From: Craspedostauros australis
Taxonomy: Eukaryota
Direction of reading: 5' to 3'
DNA: 50,912 nt
Assembly (NCBI GenBank): GCA_030167865.1
Contig: JALAGF010006032.1
Location: 1 to 50,912, forward strand
Position 1 is the first letter of the stretch. Each line of letters begins with the position of its first letter. Below are positions 1-50,912 of the stretch, one piece after another. Position numbers and translations under genes: made by a program. Below the pieces are notes generated by a model. That model saw nothing but the letters and a program-made list of their open reading frames with translations, ran no database searches and had not been told where the DNA came from.

Positions 1-1334
1 GCTGACGTCCCTCTGCCATTGGACAGCGACCTCATTGTCATCACCGGTCTGAACGGCACCCATGTGTCGTTCGCTGTGAACCCAGCCATCGGCGAAGACA
101 CCGACTCCAACATCACTGCCGTGTCCATCGAGTACAGACCTAACGTGACCCATTCTGAGTGCAAGACCGAGTTCGATGTCGTCCCTGAGGCGGCGTTCGA
201 CTTGGAAGCGGTGTGCTTCGATGGTTGGACAATGGTGACAGTCTACATCTACTTTGGAGAACCCTTGGAGGATCCGGAGCAGTGCGAATACTGTGAGACA
301 CCTGATGAAGACAGTGACGACTCTGTTGCGTACGTGTTCGAGTTGCCGTGCGAGACCGACTGTTATGACACTATCGCGCCAACATCGATGCCAACGTCGG
401 GACCTACCAGTGGTCCAACTGCAAGCCCTGCGCCAACCGACTGCTACGAACAACTCTTGCCAAAACTTACGCACCAATCCGGCGCAGACGTGAATATTCC
501 AGAGAACGACGATCTCATCGTCATCACCAGCCAAAATGGAACGCACGTGGGCATTGAAGTTCGACAAGTTATTGAGAACTCGGAAGACGGAGCCTCGATG
601 CTTGCTGTGCAATACAGAAACTCGACAGCCGAATCCTGTGAGAAGAGCTCGGGAGTGACGTTTGGAACAACTGTGTCCTTCATCGCCACCTGCTTCGACT
701 CCTACGCGGAAGTGCGAGTCTTCCTTGTGTTGGGTAATGCCACTGAGGACGCCGAGGATTGCGACGCATGCAGGTCACCGGACGAAGACGACACAGACAA
801 GGTGGTCTGGGTCTTTGAAGTCCCATGTGAGTCTGGATGTGATCTTTCGGATTCCCCGAGCCAAAGCCCAACAAGTTCTCCGACAACCAGCCCAGCACCT
901 TCCGAGTGCATCGACCAGGTCACACCAAAACCAACGGGAACATACGGTGCTGACGTCCCTCTGCCATTGGACAGCGACCTCATTGTCATCACCGGTCTGA
1001 ACGGCACCCATGTGTCGTTCGCTGTGAACCCAGCCATCGGCGAAGACACCGACTCCAACATCACTGCCGTGTCCATCGAGTACAGACCTAACGTGACCCA
1101 TTCTGAGTGCAAGACCGAGTTCGATGTCGTCCCTGAGGCGGCGTTCGACTTGGAAGCGGTGTGCTTCGATGGTTGGACAATGGTGACAGTCTACATCTAC
1201 TTTGGAGAACCCTTGGAGGATCCGGAGCAGTGCGAATACTGTGAGACACCTGATGAAGACAGTGACGACTCTGTTGCGTACGTGTTCGAGTTGCCGTGCG
1301 AGACCGACTGTTATGACACTATCGCGCCAACATC
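1..1334 (+). repeat. Exact intragenic direct repeat: 1-386 = 949-1334 (period 948 bp = 316 codons)
   Basis: GCTGACGTCCCTCTGCCATTGGACAGCGAC... starts at both 1 and 949. Identity continues to ...ATCGCGCCAACATC (386 and 1334). The left copy probably extends beyond the window edge. Confidence 0.95.
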
Positions 1335-2520
1335 AGCACCAACCAATTGCTACGATCGCGTCAACGTCGCTCCGGTCAGAAAGGCTGGAGACGACATGGC
1401 TATTCCGGAGGGTGCAGTGACCATTGTGGAGCATGATGGCGCCACTGTCAAGTTCAAGGTCACACAATTGTGGAAAGATGTGGACGTGAAGATGTTGGCG
1501 TTCCAATATCGCGAAACCGCATCTGCGGAGAAGTGCTTCCCGGACACAACCGTTGACTTTGGAACAACGTATGAACATACCGCTGTCTGCTTCGACGGTT
1601 TCGCGTCCGTTGGTATCTATCTGTACACCGGCGATGATTTCGATCCAACGACATGTGAAGCATGTAAACAGCCAACGGACATCGACGATGGCGTCGCACT
1701 GTTCTACTTCGAGATGCCATGCAACTCTGAATGCGCACCACCAACCCCGACATCAGAGACAGAGGCATCGAACTGCTACGACGATGTGGTTCTGGATGAC
1801 TCTTCTGGAACGTGTGTGTATGATGCGAGCCCTGTGTCAATCGTATCGCAGCACGGCAGCACAGTCAAGTTCTCTGTGTCTCACACGTGGGACATAGCAC
1901 AGACTCATGCCTTGGGTGTCGTCCCAGCTGCGCTGAGCCAGATGTCGATCCGGTACAAGGCCCAGGGAGAAAATTCCATGGGTTGCACAACGAGACTCGA
2001 ACCAGCCGCCGGATATTTGGACACATACACAGCTCAGTGCAACAGCAACGGGCTTGCACAGGTCGAGATCTTCGTGCATGACAGTACCTTCCCCAAGGAC
2101 AGCAGCGCGGAGATCCCGGACGAATGCGACCAACCCACCGATCCTGACCATACTTGCGGATACTCGTTTGTCATCCCATGTAACGCGGACATGATGTGCG
2201 ACAGCAACCGCCGAATGCAGAAGATCCGCAGCCACATGAAGGAAGTGAAGGAAGAGTCTTACGCGCCAGGCCTGAGCTCAAGCATTCTCATGGAATCGTT
2301 CAAGAAGACCTCCTTGGAAACAGATTTGCCGGCTGAAGGTGATGAAGATCCATACTGCGCTGCCGAAGACTTCCCGTGTGAGGGCGACTCGCCCAACATG
2401 GTGTACGTCTGCCATTACTCTGTCACGAAGGGATACCAAACTTTCTGCGTGCCAGAGGCAGACTCCGACATCCTTCGTTTGTACTCTTCGGATTACTGCG
2501 GAAAGTGCGATGGCCAGTAA
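1..2520 (+). CDS. 5'-truncated large acidic, Cys-rich repetitive protein, probably secreted (cell wall/adhesion), with ~130-aa Cys modules separated by P/T/S linkers
   Basis: The frame is open from base 1 (GCT GAC GTC...) to TAA 2518-2520; the ORF-track start at 19 is only a TTG. There are five related modules of pattern (L/V)x(I/V)...G(T/A/S)xVx(F/I)xV...(Y)R/K...C...A(V/T/Q)C(F)DG...V(xI/V)(Y/F)...CxxC...(F)E(L/V/M)PC...C. Mucin-like linkers: APTSMPTSGPTSGPTASPAPT and SPSQSPTSSPTTSPAPS. The C-terminal domain has 6 Cys. No signal peptide is visible because the N-terminus lies outside the window. Confidence 0.85.
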   Translation, partial: ADVPLPLDSDLIVITGLNGTHVSFAVNPAIGEDTDSNITAVSIEYRPNVTHSECKTEFDVVPEAAFDLEAVCFDGWTMVTVYIYFGEPLEDPEQCEYCETPDEDSDDSVAYVFELPCETDCYDTIAPTSMPTSGPTSGPTASPAPTDCYEQLLPKLTHQSGADVNIPENDDLIVITSQNGTHVGIEVRQVIENSEDGASMLAVQYRNSTAESCEKSSGVTFGTTVSFIATCFDSYAEVRVFLVLGNATEDAEDCDACRSPDEDDTDKVVWVFEVPCESGCDLSDSPSQSPTSSPTTSPAPSECIDQVTPKPTGTYGADVPLPLDSDLIVITGLNGTHVSFAVNPAIGEDTDSNITAVSIEYRPNVTHSECKTEFDVVPEAAFDLEAVCFDGWTMVTVYIYFGEPLEDPEQCEYCETPDEDSDDSVAYVFELPCETDCYDTIAPTSAPTNCYDRVNVAPVRKAGDDMAIPEGAVTIVEHDGATVKFKVTQLWKDVDVKMLAFQYRETASAEKCFPDTTVDFGTTYEHTAVCFDGFASVGIYLYTGDDFDPTTCEACKQPTDIDDGVALFYFEMPCNSECAPPTPTSETEASNCYDDVVLDDSSGTCVYDASPVSIVSQHGSTVKFSVSHTWDIAQTHALGVVPAALSQMSIRYKAQGENSMGCTTRLEPAAGYLDTYTAQCNSNGLAQVEIFVHDSTFPKDSSAEIPDECDQPTDPDHTCGYSFVIPCNADMMCDSNRRMQKIRSHMKEVKEESYAPGLSSSILMESFKKTSLETDLPAEGDEDPYCAAEDFPCEGDSPNMVYVCHYSVTKGYQTFCVPEADSDILRLYSSDYCGKCDGQ

Positions 2521-4229
2521 ATCAGATCCATGCCCGGCAAGGCCGATTGATCAACTTAACCAATAGCTCGAGCCAACTATCATACCTTTCATACGCGCAT
2601 GTCTCGCAATGTTTGCTCGCCCATTTACTTACTGCTGCCTGCCTGCCTGCTGGTGTGCTTATCGCTGTGTTCTCTCTGACTATGGTGTAACCACCTTCTA
2701 GCAGGCTCGGTGCTGTCGCCGGAGTGCGGACAAAGTCAGAGATCATCAGGGCTATTATTGCGGCATCATTGGCGTGGGACAGGTTCGTCGTGATGGTCCT
2801 CATCGCCATGTCTTTGGTCGATCTCCAGTGGGCATGTGGATAGACCCATGCTATTTGTGTCGGAGTTAGGGAGCAAATGATCGGGGGGAGGGGAGGTTGG
2901 CGGCTTGCTTGTTCAAGTCCATGCCGAGATTCCCATTCGCGACTCCACGAATATCCTCAAAATACCTACTCAACTCCATTCTGCGTGCACTACATTCTAC
3001 GGCACCTCTACTCCAGAGCATCCTTCGTAGAGAGGGGTATGGGCTTGATGCGAAGGACGTCGGTGGGCGTTCGGTCTGACTGTGCCAAACACGGAAGAGA
3101 ATTGGGATGGGATGCCGTTGGTACCATCTGCACTGTACGACGGATGATGTGCAGCTCCCAGGAGTGAGATGCGCTGTTGTGAGCAGCTGTTGCACAGTAG
3201 AGATGAGAGGGGCGTTGCGTGACATTGCTCGACGAAAGTTCAACAACTCAAGCTCCTATGGAAAGAAGTTGCAGACTTGTGGAAGGTGGCGAATGGAAGC
3301 ATTGGATGAAGGGACATGCAAGGAGCTAAAGGGAGGTTCGAGTAAGGGGCAACAAACATGATTGCGGGATTTGCCGCAGCAGAAGCATATGGCGCATCGA
3401 TGGTACCATTCGAGTGCCGTGCAAGTGCCGTGCAAGTGCCATACTCGTGGCTCTTACACAGGGAATCTCATTCTTGTTGCAGAGTCAACCGAGATCGACG
3501 ACAACAGACAACCAACTATCAATCCGCAGCTTCAGCGTATGCCAACATCATCGCACACGGAGAGAGCTAGGAGTGTGCAAGGTAGCGTCCGTGGAACAAC
3601 ATTTACCACACGGGTACGACTATGATGACAAGGACGCGCAAGTTTCCGGTTCTGCACCGTACAGCAACAGTGTTGGCCATCTACAAACACGCAAAATGAT
3701 ACCTCGTGCTTTGCCATTTCGAGGATGAATTCCACAAGCATGAGCCGAAGCTTACTATTCTTTGTATGCATTGATTTCATGACACCCAAAATGCACTATT
3801 ACTCCAGAACAGAGTGTGTAGAGCATGTAGAGCATGTAGAGTACAGGGAGTATAGCAGTACAGTTGAGTTGAATGGAGTAGAGTAGCGTGGCGTGGTTGC
3901 GAAGTTCGGACGAGCGAGCAGACAACGGCTGAGGACGAATCTCCCCCAAGTCGCAGCGGACCAACAAAGTGAATAGGTTTCGTTTTGTATGTAATTACCG
4001 CAACATACAACACGGGACCCGTATGAATATTTGGTTTCGAGACACAAATGTCAGTACTTTCCAACAAAGCGGATACTATTGTCTCATATGGCAGATATCG
4101 ATGTTCGATACTATGGTACCTCATGTGAAATGCGATAGGCCTCTTTTTTTCGCCCAGATTGTGACCGGGGTGGTGTTGGTGTGGCGAAGCCGTTGGATCG
4201 TTTGCATTTGTGTCTGTTTGTGTGATGTC

Positions 4230-4268
4230 GCAGAAGTGCGCAGAAGTGTGCAGAAGCGTGCAGAAGCG
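4230..4268. repeat. 10-bp tandem repeat GCAGAAG(T/C)G(C/T) x4, ~80 bp upstream of the palmitoyltransferase ATG
   Basis: gcagaagtgc gcagaagtgt gcagaagcgt gcagaagcg. Confidence 0.85.
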
Positions 4269-4346
4269 AGTCTGGGCAACCTGGATGAGTGTGGTTGTCG
4301 AGTCGTGTCATAACGCACCCTCCCTTCGGTTGAGACGCTGGCGACG

Positions 4347-6756
4347 ATGGAAGCAATCACTTTGACGGGAGCGACGATCTCCAGCACAAGCAGAAAGGCA
4401 GCGGAGCAGCAACAGCAACAGCAGGGATCCTTCTCTGTGACCAAGACAGGGCTGATGCATTCCGGAGGAAAAGGTACGGCGAGTGCAGGGAACGCGGCAG
4501 GGCCGCATCCTGGCGCTCATTCTCATGGGCACTCCCAAGGCCACTCTCATGGGCACTCCCAAGGTCACTCTCATGGGCACTCCCACTCTCATGGACACTC
4601 TCAAGGACAGGGACAAGCCCAGATGATGACGAACCCATCCCTGGCAGATTTGGCGCAGGCCTCTGTGCACGAGATCAACCAGTCGCTGAGCACGCTGTGC
4701 AGATTTGGTCGACTTGAGGCCGTCAAGCCGCTCCTGGAAGAGGTGGAGAAGAGCCGCGGAGGCGAGATCATCGCGCAGATCTTCAACGACGAGGATGACG
4801 GGGGGCATTCCTTGCTCCACTGGGCCTCCAAGCGAGTGGATGACCTCCGCTTCCTGCAGTTCTTCGTCGACTCCCTCGTGCGGCTGGGGCAAACGCAGCT
4901 GCTCAACAAGCCGAGCTCTGATGCGGTCGGGATGATGCCCTTGCACTGGGCCTCCACGGAGGGATCCATCCCGCACGTGGCCTTGCTCATCAAAAACGGG
5001 GCCGACATCGAAGCGAAGGATGCCTCAGGCTGCACGCCGTTGCTCATTGCGGCGCAGTACGGCCAGGTAGAAGTCGTGGCCTTCCTCGTTCAGAAGGGAG
5101 CCAACGTCAATGCTGTCGACTCGTCGCGTGACACGGCGATGCACTGGGCAGCGTACAAGGGCAGCATCCAGGTGTGCGGCTTGCTGCATTTCAACCAGCG
5201 ACTCGATTTCACGACGCCCGATGCCTACGGCCAAACGCCGCTCCACCTCGCATCCCTTCGAGGCAACACAGCCGTGGTCAGGTACATCTTGGCGTCATTG
5301 CCAACCTCCAAGAAAGACGTCCTTTTCCTCAAGGACAAGAATCAGCGAACCCCCCTGGACCTGGCCATATACAAGAACCGCCCCACGGTCGAGGCCGTCC
5401 TTCGTGAGGCTATGACAGCTATCCGAGATCCAAGGGGTCACTTCTTGAGAAAGACGCTTTTGGGGAACATCCGAGACTGTCTCTCATGGAAGACCTGGCG
5501 AATCTGGCTCGGACTGTCGAGCGGCGGGGATGACATGGATGAGCCCATCAGGTTCCCCTTCTACTTTGTGCTCAGCCAGTACGCTGTCCACCTCGTCTTC
5601 ATGTTCGGCATCTTCGCACCTGTCACGAACGCAGGGGCGGGAATCATGTGGGACAAGGCCGGCTGGCTTGCATGGAACGTGATGACCATGATCTCCACTT
5701 GGTTCTGCTTCTTCAAGACATGGACGACCAGTCCAGGATACGTCGATGGGTCGAACCCGAAAATCGACAAGTGGCGCAGGCTCTACGAAGACACGTTGGA
5801 GGCCTATGCTGACGAGACCAAGGCAGCTCAGATGGATTCTCTTCCGGTAAGCAGCAGCTGGCAGTGCTATGCGCCACGGCATACTGCGCCTCGTTTTTTT
5901 CTGCCCTTCACCTCCCTATCCCATGTGTGATGTTGACGATGGATGCCTCCGCAAACCAGCAGCAAGCTTGTCACCTATGAATTATGCCACGTTGTTTTGT
6001 ATTGTATTATGTTACGGAGCATTTAATTGTGTTGCATTTGGTCTAACATGACACCCCTTGCTGGTTGGGCATTCCTCCGTTTTCTTTTCCACTTCTCTGC
6101 GCCTTCCCGCCGTGGCCGTGCCTTCAAACGTACAAACAACGAATGGATGAACGAATCAACACAACAACGGACGGGCAATCTTTACCTGCGATGACATATC
6201 AACGAAGCAATTGTGCCATACATGCCACGTCGCTCGGCCTCACCGATCAAAGCACTGCCGCATCACAGGAAAATGCGTGCTGATGTTCGATCATTACTGT
6301 CCGTTCGTCGACAACACCGTCGGGCTCAACAACTACAAATGGTTCCTATCCTTCCTCATTTCGATCAACGTGTCCATACTCTCCTTCATCATTACCTTCG
6401 TGATCTATCTCCGTCGGTATTGGCGCCACAATGATTTCCCTTGGGTGACCTTCTTCGCGGGGTTGATCATCAGCGTCATCCTGTTCCCCGTTGCCACGAT
6501 GCTCATCTACCATGCTCAGCTTACCATGGTCAACCTCACAACGAACGAGCACATGAACATCCGAAAGTACAAGTACTTCTACCCGAAAGTGGATGGCAAG
6601 CGTCAGTACAAAAATCCGTGGTACAAAGGATGGATGGGAAATGCAATGGAGAAGTTTTTCCCGACTGAACGATCGTACACACTTCCAGAAGAACACGCAA
6701 GCTTGCTGGGGAACCCACTCGGCAGAACTTCGGACCGTGGACTCGAATTGACCTGA
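4347..6756 (+). CDS. Ankyrin-repeat DHHC(DHYC) S-palmitoyltransferase, Akr1/ZDHHC13/17/TIP1 type; exons 4347-5846 and 6208-6756 (~682 aa)
   Basis: Ankyrin repeats: GHSLLHWAS, GMMPLHWAS, GCTPLLIAAQYG, DTAMHWAAYKG, GQTPLHLASLRG, RTPLDLA. These are followed by two TM helices and SPG, then the Cys-rich domain CHTCHVARPHRSKHCRITGKCVLMFDHYCPFVDNTVGLNNYKWF, two more TMs and the NLTTNE motif. The phase-0 intron 5847 (GTAAGC) to 6207 (AAG) joins ...SLP|QLCHTC. Confidence 0.93.
5847..6207 (+). other. Spliceosomal intron (361 bp) of the palmitoyltransferase
   Basis: Donor CCG|GTAAGC and acceptor CGAAG|CAATTG join the two ORFs in frame; a CTAAC branch-like motif lies near 6043. Confidence 0.8.
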
Positions 6757-7278
6757 ATTGAGATGATTTGATATGGCCACATTGGCAACAGTGGATAGAC
6801 GTGCCCTGAGTGCTGTGTCACAGTGCCAGTGTCAGGACGCGGACGTGGTCGCGCAGACAGCAGACAACAAAACTCAGGTGGAGGACTTGGGCTGCAGTGC
6901 CAATCATGCTCCACCTCCTGCCGTCCCATGCAAGCCAGCCACCAAGCAGGCAGATCGCGCAATACGATCACTGAACACCATGGTTGTATACGCAGAGAAC
7001 ATTTAATTCAAGAGCGCTCGAACCACAAACCAACCCATATCCTTGAAGCACGAAACATTTGCATCTATCTGGAACATAGCTTAAACGTGTACGCACTCGT
7101 AAGTCCCGAAGTGTGTACCATGGAGCATTAGCATGTGCGAGTGTAATGACTCGCACTGGTAACAGTTAGGTACTCTGATACGAATACTTATGGTGAGGCT
7201 GACCAATCCGTGCGGCATGCAGTTGTGGACGGAGTGCGGTCTGTCTGAAGTTTGGTCTGCAGGAGGCAGTTCATTGAA

Positions 7279-8580
7279 TCATCGTAATCTTTCCGACAAT
7301 TCATCCATCAGCGGCTGGCCATTGCCCAGCGAAAAGCAGGCCAAATCGTCGAGCAGTTGCTCCAGCGTGACTTGCGCCGCACCCAACTCTGGTCGGATGC
7401 TTGGTGGGTTGCCGGGATAGCCAACCGCGGGGAGTTTGAAGGAAAAGTAGAACAGTGCTCGCGAATCGGATTTGGATTGGTTGGCCGTACCGCAATGCAA
7501 ACATCGGGAATCGAAGATGGCGCAGCAGCCTTTGGGGAGCAAGCCAAGGACAGCCGGGGTGGTTTGGATGAGATCATCCTTTGGGCCACTGGTATCTTGG
7601 AACGCCGCGTGAGCTTTCATGGTGTGCGTACCTGGCAACCACGTTGTGGGTCCCATGTCCAATCGGACATCCTGCAAGGCGATGAAGCAGGTGAAGAGCA
7701 CGGGGCCCTTGCCGTCCAGCACGGGCGTGTCGGGATGGATGACCTGCCGTTGACTCCCAGGATCCGACATGAGACAGGAGAGCTCATGCAGCACGGCAGC
7801 ATTCGTGAATTGAGATGAGATGGTGGAACCGACGGAACTGCATCGCAGCACCTCGTCCAAAGCCTCCGTGATGATGGCATTGCCGACAGGAACGGTCAAA
7901 TCGCAACGATCCTTGCGCAGGAGGACGTCGGCGAATCGTTGCTGCTGCGGCACGCTGCCGCTGGCAACCTCCTGTTCAGCTGTGGCGCGTAGGTTGTACA
8001 GGAGCTCGCGGAGGGCGTCCGCCGCGGATGCGGACAGGACGTCGTCGATTCGGACGACGCCATCCTTCTTGAGCACCTTGGCATGCGCCTTGCCTTCCAT
8101 TTTGAATGCGGCGGCAGATCCTTTGGTGTTGTTGCTGCTGCTTCTGCCGCCGCCACCAAATCCACCAGCTTTGCCTGTCCCGCGCGTCTTGACTTTGTTG
8201 GCCTCCAAGGCCCTAGCAGCGCCTTTCATCATGGTTTCTTCCAGTTCGCCGCGCTCCACGAGAAGCCGCTCCTGCTCTTGGTACAGCAAATCGGATGCTG
8301 CCAATGCAACGCGACTTGATGTCCTCGCACGAGCACGGCGGCATGTTCGGCGTTTGTTGTTCCCGCGGTGATCGCAGAACGCGTCCGCGAATTGCGGAGG
8401 ATGTTGTTGAATGGGGAACGCCGACAGCAACGCCGACACCGGCACCGACAAAGATGCCGATGCCACCACAGAGAGGAACGCGAAGGATCGGAGCGACGGG
8501 GCGGAGGAACGGTGAGGACGCCCGGCAGATCCACGAAGCAATCCGCGACGCTTTTGTTGCTGCTTGGCAGAGGGTGGCAT
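7279..8580 (-). CDS. Phytanoyl-CoA dioxygenase (PhyH)-family 2-oxoglutarate/Fe(II) oxygenase, probably plastid-targeted (~433 aa)
   Basis: Motifs LKKDGVVRIDDVLS; iron-binding HxD in PGSQRQVIHPD; FIALQDV...MGPTTWLPGTH; G...IFDSRCLHCGTAN...R..FYFSF (distal His and 2OG-binding Arg). A hydrophobic segment ending ...VSALLSAF resembles a bipartite presequence. First plausible ATG is at 8580; the start is uncertain. Confidence 0.85.
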   Translation of the reverse strand: MPPSAKQQQKRRGLLRGSAGRPHRSSAPSLRSFAFLSVVASASLSVPVSALLSAFPIQQHPPQFADAFCDHRGNNKRRTCRRARARTSSRVALAASDLLYQEQERLLVERGELEETMMKGAARALEANKVKTRGTGKAGGFGGGGRSSSNNTKGSAAAFKMEGKAHAKVLKKDGVVRIDDVLSASAADALRELLYNLRATAEQEVASGSVPQQQRFADVLLRKDRCDLTVPVGNAIITEALDEVLRCSSVGSTISSQFTNAAVLHELSCLMSDPGSQRQVIHPDTPVLDGKGPVLFTCFIALQDVRLDMGPTTWLPGTHTMKAHAAFQDTSGPKDDLIQTTPAVLGLLPKGCCAIFDSRCLHCGTANQSKSDSRALFYFSFKLPAVGYPGNPPSIRPELGAAQVTLEQLLDDLACFSLGNGQPLMDELSERLR

Positions 8581-8677
8581 GCTGAGTGCTGAGTGCTGAG
8601 TGCTGAGAGACAAGTGATGAGTGACAAGTGATGAGTGCTGAATGCTGAATGACAAGTGCTGAATGACAAGTGGTGAG
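8581..8677. repeat. Degenerate short tandem array (GAGTGCT, GACAAGTG and GAATGCT units) directly upstream of the PhyH ATG
   Basis: gctgagtgctgagtgctgagtgctgagagacaagtgatgagtgacaagtgatgagtgctgaatgctgaatgacaagtgctgaatgacaagtggtgag. Confidence 0.8.
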
Positions 8678-9371
8678 TAGCGCGGTGAAGTTGTCGTACA
8701 GCTAACGCAGCGCAATGCGGAGTATCAGAAGAACAAAATCGGTGGCATCTTGACAGATGTGATGGGATGCATCGTTGCAGCGAGAGCGGAGATCCTCTCC
8801 ACCAATACGACCAGGTCGCACGGATGGAGAGCATCTCGGACCTGCAACAATTGTGGCTGGTTTCGTCCAATGAGGAGAACATCGGCAACTGGAGATCGAA
8901 GACGGATGAACAGGCAGGCCACCAGCGAATCAACTTTGGGGAGCAAGGTACACCCGCAGGGATACTCGTACGCCAATGGTTCTCGTGTCGGAAGGCCGCA
9001 CCGTACTCTCCGCAGAGTACCAGACAATCTCTCCACACTCGCGCAGACAGGAGTTCAGATGATTGTGTCAAACACAAACGTTCATGAAGCATGCGCACTT
9101 ACCTATGCCTTATTATCATACACACCATACTATTATACTCTCCATTAGAGTACTCCAAGCTATTCCCTCATGCTTCGCTGACAAAACGGGATTTGTTCAT
9201 ACTATGGCACTATTGCCAACACTCTGGTCTCTCTCTCTCTCTCCAGAGAGTAGATGTAGAGTGCTCATAAATTACACACCTCGATTTTGCCGCACTTCGC
9301 TCGGATTCGTCGGAACGCGTTTGTCTATCCACGGGGAATAGAGTGCTCTCTGATGATAAACATCGCACAAT

Positions 9372-11501
9372 TCACCTGGTGAGATCAGCGGCTGACCCTT
9401 CCCTCACAGCCCTCACGAGCAATTCGAAATGGCGTTGCTGAGCTTCGGCGATGCGATCAGCCAAGAGGTTCGCCACCACGACAGAGCGGGGTGACGAGTG
9501 CAGTATCCTCGTGGGTTGCTGTTGCAGATGTTCAGATGGCTTCCGAATGGATGGAGATGACGCCGGTGCTGGCACGATGACTTCTTCCATATTGGCCTTC
9601 TGTTCACAGCCGTCGCAAGATGCAGGCGTTGTATTCGTTGGGGCAAGATCCCCTGCTGGAGCCGCTGCACGGGCATCGCTCTGTCTGTCATGTGGTGGAT
9701 CTTTGATTTGCGTCGATCCTCGTTGACGTTGCTCGTCGTTCATGGTACCCTGACGATCTTTATATCCTCCGGTGCGATCTGGCGCTTCATCGGGAGGTTG
9801 AGATGACGCGCTGTCCTTTGCTGATGCTGGATTCGGCCTCTTGGGTGCTGGTGGCATCGGAGACAGCTTGCGGATTGGTTGGCGCGGAGGGAAGTAGCTG
9901 GAGGCAGATGCGCGCTGTGCCTTCCCCGGCTGCGTCCGTGGCTGAGATCGTGGTGGCGTATGCGATCGGGTTGCTGCTGGTGGTGGCGATACCAGCGATG
10001 TTGATTGTAATGATGGCATTTTGTCACAAGTCTCCGCATCCGTCATTCTGTGCATATGGCGGGAGCTGACGGCATTTTCAGCGCTGCTTTGGTGAAATTG
10101 ATGCAGCGCACCACAATCTCCTACCTCGCTATTGGTGGCAATTGAGACGGCCGATTCGGACGCACATCCAAAGGTATCCACACTTTCATCGTACGAAGGC
10201 GATGCGTTGATGATCGAGTTGCTCTCGCTCGCCTTTGCGAGGAGGGAGAATTCCGATATTTTTAGTGTGCGATTGTCGTTGTTGCCGTCGTTGTTGATGA
10301 TGATGCTGCTGCGTGTGTTACCGTCGTCGCATCTTTGCGAACGAGAGATTGGATGCGAGATTAATTGCAGCCTGGATTGGGTTCCGCAAGCTGGTTTTCC
10401 GTTTGCTCGTGCAGGAGATGGCGTGATGGCGGATGATCGCGGTGGCGGCCGTGGTGGCGAGAGTCCCGACCGCTGGTGATGCTTTGGCGCATCGGCGTGG
10501 GTCGACAAGGAAATCTGGGCTGTTGGTTCAGGATCGCACGAGATGGTGTCGATGGAGACATCGGCGCCATGGCAGCTCTCCTGCCGAATGGGGAGCACAG
10601 GGAGACCGGAGGAAGAATCGCCTGCTTTTGCAGAATGTGGAGCTTGTCGATGCGAGGCGCGATGCGCCGCCGTCAATCCAGTATGCGAAGCATTGGACCA
10701 CTTGTCGAATCGGATCGGTCTGGAGAAGACAATGGGCTTTCGAGACGAGTCGTTGAGGCCGGTCTGGACCTGCAAATCGGGGGAAGGCGTCGCGCTGAAA
10801 TGAAGAGGAGCAGACGAGTGCGCAGTTTCGGATTGACGGACGCGGAAATCGGTTGACGTGAGCCCACGGTTGTCCTGCGAATGATTATGGTGTGCATCAT
10901 GTCCATCGTTGGCGTCCGGGACTTCGAGGTTGTAGGAGCCGCAATCATCAAGCTCGCTCCCCAGCGTGAGCTCCGAAATCAGGCGACGATGCGACGGTGG
11001 GATTGGGCATGACATGCTGTGGCGATCGTTTGCGGAGGTTTGAGCTGCTCTGCGTTGGGTTGGAGCATCAGCATCCATCAATGAGATGCTGTTGTCGTCG
11101 TCATTGTCATCATCGTCGTCATCATCGTAGAACTCCTGAGTTGCGGCATGCTCGCCATCTGCGTGCTGACCATCTGCCACAGTGTCAGTCCTGGCCGCAG
11201 GGTCAGCAAGGATATTCGGCAGCCGACAGGCGAAGGAGGTGGATCGCTGGAAGTATGATTTGGGCTGAGTTGGCGGCGACAGCTTATCGACGATGTGGCC
11301 TGTCCTCCGCGCCAATCCATTGCGATGGGCGTCGCTCTGTTGCCGAGGTTGTGCGCTGTCCTTGCTTGGCGCCCATGGTGTCATTGTTGTCATTGTTGTC
11401 ACTGGTGTCACTGGTGTCACTGGTGTCATGCTCGTACTTGTGGGTCGTTGCTGGTCGCGCTTGTTCGCCGCACGGAGGTGGAGGGATGAGCTCACGGTCA
11501 T
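9372..11501 (-). CDS. Hypothetical Ser/Pro/Ala-rich, intrinsically disordered protein (~709 aa)
   Basis: Uninterrupted 2.1-kb ORF with first ATG at 11501. It has a poly-Asp tract, TPV/TTM repeats and several PxxPxRxxS-like motifs, and is flanked by AT-richer intergenic DNA. No recognisable domain. Confidence 0.65.
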   Translation of the reverse strand: MTVSSSLHLRAANKRDQQRPTSTSMTPVTPVTPVTTMTTMTPWAPSKDSAQPRQQSDAHRNGLARRTGHIVDKLSPPTQPKSYFQRSTSFACRLPNILADPAARTDTVADGQHADGEHAATQEFYDDDDDDDNDDDNSISLMDADAPTQRRAAQTSANDRHSMSCPIPPSHRRLISELTLGSELDDCGSYNLEVPDANDGHDAHHNHSQDNRGLTSTDFRVRQSETAHSSAPLHFSATPSPDLQVQTGLNDSSRKPIVFSRPIRFDKWSNASHTGLTAAHRASHRQAPHSAKAGDSSSGLPVLPIRQESCHGADVSIDTISCDPEPTAQISLSTHADAPKHHQRSGLSPPRPPPRSSAITPSPARANGKPACGTQSRLQLISHPISRSQRCDDGNTRSSIIINNDGNNDNRTLKISEFSLLAKASESNSIINASPSYDESVDTFGCASESAVSIATNSEVGDCGALHQFHQSSAENAVSSRHMHRMTDAETCDKMPSLQSTSLVSPPPAATRSHTPPRSQPRTQPGKAQRASASSYFPPRQPIRKLSPMPPAPKRPNPASAKDSASSQPPDEAPDRTGGYKDRQGTMNDEQRQRGSTQIKDPPHDRQSDARAAAPAGDLAPTNTTPASCDGCEQKANMEEVIVPAPASSPSIRKPSEHLQQQPTRILHSSPRSVVVANLLADRIAEAQQRHFELLVRAVREGSAADLTR

Positions 11502-12592
11502 GTTCGCCCTCTTGATTGGAACGACTGTTGCTTGCACAATTGTCTCTGCGGTTGCCTTTGCTCTCGACGGTTGTGATCGGTGTGGTGAATGATGCTGTTT
11601 GTAGTAATATAGAATATCATAGAATACAATAGTAAGTATTACATGCTATTCAATACAATAAGATGGACTGGCGGCAATTCCAATTGCCCTTGTGCTTGCT
11701 GAGAGAAGCGGAATAGAGTACGGTGGGAGTTCACTGTGTCAGTGCCGGAGTCAATGGAGAAAGACGAAGCGTGTTGATAGAGTGTTTCGATGATGAACAG
11801 GAGCACCTTGGATCAGCACCAACCCTGCTGAAGTCTTGGCAGCCAAGAACATGCAGCGGTGGGTGCGGACCCACAATTCTCTTGTCTCCGCCTTCCTACG
11901 CGCAAACCACCCACAAACATCTCACTTCCGACAAAGCCCGACCATGGTGGGCACACCACACCTCCAACAACACAACATCAATAACGCGCCAACAACCCCA
12001 TCCAACATACAACCAACGCGCGCAACGACAAATTCGTCTTCTTCTCAACAATGCCCGCGACATCGGAGTCGATTACGCAATTAACGTTGGCAACGGTTGT
12101 TCATCGTTCACATGACCATGTGTGTCTCATGTCTCAGTTTTGAATTCCCAAAATTCGAACAACCTCAACAAAATATAGTAGCGCTTTTGAGCCAACTTTG
12201 CTTCCTCAATTTCGACATGGTGGGAGCAATTTATATTGTAATTATACCGCAGATCCCGACATGGAATACTGAGTATTGATTCATTTGACTTTATTGACAC
12301 AGTGGACCAGACTGTACGTCGTCGGTAATGTCGGGGATGTGCGAACGGAGAAATTCAAATTCAAATTCGACAACAACGCGCAAGGACCCAAGCAAACTGA
12401 TTCGGAACTCGATCTTGATTGTGTTTGTGCGCGAGAGAGACACGATACGAGCAGCTCGCGCTGCGTGGAGCGCGGACCTGCCGGATTACATCATTGTGTC
12501 CCTGACACAGAACCTCGCCAGCATCCGTGTGAGTGCGAACTATTAAAATACGATGTGCCACAACTGAAACGATTCCAGCAGGGACATCAACC

Positions 12593-15500
12593 ATGGGACG
12601 GTATCAACTCAACTTTGACGACGATCACGACGATGATCGCGATCATGACGGTGATGTTGGTCATGACGAATATGACAATGGCCACACCGGCAGCAGCAAC
12701 AACAACGCGTTGGTGGCCCATGGACAGGACAAATCGGGCGAGGAGGGGGAGTTGATTGATGGGATTCCAACCGAGGAAGAGCATCACAACGGACGTCCTG
12801 CATCTCACAGCGGGAGCTTCTGGCGGCCGTTGCATCGAGCTGTCATGTGCCATGATGGTAATGGTGATGGCTATGGTGATGGCTATGATGATGGAAGTGC
12901 CATGAGCGTCGATGGTGGCGACAGCTACACCAATTACGACCGCAAGAATCGTGCCGAGCGAAACAACGGCAACCGACGCGAGCATCAGTATCCGAATGAC
13001 GATCGTCGTCATGATCAGTGGAATGAAGATGATCCGCACAGGTACGGAGACGGCAAGTACGAGGACGAGAAGGATTATCATCAGAAATCGGGTCAATCTC
13101 GTTTCTTTGGCGGTCAGAGCCGCAGTCGCGGGTGGCCTTGGCAGGACCATACGAATGACTACGACGATGATTCCGACAGCCAGGATTATGATTATGACCA
13201 TGGCCGAGGCTCCTCGTATTATAGTGAAAGCGATCAAAGTGAGTATTCCGATTACACGAATGATGGCCGTAGGTATCATGGCAACAGATACGATGGGATC
13301 AACGACAAAGGGGATCGGGGCGACACGCGGTATGACCGATATAGTCGACACAGACATCCACGATCTTCCCGAGAGGCAGGTCAGGATCAACGTCACCCTC
13401 AACGTGGACGAAATGTGCCACGACACCGGCGGGATTACCAGGATGCGTACGACGATGTCCAGCAACGAAGATCCCGTCGTGGAGGCGACAATCGGAGCAA
13501 ACGAAATCACATCTCGCGATTCTTCTCAAGACGATCTGCCGACCGCGACGATGAGGTCGACGATGGTTCAATCGATTCAAACTCCAGACGAGATCACTTG
13601 TACTCGGACGACGATTCTCGTCTGCACACCAGTACCAACAGATATCGGGATGAAGGAGGGGTGGTCGCAAGGCATGATCACGATTCGGAAGATTCGCTCA
13701 TGCAACACGATGATCGCGACAACGGTCATGCTATTGCCCAGAATCACTATCACGTCTACTATATCACGCCTCCAGCTCCTTCCAACAATACCCGCACCAG
13801 TAGCAGCAGCATAGCTATTGGTGTTGGTGATACCAACGGCAAGGGCGACGGTAATGACAACACCAGTGTCGACGACAGCACTGCAGAAAATGCCGACGCT
13901 ACGGGGAACCCCGAAGGCCATAGATGGACCATGCCTCCGTATCTCAACTTGCCGAAGTGGTGCTCCCCCTGGGTGGTGCTGGTGACTTTTCTGGCCATCG
14001 TCACGAATGTGCTCCTTGCGTACGGCCCACCAGCACCGCCCATCCCCACGATGGCTGGAGGCGACCACAGGTTGCCAGCTGCTGATGCAACAGGTGAGGA
14101 GCTGAAAAATTTGTCTTGGTCGAGTTTCATGCTGCAGCAAGGAAGCCTGCTGATCCACCTCGTGTATCTTTGGTGTTTCCAGCTGCCCGGTCACGTCGCG
14201 AGCTGGTGCTGGACAGGGATCCAAGACGATCTCCTTCACAAGGTGATGCTTGGACGCGCCAGCGACTTTGATGTTGCACCACAGACGGGTTGTCAGTGGG
14301 CGCCTTCGATTGCGGGTCAATCGCATCTCATCACATCCAAAAAACCAACAGCGCACAGCGGCGCTCAAATGAGGAGTGAGCAGCCGGAGATCGTACCCCA
14401 TACTCTCGTAGAGCAGCTGCAGCATACATTGGAGAAGGACTTCATGGGCCATTCCATTGCGATGTCCAAACTCTCCGAAGCCTTGTTGCACTGGAGATTT
14501 TCGAACTCACGCGTCGATGATGGCAACAGAACGACACTTGGTAAACAACACAGAGCTGGACCTTTCTTCATGTACTTGGCCAGTGGGGCCGTTGGAGCCG
14601 GAAGGACGCATCTGGTATCGATACTGGCAGAGGTACTGTTCAAGCCGACATCCTGCACCAGCGATCAAGCTGTGCTCGATTTGAGGGAATGGCTCATATC
14701 CCACGATGGTTCTAGCGAGACAAGCGTCGAACACGATTTGGTGAAGAGGCTGGTTGATTTTCAGAGAATGGAATCCAGTGCATTCATAGCCATCCTCCCT
14801 GAGCCTGTCATGGCTGCTGGTGGTGGCAGTGGCAGCGTTGACACCGGCACTCGTATGATGCCCGACGAGAAGTCATCACCGTACAGTTTGCATGACCTTT
14901 GGAATGAGGTGCAAGACTATCTGGATGTGCTCAAGGATGTAATCGTTATCATTACAACATCTCCTGGCGCATTGCCATCGTCGTCGCCTCCATCCCAACC
15001 ATCCACAACCACGAAGATAATCGAAAAGACCATCCAAAAGTTTGGAGCCGAGCAGGCACAGCGGGAGCTCCCGTCCTTTCTGGCTTATGAGCTGGATCGC
15101 AAGCATGGGTCGATCGACCTCGACAAATCTGTGGGAATTTCAAAGGTGCGTACGGTGCAGTTGTCATGTATTATGTACGAATACTCGTATTTCTGCTCTA
15201 CATTCATTCCCAATCCCACGTCAATGTCCATGTCCATGTGTGCATCCATAGAGCTGCGACCAAGTCGAAGAACAAGTCCTGGAAGCTGCCGCTGATTGAC
15301 TCATACATCCCATTCCTTGGTCTTTCTTGTTTGGTGGACTGTGCGCTCGGTTGTGGGCTCTTTTATCCATCCATCCATCCACTTTCAATGCACCTTCAAT
15401 GCACATTCGACATTGGGCGCGCAGGCATTCCATGTGATCACACCTCTTCTGCCTCTCACACCAGGTACGATGAGGAGGATCCTGCAAAAACGCCTCGAAG

Positions 15501-16057
15501 CGTCGATGATGCGACAAGCAGACCCTGCATTGTACATAACGCAGATCCATACGAACAGGCGCTTGCTGGATTCTTTGCTGCGGCGCAACATCGAATTCCA
15601 AACATGGATACATAAAGCCACCAACCAAGAGCTCTTTTCGTACGCAACGCACGGTGCTCATTCGATCGATCCTTTGGTCCAACAAATGGCACGGTCCATG
15701 GGTTCTTGTTGGAAGGCCATCGGCCCAGATACCTCTGTACCAACACCGTCACGTTGGCAGCTGATTCCTTGGGGTCTGCTCTTTTCTCCAGCCCGGTCAC
15801 CACAAGGAACAGAGGCAAAGACTCACAGGATGCTGACGTTGGGGCTGGAACACAACAGCGAGTACGTGATGATCGTCCGGATGTGCAATGCAGGCAGTAT
15901 CATTCCAGATGTTGACACCGTCGAAGGAAATGGCGACGTTGGTGGTGGCCCGGAATCTGCCGTTCGCGGAGACGGTGGTGGTGATGATGATGGCGATGGA
16001 AGTGGCAGGTCTGGCATTGATCAGCACTGCGATCTTCTGTGTCGTGTGCAGTTGTGA
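12593..16057 (+). CDS. Membrane-anchored torsin/ClpB-like AAA+ domain protein with degenerate Walker motifs and a long D/R/H-rich N-terminus; exons 12593-15145 and 15425-16057 (~1061 aa)
   Basis: About 460 aa of disordered D/R/Y/H-rich N-terminus, then a TM helix (WVVLVTFLAIVTNVLLAYG). Torsin-like elements follow in order: LEKDFMGHSIA, PFFMYLASGAVGAGRTHLVSILAEVLF, VIVIITTSPG, FHVITPLLPLTPGTMRRIL, FSYATHGAHSI. The phase-0 intron 15146 (GTGCGT) to 15424 (GCAG) joins the ORFs in frame. The gene is well supported; the family call is by eye. Confidence 0.7.
15146..15424 (+). other. Spliceosomal intron (279 bp) of the torsin-like gene
   Basis: AAG|GTGCGT ... GCGCAG|GCATTC. The intron contains the ORF stop and a (CCAT)n tract; splicing gives ...GISK|AFHVITPLLP. 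Confidence 0.7.
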
Positions 16058-17443
16058 GGGGTGTGTTGGCACGTGATGGAAACGCATCGGCACTTGGCGG
16101 GGCATGAGAGAGACGAAAAGAGTGAAAGAAGCATGTTCTCCAGTTGGCGTGGGGGAACAGGTTGGCGGTTTTGGGGAGCCAACGCATCTTTGTCGGGACG
16201 GCTCGCAGGATGCAAACGCTCTTCTTTCGGGCATGAAAAGAACCCCTTCCCCATCATGTTCGCAAATTCTCTACTATACTTAACTGCACTCGTAACACAC
16301 CCCACACCGAGTGAATGACCATCCACCAACGAAGACGCCTCCGGTCAGCAGGCCTCGCCTGAATCTGGACCCGGTAGTTTTTGCCCAAACAATCTTCGCT
16401 GAATGGAATGTGATGAGCCTTGGTCACCAATACATCGTCGCTGAACCTCCGGTGAGCAGCATGCGACCCCATTCGGTGACACATCCACAGGAACAACAGC
16501 ACCACTGCACCGTACAGAACAGCATAATATGCAGACTTTCAAGTCGGTCGGCGCACCACTCCGGAAGGCGCGACGACTATGGTGCTGTGAACGCGCGCCA
16601 CAAGTACAAAGATGCCTGTGTGATTGTGCTCGACGGGACGAAATCAGGACTGACATGGGTGAGTGTCACAGAACCAATGTCCATTCCACAAATTCCGTTT
16701 CTCGCGACCAGGTTCTGGCTTCACAATTCTTATCCTTTTTGTCAATGCCCGCTGCAGTGTTCGCTTGTGGAAGACAATCGTGTCTGTTTCCTTTCGTTCT
16801 CTCGTCATGGCACCAACGTTGAACCTGTGATCTGGTTCCAAGGTCGTGCTCCTCCGCAGTTCGCGCACCCAAGACCAACCGAATCGCTTGTTTCGTCACC
16901 AGTGGCAACAGCAACAGCAGCTTGGAGGCAACGGAAGTGGGCAATTCACGGTGTGAAGTTCGCCCTGGCGCGTGTATCTCTGTGGACGGCCGCGCCGTTC
17001 GTGGATCGTGGGCACATGATACAATTATCATTGGAGTTGAGCCATTCCCGACGTTGTTTGTGGAATGCGTTTGTGTCAGAAGCTGTGTGGTCATGATGGC
17101 CTCTGTTTGCATGATGCGTGTGCGAGTATGGGAGCATACATAGGTCGTACATAGCTCGCAGGCAACTGCTTCGTGTTTGTACATCTTCTTGTGCCCACGA
17201 GCAACGAGTGCTTGTATCTGCGTAGCCGTGGTTGGGACGATGGATAGAGAAGTTCACACAAATTGTACCATCCTCGTTCCAGTGCTTCCGGCCTCATCTT
17301 CGATCAAAGGCACAGCACAGATACTCGCACACGCAGCAACAAAGAAAGCAACAGCTCCAGGAATCAACCCACCAACCAACCCACCAACCAAGCGAACGAA
17401 GGAAGGAACAAAGATAAGAGGGATCGACCAGCTGCATCGCATC

Positions 17444-20400
17444 ATGAACAGCAACCAGGAGAACCATCATTGTGATGCAATGGCGATCAATAACACCAAC
17501 ACCAACACCACTAGTGTTGTGAGCAACAGCAGCAGCAGCAGCAGCACCGAAGGCATCAATCAGAACGGGAATGAAGCGGACACCAGGTCGTTGTCCAGCT
17601 TCGCGGAGGACACAGGCTCGAACGGCGGATCCACGTACGGCGGCCGCGATTCTGCTTCGACCATCAATCTGGTGAAGCCAAAGCAGCAAGGCACTCGTGG
17701 GGGAGATGCTGGCAACCATCGACGGCGGTTGGCGCACAGAGAAAGCAGCCAGATCCGATACTCGAAGGCCTTGATGCTGGCCGTGCTGGGGTTAGCAGCA
17801 GGTCTGATGGGATACTTCACATTCACCATCTTCTCAAACAAGGAGGACGATGAATTTAACTTTGAGGTATGTCGCTCCTTCATGGTGTGGCCAAGCCCCC
17901 ACTTCGTGCCATACAGAATTGTTCTCGTGCGAACGATTATATGATATTATTATGATGGTGCCAATGCTCTGCTGGCTCTCCTTGATCTCACTATCTTTAC
18001 GACATCGTGTTACTCCGCCCTATCTTGTTGCCTGTCTTTGCCTTGCTTTGCCAATCTTGTTGATGTTACATCAATGGTTGCGACCACCCGCTTCCCCGCC
18101 ATGCTCTACAATCCTTGCCGTTCCTTGCGACGGATGCACATTGGCGTATCAGTTCAACGCCTACGGCAACGAAGTCCTCGACAGTTCCGTCATCACCGCA
18201 CAAAACATCTTCGCAACGATTGAATCAATGAGCGTGGTCATCACGTCCTTCGCACAGGCCACCAACGCAACATGGCCGTTCGTGACAATCCCAGACTACG
18301 CTCACAGGGGCAGCAATCTGCTCGAGCTGTCCGGCTCCACCTACCTTGGACTGCTACCTCTCGTCACCGCAGAAAACCGACCGAAGTGGGAAACCTATTC
18401 TCAAGAGAACGCAGGGTGGCTAGATGATCCGCTGCCCGAAAGCTTGTTGAACGCAGGCAGTGGCAGCTTTGGTGTCAGGTCCCGTGCCCGTGGACTGTTC
18501 TCATTCGGTAACGACATGCCTGCGGGCTCGCCACCAAGCGCGGATGCCAACGTCACATCCAATGGTGCTTCCGGTGGCAGCGGTGACTATGGTGGTGGTG
18601 ACTATGGTGGCGGTGGTGGTGATGGTGGTGGCTATGGTGGCGGTGGTGATGGGGAGGATGGAGACAAGTTTTCGGGTGGGGAATGGCCCGGATCTGGTCC
18701 CGGAGCCTCGTCCAAGATCGTCCCGTACATCTACACGTTTGGCGATGATGGCAGCTTCATTCCCATCCCGGACACGAGCATTCCTGATCCGTACTACTGC
18801 GTGTTCTGGCAAGTCACTCCGCCAGCTTCCAACATCGTCAACTTCAATGCGCTGGCATTCGGAGGCATCTTTGAAAACGTCTACGACACTATGCTTGAGG
18901 CAGGCACGGCCGTTCTATCCCCCATGTCGATCAAGGAGGCAAATCTGACAGATCCCGGCACCTGGCCATTCAGCTACCTCCTGCAACCAATCCACGAAAC
19001 TCTCGAGGCGGGTTCGCCCATCGTGGCCCTGTTTGGCGCCGCAATTCCATGGCAGAACTACTTCGAGCGCGTCCTCCCCGACAACGTCCAGAGCCTCCTG
19101 GCTGTCGTCAAAAACACATGCGACCAGACCGTCACCTACCGTATCGATGGGCCTGACGTCTTCTACATGGGCAACGAAGATCTCCACGACAAAAAGTTCA
19201 GGCATATGGCACTCAGCAGAAGCTTCGATGCGTTGAACCCGCTGGAAGGAGATTCCGTGTGCACGTACTCTGTGCACCTCTACCCAACTCAAGACTTCGA
19301 AGACGGCTACAAGTCGCGGTATCCCCTGCTCTACACAATCGCCGTGGTGCTCATCTTTGTCGTTACATCAGCCATCTTCACGCTGTACGATTGCCTCGTG
19401 GAGAAGCGCCAAACTCTCGTGATGCACTCCGCCGTCAGGACCGGCGCCATTGTCAGTTCGCTGTTCCCAGCCCAGTTCCGCGACCGGGTCATCGAAGATG
19501 ACGCAGCGAAACAAAAGACACTGAATGGTGGCAGCAACGCCTGGAACAGCGCGCAGCCGCAGGGAGTCGACAGCAGGATGCAGCAAGCCAATCGTGGCGA
19601 GAATGAGAAGACGAGGCTACTGATGTCGCGCCCGATCGCCGATTTGTTTCCATCCGTGACGGTGATGTTTGCTGACATCGCTGGCTTCACGGCTTGGTCC
19701 AGCGTGCGAGAGCCGTCGCAGGTGTTCACGTTGCTGGAACAAATCTACAGCTCCTTCGATGTCGTCGCCAACCGCCGCCGTGTCTTCAAGGTCGAGACCA
19801 TCGGTGATTGCTACGTGGCAGCATGCGGGTTGCCTGAAGCTCGCGATGATCATGCCGTGGTCATGATCCGATTCGCCCGCGAATGCCTCCACGAGATGGT
19901 GGAGGCCGTGCAGTCGCTGGAGGTTCTGCTTGGACCGGACACCGCGGAACTCGCCATGCGGGTTGGCATTCATTCTGGCTCTGTCACTGCCGGGGTCCTG
20001 CGTGGGGAGAAGACAAGATTCCAGCTCTTCGGCGACACCGTGAACACGGCAGCGCGGATGGAGAGCACGGGCATCCGGAATCGAATCCACATATCTGCGG
20101 AAACGGCCGCGTTGCTTCGGTCTTGCGGGAAGGGCCATTGGGTGTCGGCCCGGGAGGAGACGGTGCACGTCAAGGGCAAGGGTGACACTCAGACTTACTG
20201 GGCGTCAGCACGGAGGTCTGCTGCGGCATCCACAGCGTCTGCTGCATCCTCAGGACCTGCAGGCCTCGGCAAGTCCGGCCGAGGCAACCATGAGGAGTCG
20301 TCGTCGCCCGCACGAATCAACCCCAACGACGAACTGCAGCAGACTGTCCATTCCGTGAGGCGAAGCAAGATCATGAAGCAGCTGGGTCACGAGCGCAAGA

Positions 20401-21644
20401 TCCAGCGGTTGATCGAGTGGAACGCGGAGGTGCTGCAGGGGCTGCTCCAAAAGATCATCGCCATGCGCAACAACCCGAACGCACCCTGCACCGACCTGCT
20501 CATCCACTCGGGTCAGGACCGAACGGTCCTTGACGAAGTGGAGGAGATCATCCATCTCCCAGGCAAGGCAGCCAAGTACCATCATGACCCTGCCACTATC
20601 GAGCTCCATCCTGACGTCACCCGGCAGCTCCAGGATTACGTTTCTAGCATCGCGCAGATGTACCGCCCCAACTCTTTCCACGGCTTTGAGCATGCTTCCC
20701 ACGTCGTGCAGTCCGTGACGAAGCTCCTGTCCCGCGTGGTCACCCCGGATTCCATCGATTACCAGGAGATGGCGTACAAGCAGCAGCTAGGCGCAGCCAA
20801 GATGCACGAGTTCACGTACGGCATCGCGTCCGATCCGCTGACGCAGTTTGCCTGCGCCTTTTCCGCGCTGATCCACGACGTCGATCATACCGGCGTGCCC
20901 AACTCCATCTTGATCAAGGAGCAGACCGACGTTGCCGCGCACTACAACAACAAGAGCGTCGCCGAGCAGAACTCGGTGGATCTGGCGTGGGAGCTGCTGA
21001 ACCAGCCCGAATTCAAGTCACTGCGAGCCTGCATCTACCAAACCAAGGAGGAGTTGCGTCGATTCCGGCAGCTGGTTGTAAATTCGGTCATGGCAACCGA
21101 TATCGCCGACAAGGGTCTGGGGACGCTAAGAAAGGCACGGTGGGAGAAGGCGTTTGCCGACGACTCGCGATCCAGCAGCCTCGATGACGCGGCCTCTACT
21201 TCGACGGTCAGCCAACTCGACAACGCGGGCAACACGCACGGCGATGGCGAGACAAGCAAGAGAAGGCCAAGGTCGAAGAGGGAGTCCTCCAGGACCGCCA
21301 CGAACCGCAAGGCGACCATCGTCATCGAGCATCTCATCCAGGCATCGGACGTGTCCCACACGATGCAGCACTGGCACGTGTATCTGAAATGGAACGAACG
21401 GTTGTTCCACGAGATGTACGCGTCCTACCTGGCAGGCCGTTCCGAGGACGACCCATCATTGGCATGGTACGAGGGGGAGCTTGGATTCTTTGATTTCTAC
21501 CTCATCCCGTTGGGAAAGAAGCTGGCAACTTGCGGGGTGTTCGGCGTCACGTCGGATGAGTACCTGAACTACGCCCTGGCCAACCGCGCCGAGTGGGAAG
21601 CCAAGGGCAAGCAGATCGTTCAAGGGTATCTGTCGAAATACTAA
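17444..21644 (+). CDS. Receptor-type guanylate/adenylate cyclase - class I cyclic-nucleotide phosphodiesterase fusion (GC/PDE); exons 17444-17866 and 18153-21644 (~1304 aa)
   Basis: TM1 (ALMLAVLGLAAGLMGYFTFTIF), an extracellular CHASE-like region (WPFVTIPDY...LLPLVT...WETYS) and TM2 (LLYTIAVVLIFVVTSAIFTLY). Class III cyclase motifs: VTVMFADIAGFTAWS, FKVETIGDCYVAACG, RVGIHSGSVTAGV, RFQLFGDTVNTAARMES. PDE motifs: FHGFEHASHV, HDVDHTGVPN, ATDI, QASDVSH, ELGFFDFY. The phase-0 intron 17867 (GTATGT) to 18152 (TCAG) joins ...FNFE|FNAYG. Confidence 0.93.
17867..18152 (+). other. Spliceosomal intron (286 bp) of the GC/PDE gene
   Basis: Donor GAG|GTATGT, pyrimidine-rich body, acceptor TATCAG|TTC; links the TM1 exon to the main exon in frame. 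Confidence 0.8.
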
Positions 21645-22770
21645 AATTGGGTGTCAGCACGAGTAGTCGTACGAGAAAAGGCGATACAAGCGACGTTGTC
21701 ACATGATACATAATCAGCCTACTTCTATCAGTAGCGTAGATGGATGAAGTACGAGCACTCGTGTTCCTCGAGTCTCTCTCTAGAGTACCTCCATGCTTCG
21801 CAGACAACACAACCAGCGCACCATGGCTTCTAATCGTGTGGTAGCAGGCCATGGCCCATTCATCTCTCCATCCTCTTTGCGTTGTGATGAGGGAGGAGGC
21901 CAACCACACCTGTCGCTGGACGGCAGAATCAGATCGCCCAGAGCAGATCGCGCCATTGCCACAAGGAGATGCGAGACGGATGGAAGTGCCTCTCCTGTCG
22001 GGCCCTTGGCGCCTTTTGCATCCGCTGCGTCGAAAGACGGCGCTTTTCGCGCCACAAACAACGAGTTCGCAGAAACACACACAATGTGGCGAGTTCGCAT
22101 TTCAGTGATGGAAAGAACATCGGTTTGCATCAACGCGAACCAAGTTCGGCCTGTGTTTCGTGTACTATACGACATACATTTCGACTGGGCGTGACACCTT
22201 TCACAGTTTGACGCGATCCCAAACAGCCGTTAAGAACATCATTGTTCAACTTCTAGCCTCGGTTGGCTGACAGACACTCGCGATTCCCATCACTTTTTGG
22301 TCTCCCAACAAACCGCAACACAAACAAAGGCATTGGAAGATCGTCGACATCGAATCCAACGATTCTCACCTCCGCACACACTCGCAGAGGCCAACAGAGG
22401 AGGCCATCACATCACCTCGCAGGTGAACACCTCCATTCACCAGCACCCCCGATCGCGCCACACCAACAAGCGTCCTTCCTTTTGTTGTTTGACTGCGAAC
22501 CACAACATCGGCGCTGCACTAGCCTCTACTCCATTACAATATCCGACTATTCTATTATAATACGGCCGACGTGTGTCCTGCCATCCCCGAACGAGTAGAT
22601 CGTACTGCACGAGCTTGGCTCCTGTCCGACACTGTCTCACCTCCCAACACAACACGATCTTCAGGTGCCAGCATACGCATCAGTACCATTTTAGTACCAT
22701 AATAGTATCCACAGAAACGAAAGCGACGCACATCAAAGCAACGCAAAGCCAGACGAATCAAAACGAAACG

Positions 22771-24984
22771 ATGAGGTTCACCAGCATCAGTCTCCTCGCC
22801 ATCATCGCTGCCTCGTGCAGCTCCGCCATTCAAGGCATCGATGCTTTCTCACCGAAGGCATCCTTCACGGCGTCTTCGTCGTCGACCTTCGTCTCTGCTT
22901 CAACACCCTCCTCTTTGTTCGCAGCCAAGAAGAGCGGCGACGCTCCAGGCCTGGCCAAGGTCTTCGATGCCAAGGAGTCCACCGAGAGCAGGCTCGAGCA
23001 GTACAAGCGAGAGCACGCGTATTCCATCGCCAATCCGGAACAATTCTGGTCCGAAAAGGCCAAGGAGCATCTGGACTGGTTCCGTCCCTTCGACGACCGT
23101 TGCGTGTTGCAGGGATCCTTGGATCAGGGTGACGTGCGCTGGTTCGCTGGCGGCAAGCTCAACATGTCCTACAACTGTCTGGACCGTCACATCAACGCAG
23201 GCAGGGGCAATGAAATTGCCATGATTTGGGAGGGCGACGAACCCTCCGACATACGCAAGATCACCTACAACCAGCTCCTTCAGAAAGTGAGTCAGATTGC
23301 CAACGCCTTGCAGACCCAGGGCGTGCAGAAGGGCGACATCGTCACCATCTACATGCCCATGATCCCAGAGCTGGCCATGTGCATGATGGCGTGTTCCAGA
23401 ATCGGTGCTGTGCATTCTGTCGTCTTCGCTGGCTTCTCTGCAGAGGCACTGGCCCAGCGCATCTCGGCCGCTCAGTCGAAGGTTGTCATCACGGCGGACA
23501 TCGGCAAGCGAGGTGGCAAGACCATCGCGCTGAAGCCCATCGTCAACGAGGCGCTGCAGAAGATGGACTGCAATTCCATCTGCCAGCACGTCATGGTGTG
23601 GGAGCGATTCTACGACCCGAAGACGGCAGCGGACGACTACAAGGTCGATTACGAAACCACCTCCAAGGACGTTCGCATGGATCCGCTCGTTGCCAAGATG
23701 CGCCCCTACTGCCCGCCTGTCGAGCTCGATGCGGAGGACTCCCTCTTCATCCTCTACACGTCGGGATCCACTGGTCAGCCAAAGGGATTGTTGCACACCA
23801 CCGGAGGCTACGCGTTGTACGCAAAGATGACCACCCAGACAACTTTCGATCTGCAGCCGGGTGACATCTTCGCCTGCGTCGCCGACTGCGGATGGATCAC
23901 GGGACACACCTACGTGGTCTACGGCCCATTGCTGAATGGCGGCACCACCTTCCTCTTCGAATCCACGCCCGTCTACCCTAACGAAGGTCGGTACTGGGAC
24001 ATGGTGCAGCGACACAAGATCACGCAGTTCTACACGGCGCCCACTGCCATCCGTCTGCTCATGCGCTACGGCAGCGCAGCCGTCGAAAAGTACGATCTCA
24101 GCTCGTTGCGCATTCTGGGCAGCGTCGGCGAGCCCATCAACCCGGAGGCGTGGCGATGGTACTACGAGGTGGTCGGTCGCAGCGAATGCACCGTGGTCGA
24201 CACCTACTGGCAGACGGAGACGGGCGGTCACGTCATCACCAACCTGCCGGGCGTCACACCCATGAAGCCAGGATCCTGCACGCTGCCATTCTACGGAATT
24301 GACACAGTGGTGCTGGATGCGCAGGATGGCCATGTCCTGGAGTTGTCGGAGCGTGGCAGCGACGGCGACGAGGATGGTGACGACGGTGCCGTCGAACAGG
24401 TCGAAGGCGTGATGGCCATCCGTCAGCCGTGGCCTGGCATGGCACGCACCTGTCTCGGCGATCACGAGCGATTCCTCACAGTGTACTACAAACCGTATCC
24501 CGGATTCTACTTCACGGGAGACTCCGTCATGAAGGACAAGGATGGGTACCATTTCATCATTGGGCGCATGGACGACGTGCTGAACGTCAGCGGACATCGC
24601 ATTGGAACGGCCGAGGTGGAATCCGCCCTGGTCAACCACCCCGCAGTCGCCCAGGCGGCCGTTGTCGGTCGTCCGCACGAGATTAAGGGGCAGTCCATCT
24701 GCGCGTTCTGCATGTTGAAGGTCGGGTACGAAGAGAACGACGATCTGCGGCAGGAGCTCCGCATGGAGGTCCGCAAGGACATGGGCGCCTTCTGTACGCC
24801 AGATATGATCGTCATTGCCCCGTCGCTGCCGATGACGCGGTCCGGAAAGATCATGCGACGCATCCTGCGCAAGATCGTGTGCGATGAAACTGACTCGCTG
24901 GGTGACACCAGCACGCTGGCGGATCCATCCATCGTCGACACCCTCATCGCCATGGTCAAACCCCGTGGTTCATCCAAGAAATAA
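22771..24984 (+). CDS. ACS: Acetyl-CoA synthetase (AMP-forming), plastid-targeted (~737 aa)
   Basis: Motifs WFAGGKLNMSYNCLDRH, IYMPMIPE, HSVVFAGFS, FILYTSGSTGQPKG, ADCGWITGHTY, LGSVGEPINPEAW, VDTYWQTETGG, GRMDDVLNVSGHRIGTAEVE, TRSGKIMRR. N-terminal signal peptide MRFTSISLLAIIAASCSS...IDAF, followed by a Ser-rich transit peptide. Confidence 0.96.
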   Translation: MRFTSISLLAIIAASCSSAIQGIDAFSPKASFTASSSSTFVSASTPSSLFAAKKSGDAPGLAKVFDAKESTESRLEQYKREHAYSIANPEQFWSEKAKEHLDWFRPFDDRCVLQGSLDQGDVRWFAGGKLNMSYNCLDRHINAGRGNEIAMIWEGDEPSDIRKITYNQLLQKVSQIANALQTQGVQKGDIVTIYMPMIPELAMCMMACSRIGAVHSVVFAGFSAEALAQRISAAQSKVVITADIGKRGGKTIALKPIVNEALQKMDCNSICQHVMVWERFYDPKTAADDYKVDYETTSKDVRMDPLVAKMRPYCPPVELDAEDSLFILYTSGSTGQPKGLLHTTGGYALYAKMTTQTTFDLQPGDIFACVADCGWITGHTYVVYGPLLNGGTTFLFESTPVYPNEGRYWDMVQRHKITQFYTAPTAIRLLMRYGSAAVEKYDLSSLRILGSVGEPINPEAWRWYYEVVGRSECTVVDTYWQTETGGHVITNLPGVTPMKPGSCTLPFYGIDTVVLDAQDGHVLELSERGSDGDEDGDDGAVEQVEGVMAIRQPWPGMARTCLGDHERFLTVYYKPYPGFYFTGDSVMKDKDGYHFIIGRMDDVLNVSGHRIGTAEVESALVNHPAVAQAAVVGRPHEIKGQSICAFCMLKVGYEENDDLRQELRMEVRKDMGAFCTPDMIVIAPSLPMTRSGKIMRRILRKIVCDETDSLGDTSTLADPSIVDTLIAMVKPRGSSKK

Positions 24985-25410
24985 TAAATTACAATATATA
25001 ATAGCACATTGCATTGCGGTGCATTGCATTTCGATATATTGAATGACAGAGGAGTAGCATCCGTAGAGTATGGTACCTTCGAGTGTGCTGGTGCGAGTGG
25101 AGAGAGAGATAGAGAGAGCATTCTCGCTCCAAGTCGGTGTACTATCTTGGGACAACAAAATGTCTGGCCGCCGTGCGCAATCCATGGGATACACGGTAAT
25201 CAGGATTAAATATCACTATTGCTGCGCGCAAAAAGAGGGAGGAAACAAGAACGACCAAGACAAGCACGACAAGAGAGAGAACAGACACAATTCAGCACCA
25301 CCATAATACTATTATTATTATTATTATTCTATACTAGTATACGACTACTCACAATATAGTACCGCGACCACCAACCTGACGCAAATAAAGCAACGCAGAG
25401 GATCGCTGCC

Positions 25411-25851
25411 ATGCCGATTTACGAACGCAAGAGGAGCAGTCCATTGGACGATGATGCCATGGCATCGAACGGTGAAGGCGGATCCATCCTCCAGAATCAG
25501 CAGGGTCCGTCGAGCGGCCCTGCGTACAAATCCACGGAAACCTCTTTGACTTCGCCGCTGCTGGAATCAGCATCATCGTTGTCGCAGCTGGAGAATGGCC
25601 ACGCTGATCCCGAGGATCCCGCCCAGAACGCGGAGGCGAACAGGAGCGACGTGGTGGAAGAGAGCCACACGAGGTCTCTGCTGAAGGGCATTTCATGGCG
25701 ATTAGTGGCCACCACCACGACGATCATCGTGTCGTTCCTCATCACCAACGGAGAGGTCGCCACTGCATTGAAGATCGGCGCCGCTGAATTCTTCGCCAAG
25801 CTGGCGATCTACTACGCCCATGAGCGCATCTGGGCCAAGATTCGGATTTAG
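25411..25851 (+). CDS. Small membrane protein with C-terminal DUF2061 domain (146 aa)
   Basis: ESHTRSLLKGISWRLVATTTTIIVSFLIT...ALKIGAAEFFAKLAIYYAHERIWAKI matches the DUF2061 pattern (RS..K..SWR...YY.HER.W). The N-terminus is disordered. Confidence 0.85.
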   Translation: MPIYERKRSSPLDDDAMASNGEGGSILQNQQGPSSGPAYKSTETSLTSPLLESASSLSQLENGHADPEDPAQNAEANRSDVVEESHTRSLLKGISWRLVATTTTIIVSFLITNGEVATALKIGAAEFFAKLAIYYAHERIWAKIRI

Positions 25852-25889
25852 ATTGGGGTGTGTGTGGAGGATGGTGCCATACGAGGAAG

Positions 25890-25982
25890 AGTACAACTAG
25901 CAGTACAACTAGCAGTACAACTCGCAGTACAACTAGCAGTACAACTAGCAGTACAACTAGCAGTGCGACCAGCAGTACGAGC
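25890..25982. repeat. 12-bp minisatellite (AGTACAACTAGC) x ~6 plus degenerate copies, just 3' of the DUF2061 gene
   Basis: agtacaactagc agtacaactagc agtacaactcgc agtacaactagc agtacaactagc agtacaactagc agtgcgaccagc agtacgagc. Confidence 0.9.
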
Positions 25983-26529
25983 ACTCGCCACGTTGGATCT
26001 TCATGCAGCAAGGCTCTCGCGCTGCCTTCCGAGGTCGCACTGGATGTATGGGAAATTGCGATCCAACGACACCATCAGTCCGAGCCCATGCAAGCACGCT
26101 GTGTCCCTCCGCATGCTCTACGATTGCGCAGATACAATTCGGACTACTCAACGAGCATATCCGTAGCTCGCAGAGTACTCCATTCCATTCCATGCTGAGC
26201 TTTTGCACCAACTGTTACATCTGGTAGCTCGCGCATTGCACGAATGATCTGCCCTTGCGTAGCAATGGCTTTTTGAGGGTGGTGGCAGGCATCGGGCCTG
26301 AGGTCTACTGGTACACTGCCAACACGCGCAGCCCTGAGCGAAGAGGAAGACAGGATTGAGACATCGATGATGGCAGCATGTTCGTTGATATTACCGTACT
26401 TTAGACATGCTGTACACTTGTTTGGAGTGGTGCGTACTGCATATTGCAAGTTTACTTCGTGCTGCGGATTTCGTCACTGCGTGTGCGTGTGTTCACAAAG
26501 GCGTGCGTTGAGTATTTCGCATTTCATAT

Positions 26530-29011
26530 TTAATGCGACGACATGCCAACAGCACCCTTGAATGCTTCATCCATGACTTCGGAGAGGGTTGGATGCGTGT
26601 GGACCATCATGGACAGCTCCTTGACGGTGGTGCCAGCCGCGACGGCGTTGGCGCATTCCTGAATCAGGTCGGCAGCATGAAGTCCGATGATGTGGACGGC
26701 GACGACCTTGCCGGTCTCCTTGTTGAAGAGGACCTTGGCCATACCGTTGCCTTCGCCCTCGGCCAATGCTTTGGAGTTCGCTCGGAAGCTGCCCATGGAC
26801 TTGCCCAGCGTCCAGCCTTCCTTCTCGGCGCGTTCGATGGCCTGCTCTTCCGTGGGTCCCACCATGGAGATCTCTGGGTGGGTGAAGCAGGCGGCAGGAA
26901 CGGAATCGTGATCGACGGCGTGCTCGCGTCCGCAGATGTTCTCGATGGCGGAAATGCCCTGCGCGGAGGCGGCATGGGCGAGCATCATCTTGCCGTTGGC
27001 ATCCCCGATGCAGTAGACGTTTGGGATGACCTCTCCGTCCTCGTGCTTGGTGAGGACCTCCATCTTCTCGTTGACGGCAACGAAACCACGCTGGGTTTCG
27101 ATGCCGGCATCCTCGAGTCCCATGTTGTTGGTGTTGGGGACGCGGCCGGTGGCGACCATGGCGGCATCGACCTCGATGGTCTCAACATGCTCCCTTGTGT
27201 CAGGAGGTGCGGGGAGAGGGATGAAGGAGAGAGAACAGAAAAGTGACAGCGTGATTGTGGAATATCATGTCGTTGTTCGAATGTGCGAGCGGGAGACAAC
27301 GTGAGTGATGTGTCATTTGCATGCGACGATCGTGATGGAATCAACTGCCAAGCAAAGAGGAACGGAGGGAACACGACGCACTGCATTGTGCTGTAGCAAA
27401 CTCCCCGTTGACAAGCAAATGGAAGCGTCGGCAGCCTCAACGCGCGCATCGCCGACAACTCACTTGGTATCGGCATCGATCATCTTGATGGTGACTGGCT
27501 TCTCTCCTGGAATACCTGGAATAACTTCGGAAGCAAAGACGTTTGTGCGGAAATCGATGGGTCGGTCGCGGATGAGGAGACGTTCGGCCTGCTTGGCGAT
27601 CTCGCGATCGAAGGTTGGCATGAGCTGCGGCAAAGCCTCGATGAAGGTGACCTCGGAACCGAGAGCCGTGTAAACATCGCTGAACTCGAGGCCGATGTAA
27701 CCCGAACCGATGATGGCCACCCATTCGGGGACGAACTTGAGCTGCAGGGCGCCGTCGGATGTGTAGACGGTCTCCTCGTCGACCTGGACGCCTGGTGGGA
27801 CGAACGGGATGGAGCCTGGAGCGAGGATGATGTTCTGTAATTGTCGATATGGTACGGCGTGGTATGGTATAGTATGATGTGGAATGGTGTGGTATGTGTT
27901 GCAAGTTGCGTTATTGTGTGCGAGGCGCGAGGGTGGAACACACATGGTGGGACGAAGAGGTGTGCCATGCATCCAAGCCATCACACCAGCGGATTCAACG
28001 CGCCCACCCCGGCAACCAGGTGCGTATGGGAGATTCGATCCATTGATTTGTTGTTGATATGCAATCCACCATCGGATTGATCACAAGATTGGCATTTCAT
28101 TTGATTGGTGATGTTGGTGTATGTTGTCGATGTGTTTTGCATCCGCAGATCAATGTACGCATCATGTCGAGGCCAGACCAATGGAATGGCAGATCAACCA
28201 ACAACGGTGAGTTTCGACCGGACAATACCATGCAATGGCGCATCGATGGATTTGTGTGGGTTCGACGATGCATGTATTCATCGATATTGTGTTGAATTGG
28301 AATGATTGGAACCAAGGTAATGTGAGGCATGGTACGAGTATGGTCCATAGTGCTTGTTGACAATTATTTGGAAAAAGACAATAGTAGGGCAGCATAGAGT
28401 AACAGGATCCAGAATGACCGCATATGGCACCACAACACAGCACAGCACAACACAGAATGGAGACCAGAATGACGCACCTTGGCAGTGAAGACCTTTCCTG
28501 TAGCCTGATCCTTGACCTCATGTGGATTGCCGGTGAGCATACCACGTCCCTCGACGACATCTACGCCGAGACCCGTGAGGGAGTTGGCGAGGTTGCCCTG
28601 AATCCTGGAGGCCAGGTTGGAGGCGTGGTTGGCGATGCCCTCGCGATCGTAGGTGATCTTGCCATCCACCTGGATGCCCAGGCTGGAGAGATGGTCTGCG
28701 TTCTGCATTTCGCGCACGCGACCAGAGGCTGCGAGCAAGGCCTTGCTGGGGACGCATCCACGGTTGACGCAGGTCCCGCCGACATCGCCGCCCGCGAAGA
28801 CGACCGTGCTGAGGTCCTGTGCGCGGCTGTGCAAGGCGGCACCATGTCCGCCGACGCCGCAGCCGATGATGGCAACGTCAAAATCGAATTCGCTGCTGGA
28901 TTCTTCGGCGCGCAGCAGGGTTGCGCGACGGTGGTGCTGATGGGTTGGCGCGAAGGCGGAGGCGCAGCCAAGGGTGGCCAGGAACAGGATGGCTGTGGAA
29001 GAGGTTCTCAT
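26530..29011 (-). CDS. LPD: Plastid dihydrolipoamide dehydrogenase (E3 of pyruvate dehydrogenase); exons 29011-28478, 27834-27464, 27193-26530 (~522 aa)
   Basis: FAD motif [11 protein letters not shown]; redox disulfide [16 protein letters not shown] motif [21 protein letters not shown]...[24 protein letters not shown]. The N-terminal signal peptide carries an exact ASAFAP motif. Introns 28477-27835 (GTGCGT..TACAG, phase 0) and 27463-27194 (GTGAGT..CAAG, phase 2) restore the frame. Confidence 0.96.
27194..27463 (-). other. LPD intron 2 (270 bp)
   Basis: AA|GTGAGT ... CACAAG|G joins [23 protein letters not shown]. Confidence 0.88.
27835..28477 (-). other. LPD intron 1 (643 bp)
   Basis: AAG|GTGCGT ... 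TTACAG|AAC joins [12 protein letters not shown]. Confidence 0.88.
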
Positions 29012-29178
29012 CTTGTGCTATCGCTACGGGTACTTTTAGTGGGGTATGGTGCAGTTCTTCAATGCTGTTGATGTGCGAGTGTGTGTCCGTTCTTTTGTAT
29101 GACGAGCTATTGGTACGAATGTGAACGCAAAAGCGGGTTCGTCGATGTTGTTGTCCTGGGAGGTAGCTGGTGGTGTTC

Positions 29179-29255
29179 AACTAAACTAAACTGAACTCAA
29201 GTCAAGTCAAGTCAAGTCAAGTCAACTCAATGAATCCAATCCAATCCAATCCAAT
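29179..29255. repeat. Compound pentanucleotide microsatellite upstream of LPD
   Basis: aacta aacta aactg aactc (aagtc)x5 aactc aatg (aatcc)x4 aat. Confidence 0.9.
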
Positions 29256-30810
29256 GTTGATCGGTGTTTGGTAGAGTGATGGGCGGGTTCTTTGGATGAT
29301 GATTGCTGATGGATCGGTGTCGTTTCTACGTTGGATGGTCTTTTCGCTCGGATTATAGATATTGGCAAGGCCGTTGGCAGTGAGGCAAAGGTGATGGTGA
29401 TGTTGATGTTGGAGGTGTCGACGATGATGCTCACAACGAAGATGGCGACGATGACAGAGACGGAGACAAAGAAGCGGTCGATGATGTCAACGAGAGGAAG
29501 AGCCTGGGAGATGCCTGGTTGTTTGATTGCGTTGACTGATTGGCTGTCTTGGGTGATTGATTGATGGCGTCGCCGCAACACGCGTGAGAAGAGATGCGGT
29601 TGTGCGCCATCGTTGATGTGTGCCTTCTTCCAGCTCGTCACGAAGATACGCACGTGTTCAGAGTCCGACCGCCGACCGCCGATCAAATCAAAAGATACCA
29701 GCCGATCCACTCGACTGAGAGTGCTTCACAATAATCAGTCCCGAGACAGAGCGAAAAAATTGAAACACACGTTCAGTAACGTCAAGTTAACAGCAGAAGC
29801 AACAAAGCGTTAGAGCGAGGATGAAGAAGCAGGACGTACTATCAGTACGGTGTGGTAGTTGTATGTTACGATGCAAGCATGGCACCGCACAATCAAGAGG
29901 ACCAAGACTTGCGATCAATAATATGTTTAATGTAATATAATACGATCTAGTATACTTACTCTAGCATTCGATCCCCGGAGGTGCGAGGAGGACGGGTGTC
30001 TGTTCATGCCGAAACATCGGCACACCATCGGGAGATCATCTTCCAATGAGCCTTGTGTCGCGATGGCTAAAATCTCGATGGCATCATGAAATCGGAAAAA
30101 CAGCCCGTTCCCAAGATTGAGCCGACGCTTTTGAACGTTTGTTCGTCAGCATGTCCGCTTGCGAGGAACGAAATGAACTGTCAGCCAACTCGCACCGTCA
30201 AAACTTGAAAACCAACACTCAAATGCAGACACCAATGAAATGGATTGGAATGGAGTTGTCCGATTCGGCCGGTGGAGTAGTCGTAAGCTGCTATTTCCCA
30301 CGCATGGAGGTATAGTATATGGAGGACAACTCCAAGTAATGTACTTACAAGAGCAAGAGTGCACTTGCTCAATGTCGCCAATCATAGAGCATGAGTATAG
30401 TACTGTGCTCTACTATGATAGTACCGTACTATCCTAGCATGTTACTCTGCCCTTTTGTTGAGAATCGTTTTGTTTCAGCTCATTGGCATTTGATTCGTTC
30501 GATTATATTTTTGTGAAATTCATGTGCCAACGAATGAAGACATGTCCGGCGTGTTCGTTTGTGCAGTGAAATATTGAAGTTTATTCAAGAATGAATAAAG
30601 TAATAGGTCCGGCGCCAACTTGTTTGCAATCGCCGAGATGGAGAGATCGTTCAGCGATCACCACCGCGGCGACACCAAGATTGACTCGCCCAGTCCATTG
30701 TGGGACAGACGGCCCGCACAACCCATCTTTCTTGCCACAACATCGGACCAAGCAGAACGAAGGGCTGGGCGACGACTGTCTTGCTTTTCAGAAGTTCATT
30801 CCCTCCCCTT

Positions 30811-30900
30811 TCCTGACTTCATCTCCTGACTCCATCTCCTGACTTCATCTCCTGACTCCATCTCCTGACTTCATCTCCTGACTTCGTCTCCTGACTTCAC
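30811..30900. repeat. 13-bp minisatellite TCCTGACT(T/C)CATC x7, ~430 bp upstream of the IQ-repeat gene
   Basis: tcctgacttcatc tcctgactccatc tcctgacttcatc tcctgactccatc tcctgacttcatc tcctgacttcgtc tcctgacttcac. Confidence 0.92.
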
Positions 30901-31329
30901 AACACCAACGAGGACAACGAAAGCAGCTGGAGCGCATCCGCAACGGCACCTCGCAAGGCAACGTAACGCAGGAGATTGTGAACGTCGAAACGTGCCGAAC
31001 TGCTCTCCATTGATCCCAACAGACAGAGAGAGCAGATCGTATCCCATCCACTTTGCAGCATCGAACCAGGATTCTGCTCTGCCTCGAGGAGATCGTTTCG
31101 TCGAACGTGAGGTGCGGCGTTGCTCACAAAAAGCGCCCACGCCGCTGCAGGAGCATTTGGAGTGCGCTGCGGTGGAGTTCGGCAGAGGTGCGACGGTGGC
31201 CATAGCAACTGCGTCTTGGTCCTTCGTGATATTCTCGTGATATTCTCGCGACAGCTCTCAAGGCCATCATCAGATTTGCCATCAGTCCCAAGTTTCATAT
31301 CCAAGTCTCAGCATTAACTGGGCGCCACC

Positions 31330-34300
31330 ATGGACAGAGCCAAGCTATTCTCGTACCAGCCGTCGCCGACGAAGCCATCGGCACGTTCGCAGACGAATCG
31401 AAGAGACTCGCGCGGCGGACACAGCACGGGACGATCCAACGGCAGCAGCAGCTTCGCCCACACCGACTACGATCATCCAGTGGACATCACCATGGCATCG
31501 TCCTCCAACTCCAGCGGATGGAACCCCAGGGACGAGATCCCGTCCGGAACGGTCCGCAACAACCCCTTCCTCCCAAAGCAGCCGCCGCCGCCAGAACCAG
31601 AACCGCTGCAGGACCAGCTCAAGTTCAAGAATCAGTGGGACGCCTCCAGGGATATCCCCCGTGGCATGGTGCAAGCGGCGCGCATGGGCATGAGGACCGG
31701 GGGTGGCAGCCGGTATCGTGACGGTTCCTCCGCAGCCACCTCCAGCGAACAGCAAGGGCGCTATGCCTCCGATGCCAGCAGCAGCGCAGCCAGTTCCAAC
31801 CGAAACACCTTCCGCGATGATGGCTTCCACGATGTGTCGGAGATGGAGAGCAACGGCAGATCGTACGGGCAGCCCAAGTACCAGCCAAAGCAACAGCCCA
31901 AGCATCAGAACAGGCAGCAGCAACACCAGCAGCAACAGTATCAACAGCAGTATCAACAGCAACGCCAGCTCTCATCGAACCGAAGGCAGCGAGGATCTCA
32001 GCCAAGTCCAGTGGTTAACTATCTGGAACCCAAGAACTATAGCACGGGACGAGGTGCACCATTGCAGGCATCCTCCAAGCAGCAGCCTTCTGCCATGAAT
32101 GCCAATGGCAGCTCTTGGACAGGACGCTCCAATTCAGGCAACAGGCCCAACAATCGGCAACCGGGACCATCTCCAGTGCCTGTCGACACGACGGGATTTC
32201 CGACTGACGCGTTCAGCACGGACAACACCGACAGCACTGCCTCGTGGACGATGCGAGGACGTCTCATGGAAGATGACCAAATGGCAATGGCTGCACAAGG
32301 CAACAACAACAACAACAGCAGCAACAGATCGACCAACGCTTCAGAATCGACAGACTCTTCGTGGCAGGTCTCCACCGAGATACCGGAGGGAACCGTGCGA
32401 CACAACAAGTTCCTCAACAACAACAACAAGTCGCAACCACCAGGACCACGCACCGCTGCACCCTCCAAAGCCAGCAGAAGATGGCAGCAGCCATCCGTGT
32501 CCACATCCGCGGCGAACGCTCATTACGCCACTGCAGCAGGATCGCAAGACAACAGCAACAACAGTCACCGCCAGGGCTTCCGCAGCCCAAGGAAGGCAGG
32601 GCAGACTTCGACACCGGGGCTGGGGCCACCGATCAACGCAGGCAATGGATCGCATGATTCGGACGACTTCGGTCAATGGAACAATCCACCGGCCGGCGAG
32701 GAAGACGACAACACCTGGATGGTCCAAGGAACCTTCACGGTGGACGACGCGGACGACCCAGACCTCATGCCAGCCGCCACCGACGACAGTGACCTTTTCC
32801 AAGGCATCGATGCCTACGGCAGCCCTGTCACAGAAGAGAAGAAGCTCGAATCCGACATACCACCTCCAACGATGCCCCCATCGGCCGCGACCAAGAACAC
32901 TCTGGGCGACGCCCGCAACGCTCAGCACAGCATCGCACAATCGTCTCAAGGTGCCACCGGTTACTTCCCCGATGACACCGATGACTACACCACGGCCGCA
33001 GCGAGCCTTGCCGCCTTCCGGGACAGGGATGTCCTGGAACAGGCCAAGAGGAAGAAGATGTCTCGCGGCGGTGCGCTTGGTGTGCCTTCCGCTCCGCATG
33101 TTTCCACCAGCAATCCGCAACAACAACAGCCGTGGCAATCGCAGCAAACATCTTCTAGCCTTGCCACCAATGATGGATTCAACGATTCCTTCGGGAATGC
33201 TCCGCAACCATTCGAGGTTGCCCGAAAATCAGAACTGTCGATGCAAACGACGTCCTCACATTCCACCGACAAGCACGAGAGGCGGAAATCTGTGGATCGC
33301 ATCAGTGATGATCGCTCCAGCTTGCGGTACGAAGACGATCGCGTCGCTGCAGCAGCCACAAAGCAGAAACAGCAACAGGTCGCCCCCGTCTCTCTGCGCA
33401 CAGCCAAAACCAAAACAACTCCTGCACCAGCACCGGCAGCGGTCGTGACGCAGCCAACGCCGAACACTAAAAGCAAGAAGAAGGGCATGAGCGGCATCCT
33501 CAAATTCTTCGGGGGCGGCAAGAAAGACAAGAAGCGCAATAGCGGTGGAGGCGGCGCCTTCCGTCGCAAGCAGCAGTCGTCTTCGTCGATGGCTTCGAAG
33601 GAATCTAAGCGCGTCCCTAATGCACCTGGAACAGCTCCGAAGCCATCATCATCGGTCGTCGCCAATGCCAACAACTCCAGTAGCAACAACAGCACGAGTA
33701 GCAGCACCAAGGGCAGCAGAGTCAGCGCGCTCAAGAAGGCTTGGTCTCCGGCCAAGGCATCCGTACACTCAAAACAACAGCCGCAAGCAACTCCTGCTCA
33801 GCCTGCTGCAGTGAGTGAGAATGCCCCATCGCACGCAAGACCCCGCGACATGCGCATCAGCAGCAGCAGCAACAACAACAACAGTGGCGACAGCCAGATC
33901 ATGGACGAAGACACCACGATGGTGAGCGAGATCACCATGCCTCGACAGGCAGCACCAGTGGTCGTGGATATCAGCCAGGTCGACGAACTGCAACCTCAAG
34001 CACAACCGCGAGTCAGTCCGAAGGCCCACCTCAGCATCACAACCGATCAGAATGGCAATCGGAAGTACGATGTCGTGGATTTTGACAAGGTGGAACAAAA
34101 TTCCGACAGGAAGGATGGTGGTGATCGCGGTGATGGCACTACCAGCGATGATGCTTTCAACATCAATTCGCCAGTCTTTTCGGATGGAGATCCATTCACG
34201 TCGACATCAGCAATAGCACCGGCGGCAGCGGCTCTCTCGAAGGCATTGAACAGCAATATCCAGAACTCATCCTTTCCTAGCTCCGAAGAACGACGAAGCC

Positions 34301-37300
34301 CAGTGGCGCGTCAGGTTGTTGTCGATACCAGCATGGCTCACTCGCGGCTAGCGGTAGCTGATGACACTGCCACCAAGACCTCGCCATCTCGCTCAATGTT
34401 GCAGCAGCAAAGACGACAAGGGGAGGAAGCCCCACAAACCGAAGTACCAGCAACAAGAGCGACGGTAGCGGCAGGAGCATCTCCTGGAAGAGCCGTGATG
34501 GCGGAAGACCCAAGCGACCCGGCTTTGGATCATCTGGCCATGATGAGCAGCAGCGATTCGGATGCTGACGACAGTGAAGGCGACGACTTGGCCAAACAGC
34601 AACCCATCGCGCCAGACTTGCAAGACGATGAGGTCTTCCGCGACATGCAAATCACGATGCCACCACCTCCTCCACCTGGCCCACCACCGCCCAAACGCAT
34701 GCCCACACAAGATTCACAGCCGCAGCAACCTCAACCGCAGGCGAACGAGATGGTCACTCATCCAGACGAGCCATCAGCAGCAACCGTCGATCACAGCGAA
34801 CAATCAGAAGAGGATTCTCTGTCCGCAGCAGCGCCCACACGTCGGGCATCAGGACGAGACGCTTCATCCGTGTCATCGGGAAGCACGTCCCGCTCGTTGA
34901 GTCTGCGCCGGCGGCCAGCAGGCAGAAGACATCCTTTGCATACGGTCCCTGACACATCATCCCCTGCAGCCGATGGTGGTGGTGTTGCTGGCGTTGGTGC
35001 ACTAACACTCACACCACCGCGTGCAACCGCAGAAGCAGCAATAGGGTCGGGGAAGAACAGCTCCGCGAAATCACAGGAACATCTGTCACCAAACGCAAAT
35101 GTGTCCCCACGACACAAGATCCGAATGAGACAGAGGTCGAAACCAAGCGCAGACAACCTCATCAATCCACCAAAAATCGAACGCATGACGAAAGCAACAC
35201 TACCACCGTCACAAGCACCCGCTTCTGCTGCGGCAACAACTGTGCAATCAGCTCGATCACAGGACGATACATCCATCAAGCAGTCGCTGTCTGGTGAAAA
35301 GAATAAACTGGCGCGACTCCGTCGTGATTCTCGAATCCGCAGCCATCTGTCCAGCAAGAGGGGGTCAGGAGGAGTCGACGACAACGACACCACAGCCAGC
35401 AGCACTTCAAACAGCAATAGTTCTTCCGGGATCGACGCAGAAAGTCGGAGTCTTCGCGCCACGAGCACGCGCAAAAACAGCAAATTGAATGCCAACCGCG
35501 GCTCAGGCGTGACGGTGCCACAGAGCGACGGTTCGGATCCGAGCGCTCATCATGATAGTGATAGCAACTCAACCGGCACGCAAAACACCTACCGCGCCAA
35601 CAAGCAGCGAGGATTCAACAGCAAGGCCATCTTATCCCAGCAAAACCAGAGGCTTCGGCAGAAGCAGCACCAGCACCAGCAACCAACCCGGACCTCGAAC
35701 ATGGTCGAGGCCAGCAAGAAGGGACACAGTCGCAGCTCCAGCAGCCTTCGCACACTGAGCTCCAATGGAAGCCGTGGCAGCGGCTCTCACAAGAACAGCC
35801 GCGACAATACAGACGCATCCGTGCGATCTATCGCATCCAGCAACTCGAACCACTCTAGTTCCGATATTCGCGTCCTGCGATCGATCCTGCGACGCCCTCG
35901 CGGGGCGCATCCGCAACCGAAGCCGATCGTGCGCCGCAAGCAACCTGGGTACACGACCTACGACGAATCCAATATCACTGATCCGATGCAACGTGCGGGA
36001 CTACGCCTGCTGTCAGCGGCAATCATGCCCATCCAGACGGAAGTTCGTCGCTTCCTGGCGATGCGTCATGCACTGACACGGATGTGGGCGCTGATCGTCA
36101 TCCAGACGTACACGAGGCGTTGGATCGCACGGCGACATTACGACAAGTGCCAGCGGGCGATCATCAAGATGCAAGCCGTCGTGCGCGGTGATATGGCGAG
36201 GATGGACATCATGTATAAGCATGCGTGCGCGATGGAGATCCAACGTGTGGTGCGTGGGTACCTCGCCACCATGCGTGTCTACGAAGACATCGTCAAGGTG
36301 ACCATGGTTCAGAGCATCATTCGAAGAAGGCAGGCAATCGACAAGGCGACGTACCGACTCGCCTTCGTCATTCAGCTGCAGTCCATAGCCAGGAGCTGGT
36401 TGGCTCGCCAGCAAATGGCAAGAGAGCAAAGGTCGGCCATTATGATCCAGGCCAAGTGGCGCTGCTTCTTCGAACGTCTCAGCTACCAGTTCGATCTGCT
36501 CGACGTCATCATTGTGCAGAGCGCGTGGAGGCAACGCGCGGCGACGAAGGCTGTGGCACAACGCAGGTTGGAGCATCACAACTGCTGTGCCACCAAGATC
36601 CAGTCTCAGTGGAAGTCGTACGACTGCACCATGAACTACCTCCACTTCCTGGCGGACGTCCTGATCGCACAGAGCGCGGTACGACGATTCCTGGCCTTGA
36701 AGCGGGTGGAGCGCATGAAGAGATCAGCTGCCATCACCATCCAGACCATCTGGAGAGGCTACTCGTGTGTGTTGCACAAGAAACGTTACCTGGCGGCGCG
36801 CACGATCCAAAGCGCGGCCCGTGGTTTCAACTGTTTCAATCGGTACTACGACTACATGGCGGCGCGATGGATCCAGTCCTGCTGGAGACGTCACGTGCTC
36901 GAAACCAAGTACACCAGGTACATGGCGGTGAGGACGATCCAGACGTCGTGGAGACGCCATGTGTGCGAGACCAAGTACACCAGGTACATGGCGGTGAGGA
37001 CGATCCAGACGTCGTGGAGACGTCACGTGCTCGAGACAGACTACAACGAGTACGTCGCCGCACGCATGGTCCAAACCGCGTGGAGACGTCATGTCCTGCA
37101 AACGGACTTCACCGAGTTCACCGCGGCACGCAAGATCCAAAAGCACTGGCGCCGTGTGGCATGCGAGTTACTTTACACCCAGCATCTGGCGGCCAAGACC
37201 ATCCAGACCAGCTACCGTCGTCGTGTGTGCGAGGTTGATTACCAGGAGTACATGGCAGCCCGCAAGATCCAAGCTCAATGGCGACGTTGCGTGGACGAAA

Positions 37301-40300
37301 TCGCCTACATCGAGTACCTGTCCGCTCGATCCATCCAATCTCAGTGGCGACGGTTGTCGTGTCAAATCGCGCTGGGCAAATTCCTGGCAGCATCCAGCAT
37401 CCAGGCATGCTGGCGACGCCTGTTGTGCGAGCGCAAGTACGCGAAGTACATCGCAGCACGGACGATTCAGACCAGCCTGCGTCGTCGCGAATCCCAGAAG
37501 CTCCTTGGTAAGCACAAAGCGGCGCGCAGCATCCAGGCTGCCTGGAGACGCTGTGTGTGTTACGACGATTACACCGACTACATGAGCACGAGGAAGATCC
37601 AAACGGCGTGGAGACGAGCGATGTGTCAAGGTCGCTACAGGGAGTACACGGCGGCACGAAAGATCCAGACTGTCTGGCGCGGATTCGTATGCTACGCTGA
37701 CTACATGTTCACTGTCTCCGACATCATCACGACGCAGAAGGTCGCCCGTTCCTTCCTGGCGAAGCAGGTCTTGAAGAACCTGCGTTTCAAGAAGGAGATC
37801 GCTGCCGCTAAAGTGGTGCAGCGCCACTGGAGAGAATTCAGGTGTGCACGGTGCATCCAAAGGGCATGGAGGCTCAAGATGTTCGTGGGCCAGCGTCACG
37901 AGGCTTCCATCGTGATCCAGAAGACTTGGCGTGGCTTCATGGACCAGACCGAATTCGTCGTTGCCAAGTACGAGCACTATGCGGCAAGGACCATTCAGAC
38001 CGGCTGGCGTCGGTTCTGGGCATTCTCCAACTTCATCATCGCGTTGGATTGCACCATCCAGATCCAGGCCGTCGCCCGTGGTCATTTGCAGCGCAAGGCT
38101 CTACTTAACCAGCACGAATCGGCTGCCGTCATCCAATGTTACTTCCGACGCCTGCAGGGAGCCGACGAGGCGGCGCATATCCGAACGGTGCAGGCAGTGG
38201 AAAGCTCCAGCATCGTGATCTCAGCGAAGGAGAACTACTTCGCCACCACCATCCAGAAGAACTTCCGTGGCTTCCTCCTCCGTAGCAGGCTCAAGCTTTA
38301 CTGCAGCGCGAGAAGCATCCAGGCAGTCGTCCGCGGCGTGCAGGCCAGGACAGCCATCAACATGTACGTGAGCGCGCGGAAGATTCAGAAGATCTGGCGT
38401 GGGTACCTGCCATGCATCAGCTACAGGACCTACATCTCAGCACGACGCATCCAGACGTTCTGGAGAGGCAAGCATCATCGCAATGCGTACATGCACTACC
38501 GTGCCGCCCTCCGCATCCAGACGAATTACCGCGGCGTCAAGGCCCGAGAGGACGTCCTCATCTTGCGCGGCGAGATCTTGGCCGCGACCTTGATCCAGAG
38601 CGCGTGGAGGGGATTTGTGAGTTACACGGATTACATCTTCACAGTTGCCGACGTCGTCACGGTCCAGCGCATCGCCCGTGGCTTCGTGACCCGCGTGACG
38701 ACAGGGAAGGAGCTGAAGCGCATGATCCAGCAGAAGAGGACGGAGAACGATGCCAGCATCCAGATTCAAAGAGCCTGCCGTGGATTCATCGCGCGTCAGC
38801 GTTATTGGTACACGCTGGGTTGCACGATGCAAATCCAGAGCTGGCTGCGTGGTCGGTTAGTGATGGTCATGCTCGAAAAGCAGCACCGGGCACGGCTCAA
38901 GCTGCAATCCTTCGGTCGGTACATCATCGCGAGGCAGGAGTTCCTGCAGCGCAAGTTCATCATGATGCTCATCTCGACGTCCCGCAAGGAGAAGGAGAAG
39001 CGCGTTGCCGCATTGGTCATCCAGGACCGCTGGAGGAGCAAGCAGGAGCGCGACGACCGTGAACGTGGGGCGCGCGTCATCCAGCGCTTCTTCCTCATGG
39101 TCAAGAAGGAGGTGGATCGCGAGATCCGCGCCGCCAAGAAGCGCAAGACGTGGCGCAAGAAGCTCAAGCACCGCAGCAACAAGATCGAAGATGCCCTGCT
39201 GGAAGACGCCTGGAGATCCGCCGTCGTTGACCGCACGGCGGACGATGCCAGCGTTTACTCTCAGCTTTCGGGGCTGACCTCCGCACCGAAGTACCGCCGC
39301 CGGCACCGACGCGGTCGCCAATCATCGTCCTCCAGAACCGTGTCTGGAGGCGACGGCGGCGAAGGTGCCGAACGTACTTCCACGATGGTTCGTCAGTACG
39401 GTAGTCGGCATGAAAGCCACGATGACCAGTACTACCAGCAACAGCACGATCACTACGGACAGCACGCAAACCAGCACCGGTATGACCATGATTCCCCGAC
39501 GGCGATGGAAGAAGCAAAGCAACAGCGCCCGCATCGCAGCTCCAGCCGCGCGCGCAGTCGCAGTCGCACTCGTACTCGCAGCCACAGTCAAAGCAACGTG
39601 CGTCAGCCAACGCAGCAGCAGTCGCCAGACCGTCGCCGTGGCAGCCGCAGCCGTAGCATGAGTCGGTCCTCCAACCACCAACAGAGTCACAAGCAACAGC
39701 ACCGCGAGCAGCAGCATGGCGGCGGCCGAAGTAGCATCCGTGGCAAGATGCGAGAACGTTTCGATCAGCAGCGGCAGCTTCACCAGTACACGAAGCGGCA
39801 GCCGGTCTTGAACCCGGCCTTTTCGATGCCAGATGAAACGAAGGTCCAGCGATCAGGAGGTGTTGTCCGGGTCAACGAAGATGATCAGACCGTGTTTTCT
39901 GGCTTGACTGAGCAGACTGGGATGCCATTCCCATATGCTTCCCACAGCCACGGCGACAACAACAAGCATCTCCGCCCTCATTACCACCACCCCTACCAAC
40001 AGCAACAGCAGTATCCCCACCAGTCTTCGTCCGACCGGTACAGCCACCGCCCACTCCGCATCCCGCCGTCTCGTTCGCTCGCTCTGAGCACAACTGAGAT
40101 TGACGAAGACTTCGACTTGGAGGAGGCGTTCATCGATGCGGAGATCCTGAATGCGAAGGAACGTCGCAAGATGAACAGCCAGCAACGCAGCGGGAGTAAC
40201 AACGGTGGTTTTGCAGACACGCCTTCCTCTTCTGCGAACGGAAGACACGGCCGGCAGCAACAGCAACAGCAGCAATACCATTCGTATCCATCACCGCACG

Positions 40301-40395
40301 GACGCGGCGTGCCACCACCACCACCGTCCGCGTCAACAAAGAACCGCCATCGCATTTCCAGCCGTTCATCATCGCCATACCACCATGAAATTTAA
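31330..40395 (+). CDS. Giant IQ-motif (calmodulin/centrin-binding) repeat protein with an ASPM-like IQ array, 3021 aa, apparently intronless
   Basis: 9-kb ORF with a Kozak-like start (GCCACCATGG). About 44 IQ-type motifs counted by eye, of form (I/V/L)Qxx(W/x)R(G/R)xxxR, lie between ~36030 and ~39100. They are flanked by ~1560 aa and ~430 aa of S/Q/N/P-rich disorder. No calponin-homology or motor domain was recognised. Confidence 0.9.
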   Translation: MDRAKLFSYQPSPTKPSARSQTNRRDSRGGHSTGRSNGSSSFAHTDYDHPVDITMASSSNSSGWNPRDEIPSGTVRNNPFLPKQPPPPEPEPLQDQLKFKNQWDASRDIPRGMVQAARMGMRTGGGSRYRDGSSAATSSEQQGRYASDASSSAASSNRNTFRDDGFHDVSEMESNGRSYGQPKYQPKQQPKHQNRQQQHQQQQYQQQYQQQRQLSSNRRQRGSQPSPVVNYLEPKNYSTGRGAPLQASSKQQPSAMNANGSSWTGRSNSGNRPNNRQPGPSPVPVDTTGFPTDAFSTDNTDSTASWTMRGRLMEDDQMAMAAQGNNNNNSSNRSTNASESTDSSWQVSTEIPEGTVRHNKFLNNNNKSQPPGPRTAAPSKASRRWQQPSVSTSAANAHYATAAGSQDNSNNSHRQGFRSPRKAGQTSTPGLGPPINAGNGSHDSDDFGQWNNPPAGEEDDNTWMVQGTFTVDDADDPDLMPAATDDSDLFQGIDAYGSPVTEEKKLESDIPPPTMPPSAATKNTLGDARNAQHSIAQSSQGATGYFPDDTDDYTTAAASLAAFRDRDVLEQAKRKKMSRGGALGVPSAPHVSTSNPQQQQPWQSQQTSSSLATNDGFNDSFGNAPQPFEVARKSELSMQTTSSHSTDKHERRKSVDRISDDRSSLRYEDDRVAAAATKQKQQQVAPVSLRTAKTKTTPAPAPAAVVTQPTPNTKSKKKGMSGILKFFGGGKKDKKRNSGGGGAFRRKQQSSSSMASKESKRVPNAPGTAPKPSSSVVANANNSSSNNSTSSSTKGSRVSALKKAWSPAKASVHSKQQPQATPAQPAAVSENAPSHARPRDMRISSSSNNNNSGDSQIMDEDTTMVSEITMPRQAAPVVVDISQVDELQPQAQPRVSPKAHLSITTDQNGNRKYDVVDFDKVEQNSDRKDGGDRGDGTTSDDAFNINSPVFSDGDPFTSTSAIAPAAAALSKALNSNIQNSSFPSSEERRSPVARQVVVDTSMAHSRLAVADDTATKTSPSRSMLQQQRRQGEEAPQTEVPATRATVAAGASPGRAVMAEDPSDPALDHLAMMSSSDSDADDSEGDDLAKQQPIAPDLQDDEVFRDMQITMPPPPPPGPPPPKRMPTQDSQPQQPQPQANEMVTHPDEPSAATVDHSEQSEEDSLSAAAPTRRASGRDASSVSSGSTSRSLSLRRRPAGRRHPLHTVPDTSSPAADGGGVAGVGALTLTPPRATAEAAIGSGKNSSAKSQEHLSPNANVSPRHKIRMRQRSKPSADNLINPPKIERMTKATLPPSQAPASAAATTVQSARSQDDTSIKQSLSGEKNKLARLRRDSRIRSHLSSKRGSGGVDDNDTTASSTSNSNSSSGIDAESRSLRATSTRKNSKLNANRGSGVTVPQSDGSDPSAHHDSDSNSTGTQNTYRANKQRGFNSKAILSQQNQRLRQKQHQHQQPTRTSNMVEASKKGHSRSSSSLRTLSSNGSRGSGSHKNSRDNTDASVRSIASSNSNHSSSDIRVLRSILRRPRGAHPQPKPIVRRKQPGYTTYDESNITDPMQRAGLRLLSAAIMPIQTEVRRFLAMRHALTRMWALIVIQTYTRRWIARRHYDKCQRAIIKMQAVVRGDMARMDIMYKHACAMEIQRVVRGYLATMRVYEDIVKVTMVQSIIRRRQAIDKATYRLAFVIQLQSIARSWLARQQMAREQRSAIMIQAKWRCFFERLSYQFDLLDVIIVQSAWRQRAATKAVAQRRLEHHNCCATKIQSQWKSYDCTMNYLHFLADVLIAQSAVRRFLALKRVERMKRSAAITIQTIWRGYSCVLHKKRYLAARTIQSAARGFNCFNRYYDYMAARWIQSCWRRHVLETKYTRYMAVRTIQTSWRRHVCETKYTRYMAVRTIQTSWRRHVLETDYNEYVAARMVQTAWRRHVLQTDFTEFTAARKIQKHWRRVACELLYTQHLAAKTIQTSYRRRVCEVDYQEYMAARKIQAQWRRCVDEIAYIEYLSARSIQSQWRRLSCQIALGKFLAASSIQACWRRLLCERKYAKYIAARTIQTSLRRRESQKLLGKHKAARSIQAAWRRCVCYDDYTDYMSTRKIQTAWRRAMCQGRYREYTAARKIQTVWRGFVCYADYMFTVSDIITTQKVARSFLAKQVLKNLRFKKEIAAAKVVQRHWREFRCARCIQRAWRLKMFVGQRHEASIVIQKTWRGFMDQTEFVVAKYEHYAARTIQTGWRRFWAFSNFIIALDCTIQIQAVARGHLQRKALLNQHESAAVIQCYFRRLQGADEAAHIRTVQAVESSSIVISAKENYFATTIQKNFRGFLLRSRLKLYCSARSIQAVVRGVQARTAINMYVSARKIQKIWRGYLPCISYRTYISARRIQTFWRGKHHRNAYMHYRAALRIQTNYRGVKAREDVLILRGEILAATLIQSAWRGFVSYTDYIFTVADVVTVQRIARGFVTRVTTGKELKRMIQQKRTENDASIQIQRACRGFIARQRYWYTLGCTMQIQSWLRGRLVMVMLEKQHRARLKLQSFGRYIIARQEFLQRKFIMMLISTSRKEKEKRVAALVIQDRWRSKQERDDRERGARVIQRFFLMVKKEVDREIRAAKKRKTWRKKLKHRSNKIEDALLEDAWRSAVVDRTADDASVYSQLSGLTSAPKYRRRHRRGRQSSSSRTVSGGDGGEGAERTSTMVRQYGSRHESHDDQYYQQQHDHYGQHANQHRYDHDSPTAMEEAKQQRPHRSSSRARSRSRTRTRSHSQSNVRQPTQQQSPDRRRGSRSRSMSRSSNHQQSHKQQHREQQHGGGRSSIRGKMRERFDQQRQLHQYTKRQPVLNPAFSMPDETKVQRSGGVVRVNEDDQTVFSGLTEQTGMPFPYASHSHGDNNKHLRPHYHHPYQQQQQYPHQSSSDRYSHRPLRIPPSRSLALSTTEIDEDFDLEEAFIDAEILNAKERRKMNSQQRSGSNNGGFADTPSSSANGRHGRQQQQQQQYHSYPSPHGRGVPPPPPSASTKNRHRISSRSSSPYHHEI
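36883..37037 (+). repeat. Recent 66-bp (22-codon) tandem duplication within the IQ array
   Basis: Near-identical units tggagacg(t/c)ca(c/t)gtg...ga(a/g)accaagtacaccaggtacatggcggtgaggacgatccagacgtcg, encoding WRRHV(L/C)ETKYTRYMAVRTIQTS twice. Confidence 0.9.
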
Positions 40396-40870
40396 TCATC
40401 GAAGGGATGAAACTTGTCAGTAACACACATGTATCTGTAATCATGTACCCATAACGTGTAGGAATGGAATGCCACAATGTTATCATGTTGTACGAGTGTA
40501 TCATCATTGTCAACAATCAACATTCAATCTCGACAATGTGTGCAATTTCACGATGGAGTCACGTAATGCGATAGTTGAAGACTCTCTCTGGAGAGGACAC
40601 TATTGTTTCATGATTCTGCTCGCGCGAGTACTCGAGTTGTGCAATATGTCTTGTATGGTATAATAGTTTGTATTATTGGAACATCGCATCTCACCGCTCG
40701 CCATGTTCCCTCTGTACGAGTCTACGTGCATGCCTCTGGATGATTCTTTCGGCGTAGAGCACAATGGTTTGTACGAGATGGTCTCATACTTTTATCATGT
40801 GCTGAGACTCGTTACCCTTCAAGCAGAGCGTCTCACCCTCCTTTCTAGTCCGCCACCGCCACCGCCACCG

Positions 40871-42190
40871 CTATCTCGACCGCGATTTGGAAGACGAATG
40901 ATGACCACTGCTGCTGGATTTCTTGGAGGACTTCCGTCGGCTGCGTCCGATCGAGATAGCCTTGGTGTAGCAACGTATCGATGCTTCGTAGCGGTTCTGC
41001 TGGTAGTGATCATCGCCCCGAAAGACCACCTCCGTCGCCTCGCTGGATAGCTGTATGTTCTTGGGATGCATAATCTGCGCTTCCATCCAGTTGCGCGAAA
41101 CGAGATCGGCGATGCTCCAGTCGATGGCTGTGTCATCGGTGAAGGATTTGATGCAATTGAGGACGGCGAGCTTGCGCCAGAGCCAGCACAGGGTGGGGTT
41201 GGTGCTGCCGAATGCGAATTCTTCGAGCTTGCAGGCCTTTTCGTATTCCTGGATGGCCAGCTTGTACTGTCCCTGCTGGCGGTAGGTGTCGGCAGATTTC
41301 TCGAGCTGAATGGATTCCGCCATGGCGCGGTGATGTTCCAGCAGATCGGTTTGCACACGTTCGATGGTGTTGTTGTGGTTGTCGTTGTCGTTGCCGTTGT
41401 TGTTGTCATGTTTGCGAAGGCCGCTGCCGCCGTTGTTGTTGTTGATGTTCTGCATCGCCAACGGATCAAGGAGCTGGTAAAGGAGCTGGCGTGAATTGGG
41501 TTCGGCGCAGGCATTGTAGGTCCCGTACTTCCACATCTGCACGCGCGTGCAGGTTCGCAGGAAGATGAGGGCATGGAAGGGATCTTCCTTGTTGCTTTGG
41601 TGGTTCGTGGCGATGGCGGCTGCGGCTGCTGCCTGAGCGGCGGCATTGAAACTGTGGGGTGACCCCTGCATGGAGCCTTGCGACGTTGGCGACAGAGATT
41701 GCGATAGCTGCAACTGCGGGATGATGCCGTCGTAGTTGTGGCTGGCATTGCCGGCGGCGTTGTGCATGTTGGGATTGGCGGTGAATGTGAATCGGTGGTT
41801 CTCGCGCTGCTGCCGCTGATGCTCCCTGTGCTGCAGCAGGAGCTGGTGCTGGTAGTACTGGGGTCGTTTGAGGTGCAGCAGGCCAAGGTAATGGTACGTG
41901 GTCATGGTGTCCTCGTGGTTGCGGCCCACCAGGGCCTCCTGGATGTGCAGGGCCATGTGGAAGCTGTTGATGCCGTCCTGGAACTGCGACTGCTTGGTGT
42001 AGGCGCGTCCCATCCAGAAGTGTATCTTGGCCGTGTGGATGTTGTTGCGCGGGATGACGGTCTCCTGCTCGATGTGCAGCGCGTTGCGCAGGTCCGCCAG
42101 ACCGCAGTCCCCCAGGCCCATCTCGCACTGCCGAATGCCGCTCTCCAGCGTCTTGGCGGCCAGGCGGGATGCCAGATCCGTGATCGTCAT
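40871..42190 (-). CDS. TPR-like (kinesin-light-chain-type) helical repeat protein, paralogue A (~439 aa; N-terminus may extend via an upstream exon)
   Basis: TAKIHFWMGRAYTKQSQFQDGINSFHMALHIQEALVGRNHEDTMTTYHYLG; ADTYRQQGQYKLAIQEYEKACKLEEFAFGSTNP; GDDHYQQNRYEASIRCYTKA. Strong GC3 coding bias. Collinear similarity with 45986-48535. Confidence 0.85.
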   Translation of the reverse strand: MTITDLASRLAAKTLESGIRQCEMGLGDCGLADLRNALHIEQETVIPRNNIHTAKIHFWMGRAYTKQSQFQDGINSFHMALHIQEALVGRNHEDTMTTYHYLGLLHLKRPQYYQHQLLLQHREHQRQQRENHRFTFTANPNMHNAAGNASHNYDGIIPQLQLSQSLSPTSQGSMQGSPHSFNAAAQAAAAAAIATNHQSNKEDPFHALIFLRTCTRVQMWKYGTYNACAEPNSRQLLYQLLDPLAMQNINNNNGGSGLRKHDNNNGNDNDNHNNTIERVQTDLLEHHRAMAESIQLEKSADTYRQQGQYKLAIQEYEKACKLEEFAFGSTNPTLCWLWRKLAVLNCIKSFTDDTAIDWSIADLVSRNWMEAQIMHPKNIQLSSEATEVVFRGDDHYQQNRYEASIRCYTKAISIGRSRRKSSKKSSSSGHHSSSKSRSR

Positions 42191-42394
42191 GGTGCCGAGC
42201 TTCGGCGCTGCTCGTCTGCTGCTGATTCCAGCGAAGCGCAATGAGAGCGAACGAGAGAAAGAGCTGTCCCGCCTCACAATTTGGTCGTCACGTTCGCGGC
42301 AGTCGTCGTCGCAGAGCTCGTGCTCGTTCTTTGAATGGTAGTATAGCAGCTAGCTATGGAAGGTGTCACGACTGTGCCCTTGAGATGCGGTTCC

Positions 42395-43918
42395 TCAGTG
42401 AACAGATGATGAAAGCTCCAATGGATGGACACACAATCGATGGGTAGTATAATAGGTAGCTCGTGGTGCAGCGTTTTTGTGGTCGCAGTTGCCGTCTTTT
42501 GCGATTGTCGGCGATCCCCTGAGCAGTGCTGAAGAGGCTGCGTCGATGGATGGAAGCGATGGATGTTCCTGTCCTTTCTCTTTGTTCGGTGCGGTTACTG
42601 TCTGCTGCCTGCTGCCTGCTTGCGGTTGCTGTGCTTCGATGGAGCGCGGTCTCGTCGGATCGATTTGCGCGCCAATTTCAATTCGTGATGAATTGGTGAC
42701 AACTAACCTGTGTCGGGAAATGGATGTGCTTGCCCGTATGGTATTATGTGTGTTGGTGTTCAGAGCGTTAGCGTTGGCGCGAGTTTGCGTGTGCGTGCGT
42801 GTGGGCTCTATGCAGATCAGCGTCACTGGGAAGTATTGGAGTGCTGTGGCTGCTGAAGTTTCCCGGAAGCTGGAGATGGAAGGACGACGCAGCGATACAC
42901 ACACAAAGTGGCAAAGATGGAAGCCGACGGTCGCGTCAAAGCAAGATTCGGATAACTCGCAGAGTGGCTGATTTTGTGAGCTGCTGAAAACAAGTGATGG
43001 TGATGACGATTGTGATGGCGGCAGAGGACGACCTCTTGGTGCTGATGCTGGTTGGTCTTGGATCGCACTTGTTGCCGTCGTAGCCAAGGATGGCTGTGTC
43101 CGTGCTCTATTCACTTGGAAGATTGTGGCAACAAGAAACGAAGCAACGCCGTCAACGGTGGTCACCCTCTCGTTGTTGCTAAGGATGCCGAAGGGGTTCC
43201 TCCCTCTTTCTCCTCTCTCCCTCTTCTCTTTCTCTTTCTCTGCCTGTCGACTTCGCTGACTTTGTCTTCTTTGTTGACTCCGTTCTCTTCGTTGTCTTTG
43301 TTGCCGACTCCGTTGCCGTTGATGTTGCTGTTGCTGTTGTGTGTACGGAACCAATATGGAAGGACTCTGGTGTGATTCTCTCGCCAAGGAAGAAGAAGAA
43401 TATCGCAGATGATTGCACTGTGGTTGATTCTGTCGTCGCAATCGCTCTCTCTCTCTCTCTCTGTTGGTCGCCTCGTTGCACCGCACCTCCACTTGCTGCC
43501 AAAGTATCGATGTGGTGTCCATGCAATCACCAGCACGCTCACTTCCGCAAAAACTCACACCAACTCCTGCACGATGGCCGATCGCATTCGAAAAGTGTTG
43601 TGGTCCTGTGTTCGTCGCGTCTTTGGCCTCCAACTCCTTCTGTTTCCGTCGTCGAAGCTCGAATCGGCTGTCGTGGCTGTCTCTCTGTCTTGCGGTCTTT
43701 TGTTGAAGGCTCTCCCCCTGGGCATGGCGTGACTCTATGTATAGCTCGTAAGCTCGTGGCACACGGCAGTGGAGTATAGTCGTCGTTAGCCGTTCCTCTG
43801 TGATGGACAGTTCCGCCTCTCCCCATCGCAAGCAAGCGAACACGCACGTCCACACTCCGCGAACAATCACATCTCTGTGGCCGAAAACGCCATTGTCGGT
43901 TGTTGGACGGTGTGCCAT
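42395..43918 (-). CDS. Doubtful 507-aa low-complexity ORF (possibly a long 5' leader or upstream exon of TPR paralogue A)
   Basis: ATG-started and stop-free for 1.5 kb, but it runs through (GA)n/(CAA)n simple repeats, has no domain and shows weak codon bias. Confidence 0.25.
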   Translation of the reverse strand: MAHRPTTDNGVFGHRDVIVRGVWTCVFACLRWGEAELSITEERLTTTILHCRVPRAYELYIESRHAQGESLQQKTARQRDSHDSRFELRRRKQKELEAKDATNTGPQHFSNAIGHRAGVGVSFCGSERAGDCMDTTSILWQQVEVRCNEATNRERERERLRRQNQPQCNHLRYSSSSLARESHQSPSILVPYTQQQQQHQRQRSRQQRQRRERSQQRRQSQRSRQAEKEKEKRERGERGRNPFGILSNNERVTTVDGVASFLVATIFQVNRARTQPSLATTATSAIQDQPASAPRGRPLPPSQSSSPSLVFSSSQNQPLCELSESCFDATVGFHLCHFVCVSLRRPSISSFRETSAATALQYFPVTLICIEPTRTHTQTRANANALNTNTHNTIRASTSISRHRLVVTNSSRIEIGAQIDPTRPRSIEAQQPQAGSRQQTVTAPNKEKGQEHPSLPSIDAASSALLRGSPTIAKDGNCDHKNAAPRATYYTTHRLCVHPLELSSSVH

Positions 43919-45985
43919 CCATGTCCCGAATCACCATTTTGCGTGACGGATGGGAATCAAATTTGTTGCCAATCCCACGTCACATACATAATTTTGGTCA
44001 CGACAGCGTCGTTGCTGGAACGCTTTGGTTCAGGCACATTTTTGTCGGTTCTTCATTTAACGTCATGACCGTCTCGTTCCTAATTTCCACGAATGGAAAT
44101 TTCCCTCGCCGATGAAAGGCAAGGCCGGCATGTCGTAGCGGACATTGTCCGGAACACACAAACAACCAAGCACACGAAAAAATGCGCGCATTTCGGGCAT
44201 CGCCATTTCACGACAGCAAGAAACCGCCGAATTGTCAAAGTCGGATCGCATCTTTGCTTATCTGTCTGTCTGTTCCTCGCAACCTTTCTCGGTGCCTTCG
44301 TCGAGCGCAAAGAAGAGGGCACGCCCCATGATTGCTGTTGCAAGTGATGCCCATCACCAAATTCGTTGATTCCATCCTCATCGTCGCCATCATTGTCGTC
44401 GAGGCAACGAGGAGTCGGGTGTCCAACAAGGTGACGCTTCTCACATGCCAAGTCGGAAGAAGGGAAATCCAAGGATGGAAGTATAGTGGGTCGCACCACC
44501 ACCAACAATGCGTGTGTGTATCTGTGTCTGTGTGTGAGCCATCGCCATCCACATGGCTGCCATGCTGTCAAGATGCGAGAACTGGATCGGTCTCATGACT
44601 CAACCGTGATACGAATGGAGATGGAAAAAACTCGTGGTGTCGTTCGCGATGACCGGGCGCCAACAAGCGACACCTTTCTCTCTCTGTGTGTGTGTGTCGG
44701 CATGAGTGGAAGCGGTGTTGCTCAGTGTGCATCTCAATTCACAACATCGCGATCGTCATCGTTGGCTTGATCGTAATTTGTGACTGATGAATATCTCGCC
44801 AAGAGCGGCAGCATCAACAGCATCAACAACAACAATAACAGCAACGACAACAACAGCATCAACAACAGCAAACGAAAAGAAAGGAGCAACGTCGATACCG
44901 TAACGAGAGGTGCAGGAAACATCGCGCAGGTTGAGAGCAGAACGACAGCCAAATCGGCCGTTTCAACGATCAGCAGTATTTTCCCGCGACAAACTCCCGC
45001 CAACACTCACAGCTTCGCGGCAAGAGAGCCAAAATCTGACTACACCAGCTGCTCATCGAGCACCCCTTGATACGCCCCGAGCACCGCGCTGGACTCCAAG
45101 AAATTTCCCGTTCAGCTCCACTCTCTCAATCACCGCGGCCATCCACACTGCGAAGGCCACTTGGAGGAAACGTCCGCATGCTCCGTGCCGGGATGTGCTG
45201 GTAGATGTGATAGGGCACTCTACGACTTCTATTATTGTGATTGAACATTGAATAGTCTGCGAAAAGCTGGTGCAACGAAAGCGCATCTCAAGCGCAACCA
45301 AAGTACCGAGTATCGTTGAATAAGATACTCCACACAAGCCCCCTGGGAGGTTGCAACATTGCATCGCGGCTTCTTCATTGGCGTCGCTGAATCGTCCCCA
45401 ATCGCAGCACCAATACGAAACGCTCCCCAAGGGCTGACTGAGCACAGAAGAGAAGGGCGGAGCACCTCGTCTGCTTGACAACTGGACTCGACCACTCGAC
45501 TACTATCGATGCTCTGCAGAGTACTCTACGATACATGCATTACAATACACACTTGCACCAGTGAGCACATACGTACTCAGCGAAAAGATCCATCGACCAA
45601 GAAAAAGTTCTTCGGGGGGCCGCGCACTCATTCATCTTGTCGTTGGCATCGTTGTTGACATCGTCGTTGACATCGTTGCTCCACTTTTCGCAGATCGCAG
45701 CTTCCGTTGAGGCCGGAGAAGTTTCCTGGAGCACGATCCTCATCACCAGAGCATCACCAATAGAGTCGACCGTCGCATAAGAGGCTCGACGATCCTCATT
45801 TGGACTCAATCGCCGCCGCCAACAGCATCGTCACGGCACGACAAGAGAAAGTCAACCAATCATCACCGCATCGCGCGGAACGTGCTTCTGCAGATCAAGT
45901 CAGTTGAGCGCGGTTGGGTTGAGTCGAATGCAATAGCACTCGATTAGTAGCGTGGAGTGACGTGCCGATCCCCTTCCACCGGAAG

Positions 45986-48535
45986 ATGCCAAGTGGCAGT
46001 ACCTCTGTCAGTCAAGGAGAAAAAGCAACCAAGAGCAAGAACAAGAATAGCGGCAAGAGCAGTAGCAAGAGCAGCAGCAAGAGCAGCAGCAAGAACAAGA
46101 GCAAGAACAGCTCCACCAAGAAGAAAAGCCGAACGCATTCATCCTGCCCTTCGCCTTCCAAAGTCTCATTGATTCCGAAACTGCCATCCAAGCACAAACT
46201 GCGAGACGACGAGTACGAACACGAACAGCTGGAGGAGCAGAAGGAACGGCAACGGAAAGCGGCACCGGCCCGTGTAACGCCAACGCACCGGCAGGTCCCT
46301 GCTTCACCGTCCTCAGACTCATCATCAGACTCAATAGAGGACTCAGACTCATCATCAGACTCATCATCAGATAAGAAACCAGCAGCAATCCCCAGAACAA
46401 CCAAACTCCCACCACCCGAGACTGCGTCAAGGCAGAGCGTCCCAAGAACGGTGACGCCACCCAGAGTCAGTATAACCAACGTCAGCACAACCAACATCAG
46501 CACAGTCAGCACAGTCAGTATAACCAACGACAGAACAACAGAAGCTGACAAGACCTCATCATTCTACATGGACGATTCCGACGACGAAGACGATTACGAC
46601 AGCGCTCACCCGAGCTTCTACTCAGAAACGCGCGGTGATCGCGATGGATCCTTCTCTGGGAGGCATGCCGCCATGGTAGCCGCTCTGCCCGTTCCCTCAG
46701 CTGCCGCCAGCAGCGCCAACTCCCACAATCAGGACCAGCAGTCCAAGGTCTTTGCTTTGTCAGCCCAGTTTCTCAAGTCCACGCTGGAGCGAGGCATCCG
46801 TGCGTGTCAGGGCAGCAGCGCCATTCCTCAGATCGATCTCGTGGGTTCCTCCTCTTCGGCTCAGTTCGGTGTCAACGTCAACACCAATGTTAACACCGAT
46901 GTTAACACCAATGACAATAACAACGACAGCAACATCAATGACGCAATGGCCAAGCCCACCATCTCAACGGCCCTCACCCTCTCGCCAACCTCAAAGGCCA
47001 AAGCGGACACGTTCGACTACGGCATGGCCGACCTGCAAGCCGCCTACGCCGTCCACTCAGGCTTCATGGCCTCCATCAAGGGCAACCCCAACTACACGCA
47101 AAGGCACCAGCTGCAGGAGTACACAGAAACGTCAGCGCGCATCCTCTACTGGATCGGCCGCTGCAACTACTGCCAGGAGGACTACAAGCAGTCCCTGCAG
47201 TACTACCAGGACTCGCTCGAGCTCTACGAGGCTACGGTCGGCAGGTACCACGGCAACACGCTGCGCACCTACCACGGCATGGGCCTCTCCTACCAGGCCA
47301 TGGGCAAGGTGGAGCTCGCCGTCATCATGTTCCGCGTCTCGGCGCGCATCCAACAGTACCTCTTCGGCCTCCTCACCGTCTCGCCCGCCATCATCCTGCT
47401 CGGCCTAGACGAGACCTCCGAGTCCTACCTCCACTCCCTCCTCTCCTTCAACGGCTTCCCGCCCTCTTCCTCCACGCCATCGGCGCACCACCACTACCAC
47501 AACGAGTGGATCGCCGACCACCGCAGGGACATGGCCAAGTCCCTGCGCTACGAGAAGACGGGCGACAAGCACCGCAGGGACGGCAACATACACGGCGCCA
47601 TCGTGGAGTACGAGAAGGCCGTCATCTTCGAGGACTCCACCTTCGGCAGCTGGAATATCAACCTATGCTTCCTCTGGAGGAAGCTCGCCTGCCTCCTCAG
47701 CATGCAGAAGCCGGATGAGGTCGAGGACGCGGAGGTCCTCATGGCCGACCTCGATCGCATCGCCCACTCATGGTCCTACGATCTGCAGGCCATTCTATGG
47801 GACGACAGCTACCGACATCTCCTCGCCGGCGACAAGCTATACACCTACCAGCAGTTCGAGGAGGCCATCGCAGAATACAGGCGAGCGGGAACCTTGCACA
47901 ACAAGCCCAGCAGCAACAACACCACCAACAATCACAACGCCTCCTTCGCATCCCAACAACCAGCAGCAACAGCGGCAGCCACCGCCCGCGTCTCCAAAAC
48001 GCGATCCGGCTCCGAAACCAAGTCCTCCAAGAAGAAGTCCAAAAGCAAACGCGACGCATCCTCGACATCCACCAAGCAGAAGAGCAACAAATCGGCCGAA
48101 ACGGATTCCAACGAAGATGCCAGCCAAGCCTCCAAGAGGAAGACGGAGTCCAAACGCAACAACGCCAGCGACTCCACGAAGCAATCCAAACGAGCCGCGA
48201 AGGCCGCCGCCGCCGCCAAGGAACGCAGCAACGCAGAACCGCCCGTGGCAATCACACCAGAACCACCCGTCGAACCACCGTCGTATATTGCCAAACGGCC
48301 CACGAGTATCGTCACGACGCCCGACGACAACAAGAAACAAATTGAAGATCAGAAACATCGTGCCTTGGAACGACGCAAACAACTTGCATCGCGACAGTCG
48401 GATAATGCCAGTATCGTGGCGCAGAGCATCAATCGCATTGTCGTAGAGCCCATGGAGGATGACGATCTCATCGGGGAAGATTTCGCATCCGGGGATAGCA
48501 GCAGTTGGATATTGCCGGCGTCGCAAGACAGATGA
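45986..48535 (+). CDS. TPR-like helical repeat protein, paralogue B, with K/S-rich disordered termini (~849 aa)
   Basis: SARILYWIGRCNYCQEDYKQSLQYYQDSLELYEATVGRYHGNTLRTYHGMGLSY; GDKHRRDGNIHGAIVEYEKAVIFEDSTFG; GDKLYTYQQFEEAIAEYRRA. Strong GC3 bias in the core. Confidence 0.87.
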   Translation: MPSGSTSVSQGEKATKSKNKNSGKSSSKSSSKSSSKNKSKNSSTKKKSRTHSSCPSPSKVSLIPKLPSKHKLRDDEYEHEQLEEQKERQRKAAPARVTPTHRQVPASPSSDSSSDSIEDSDSSSDSSSDKKPAAIPRTTKLPPPETASRQSVPRTVTPPRVSITNVSTTNISTVSTVSITNDRTTEADKTSSFYMDDSDDEDDYDSAHPSFYSETRGDRDGSFSGRHAAMVAALPVPSAAASSANSHNQDQQSKVFALSAQFLKSTLERGIRACQGSSAIPQIDLVGSSSSAQFGVNVNTNVNTDVNTNDNNNDSNINDAMAKPTISTALTLSPTSKAKADTFDYGMADLQAAYAVHSGFMASIKGNPNYTQRHQLQEYTETSARILYWIGRCNYCQEDYKQSLQYYQDSLELYEATVGRYHGNTLRTYHGMGLSYQAMGKVELAVIMFRVSARIQQYLFGLLTVSPAIILLGLDETSESYLHSLLSFNGFPPSSSTPSAHHHYHNEWIADHRRDMAKSLRYEKTGDKHRRDGNIHGAIVEYEKAVIFEDSTFGSWNINLCFLWRKLACLLSMQKPDEVEDAEVLMADLDRIAHSWSYDLQAILWDDSYRHLLAGDKLYTYQQFEEAIAEYRRAGTLHNKPSSNNTTNNHNASFASQQPAATAAATARVSKTRSGSETKSSKKKSKSKRDASSTSTKQKSNKSAETDSNEDASQASKRKTESKRNNASDSTKQSKRAAKAAAAAKERSNAEPPVAITPEPPVEPPSYIAKRPTSIVTTPDDNKKQIEDQKHRALERRKQLASRQSDNASIVAQSINRIVVEPMEDDDLIGEDFASGDSSSWILPASQDR

Positions 48536-48955
48536 CGATGTTCAGCTATTATATCAGGATGATGGTGAGGATCATCATCATCTCATGTGAGACCATGTTT
48601 CGTGTATTCGTACATGTAATACCATATTAGGATAGTAGAGTGCATGCTCGTGCGAGACCAAACAAACGAAAAGGAAGCAACACGCTACAATACATAATTC
48701 ATACGTACGATATACATATAATACATATGATGCGTCTACTCCACATCTTCCATTCCACTCTACTCTTCATGTGGTCATTCGACATCGACCGAGGATTTTG
48801 CTATGTGTTCAGCACATGAGCACGTGCTTCATTCGGCAGCAGAGCAGTGAAGCGTTGCAATACTCGTATATATAACATCATATAGTAAAATGTAATACAA
48901 CATAATATTGTATAATATTATTGGAGAGTAGAGCAGAGCGCAGTCAAGAAACTCT

Positions 48956-49879
48956 TCATCCGCCAACGCGGTCCGTCTTCCATTGCATCGCCGCATCCTG
49001 CACCATGACGCAAACGAAGAAGGCACCGCACAATCTCACGGTTCGTGGCACAACCCCACGATACAAGCTCGCCACGCCACCCTGCTCCAGCAGCTTCCCA
49101 AATGACTGCCGCGCTGTCTTCCAACGATGTCGATCCATGTCGGATTGCAGCACGGTCTTGACAGTGTCGATGGGATGCGTCACCAAGGCCGCTGCCGTAC
49201 CTGCCAAACAAGCCCCGCACACCTTGGCCAGCAAGGGATCGATGGATTGATTCGTCGCGCGGATGAGCCTGTGCGTCACGACGGGGGCCAGTCCCAGGTA
49301 TCCCGCCGTGTAGATGGCCTCGCGGCTGGCGCATGTGAGGAAACCGCGGTAAAGACCGGCCATGCCGTACATCTGGGTGATGGAACCGATGGTCCCCACG
49401 AGGCTGAGCTGCAGACGCTGTTGTTGGATGGTCAACAAATCGACGGGGCTGTAGAGGACGGCGCTGATGAATCCCGCTCCGGCGGCAGTGCCAATGCGTT
49501 GCGTGTCGGTCAGAGGCGACGCCGCGGCGGTGGATACGTACGAACCCAGCACGAGGCGCTGCAGCAGGCCGTTGGCCATGAATTGGAGCGCCGTGATGGG
49601 TGCCACCGTTCCGGCTTGGACTCCCACACCGCGGTACCAACCTCCCAAGGTGGAGGGAAGCTGGCGACCCTCTTGCAGGCAGAACTTGTACGTGAGGATG
49701 GGCATCTGAAGGCACGTCTCCAAGGCACCTCCGAACGCACCAGCAGCCAGATTCTCCATGGGCGTCAAATGGACAGCTTCGGTGAGCGTCGCGCCTTCAT
49801 CGTGTTGGATGCCGAAACCATCGTCTTCGACAGTGCTCTTGCCATCGCTTGGCAAGACGGCCTTCTTCAATTCCATCAT
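48956..49879 (-). CDS. Mitochondrial carrier family (SLC25) protein (~307 aa)
   Basis: Three ~100-aa repeats: NLAAGAFGG...PILTYK...GWYRG; TAAGAGFIS...PVDLLTIQQQ...GLYRG; CLAGTAAALVTHPIDTVKTVLQ...SLYRGVVPR. First in-frame ATG is at 49879. Confidence 0.92.
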   Translation of the reverse strand: MMELKKAVLPSDGKSTVEDDGFGIQHDEGATLTEAVHLTPMENLAAGAFGGALETCLQMPILTYKFCLQEGRQLPSTLGGWYRGVGVQAGTVAPITALQFMANGLLQRLVLGSYVSTAAASPLTDTQRIGTAAGAGFISAVLYSPVDLLTIQQQRLQLSLVGTIGSITQMYGMAGLYRGFLTCASREAIYTAGYLGLAPVVTHRLIRATNQSIDPLLAKVCGACLAGTAAALVTHPIDTVKTVLQSDMDRHRWKTARQSFGKLLEQGGVASLYRGVVPRTVRLCGAFFVCVMVQDAAMQWKTDRVGG

Positions 49880-50804
49880 CGTTGTGGGATGCTGCGAGTG
49901 CGACCTTGCGATGTGACTGGAGAAATGTGCGGACACCTAGAGAGAAAGGATGGACGAGAAGATGGCAGTCCTGTGCTCCTTGATGCCTGCTGCAGAAAGA
50001 TTGCTGCAGGACAACGATAGACTGGCGTGACCTTGAGCTTCAGCTTGAGCTTGACCTTGGCCTGATCTGATCTGATAATCGATGATCTCGCCCTGGCTTG
50101 ACCCTTCTTGATTGATGACAGAAGTGCTCGTGCGAGTGCTTATCAATGTGCGAGCACCTTACGAATACTGCGATGAAGATTGCGCGCGCATCTGCGTTCT
50201 GGTACCTGTGCGCGCGGATACAGACAGACGAGAAAACAAGGCAGGATGGCCCACTTGTGAGATTCTCCTCTCTCTCTGATCCCCCACACGCAGAAAGAAG
50301 GAGGCTGGATCCAAACAACCCGCACGAGAGAGGCAGCAGGAAGGCGTCGTGATGTGCGTTCTGTCCCTCTCTTCTCTCTGTGTGGCCTTTCTTCTTTCGT
50401 TCGTTCTTTCCTTTGTTGTTCTTTGTTGACATCGTTCGTATTTGTTCAATGATGACGTTGCCCACCCAATCACGGTTTAAAGATACCATTTCTTCACAGC
50501 GACCAACACGCATCCGTGAATCTTTCTCCTGTGCACAGCGAGACACAGACACAGAACGAGAGGGAGAGCGCGCTTCATGATAGAACACAGACAACAATGG
50601 GTACTTACTTCGAGATTGGGAGTGATCAGGTCCGTCAAATGAAGTAGAGTGAAGATGTTGGTAGTTGTCAGTGTGCTCTGAGTGGTTAATTGATGTTAAG
50701 ATGATGTAAGCTGGCCCAATTCAGAACTGTTGGAGTCTGAATTGTGAGCAGATGGAGATGAAATGATGAAAATGATGATGAGGCAACATGTGTTGCAACA
50801 CACA

Positions 50805-50860
50805 GCAGAGCATGAAGTGCAGTGCATGAATTGCAGTGCATGAAGTGCAGAGCATGAAGG
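50805..50860. repeat. 14-bp tandem repeat GCAG(A/T)GCATGAA(G/T)(T/G) x4
   Basis: gcagagcatgaagt gcagtgcatgaatt gcagtgcatgaagt gcagagcatgaagg. Confidence 0.88.
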
Positions 50861-50912
50861 TGTTGTCGAGTTTGCAAGACTGAGGAGGTTCATGGCGCCT
50901 CCAATACTGATC

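What the first reader, a model, noticed from the sequence alone, without database searches (positions are those of the whole stretch)
12593..16057. Torsin-like pseudo-ATPase with LAP1/LULL1-type architecture in an alga
Seen: a long charged, disordered N-terminus, a TM helix at ~13970-14027, and a C-terminal domain with torsin-like landmarks in the right order. These are xxGHxxA, a hydrophobic strand plus GAVGAGRT at 14585-14608, ...AEVLF, a strand VIVIITTS, and, after splicing, xxxPLLPL and FSYATHG. The Walker A Lys is replaced by Arg, and no acidic hhhhDE Walker B is evident (best candidate AFIAILPE). Established: torsins are ER/nuclear-envelope AAA+ ATPases studied mainly in animals. Their activators LAP1 and LULL1 are type II membrane proteins with a disordered N-terminus and a luminal, catalytically dead AAA fold. 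Inference: this may be the cofactor half, or a Torsin-4-like member, of an undescribed torsin system in diatoms, whose nuclear envelope is continuous with the chloroplast ER.
Basis: partly seen in the sequence, partly recalled or inferred. Interest (0 to 1): 0.75.

Follow-up and report, generated by a model that had tools for sequence, protein, structure and literature searches.

The report
Membrane-anchored dead Clp/torsin-like AAA+ protein
This gene encodes a single-pass membrane protein whose C-terminal half is a catalytically degenerate AAA+ module of the Clp/Hsp100 type (the group torsins belong to); it belongs to a small unannotated family, resembles torsins in architecture, but is not shown to be a torsin or a LAP1/LULL1 cofactor.

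Summary

The C-terminal half is an AAA+ domain, but the evidence points to Clp/Hsp100 NBD2 first and torsin second. A profile of the window protein plus four relatives hits ClpE/ClpB/ClpC NBD2 at E 1.9e-12 to 1e-10, and TorsinA at 0.002. hhalign against ClpB NBD2 gives 99% probability. The AF2 core has pLDDT 65-81 and VIA Z 11-12 to ClpC/ClpB.

Only six 90%-identity clusters of relatives were found, all environmental and unnamed. They keep the Walker A Lys, the sensor-1 Asn and an Arg aligned with the Clp "LNRID" Arg. All lack the Walker B Asp-Glu and the GYVG pore loop.

The window copy has also lost the Lys (Arg), the Asn (Ser) and the sensor-2 basic residue. No LAP1C similarity or arginine finger was found.

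Exon 2 is homologous to the relatives' C-terminus, so the join is needed. The only run laid showed no junction, and the "intron" in frame resembles coding sequence of relatives. Luminal topology and any catalytic partner remain untested.

The parts
12593..15145 (+). Exon 1 (851 codons), running from the conserved start MGRYQL to ...SVGISK
   Evidence: The start is supported by the M-x-R/K-Y-x-L N-termini of relatives.
12593..13957 (+). N-terminal region of 455 aa, rich in Asp/Arg/Gly/Ser/His/Tyr and low in complexity. It is much longer than in relatives (about 120-190 aa).
   Evidence: composition; alignment
13745..13774 (+). Family-conserved HYH(V/I)Y..PP motif, lying before the TM helix
   Evidence: invariant columns H385 Y386 H387 Y389 P393 P394
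13958..14029 (+). Single TM helix (WCSPWVVLVTFLAIVTNVLLAYGP), followed by the invariant YGPPAPP
   Evidence: Kyte-Doolittle maximum of 2.08 at residues 456-479; invariant Y477-P483
14117..14251 (+). Family-conserved juxtamembrane helical hairpin carrying LPxHVxSWCWxG
   Evidence: invariant W527 L531 P532 H534 V535 C539 W540 G542; helices H30-51 and H54-74 in the model, pLDDT about 50-70
14396..15103 (+). AAA+ large subdomain of the Clp/Hsp100-NBD2 type, with secondary structure in the canonical order: alpha0, alpha1, beta1, P-loop, alpha2, beta2, alpha3, beta3, loop, alpha4, beta4, alpha5
   Evidence: profile search E 1.9e-12; hhalign 99%; AF2 pLDDT 65-81; elements mapped; VIA Z 11-12
14585..14608 (+). 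Degenerate Walker A, GAVGAGRT. Lys is replaced by Arg (AGG). Relatives have G..GVGK[T/A/L].
14783..14803 (+). Strand beta3 (FIAILP) plus Glu, at the Walker B position. There is no hhhhDE. Relatives have T-H, E-H or E-R here.
   Evidence: AF2 strand E252-257; alignments, where MAFFT offers SGSVDTGT as an alternative
14801..14887 (+). Window-specific insertion loop (EPVMAAGGGSGSVDTGTRMMPDEKSSPYS), not present in relatives or in ClpB
   Evidence: pLDDT about 32
14939..14962 (+). Strand beta4 (VIVIITT) plus Ser at the sensor-1 position. Relatives and ClpB have TSN.
15146..15424 (+). Proposed GT-AG intron, 279 nt and in frame. It holds the only in-frame stop (TGA 15293-15295). In frame 0 it reads ...NPTSMSMSM...SCR[TGA]LTHTSHSLVF, which aligners place on coding sequence of relatives.
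15425..16057 (+). Exon 2 (210 codons plus TGA). It holds VITPLLPL (15434-15457), the sensor-2-like FSYATHGAH (15635-15661), and the C-terminal C...C-R-x-x-L (16028-16054).
   Evidence: BLASTP to P0007 residues 536-616, E 8e-6; C-termini align; stop codon seen
16058..16331 (+). Probable 3' UTR
   Evidence: The X1 contig runs from 15372 to 16331. X1 is only guessed to be RNA.

Best explanation
The locus is one gene, 12593-16057 on the + strand, spliced at least once to remove the TGA at 15293.

It encodes a single-pass membrane protein of about 1,060 aa. The parts, in order, are:
- a long charged, disordered N-terminus;
- one TM helix;
- a conserved helical hairpin;
- an AAA+ module homologous to the second nucleotide-binding domain of Clp/Hsp100 proteins. 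Torsins are most similar to this same group.

It belongs to a small, unannotated family. The whole family lacks the substrate-threading pore loop and the Walker B Asp-Glu, so the family is unlikely to be an unfoldase or an efficient ATPase. This is an inference.

Relatives keep the residues for ATP binding and sensing: the Walker A Lys, the sensor-1 Asn, a Clp-type Arg, and a sensor-2 Lys. The window's copy has replaced all of these. It is therefore most likely a non-catalytic (pseudo-ATPase) scaffold or regulatory subunit that uses the AAA+ fold for protein-protein contacts at a membrane.

The orientation is inferred only: N-terminus cytosolic or nucleoplasmic, AAA+ domain in the ER/nuclear-envelope lumen.

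The protein is torsin-like in architecture and in lacking a pore loop. It is not shown to be a torsin or a LAP1/LULL1 homologue.
For: Family.
- 4 relatives among 1.84 billion representatives, plus 2 more clusters. That is 6 clusters holding 17 member sequences.
- They share the N-terminus, the HYHxY motif, the TM helix, YGPPAPP, the WCW hairpin and the AAA+ domain.

Clp relationship.
- The A2 profile against PDB puts 47 Clp/Hsp100 rows, best E 1.9e-12, ahead of TorsinA (3 rows, E 0.0021-0.0025).
- hhalign against 4 ClpB NBD2 sequences gives probability 99.0%, E 8.3e-18, over 168 columns.

Fold.
- The model of relative P0007, built without Clp rows, has core pLDDT 55-75. Foldseek gives Skd3/ClpB/ClpC at E 4e-6 and TorsinA at E 3.8e-5 with TMt 0.41.
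- The model of the window protein has core pLDDT 65-81 and the canonical strand order. VIA Z is 11.9-10.2 to ClpC/ClpB/Hsp104 over about 180 residues at rmsd about 3.5 A.

Motif states. These were read from the alignments with ClpB NBD2.

Pore loop. ClpB's GAPPGYVGYEEGG has no counterpart in the family.

One gene.
- Exon 2 matches P0007 residues 536-616 at E 8e-6.
- The C-termini are conserved and the gene ends on TGA.

Other leads.
- ESM feature neighbours are AAA and Torsin clusters at 0.91-0.94.
- Torsins are reported to lack pore loops and to be most similar to Clp proteins (PMC7175109 and PMC6646356, passages read).
Against: - No junction-spanning read or contig was seen. The one run laid (X1, only guessed to be RNA) has a contig collinear with the genome from 15372, which is 53 nt inside the proposed intron.
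- The window pieces alone give no Pfam hit and no PDB hit. The assignment rests on transitive homology through a shallow family.
- The window model's alignment contained 4 ClpB rows, which biases it toward that fold.
- Everything after residue about 840 (exon 2) is modelled at pLDDT below 50. The small domain and the sensor-2 assignment are therefore motif-level only.
- Topology rests on a weak charge bias: +1 against 0 over 15 flanking residues.
- The function is inferred; nothing was assayed.
Confidence: 0.6

Rival explanations
1. One reading: this is the cofactor half of a torsin system. It would be a LAP1/LULL1-like dead AAA+ protein that activates a separate, catalytically competent luminal torsin by supplying an arginine finger.
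For: - The layout (disordered N-terminus, TM helix, degenerate AAA+ domain) matches the type-II layout described for LAP1/LULL1 (PMC5425593 and PMC4358337, passages).
- Pfam Torsin is a recurrent sub-threshold hit in 7 of 7 relatives scanned, E 1.8e-5 to 0.074.
- Relatives in other organisms keep the Walker A Lys and a Clp-type Arg. Live-like and dead versions of this fold therefore both exist.
Against: - No LAP1C (PF05609) hit at E up to 10.
- The Arg-bearing segment is missing from the window protein under the one-intron model, and reads His in the read-through.
- All relatives seen also lack the Walker B Asp-Glu, so no catalytic partner has been identified.
- The Pfam Torsin model covers alpha0, the GQ motif and Walker A. 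ClpB NBD2 shares all of these, so those hits do not separate torsin from Clp.
- The genome could not be searched.
Confidence: 0.12
2. The window copy is a pseudogene or a null allele of the family gene. The TGA at 15293 would be a nonsense change inside formerly coding sequence, and the loss of every catalytic residue would reflect decay.
For: - Read in frame, the 'intron' gives ...PTSM... and ...R[TGA]LTH..HSLVF. tblastn and MAFFT place these on P0007 ...PTSM...RSLTRLDHHLIL and on the equivalent stretches of P0014 and P0023. The local score is 27, reached by 12 of 500 shuffles.
- TGA is one base from the Ser codon TCA.
- The X1 contig is unspliced at the acceptor.
- The codon-usage score of the exons (0.09 and 0.03) is below the window's typical coding value of 0.20 +/- 0.14.
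Against: - There is only one stop in 1,154 codons between 12593 and 16054.
- A canonical GT-AG pair removes exactly that stop, in frame.
- Non-catalytic family motifs and the exact C-terminus are retained.
- Both exons are present in run X1.
Confidence: 0.15
3. The topology is reversed or the compartment is different. The AAA+ domain would face the cytosol, or an organelle surface, as in other membrane-anchored AAA+ proteins, and there would be no luminal, torsin-like setting at all.
For: - The charge bias around the TM helix is weak.
- There is no localisation data, and no signal peptide.
- By sequence the domain is nearer to Clp/Hsp100 proteins, which are not luminal, than to TorsinA.
Against: - A 455-aa highly charged N-terminus without a signal peptide is unlikely to be translocated (inference).
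- Relatives have two Arg immediately N-terminal of the helix (..GRWICR|IV..) and no charge in YGPPAPP after it.
- Invariant Cys residues lie on the C-terminal side: C539 and C567, plus the C-terminal C...C. This fits an oxidising compartment, though that is an inference.
Confidence: 0.12

Closest known systems
Clp/Hsp100 second nucleotide-binding domain (ClpB, ClpC, ClpE, ClpL, Hsp104, Skd3/CLPB)
   Same: - Homologous AAA+ large subdomain: PDB profile search E 1.9e-12 and hhalign 99%.
- Fold match at Z 11-12.
- Shared elements: the alpha0 helix, the V-x-G-Q-x-x-A motif, the P-loop position, the TSN sensor-1 strand, and (in relatives) an L-T-R-L-D segment aligned with ClpB L-N-R-I-D.
   Different: - It is a single module anchored by an N-terminal TM helix.
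- There is no GYVG pore loop, and the beta2-to-helix connection is shorter.
- The whole family lacks the Walker B Asp-Glu.
- The window copy also lacks the Walker A Lys, the sensor-1 Asn and the sensor-2 basic residue.
- Pfam AAA_2 is below its cut-off: only 1 of 7 relatives is listed, at 16.4 bits against a cut-off of 27.
Torsins (TorsinA and others; Pfam PF06309)
   Same: - A single Clp-like AAA+ module associated with a membrane.
- No pore-loop consensus (PMC7175109 and PMC6646356, passages).
- Sub-threshold PF06309 hits in 7 of 7 relatives.
- TorsinA appears among the fold matches of the relative's model, at E 3.8e-5 and TMt 0.41.
- ESM neighbours include Torsin clusters at 0.91-0.92.
   Different: - PF06309 never reaches 27 bits, and the window protein gives no hit.
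- TorsinA scores 20 bits against 46-50 bits for Clp.
- Torsins have Walker A GxxxxGKN (PMC7175109, passage) and a working Walker B glutamate (E171; PMC4358337, passages). This family has GK[T/A/L] (GR in the window) and no Asp-Glu.
- Torsins lack an arginine finger, whereas relatives here keep a Clp-type Arg.
- Torsins are described as present in all metazoans (PMC7175109, passage).
LAP1 / LULL1 luminal activator domains (Pfam PF05609)
   Same: The type-II-like layout: a disordered N-terminus, one TM helix, and a catalytically dead AAA+-like C-terminal domain (PMC4358337 and PMC5425593, passages).
   Different: - No sequence similarity was detected.
- The window protein still has a recognisable P-loop.
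- It has a C-terminal region after the large subdomain (exon 2), whereas the cofactors lack the small domain (PMC5425593, passage).
- The strictly conserved activating Arg of LAP1/LULL1 has no counterpart in the window protein.

Membership tests
Torsin (PF06309) | Pfam Torsin model at or above its gathering score (27 bits) | tested here: not met
   The window pieces give no hit at E up to 10. The 7 relatives score 13.6-25.3 bits, E 0.074 to 1.8e-5.
Torsin (PF06309) | Non-canonical Walker A GxxxxGKN and an intact Walker B glutamate | tested here: not met
   The window has GAVGAGRT and FIAILPE. Relatives have GK[T/A/L] and T-H, E-H or E-R. The torsin motif is taken from PMC7175109 (passage).
Torsin (PF06309) | No aromatic pore loop | tested here: met
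   ClpB's GAPPGYVGYEEGG has no counterpart in any family member.
Torsin (PF06309) | Residence in the ER / nuclear-envelope lumen | not testable with these tools
   There is only a weak positive-inside bias, plus conserved Cys residues on the C-terminal side.
Torsin (PF06309) | Closer to torsins than to other Clp-like AAA+ modules | tested here: not met
   The family profile gives 47 Clp/Hsp100 rows (up to 50 bits) ahead of TorsinA (20 bits). A single relative gives ClpC at E 0.0011 and TorsinA at E 0.24. No torsin sequences could be fetched, so no tree was built.
LAP1/LULL1 (PF05609 LAP1C) | Sequence similarity to the LAP1C luminal domain | tested here: not met
   No PF05609 hit at E up to 10. 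No LAP1 or LULL1 chain appears among the PDB sequence matches.
LAP1/LULL1 (PF05609 LAP1C) | Conserved arginine finger at the end of helix alpha5 | tested here: not met
   The segment aligned with ClpB LNRID / P0007 LTRLD is absent under the one-intron model. It reads L-T-H-T-S in the frame-0 read-through.
LAP1/LULL1 (PF05609 LAP1C) | Type II membrane protein with a disordered N-terminus and a C-terminal AAA+-like domain | tested here: inconclusive
   The single TM helix, the charged N-terminus and the AAA+ fold are confirmed. Orientation was not tested.
Clp/Hsp100 NBD2-type AAA+ (HCLR clade) | Profile-level homology of the large subdomain | tested here: met
   E 1.9e-12 over profile positions 264-438. 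hhalign probability 99.0%, E 8.3e-18.
Clp/Hsp100 NBD2-type AAA+ (HCLR clade) | Predicted AAA+ alpha/beta fold | tested here: met
   Core pLDDT 65-81 with the order beta1, P-loop, alpha, beta2, alpha, beta3, alpha, beta4, alpha. Z 11.9 to ClpC and 11.3 to ClpB NBD2. Caveat: the alignment contained ClpB rows. The relative's model, built without them, gives Foldseek E 4e-6.
Clp/Hsp100 NBD2-type AAA+ (HCLR clade) | Catalytic set: Walker A Lys, Walker B Asp-Glu, sensor-1 Asn, GYVG pore loop, sensor-2 Arg | tested here: not met
   In the window these read Arg, Pro-Glu, Ser, absent, and His (HGAH). Relatives keep the Lys and the Asn and have GAK, but lack the Asp-Glu and the pore loop.

The most novel reading that the evidence does not exclude
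Outside animals, a lineage of (probably) diatoms has its own membrane-anchored luminal AAA+ system built from a Clp-NBD2-type module without a pore loop. It would be either a very deep relative of torsins or an independent, convergent invention. It would come in graded states: ATP-binding but hydrolysis-dead members that keep an Arg finger, and fully dead members like this one. These states could pair up as torsin and LAP1/LULL1 do, at the nuclear envelope / chloroplast-ER continuum.
Probability: 0.15. Interest if true: 0.8.

Novelty: new variant of a known kind. Interest (0 to 1): 0.55.

Why it matters
Torsins are described as the only AAA+ proteins of the ER and nuclear-envelope lumen, and as an animal feature (PMC7175109, passages). 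A protist family with a torsin-like layout would be relevant to that picture. The layout here is a TM anchor, a single Clp-like module, no pore loop and impaired catalysis.

Such a family could be a natural comparison for how a threading ATPase fold is repurposed at a membrane. If it is luminal, it would be a handle on nuclear-envelope or chloroplast-ER biology in algae.

It also defines an unannotated protein family. The family has a clear gradient from nucleotide-binding to fully dead members, which is useful for studying how pseudo-ATPases evolve.

Tried and rejected
**Searches with the window pieces alone**
- Single-sequence Pfam gave nothing relevant.
- Single-sequence PDB searches gave nothing relevant.
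- The word-index homology search with the window domain scored 8000 candidates and found none at E <= 0.001.

**Small domain**
- P0007 residues 533-640 and window exon 2 against PDB gave no significant match.
- ESM features of P0007 525-660 gave only sub-0.9 leads: a ClpB_D2-small cluster at 0.86 and TOR1A_C at 0.80.
- hhalign did not extend past sensor 1.
- The FSYATHG / sensor-2 reading therefore stays at motif level.

**Selenocysteine at the in-frame TGA**
- Rejected. No SECIS or any other Rfam match at E <= 1 in 12000-17500.
- The gene's own terminator is TGA, at the position where the relative's protein ends.

**Mini-exon model**
- In frame +2 of the intron, SWKLPLIDSYIPFLGLSCL looks like the L-I-D...P-F-L-x-L motif.
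- Two-intron models including it are possible, but all need the weak donor TTG|GTGGAC at 15334.
- Its similarity to the relative's linker is not above shuffles (454 of 500 reach the score).
- Kept only as a possibility.

**Codon-usage log-odds for the intron frames**
- Not decisive: -0.05, -0.32 and +0.05, against 0.09 and 0.03 for the exons.

**Expression**
- No RNA holder is listed. The one run (X1) is only guessed to be RNA.
- Its contigs cover 14920-15072 and 15372-16331, with no joint and nothing between.

**DNA loci of relatives**
- Two metagenome scans found none, so intron positions in relatives could not be read from DNA.

**Whole genome**
- Not held, so no search was possible for an intact partner or for paralogues.

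**Earlier findings of this scan**
- None, whether searched by place, words or sequence.

**Literature**
- The listed results of four full-text searches showed no paper on torsin-like proteins in diatoms or other protists: torsin + diatom; torsin / AAA+ / phylogenetic / stramenopiles; torsin + non-metazoan; torsin with protist genus names.
- In the one 'torsin + diatom' paper opened (PMC6646356), the word is 'Diatome', a diamond knife. The other 15 of the 16 papers holding both terms were not opened, and the listing had no torsin-containing row.

**TorsinA in the window model's fold searches**
- It is not among the rows shown (up to rank 50) by Foldseek or the 50 entries shown by VIA. That model's alignment contained ClpB rows, so this is not evidence against a torsin relationship.

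**Complex prediction**
- Not used. No binding claim is made.
Full report
**1. What is in the sequence**

Two ORFs, 12533-15295 and 15296-16057, lie in one frame on the + strand. A single TGA at 15293-15295 separates them.

The first ATG, at 12593, gives MGRYQL. The relatives found later begin M-[GV]-[RK]-Y-x-L, so the start is supported by homology.

GCGCAG|G. It is 279 nt, in frame, and removes the only stop. Between 15296 and 15434 there is only one AG, at 15423-15424. Any model that keeps VITPLLPL in frame must therefore use that acceptor.

The hydrophobic maximum is at residues 456-479, which is 13958-14029. GAVGAGRT is at 14585-14608, with Arg encoded by AGG.

**2. Relatives**

The window pieces alone match nothing in Pfam or among PDB sequences. 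The word-index search also found nothing.

An exhaustive phmmer search of 1.84 billion representatives with residues 480-851 found 4 proteins, at E 2.1e-9 to 5.2e-5. A profile search added two more clusters. In total there are 6 clusters at 90% identity, holding 17 member sequences. All come from ENA or JGI/IMG environmental data and none carries a name or an organism.

The relatives share the whole architecture:
- the N-terminal M-x-R-Y-x-L;
- an acidic region, much shorter than the window's 455 residues;
- H-Y-H-[IV]-Y..PP;
- one TM helix;
- an invariant YGPPAPP;
- a hairpin with L-P-x-H-V-x-x-W-C-W-x-G;
- the P-loop domain.

Only P0007 and P0022 (720 and 724 aa) run uninterrupted to a C-terminus. 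Window exon 2 aligns to P0007 residues 536-616 at E 8e-6. Both proteins end C-x-x-x-C-R-x-x-L, immediately before the stop. The window's stop is TGA.

Exon 2 is therefore part of this gene, and TGA is a genuine terminator here. The TGA at 15293 must be spliced out for a full-length product.

**3. What the domain is**

Sequence evidence:
- A profile of the window sequence plus four relatives was searched against PDB sequences. It lists 47 Clp/Hsp100 rows first: ClpE at 1.9e-12, ClpL at 7.8e-12, and ClpB and ClpC at 2e-11 to 1e-9. These cover profile positions about 264-455.
- TorsinA follows with three rows, at E 0.0021-0.0025 and 20 bits.
- hhalign of the family against four ClpB NBD2 segments gives probability 99.0%, E 8.3e-18, over 168 columns. 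The match runs from helix alpha0 to just after sensor 1.

Structure evidence:
- An AF2 model of relative P0007, made from 8 rows with no Clp sequences, is poor overall (pLDDT 42) but reaches 55-75 in the core.
- Foldseek on that model finds Skd3, ClpL, ClpB NBD2 and ClpC at E 4e-6 to 3e-5. TorsinA (5J1T, 5J1S) ranks 11-12, at E 3.8e-5 and TMt 0.41.
- An AF2 model of the window protein itself was read through the intron by reference, with X at the TGA. It has pLDDT 65-81 over the core.
- Its elements follow the canonical order: alpha0 (PHTLVEQLQHTLEKD), alpha1, beta1 (FFMYLA), P-loop, alpha2, beta2, alpha3, beta3 (FIAILP), a disordered 29-residue insertion, alpha4, beta4 (VIVIITT), and alpha5.
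- VIA-align gives Z 11.9-10.2 to ClpC, ClpB NBD2, Hsp104, Skd3 and ClpX, over about 170-190 residues at rmsd about 3.5 A.
- That alignment contained four ClpB rows, so the second model is not independent of the Clp assignment.

**4. Torsin or Clp?**

Pfam Torsin (PF06309) is listed for 7 of 7 relatives scanned, which represent 5 independent clusters. The values are E 1.8e-5 to 0.074 and 13.6-25.3 bits, always below the 27-bit cut-off and always over model positions about 13-82. Pfam AAA_2 appears for 1 of 7.

This looks torsin-specific but is not. The region covers alpha0, the V-x-G-Q-x-x-A motif and Walker A, and ClpB NBD2 has all of these. The AAA_2 model evidently starts later.

With whole sequences the family is clearly nearer to Clp NBD2. 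ESM feature neighbours are a mix of bacterial AAA clusters (0.93-0.94) and chordate Torsin clusters (0.91-0.92).

One feature the family does share with torsins is the missing pore loop. ClpB's GAPPGYVGYEEGG has no counterpart, and the beta2-to-helix connection is about a dozen residues shorter. Reviews state that torsins lack pore-loop motifs, have Walker A GxxxxGKN, lack an arginine finger, are most similar to Clp proteins, and are present in all metazoans (PMC7175109, PMC6646356 and PMC4358337; passages read).

I could not fetch torsin sequences, so no tree was made.

**5. Motif states**

These come from the alignments with ClpB NBD2.

| Motif | ClpB NBD2 | Relatives | Window |
|---|---|---|---|
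| G-Q motif | G-Q | G-Q | G-H |
| Walker A | G-K-T | G-K-[T/A/L] | G-R-T |
| Walker B | D-E | T-H, E-H or E-R, then E-[EQ]-L | P-E after strand FIAIL (AF2 assignment); MAFFT instead pairs SGSVDTGT |
| Sensor 1 | T-S-N | T-S-N | T-T-S |
| Arg motif | L-N-R-[ILV]-D | L-T-R-L-D (P0007, P0022); L-Y-R-I-G (P0014); L-T-L-L-D (P0023) | not present under the one-intron model |
| Sensor 2 (motif level only) | G-A-R | G-A-K (P0007) | H-G-A-H |

I recall the ClpB L-N-R-[ILV]-D Arg to be the NBD2 arginine finger. The spacing to G-A-R in P0011, fits that recollection.

The whole family is thus expected to be hydrolysis-deficient and non-threading. Most members look able to bind nucleotide. The window copy looks fully dead.

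**6. LAP1/LULL1?**

The layout is analogous. However, there is no PF05609 hit and no Arg at the activating position. There is also a C-terminal region (exon 2), which the cofactors lack (PMC5425593, passage). The cofactor idea is not excluded as a way the protein could work, but membership is not supported.

**7. The linker region is unresolved**

(a) The one-intron model is the simplest.

(b) Read in frame 0, the 'intron' gives ...NPTSMSMSM...SCR[TGA]LTHTSHSLVF.
- tblastn and MAFFT place this on P0007 ...TPTSMVRSL...SERSLTRLDHHLIL, and on the equivalent stretches of P0014 and P0023.
- The local score is 27, reached by 12 of 500 shuffles, for one of three frames tested.
- TGA is one base from the Ser codon TCA.
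- This suggests formerly coding sequence that is now either spliced out or carries a nonsense change.

(c) Frame +2 holds SWKLPLIDSYIPFLGLSCL. Two-intron models that include it exist, but they need a weak donor at 15334 and are not supported statistically.

Other tests on this region:
- Codon-usage scoring does not decide between the models.
- No SECIS was found.
- The only run holding the region (X1, guessed to be RNA, 99.8% identical) has contigs at 14920-15072 (depth 7.6) and 15372-16331 (depth 43.6). The second runs 53 nt into the intron, and no joint was seen.

**8. Topology and context**

The charge bias at the helix is weak: +1 on the N side against 0 on the C side. Relatives have two Arg just before the helix.

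Invariant Cys residues (C539, C567, and the C-terminal pair) and two sequons (NLS, NRT) lie on the C-terminal side. An N-in, C-luminal orientation is inferred, not shown.

The neighbouring genes are ordinary eukaryotic genes: an ankyrin-repeat protein, a PhyH dioxygenase, a guanylate cyclase-phosphodiesterase fusion, an acetyl-CoA synthetase, a 3,021-codon IQ-motif ORF, TPR proteins and a mitochondrial carrier. The organism is not identified.

**9. Verdict**

This is a real gene for a membrane-anchored, catalytically dead AAA+ protein. It belongs to a new, narrowly distributed family derived from the Clp/Hsp100-NBD2 and torsin branch.

It is torsin-like in architecture and in pore-loop loss. 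It is not demonstrably a torsin, and it is not a LAP1/LULL1 homologue.

The most likely role is a non-catalytic scaffold or regulatory subunit. Localisation, partners and the exact splice pattern are open.

Noticed in passing
window 15146-15424: The proposed intron is a multiple of three and lies in frame with both exons. Apart from one TGA it is open. In that frame it resembles coding sequence of relatives (PTSM...; R-[stop]-L-T-H..H-S-L-V-F against R-S-L-T-R-L-D-H-H-L-I-L). This could be a case of a coding stretch turned into an intron, or a recent nonsense change.
   Followed up: partly
window 15283-15333, frame +2 of the intron: The peptide K-L-P-L-I-D-S-Y-I-P-F-L-G-L is a second copy-like version of the L-x-D...P-F/L-L-P-L motif that opens exon 2 (VITPLLPL). 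It was not significant against shuffles.
   Followed up: partly
window 17850-21644 (+), perhaps with 17177-17944 as an upstream exon: A 1,264-codon ORF combines a guanylate/adenylate cyclase catalytic domain (E 4.8e-50) with a cyclic-nucleotide phosphodiesterase domain (E 1.6e-29) in one protein.
   Followed up: no
window 31330-40395 (+): An uninterrupted 3,021-codon ORF whose only Pfam match is many IQ calmodulin-binding motifs (E 8e-39).
   Followed up: no
window 9372-11537 (-) and 42395-43918 (-): Long ORFs of 721 and 507 codons with no Pfam match at E <= 0.001. The first is Ser/Pro/Ala-rich.
   Followed up: no
relatives P0003, P0004/P0014, P0007/P0022 (just before the TM helix): The conserved H-Y-H-I-Y-Y-T-P-P-P-E-Y-Y stretch contains a P-P-x-Y-type motif on the presumed cytosolic side. 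The window has Y-Y-I-T-P-P-A-P instead.
   Followed up: no
window 15372-16331 versus 14920-15072: In run X1 the 3' part of the gene has about six-fold higher contig depth (43.6) than the exon-1 fragment (7.6). This could be 3' bias, or a shorter transcript starting inside the intron.
   Followed up: no
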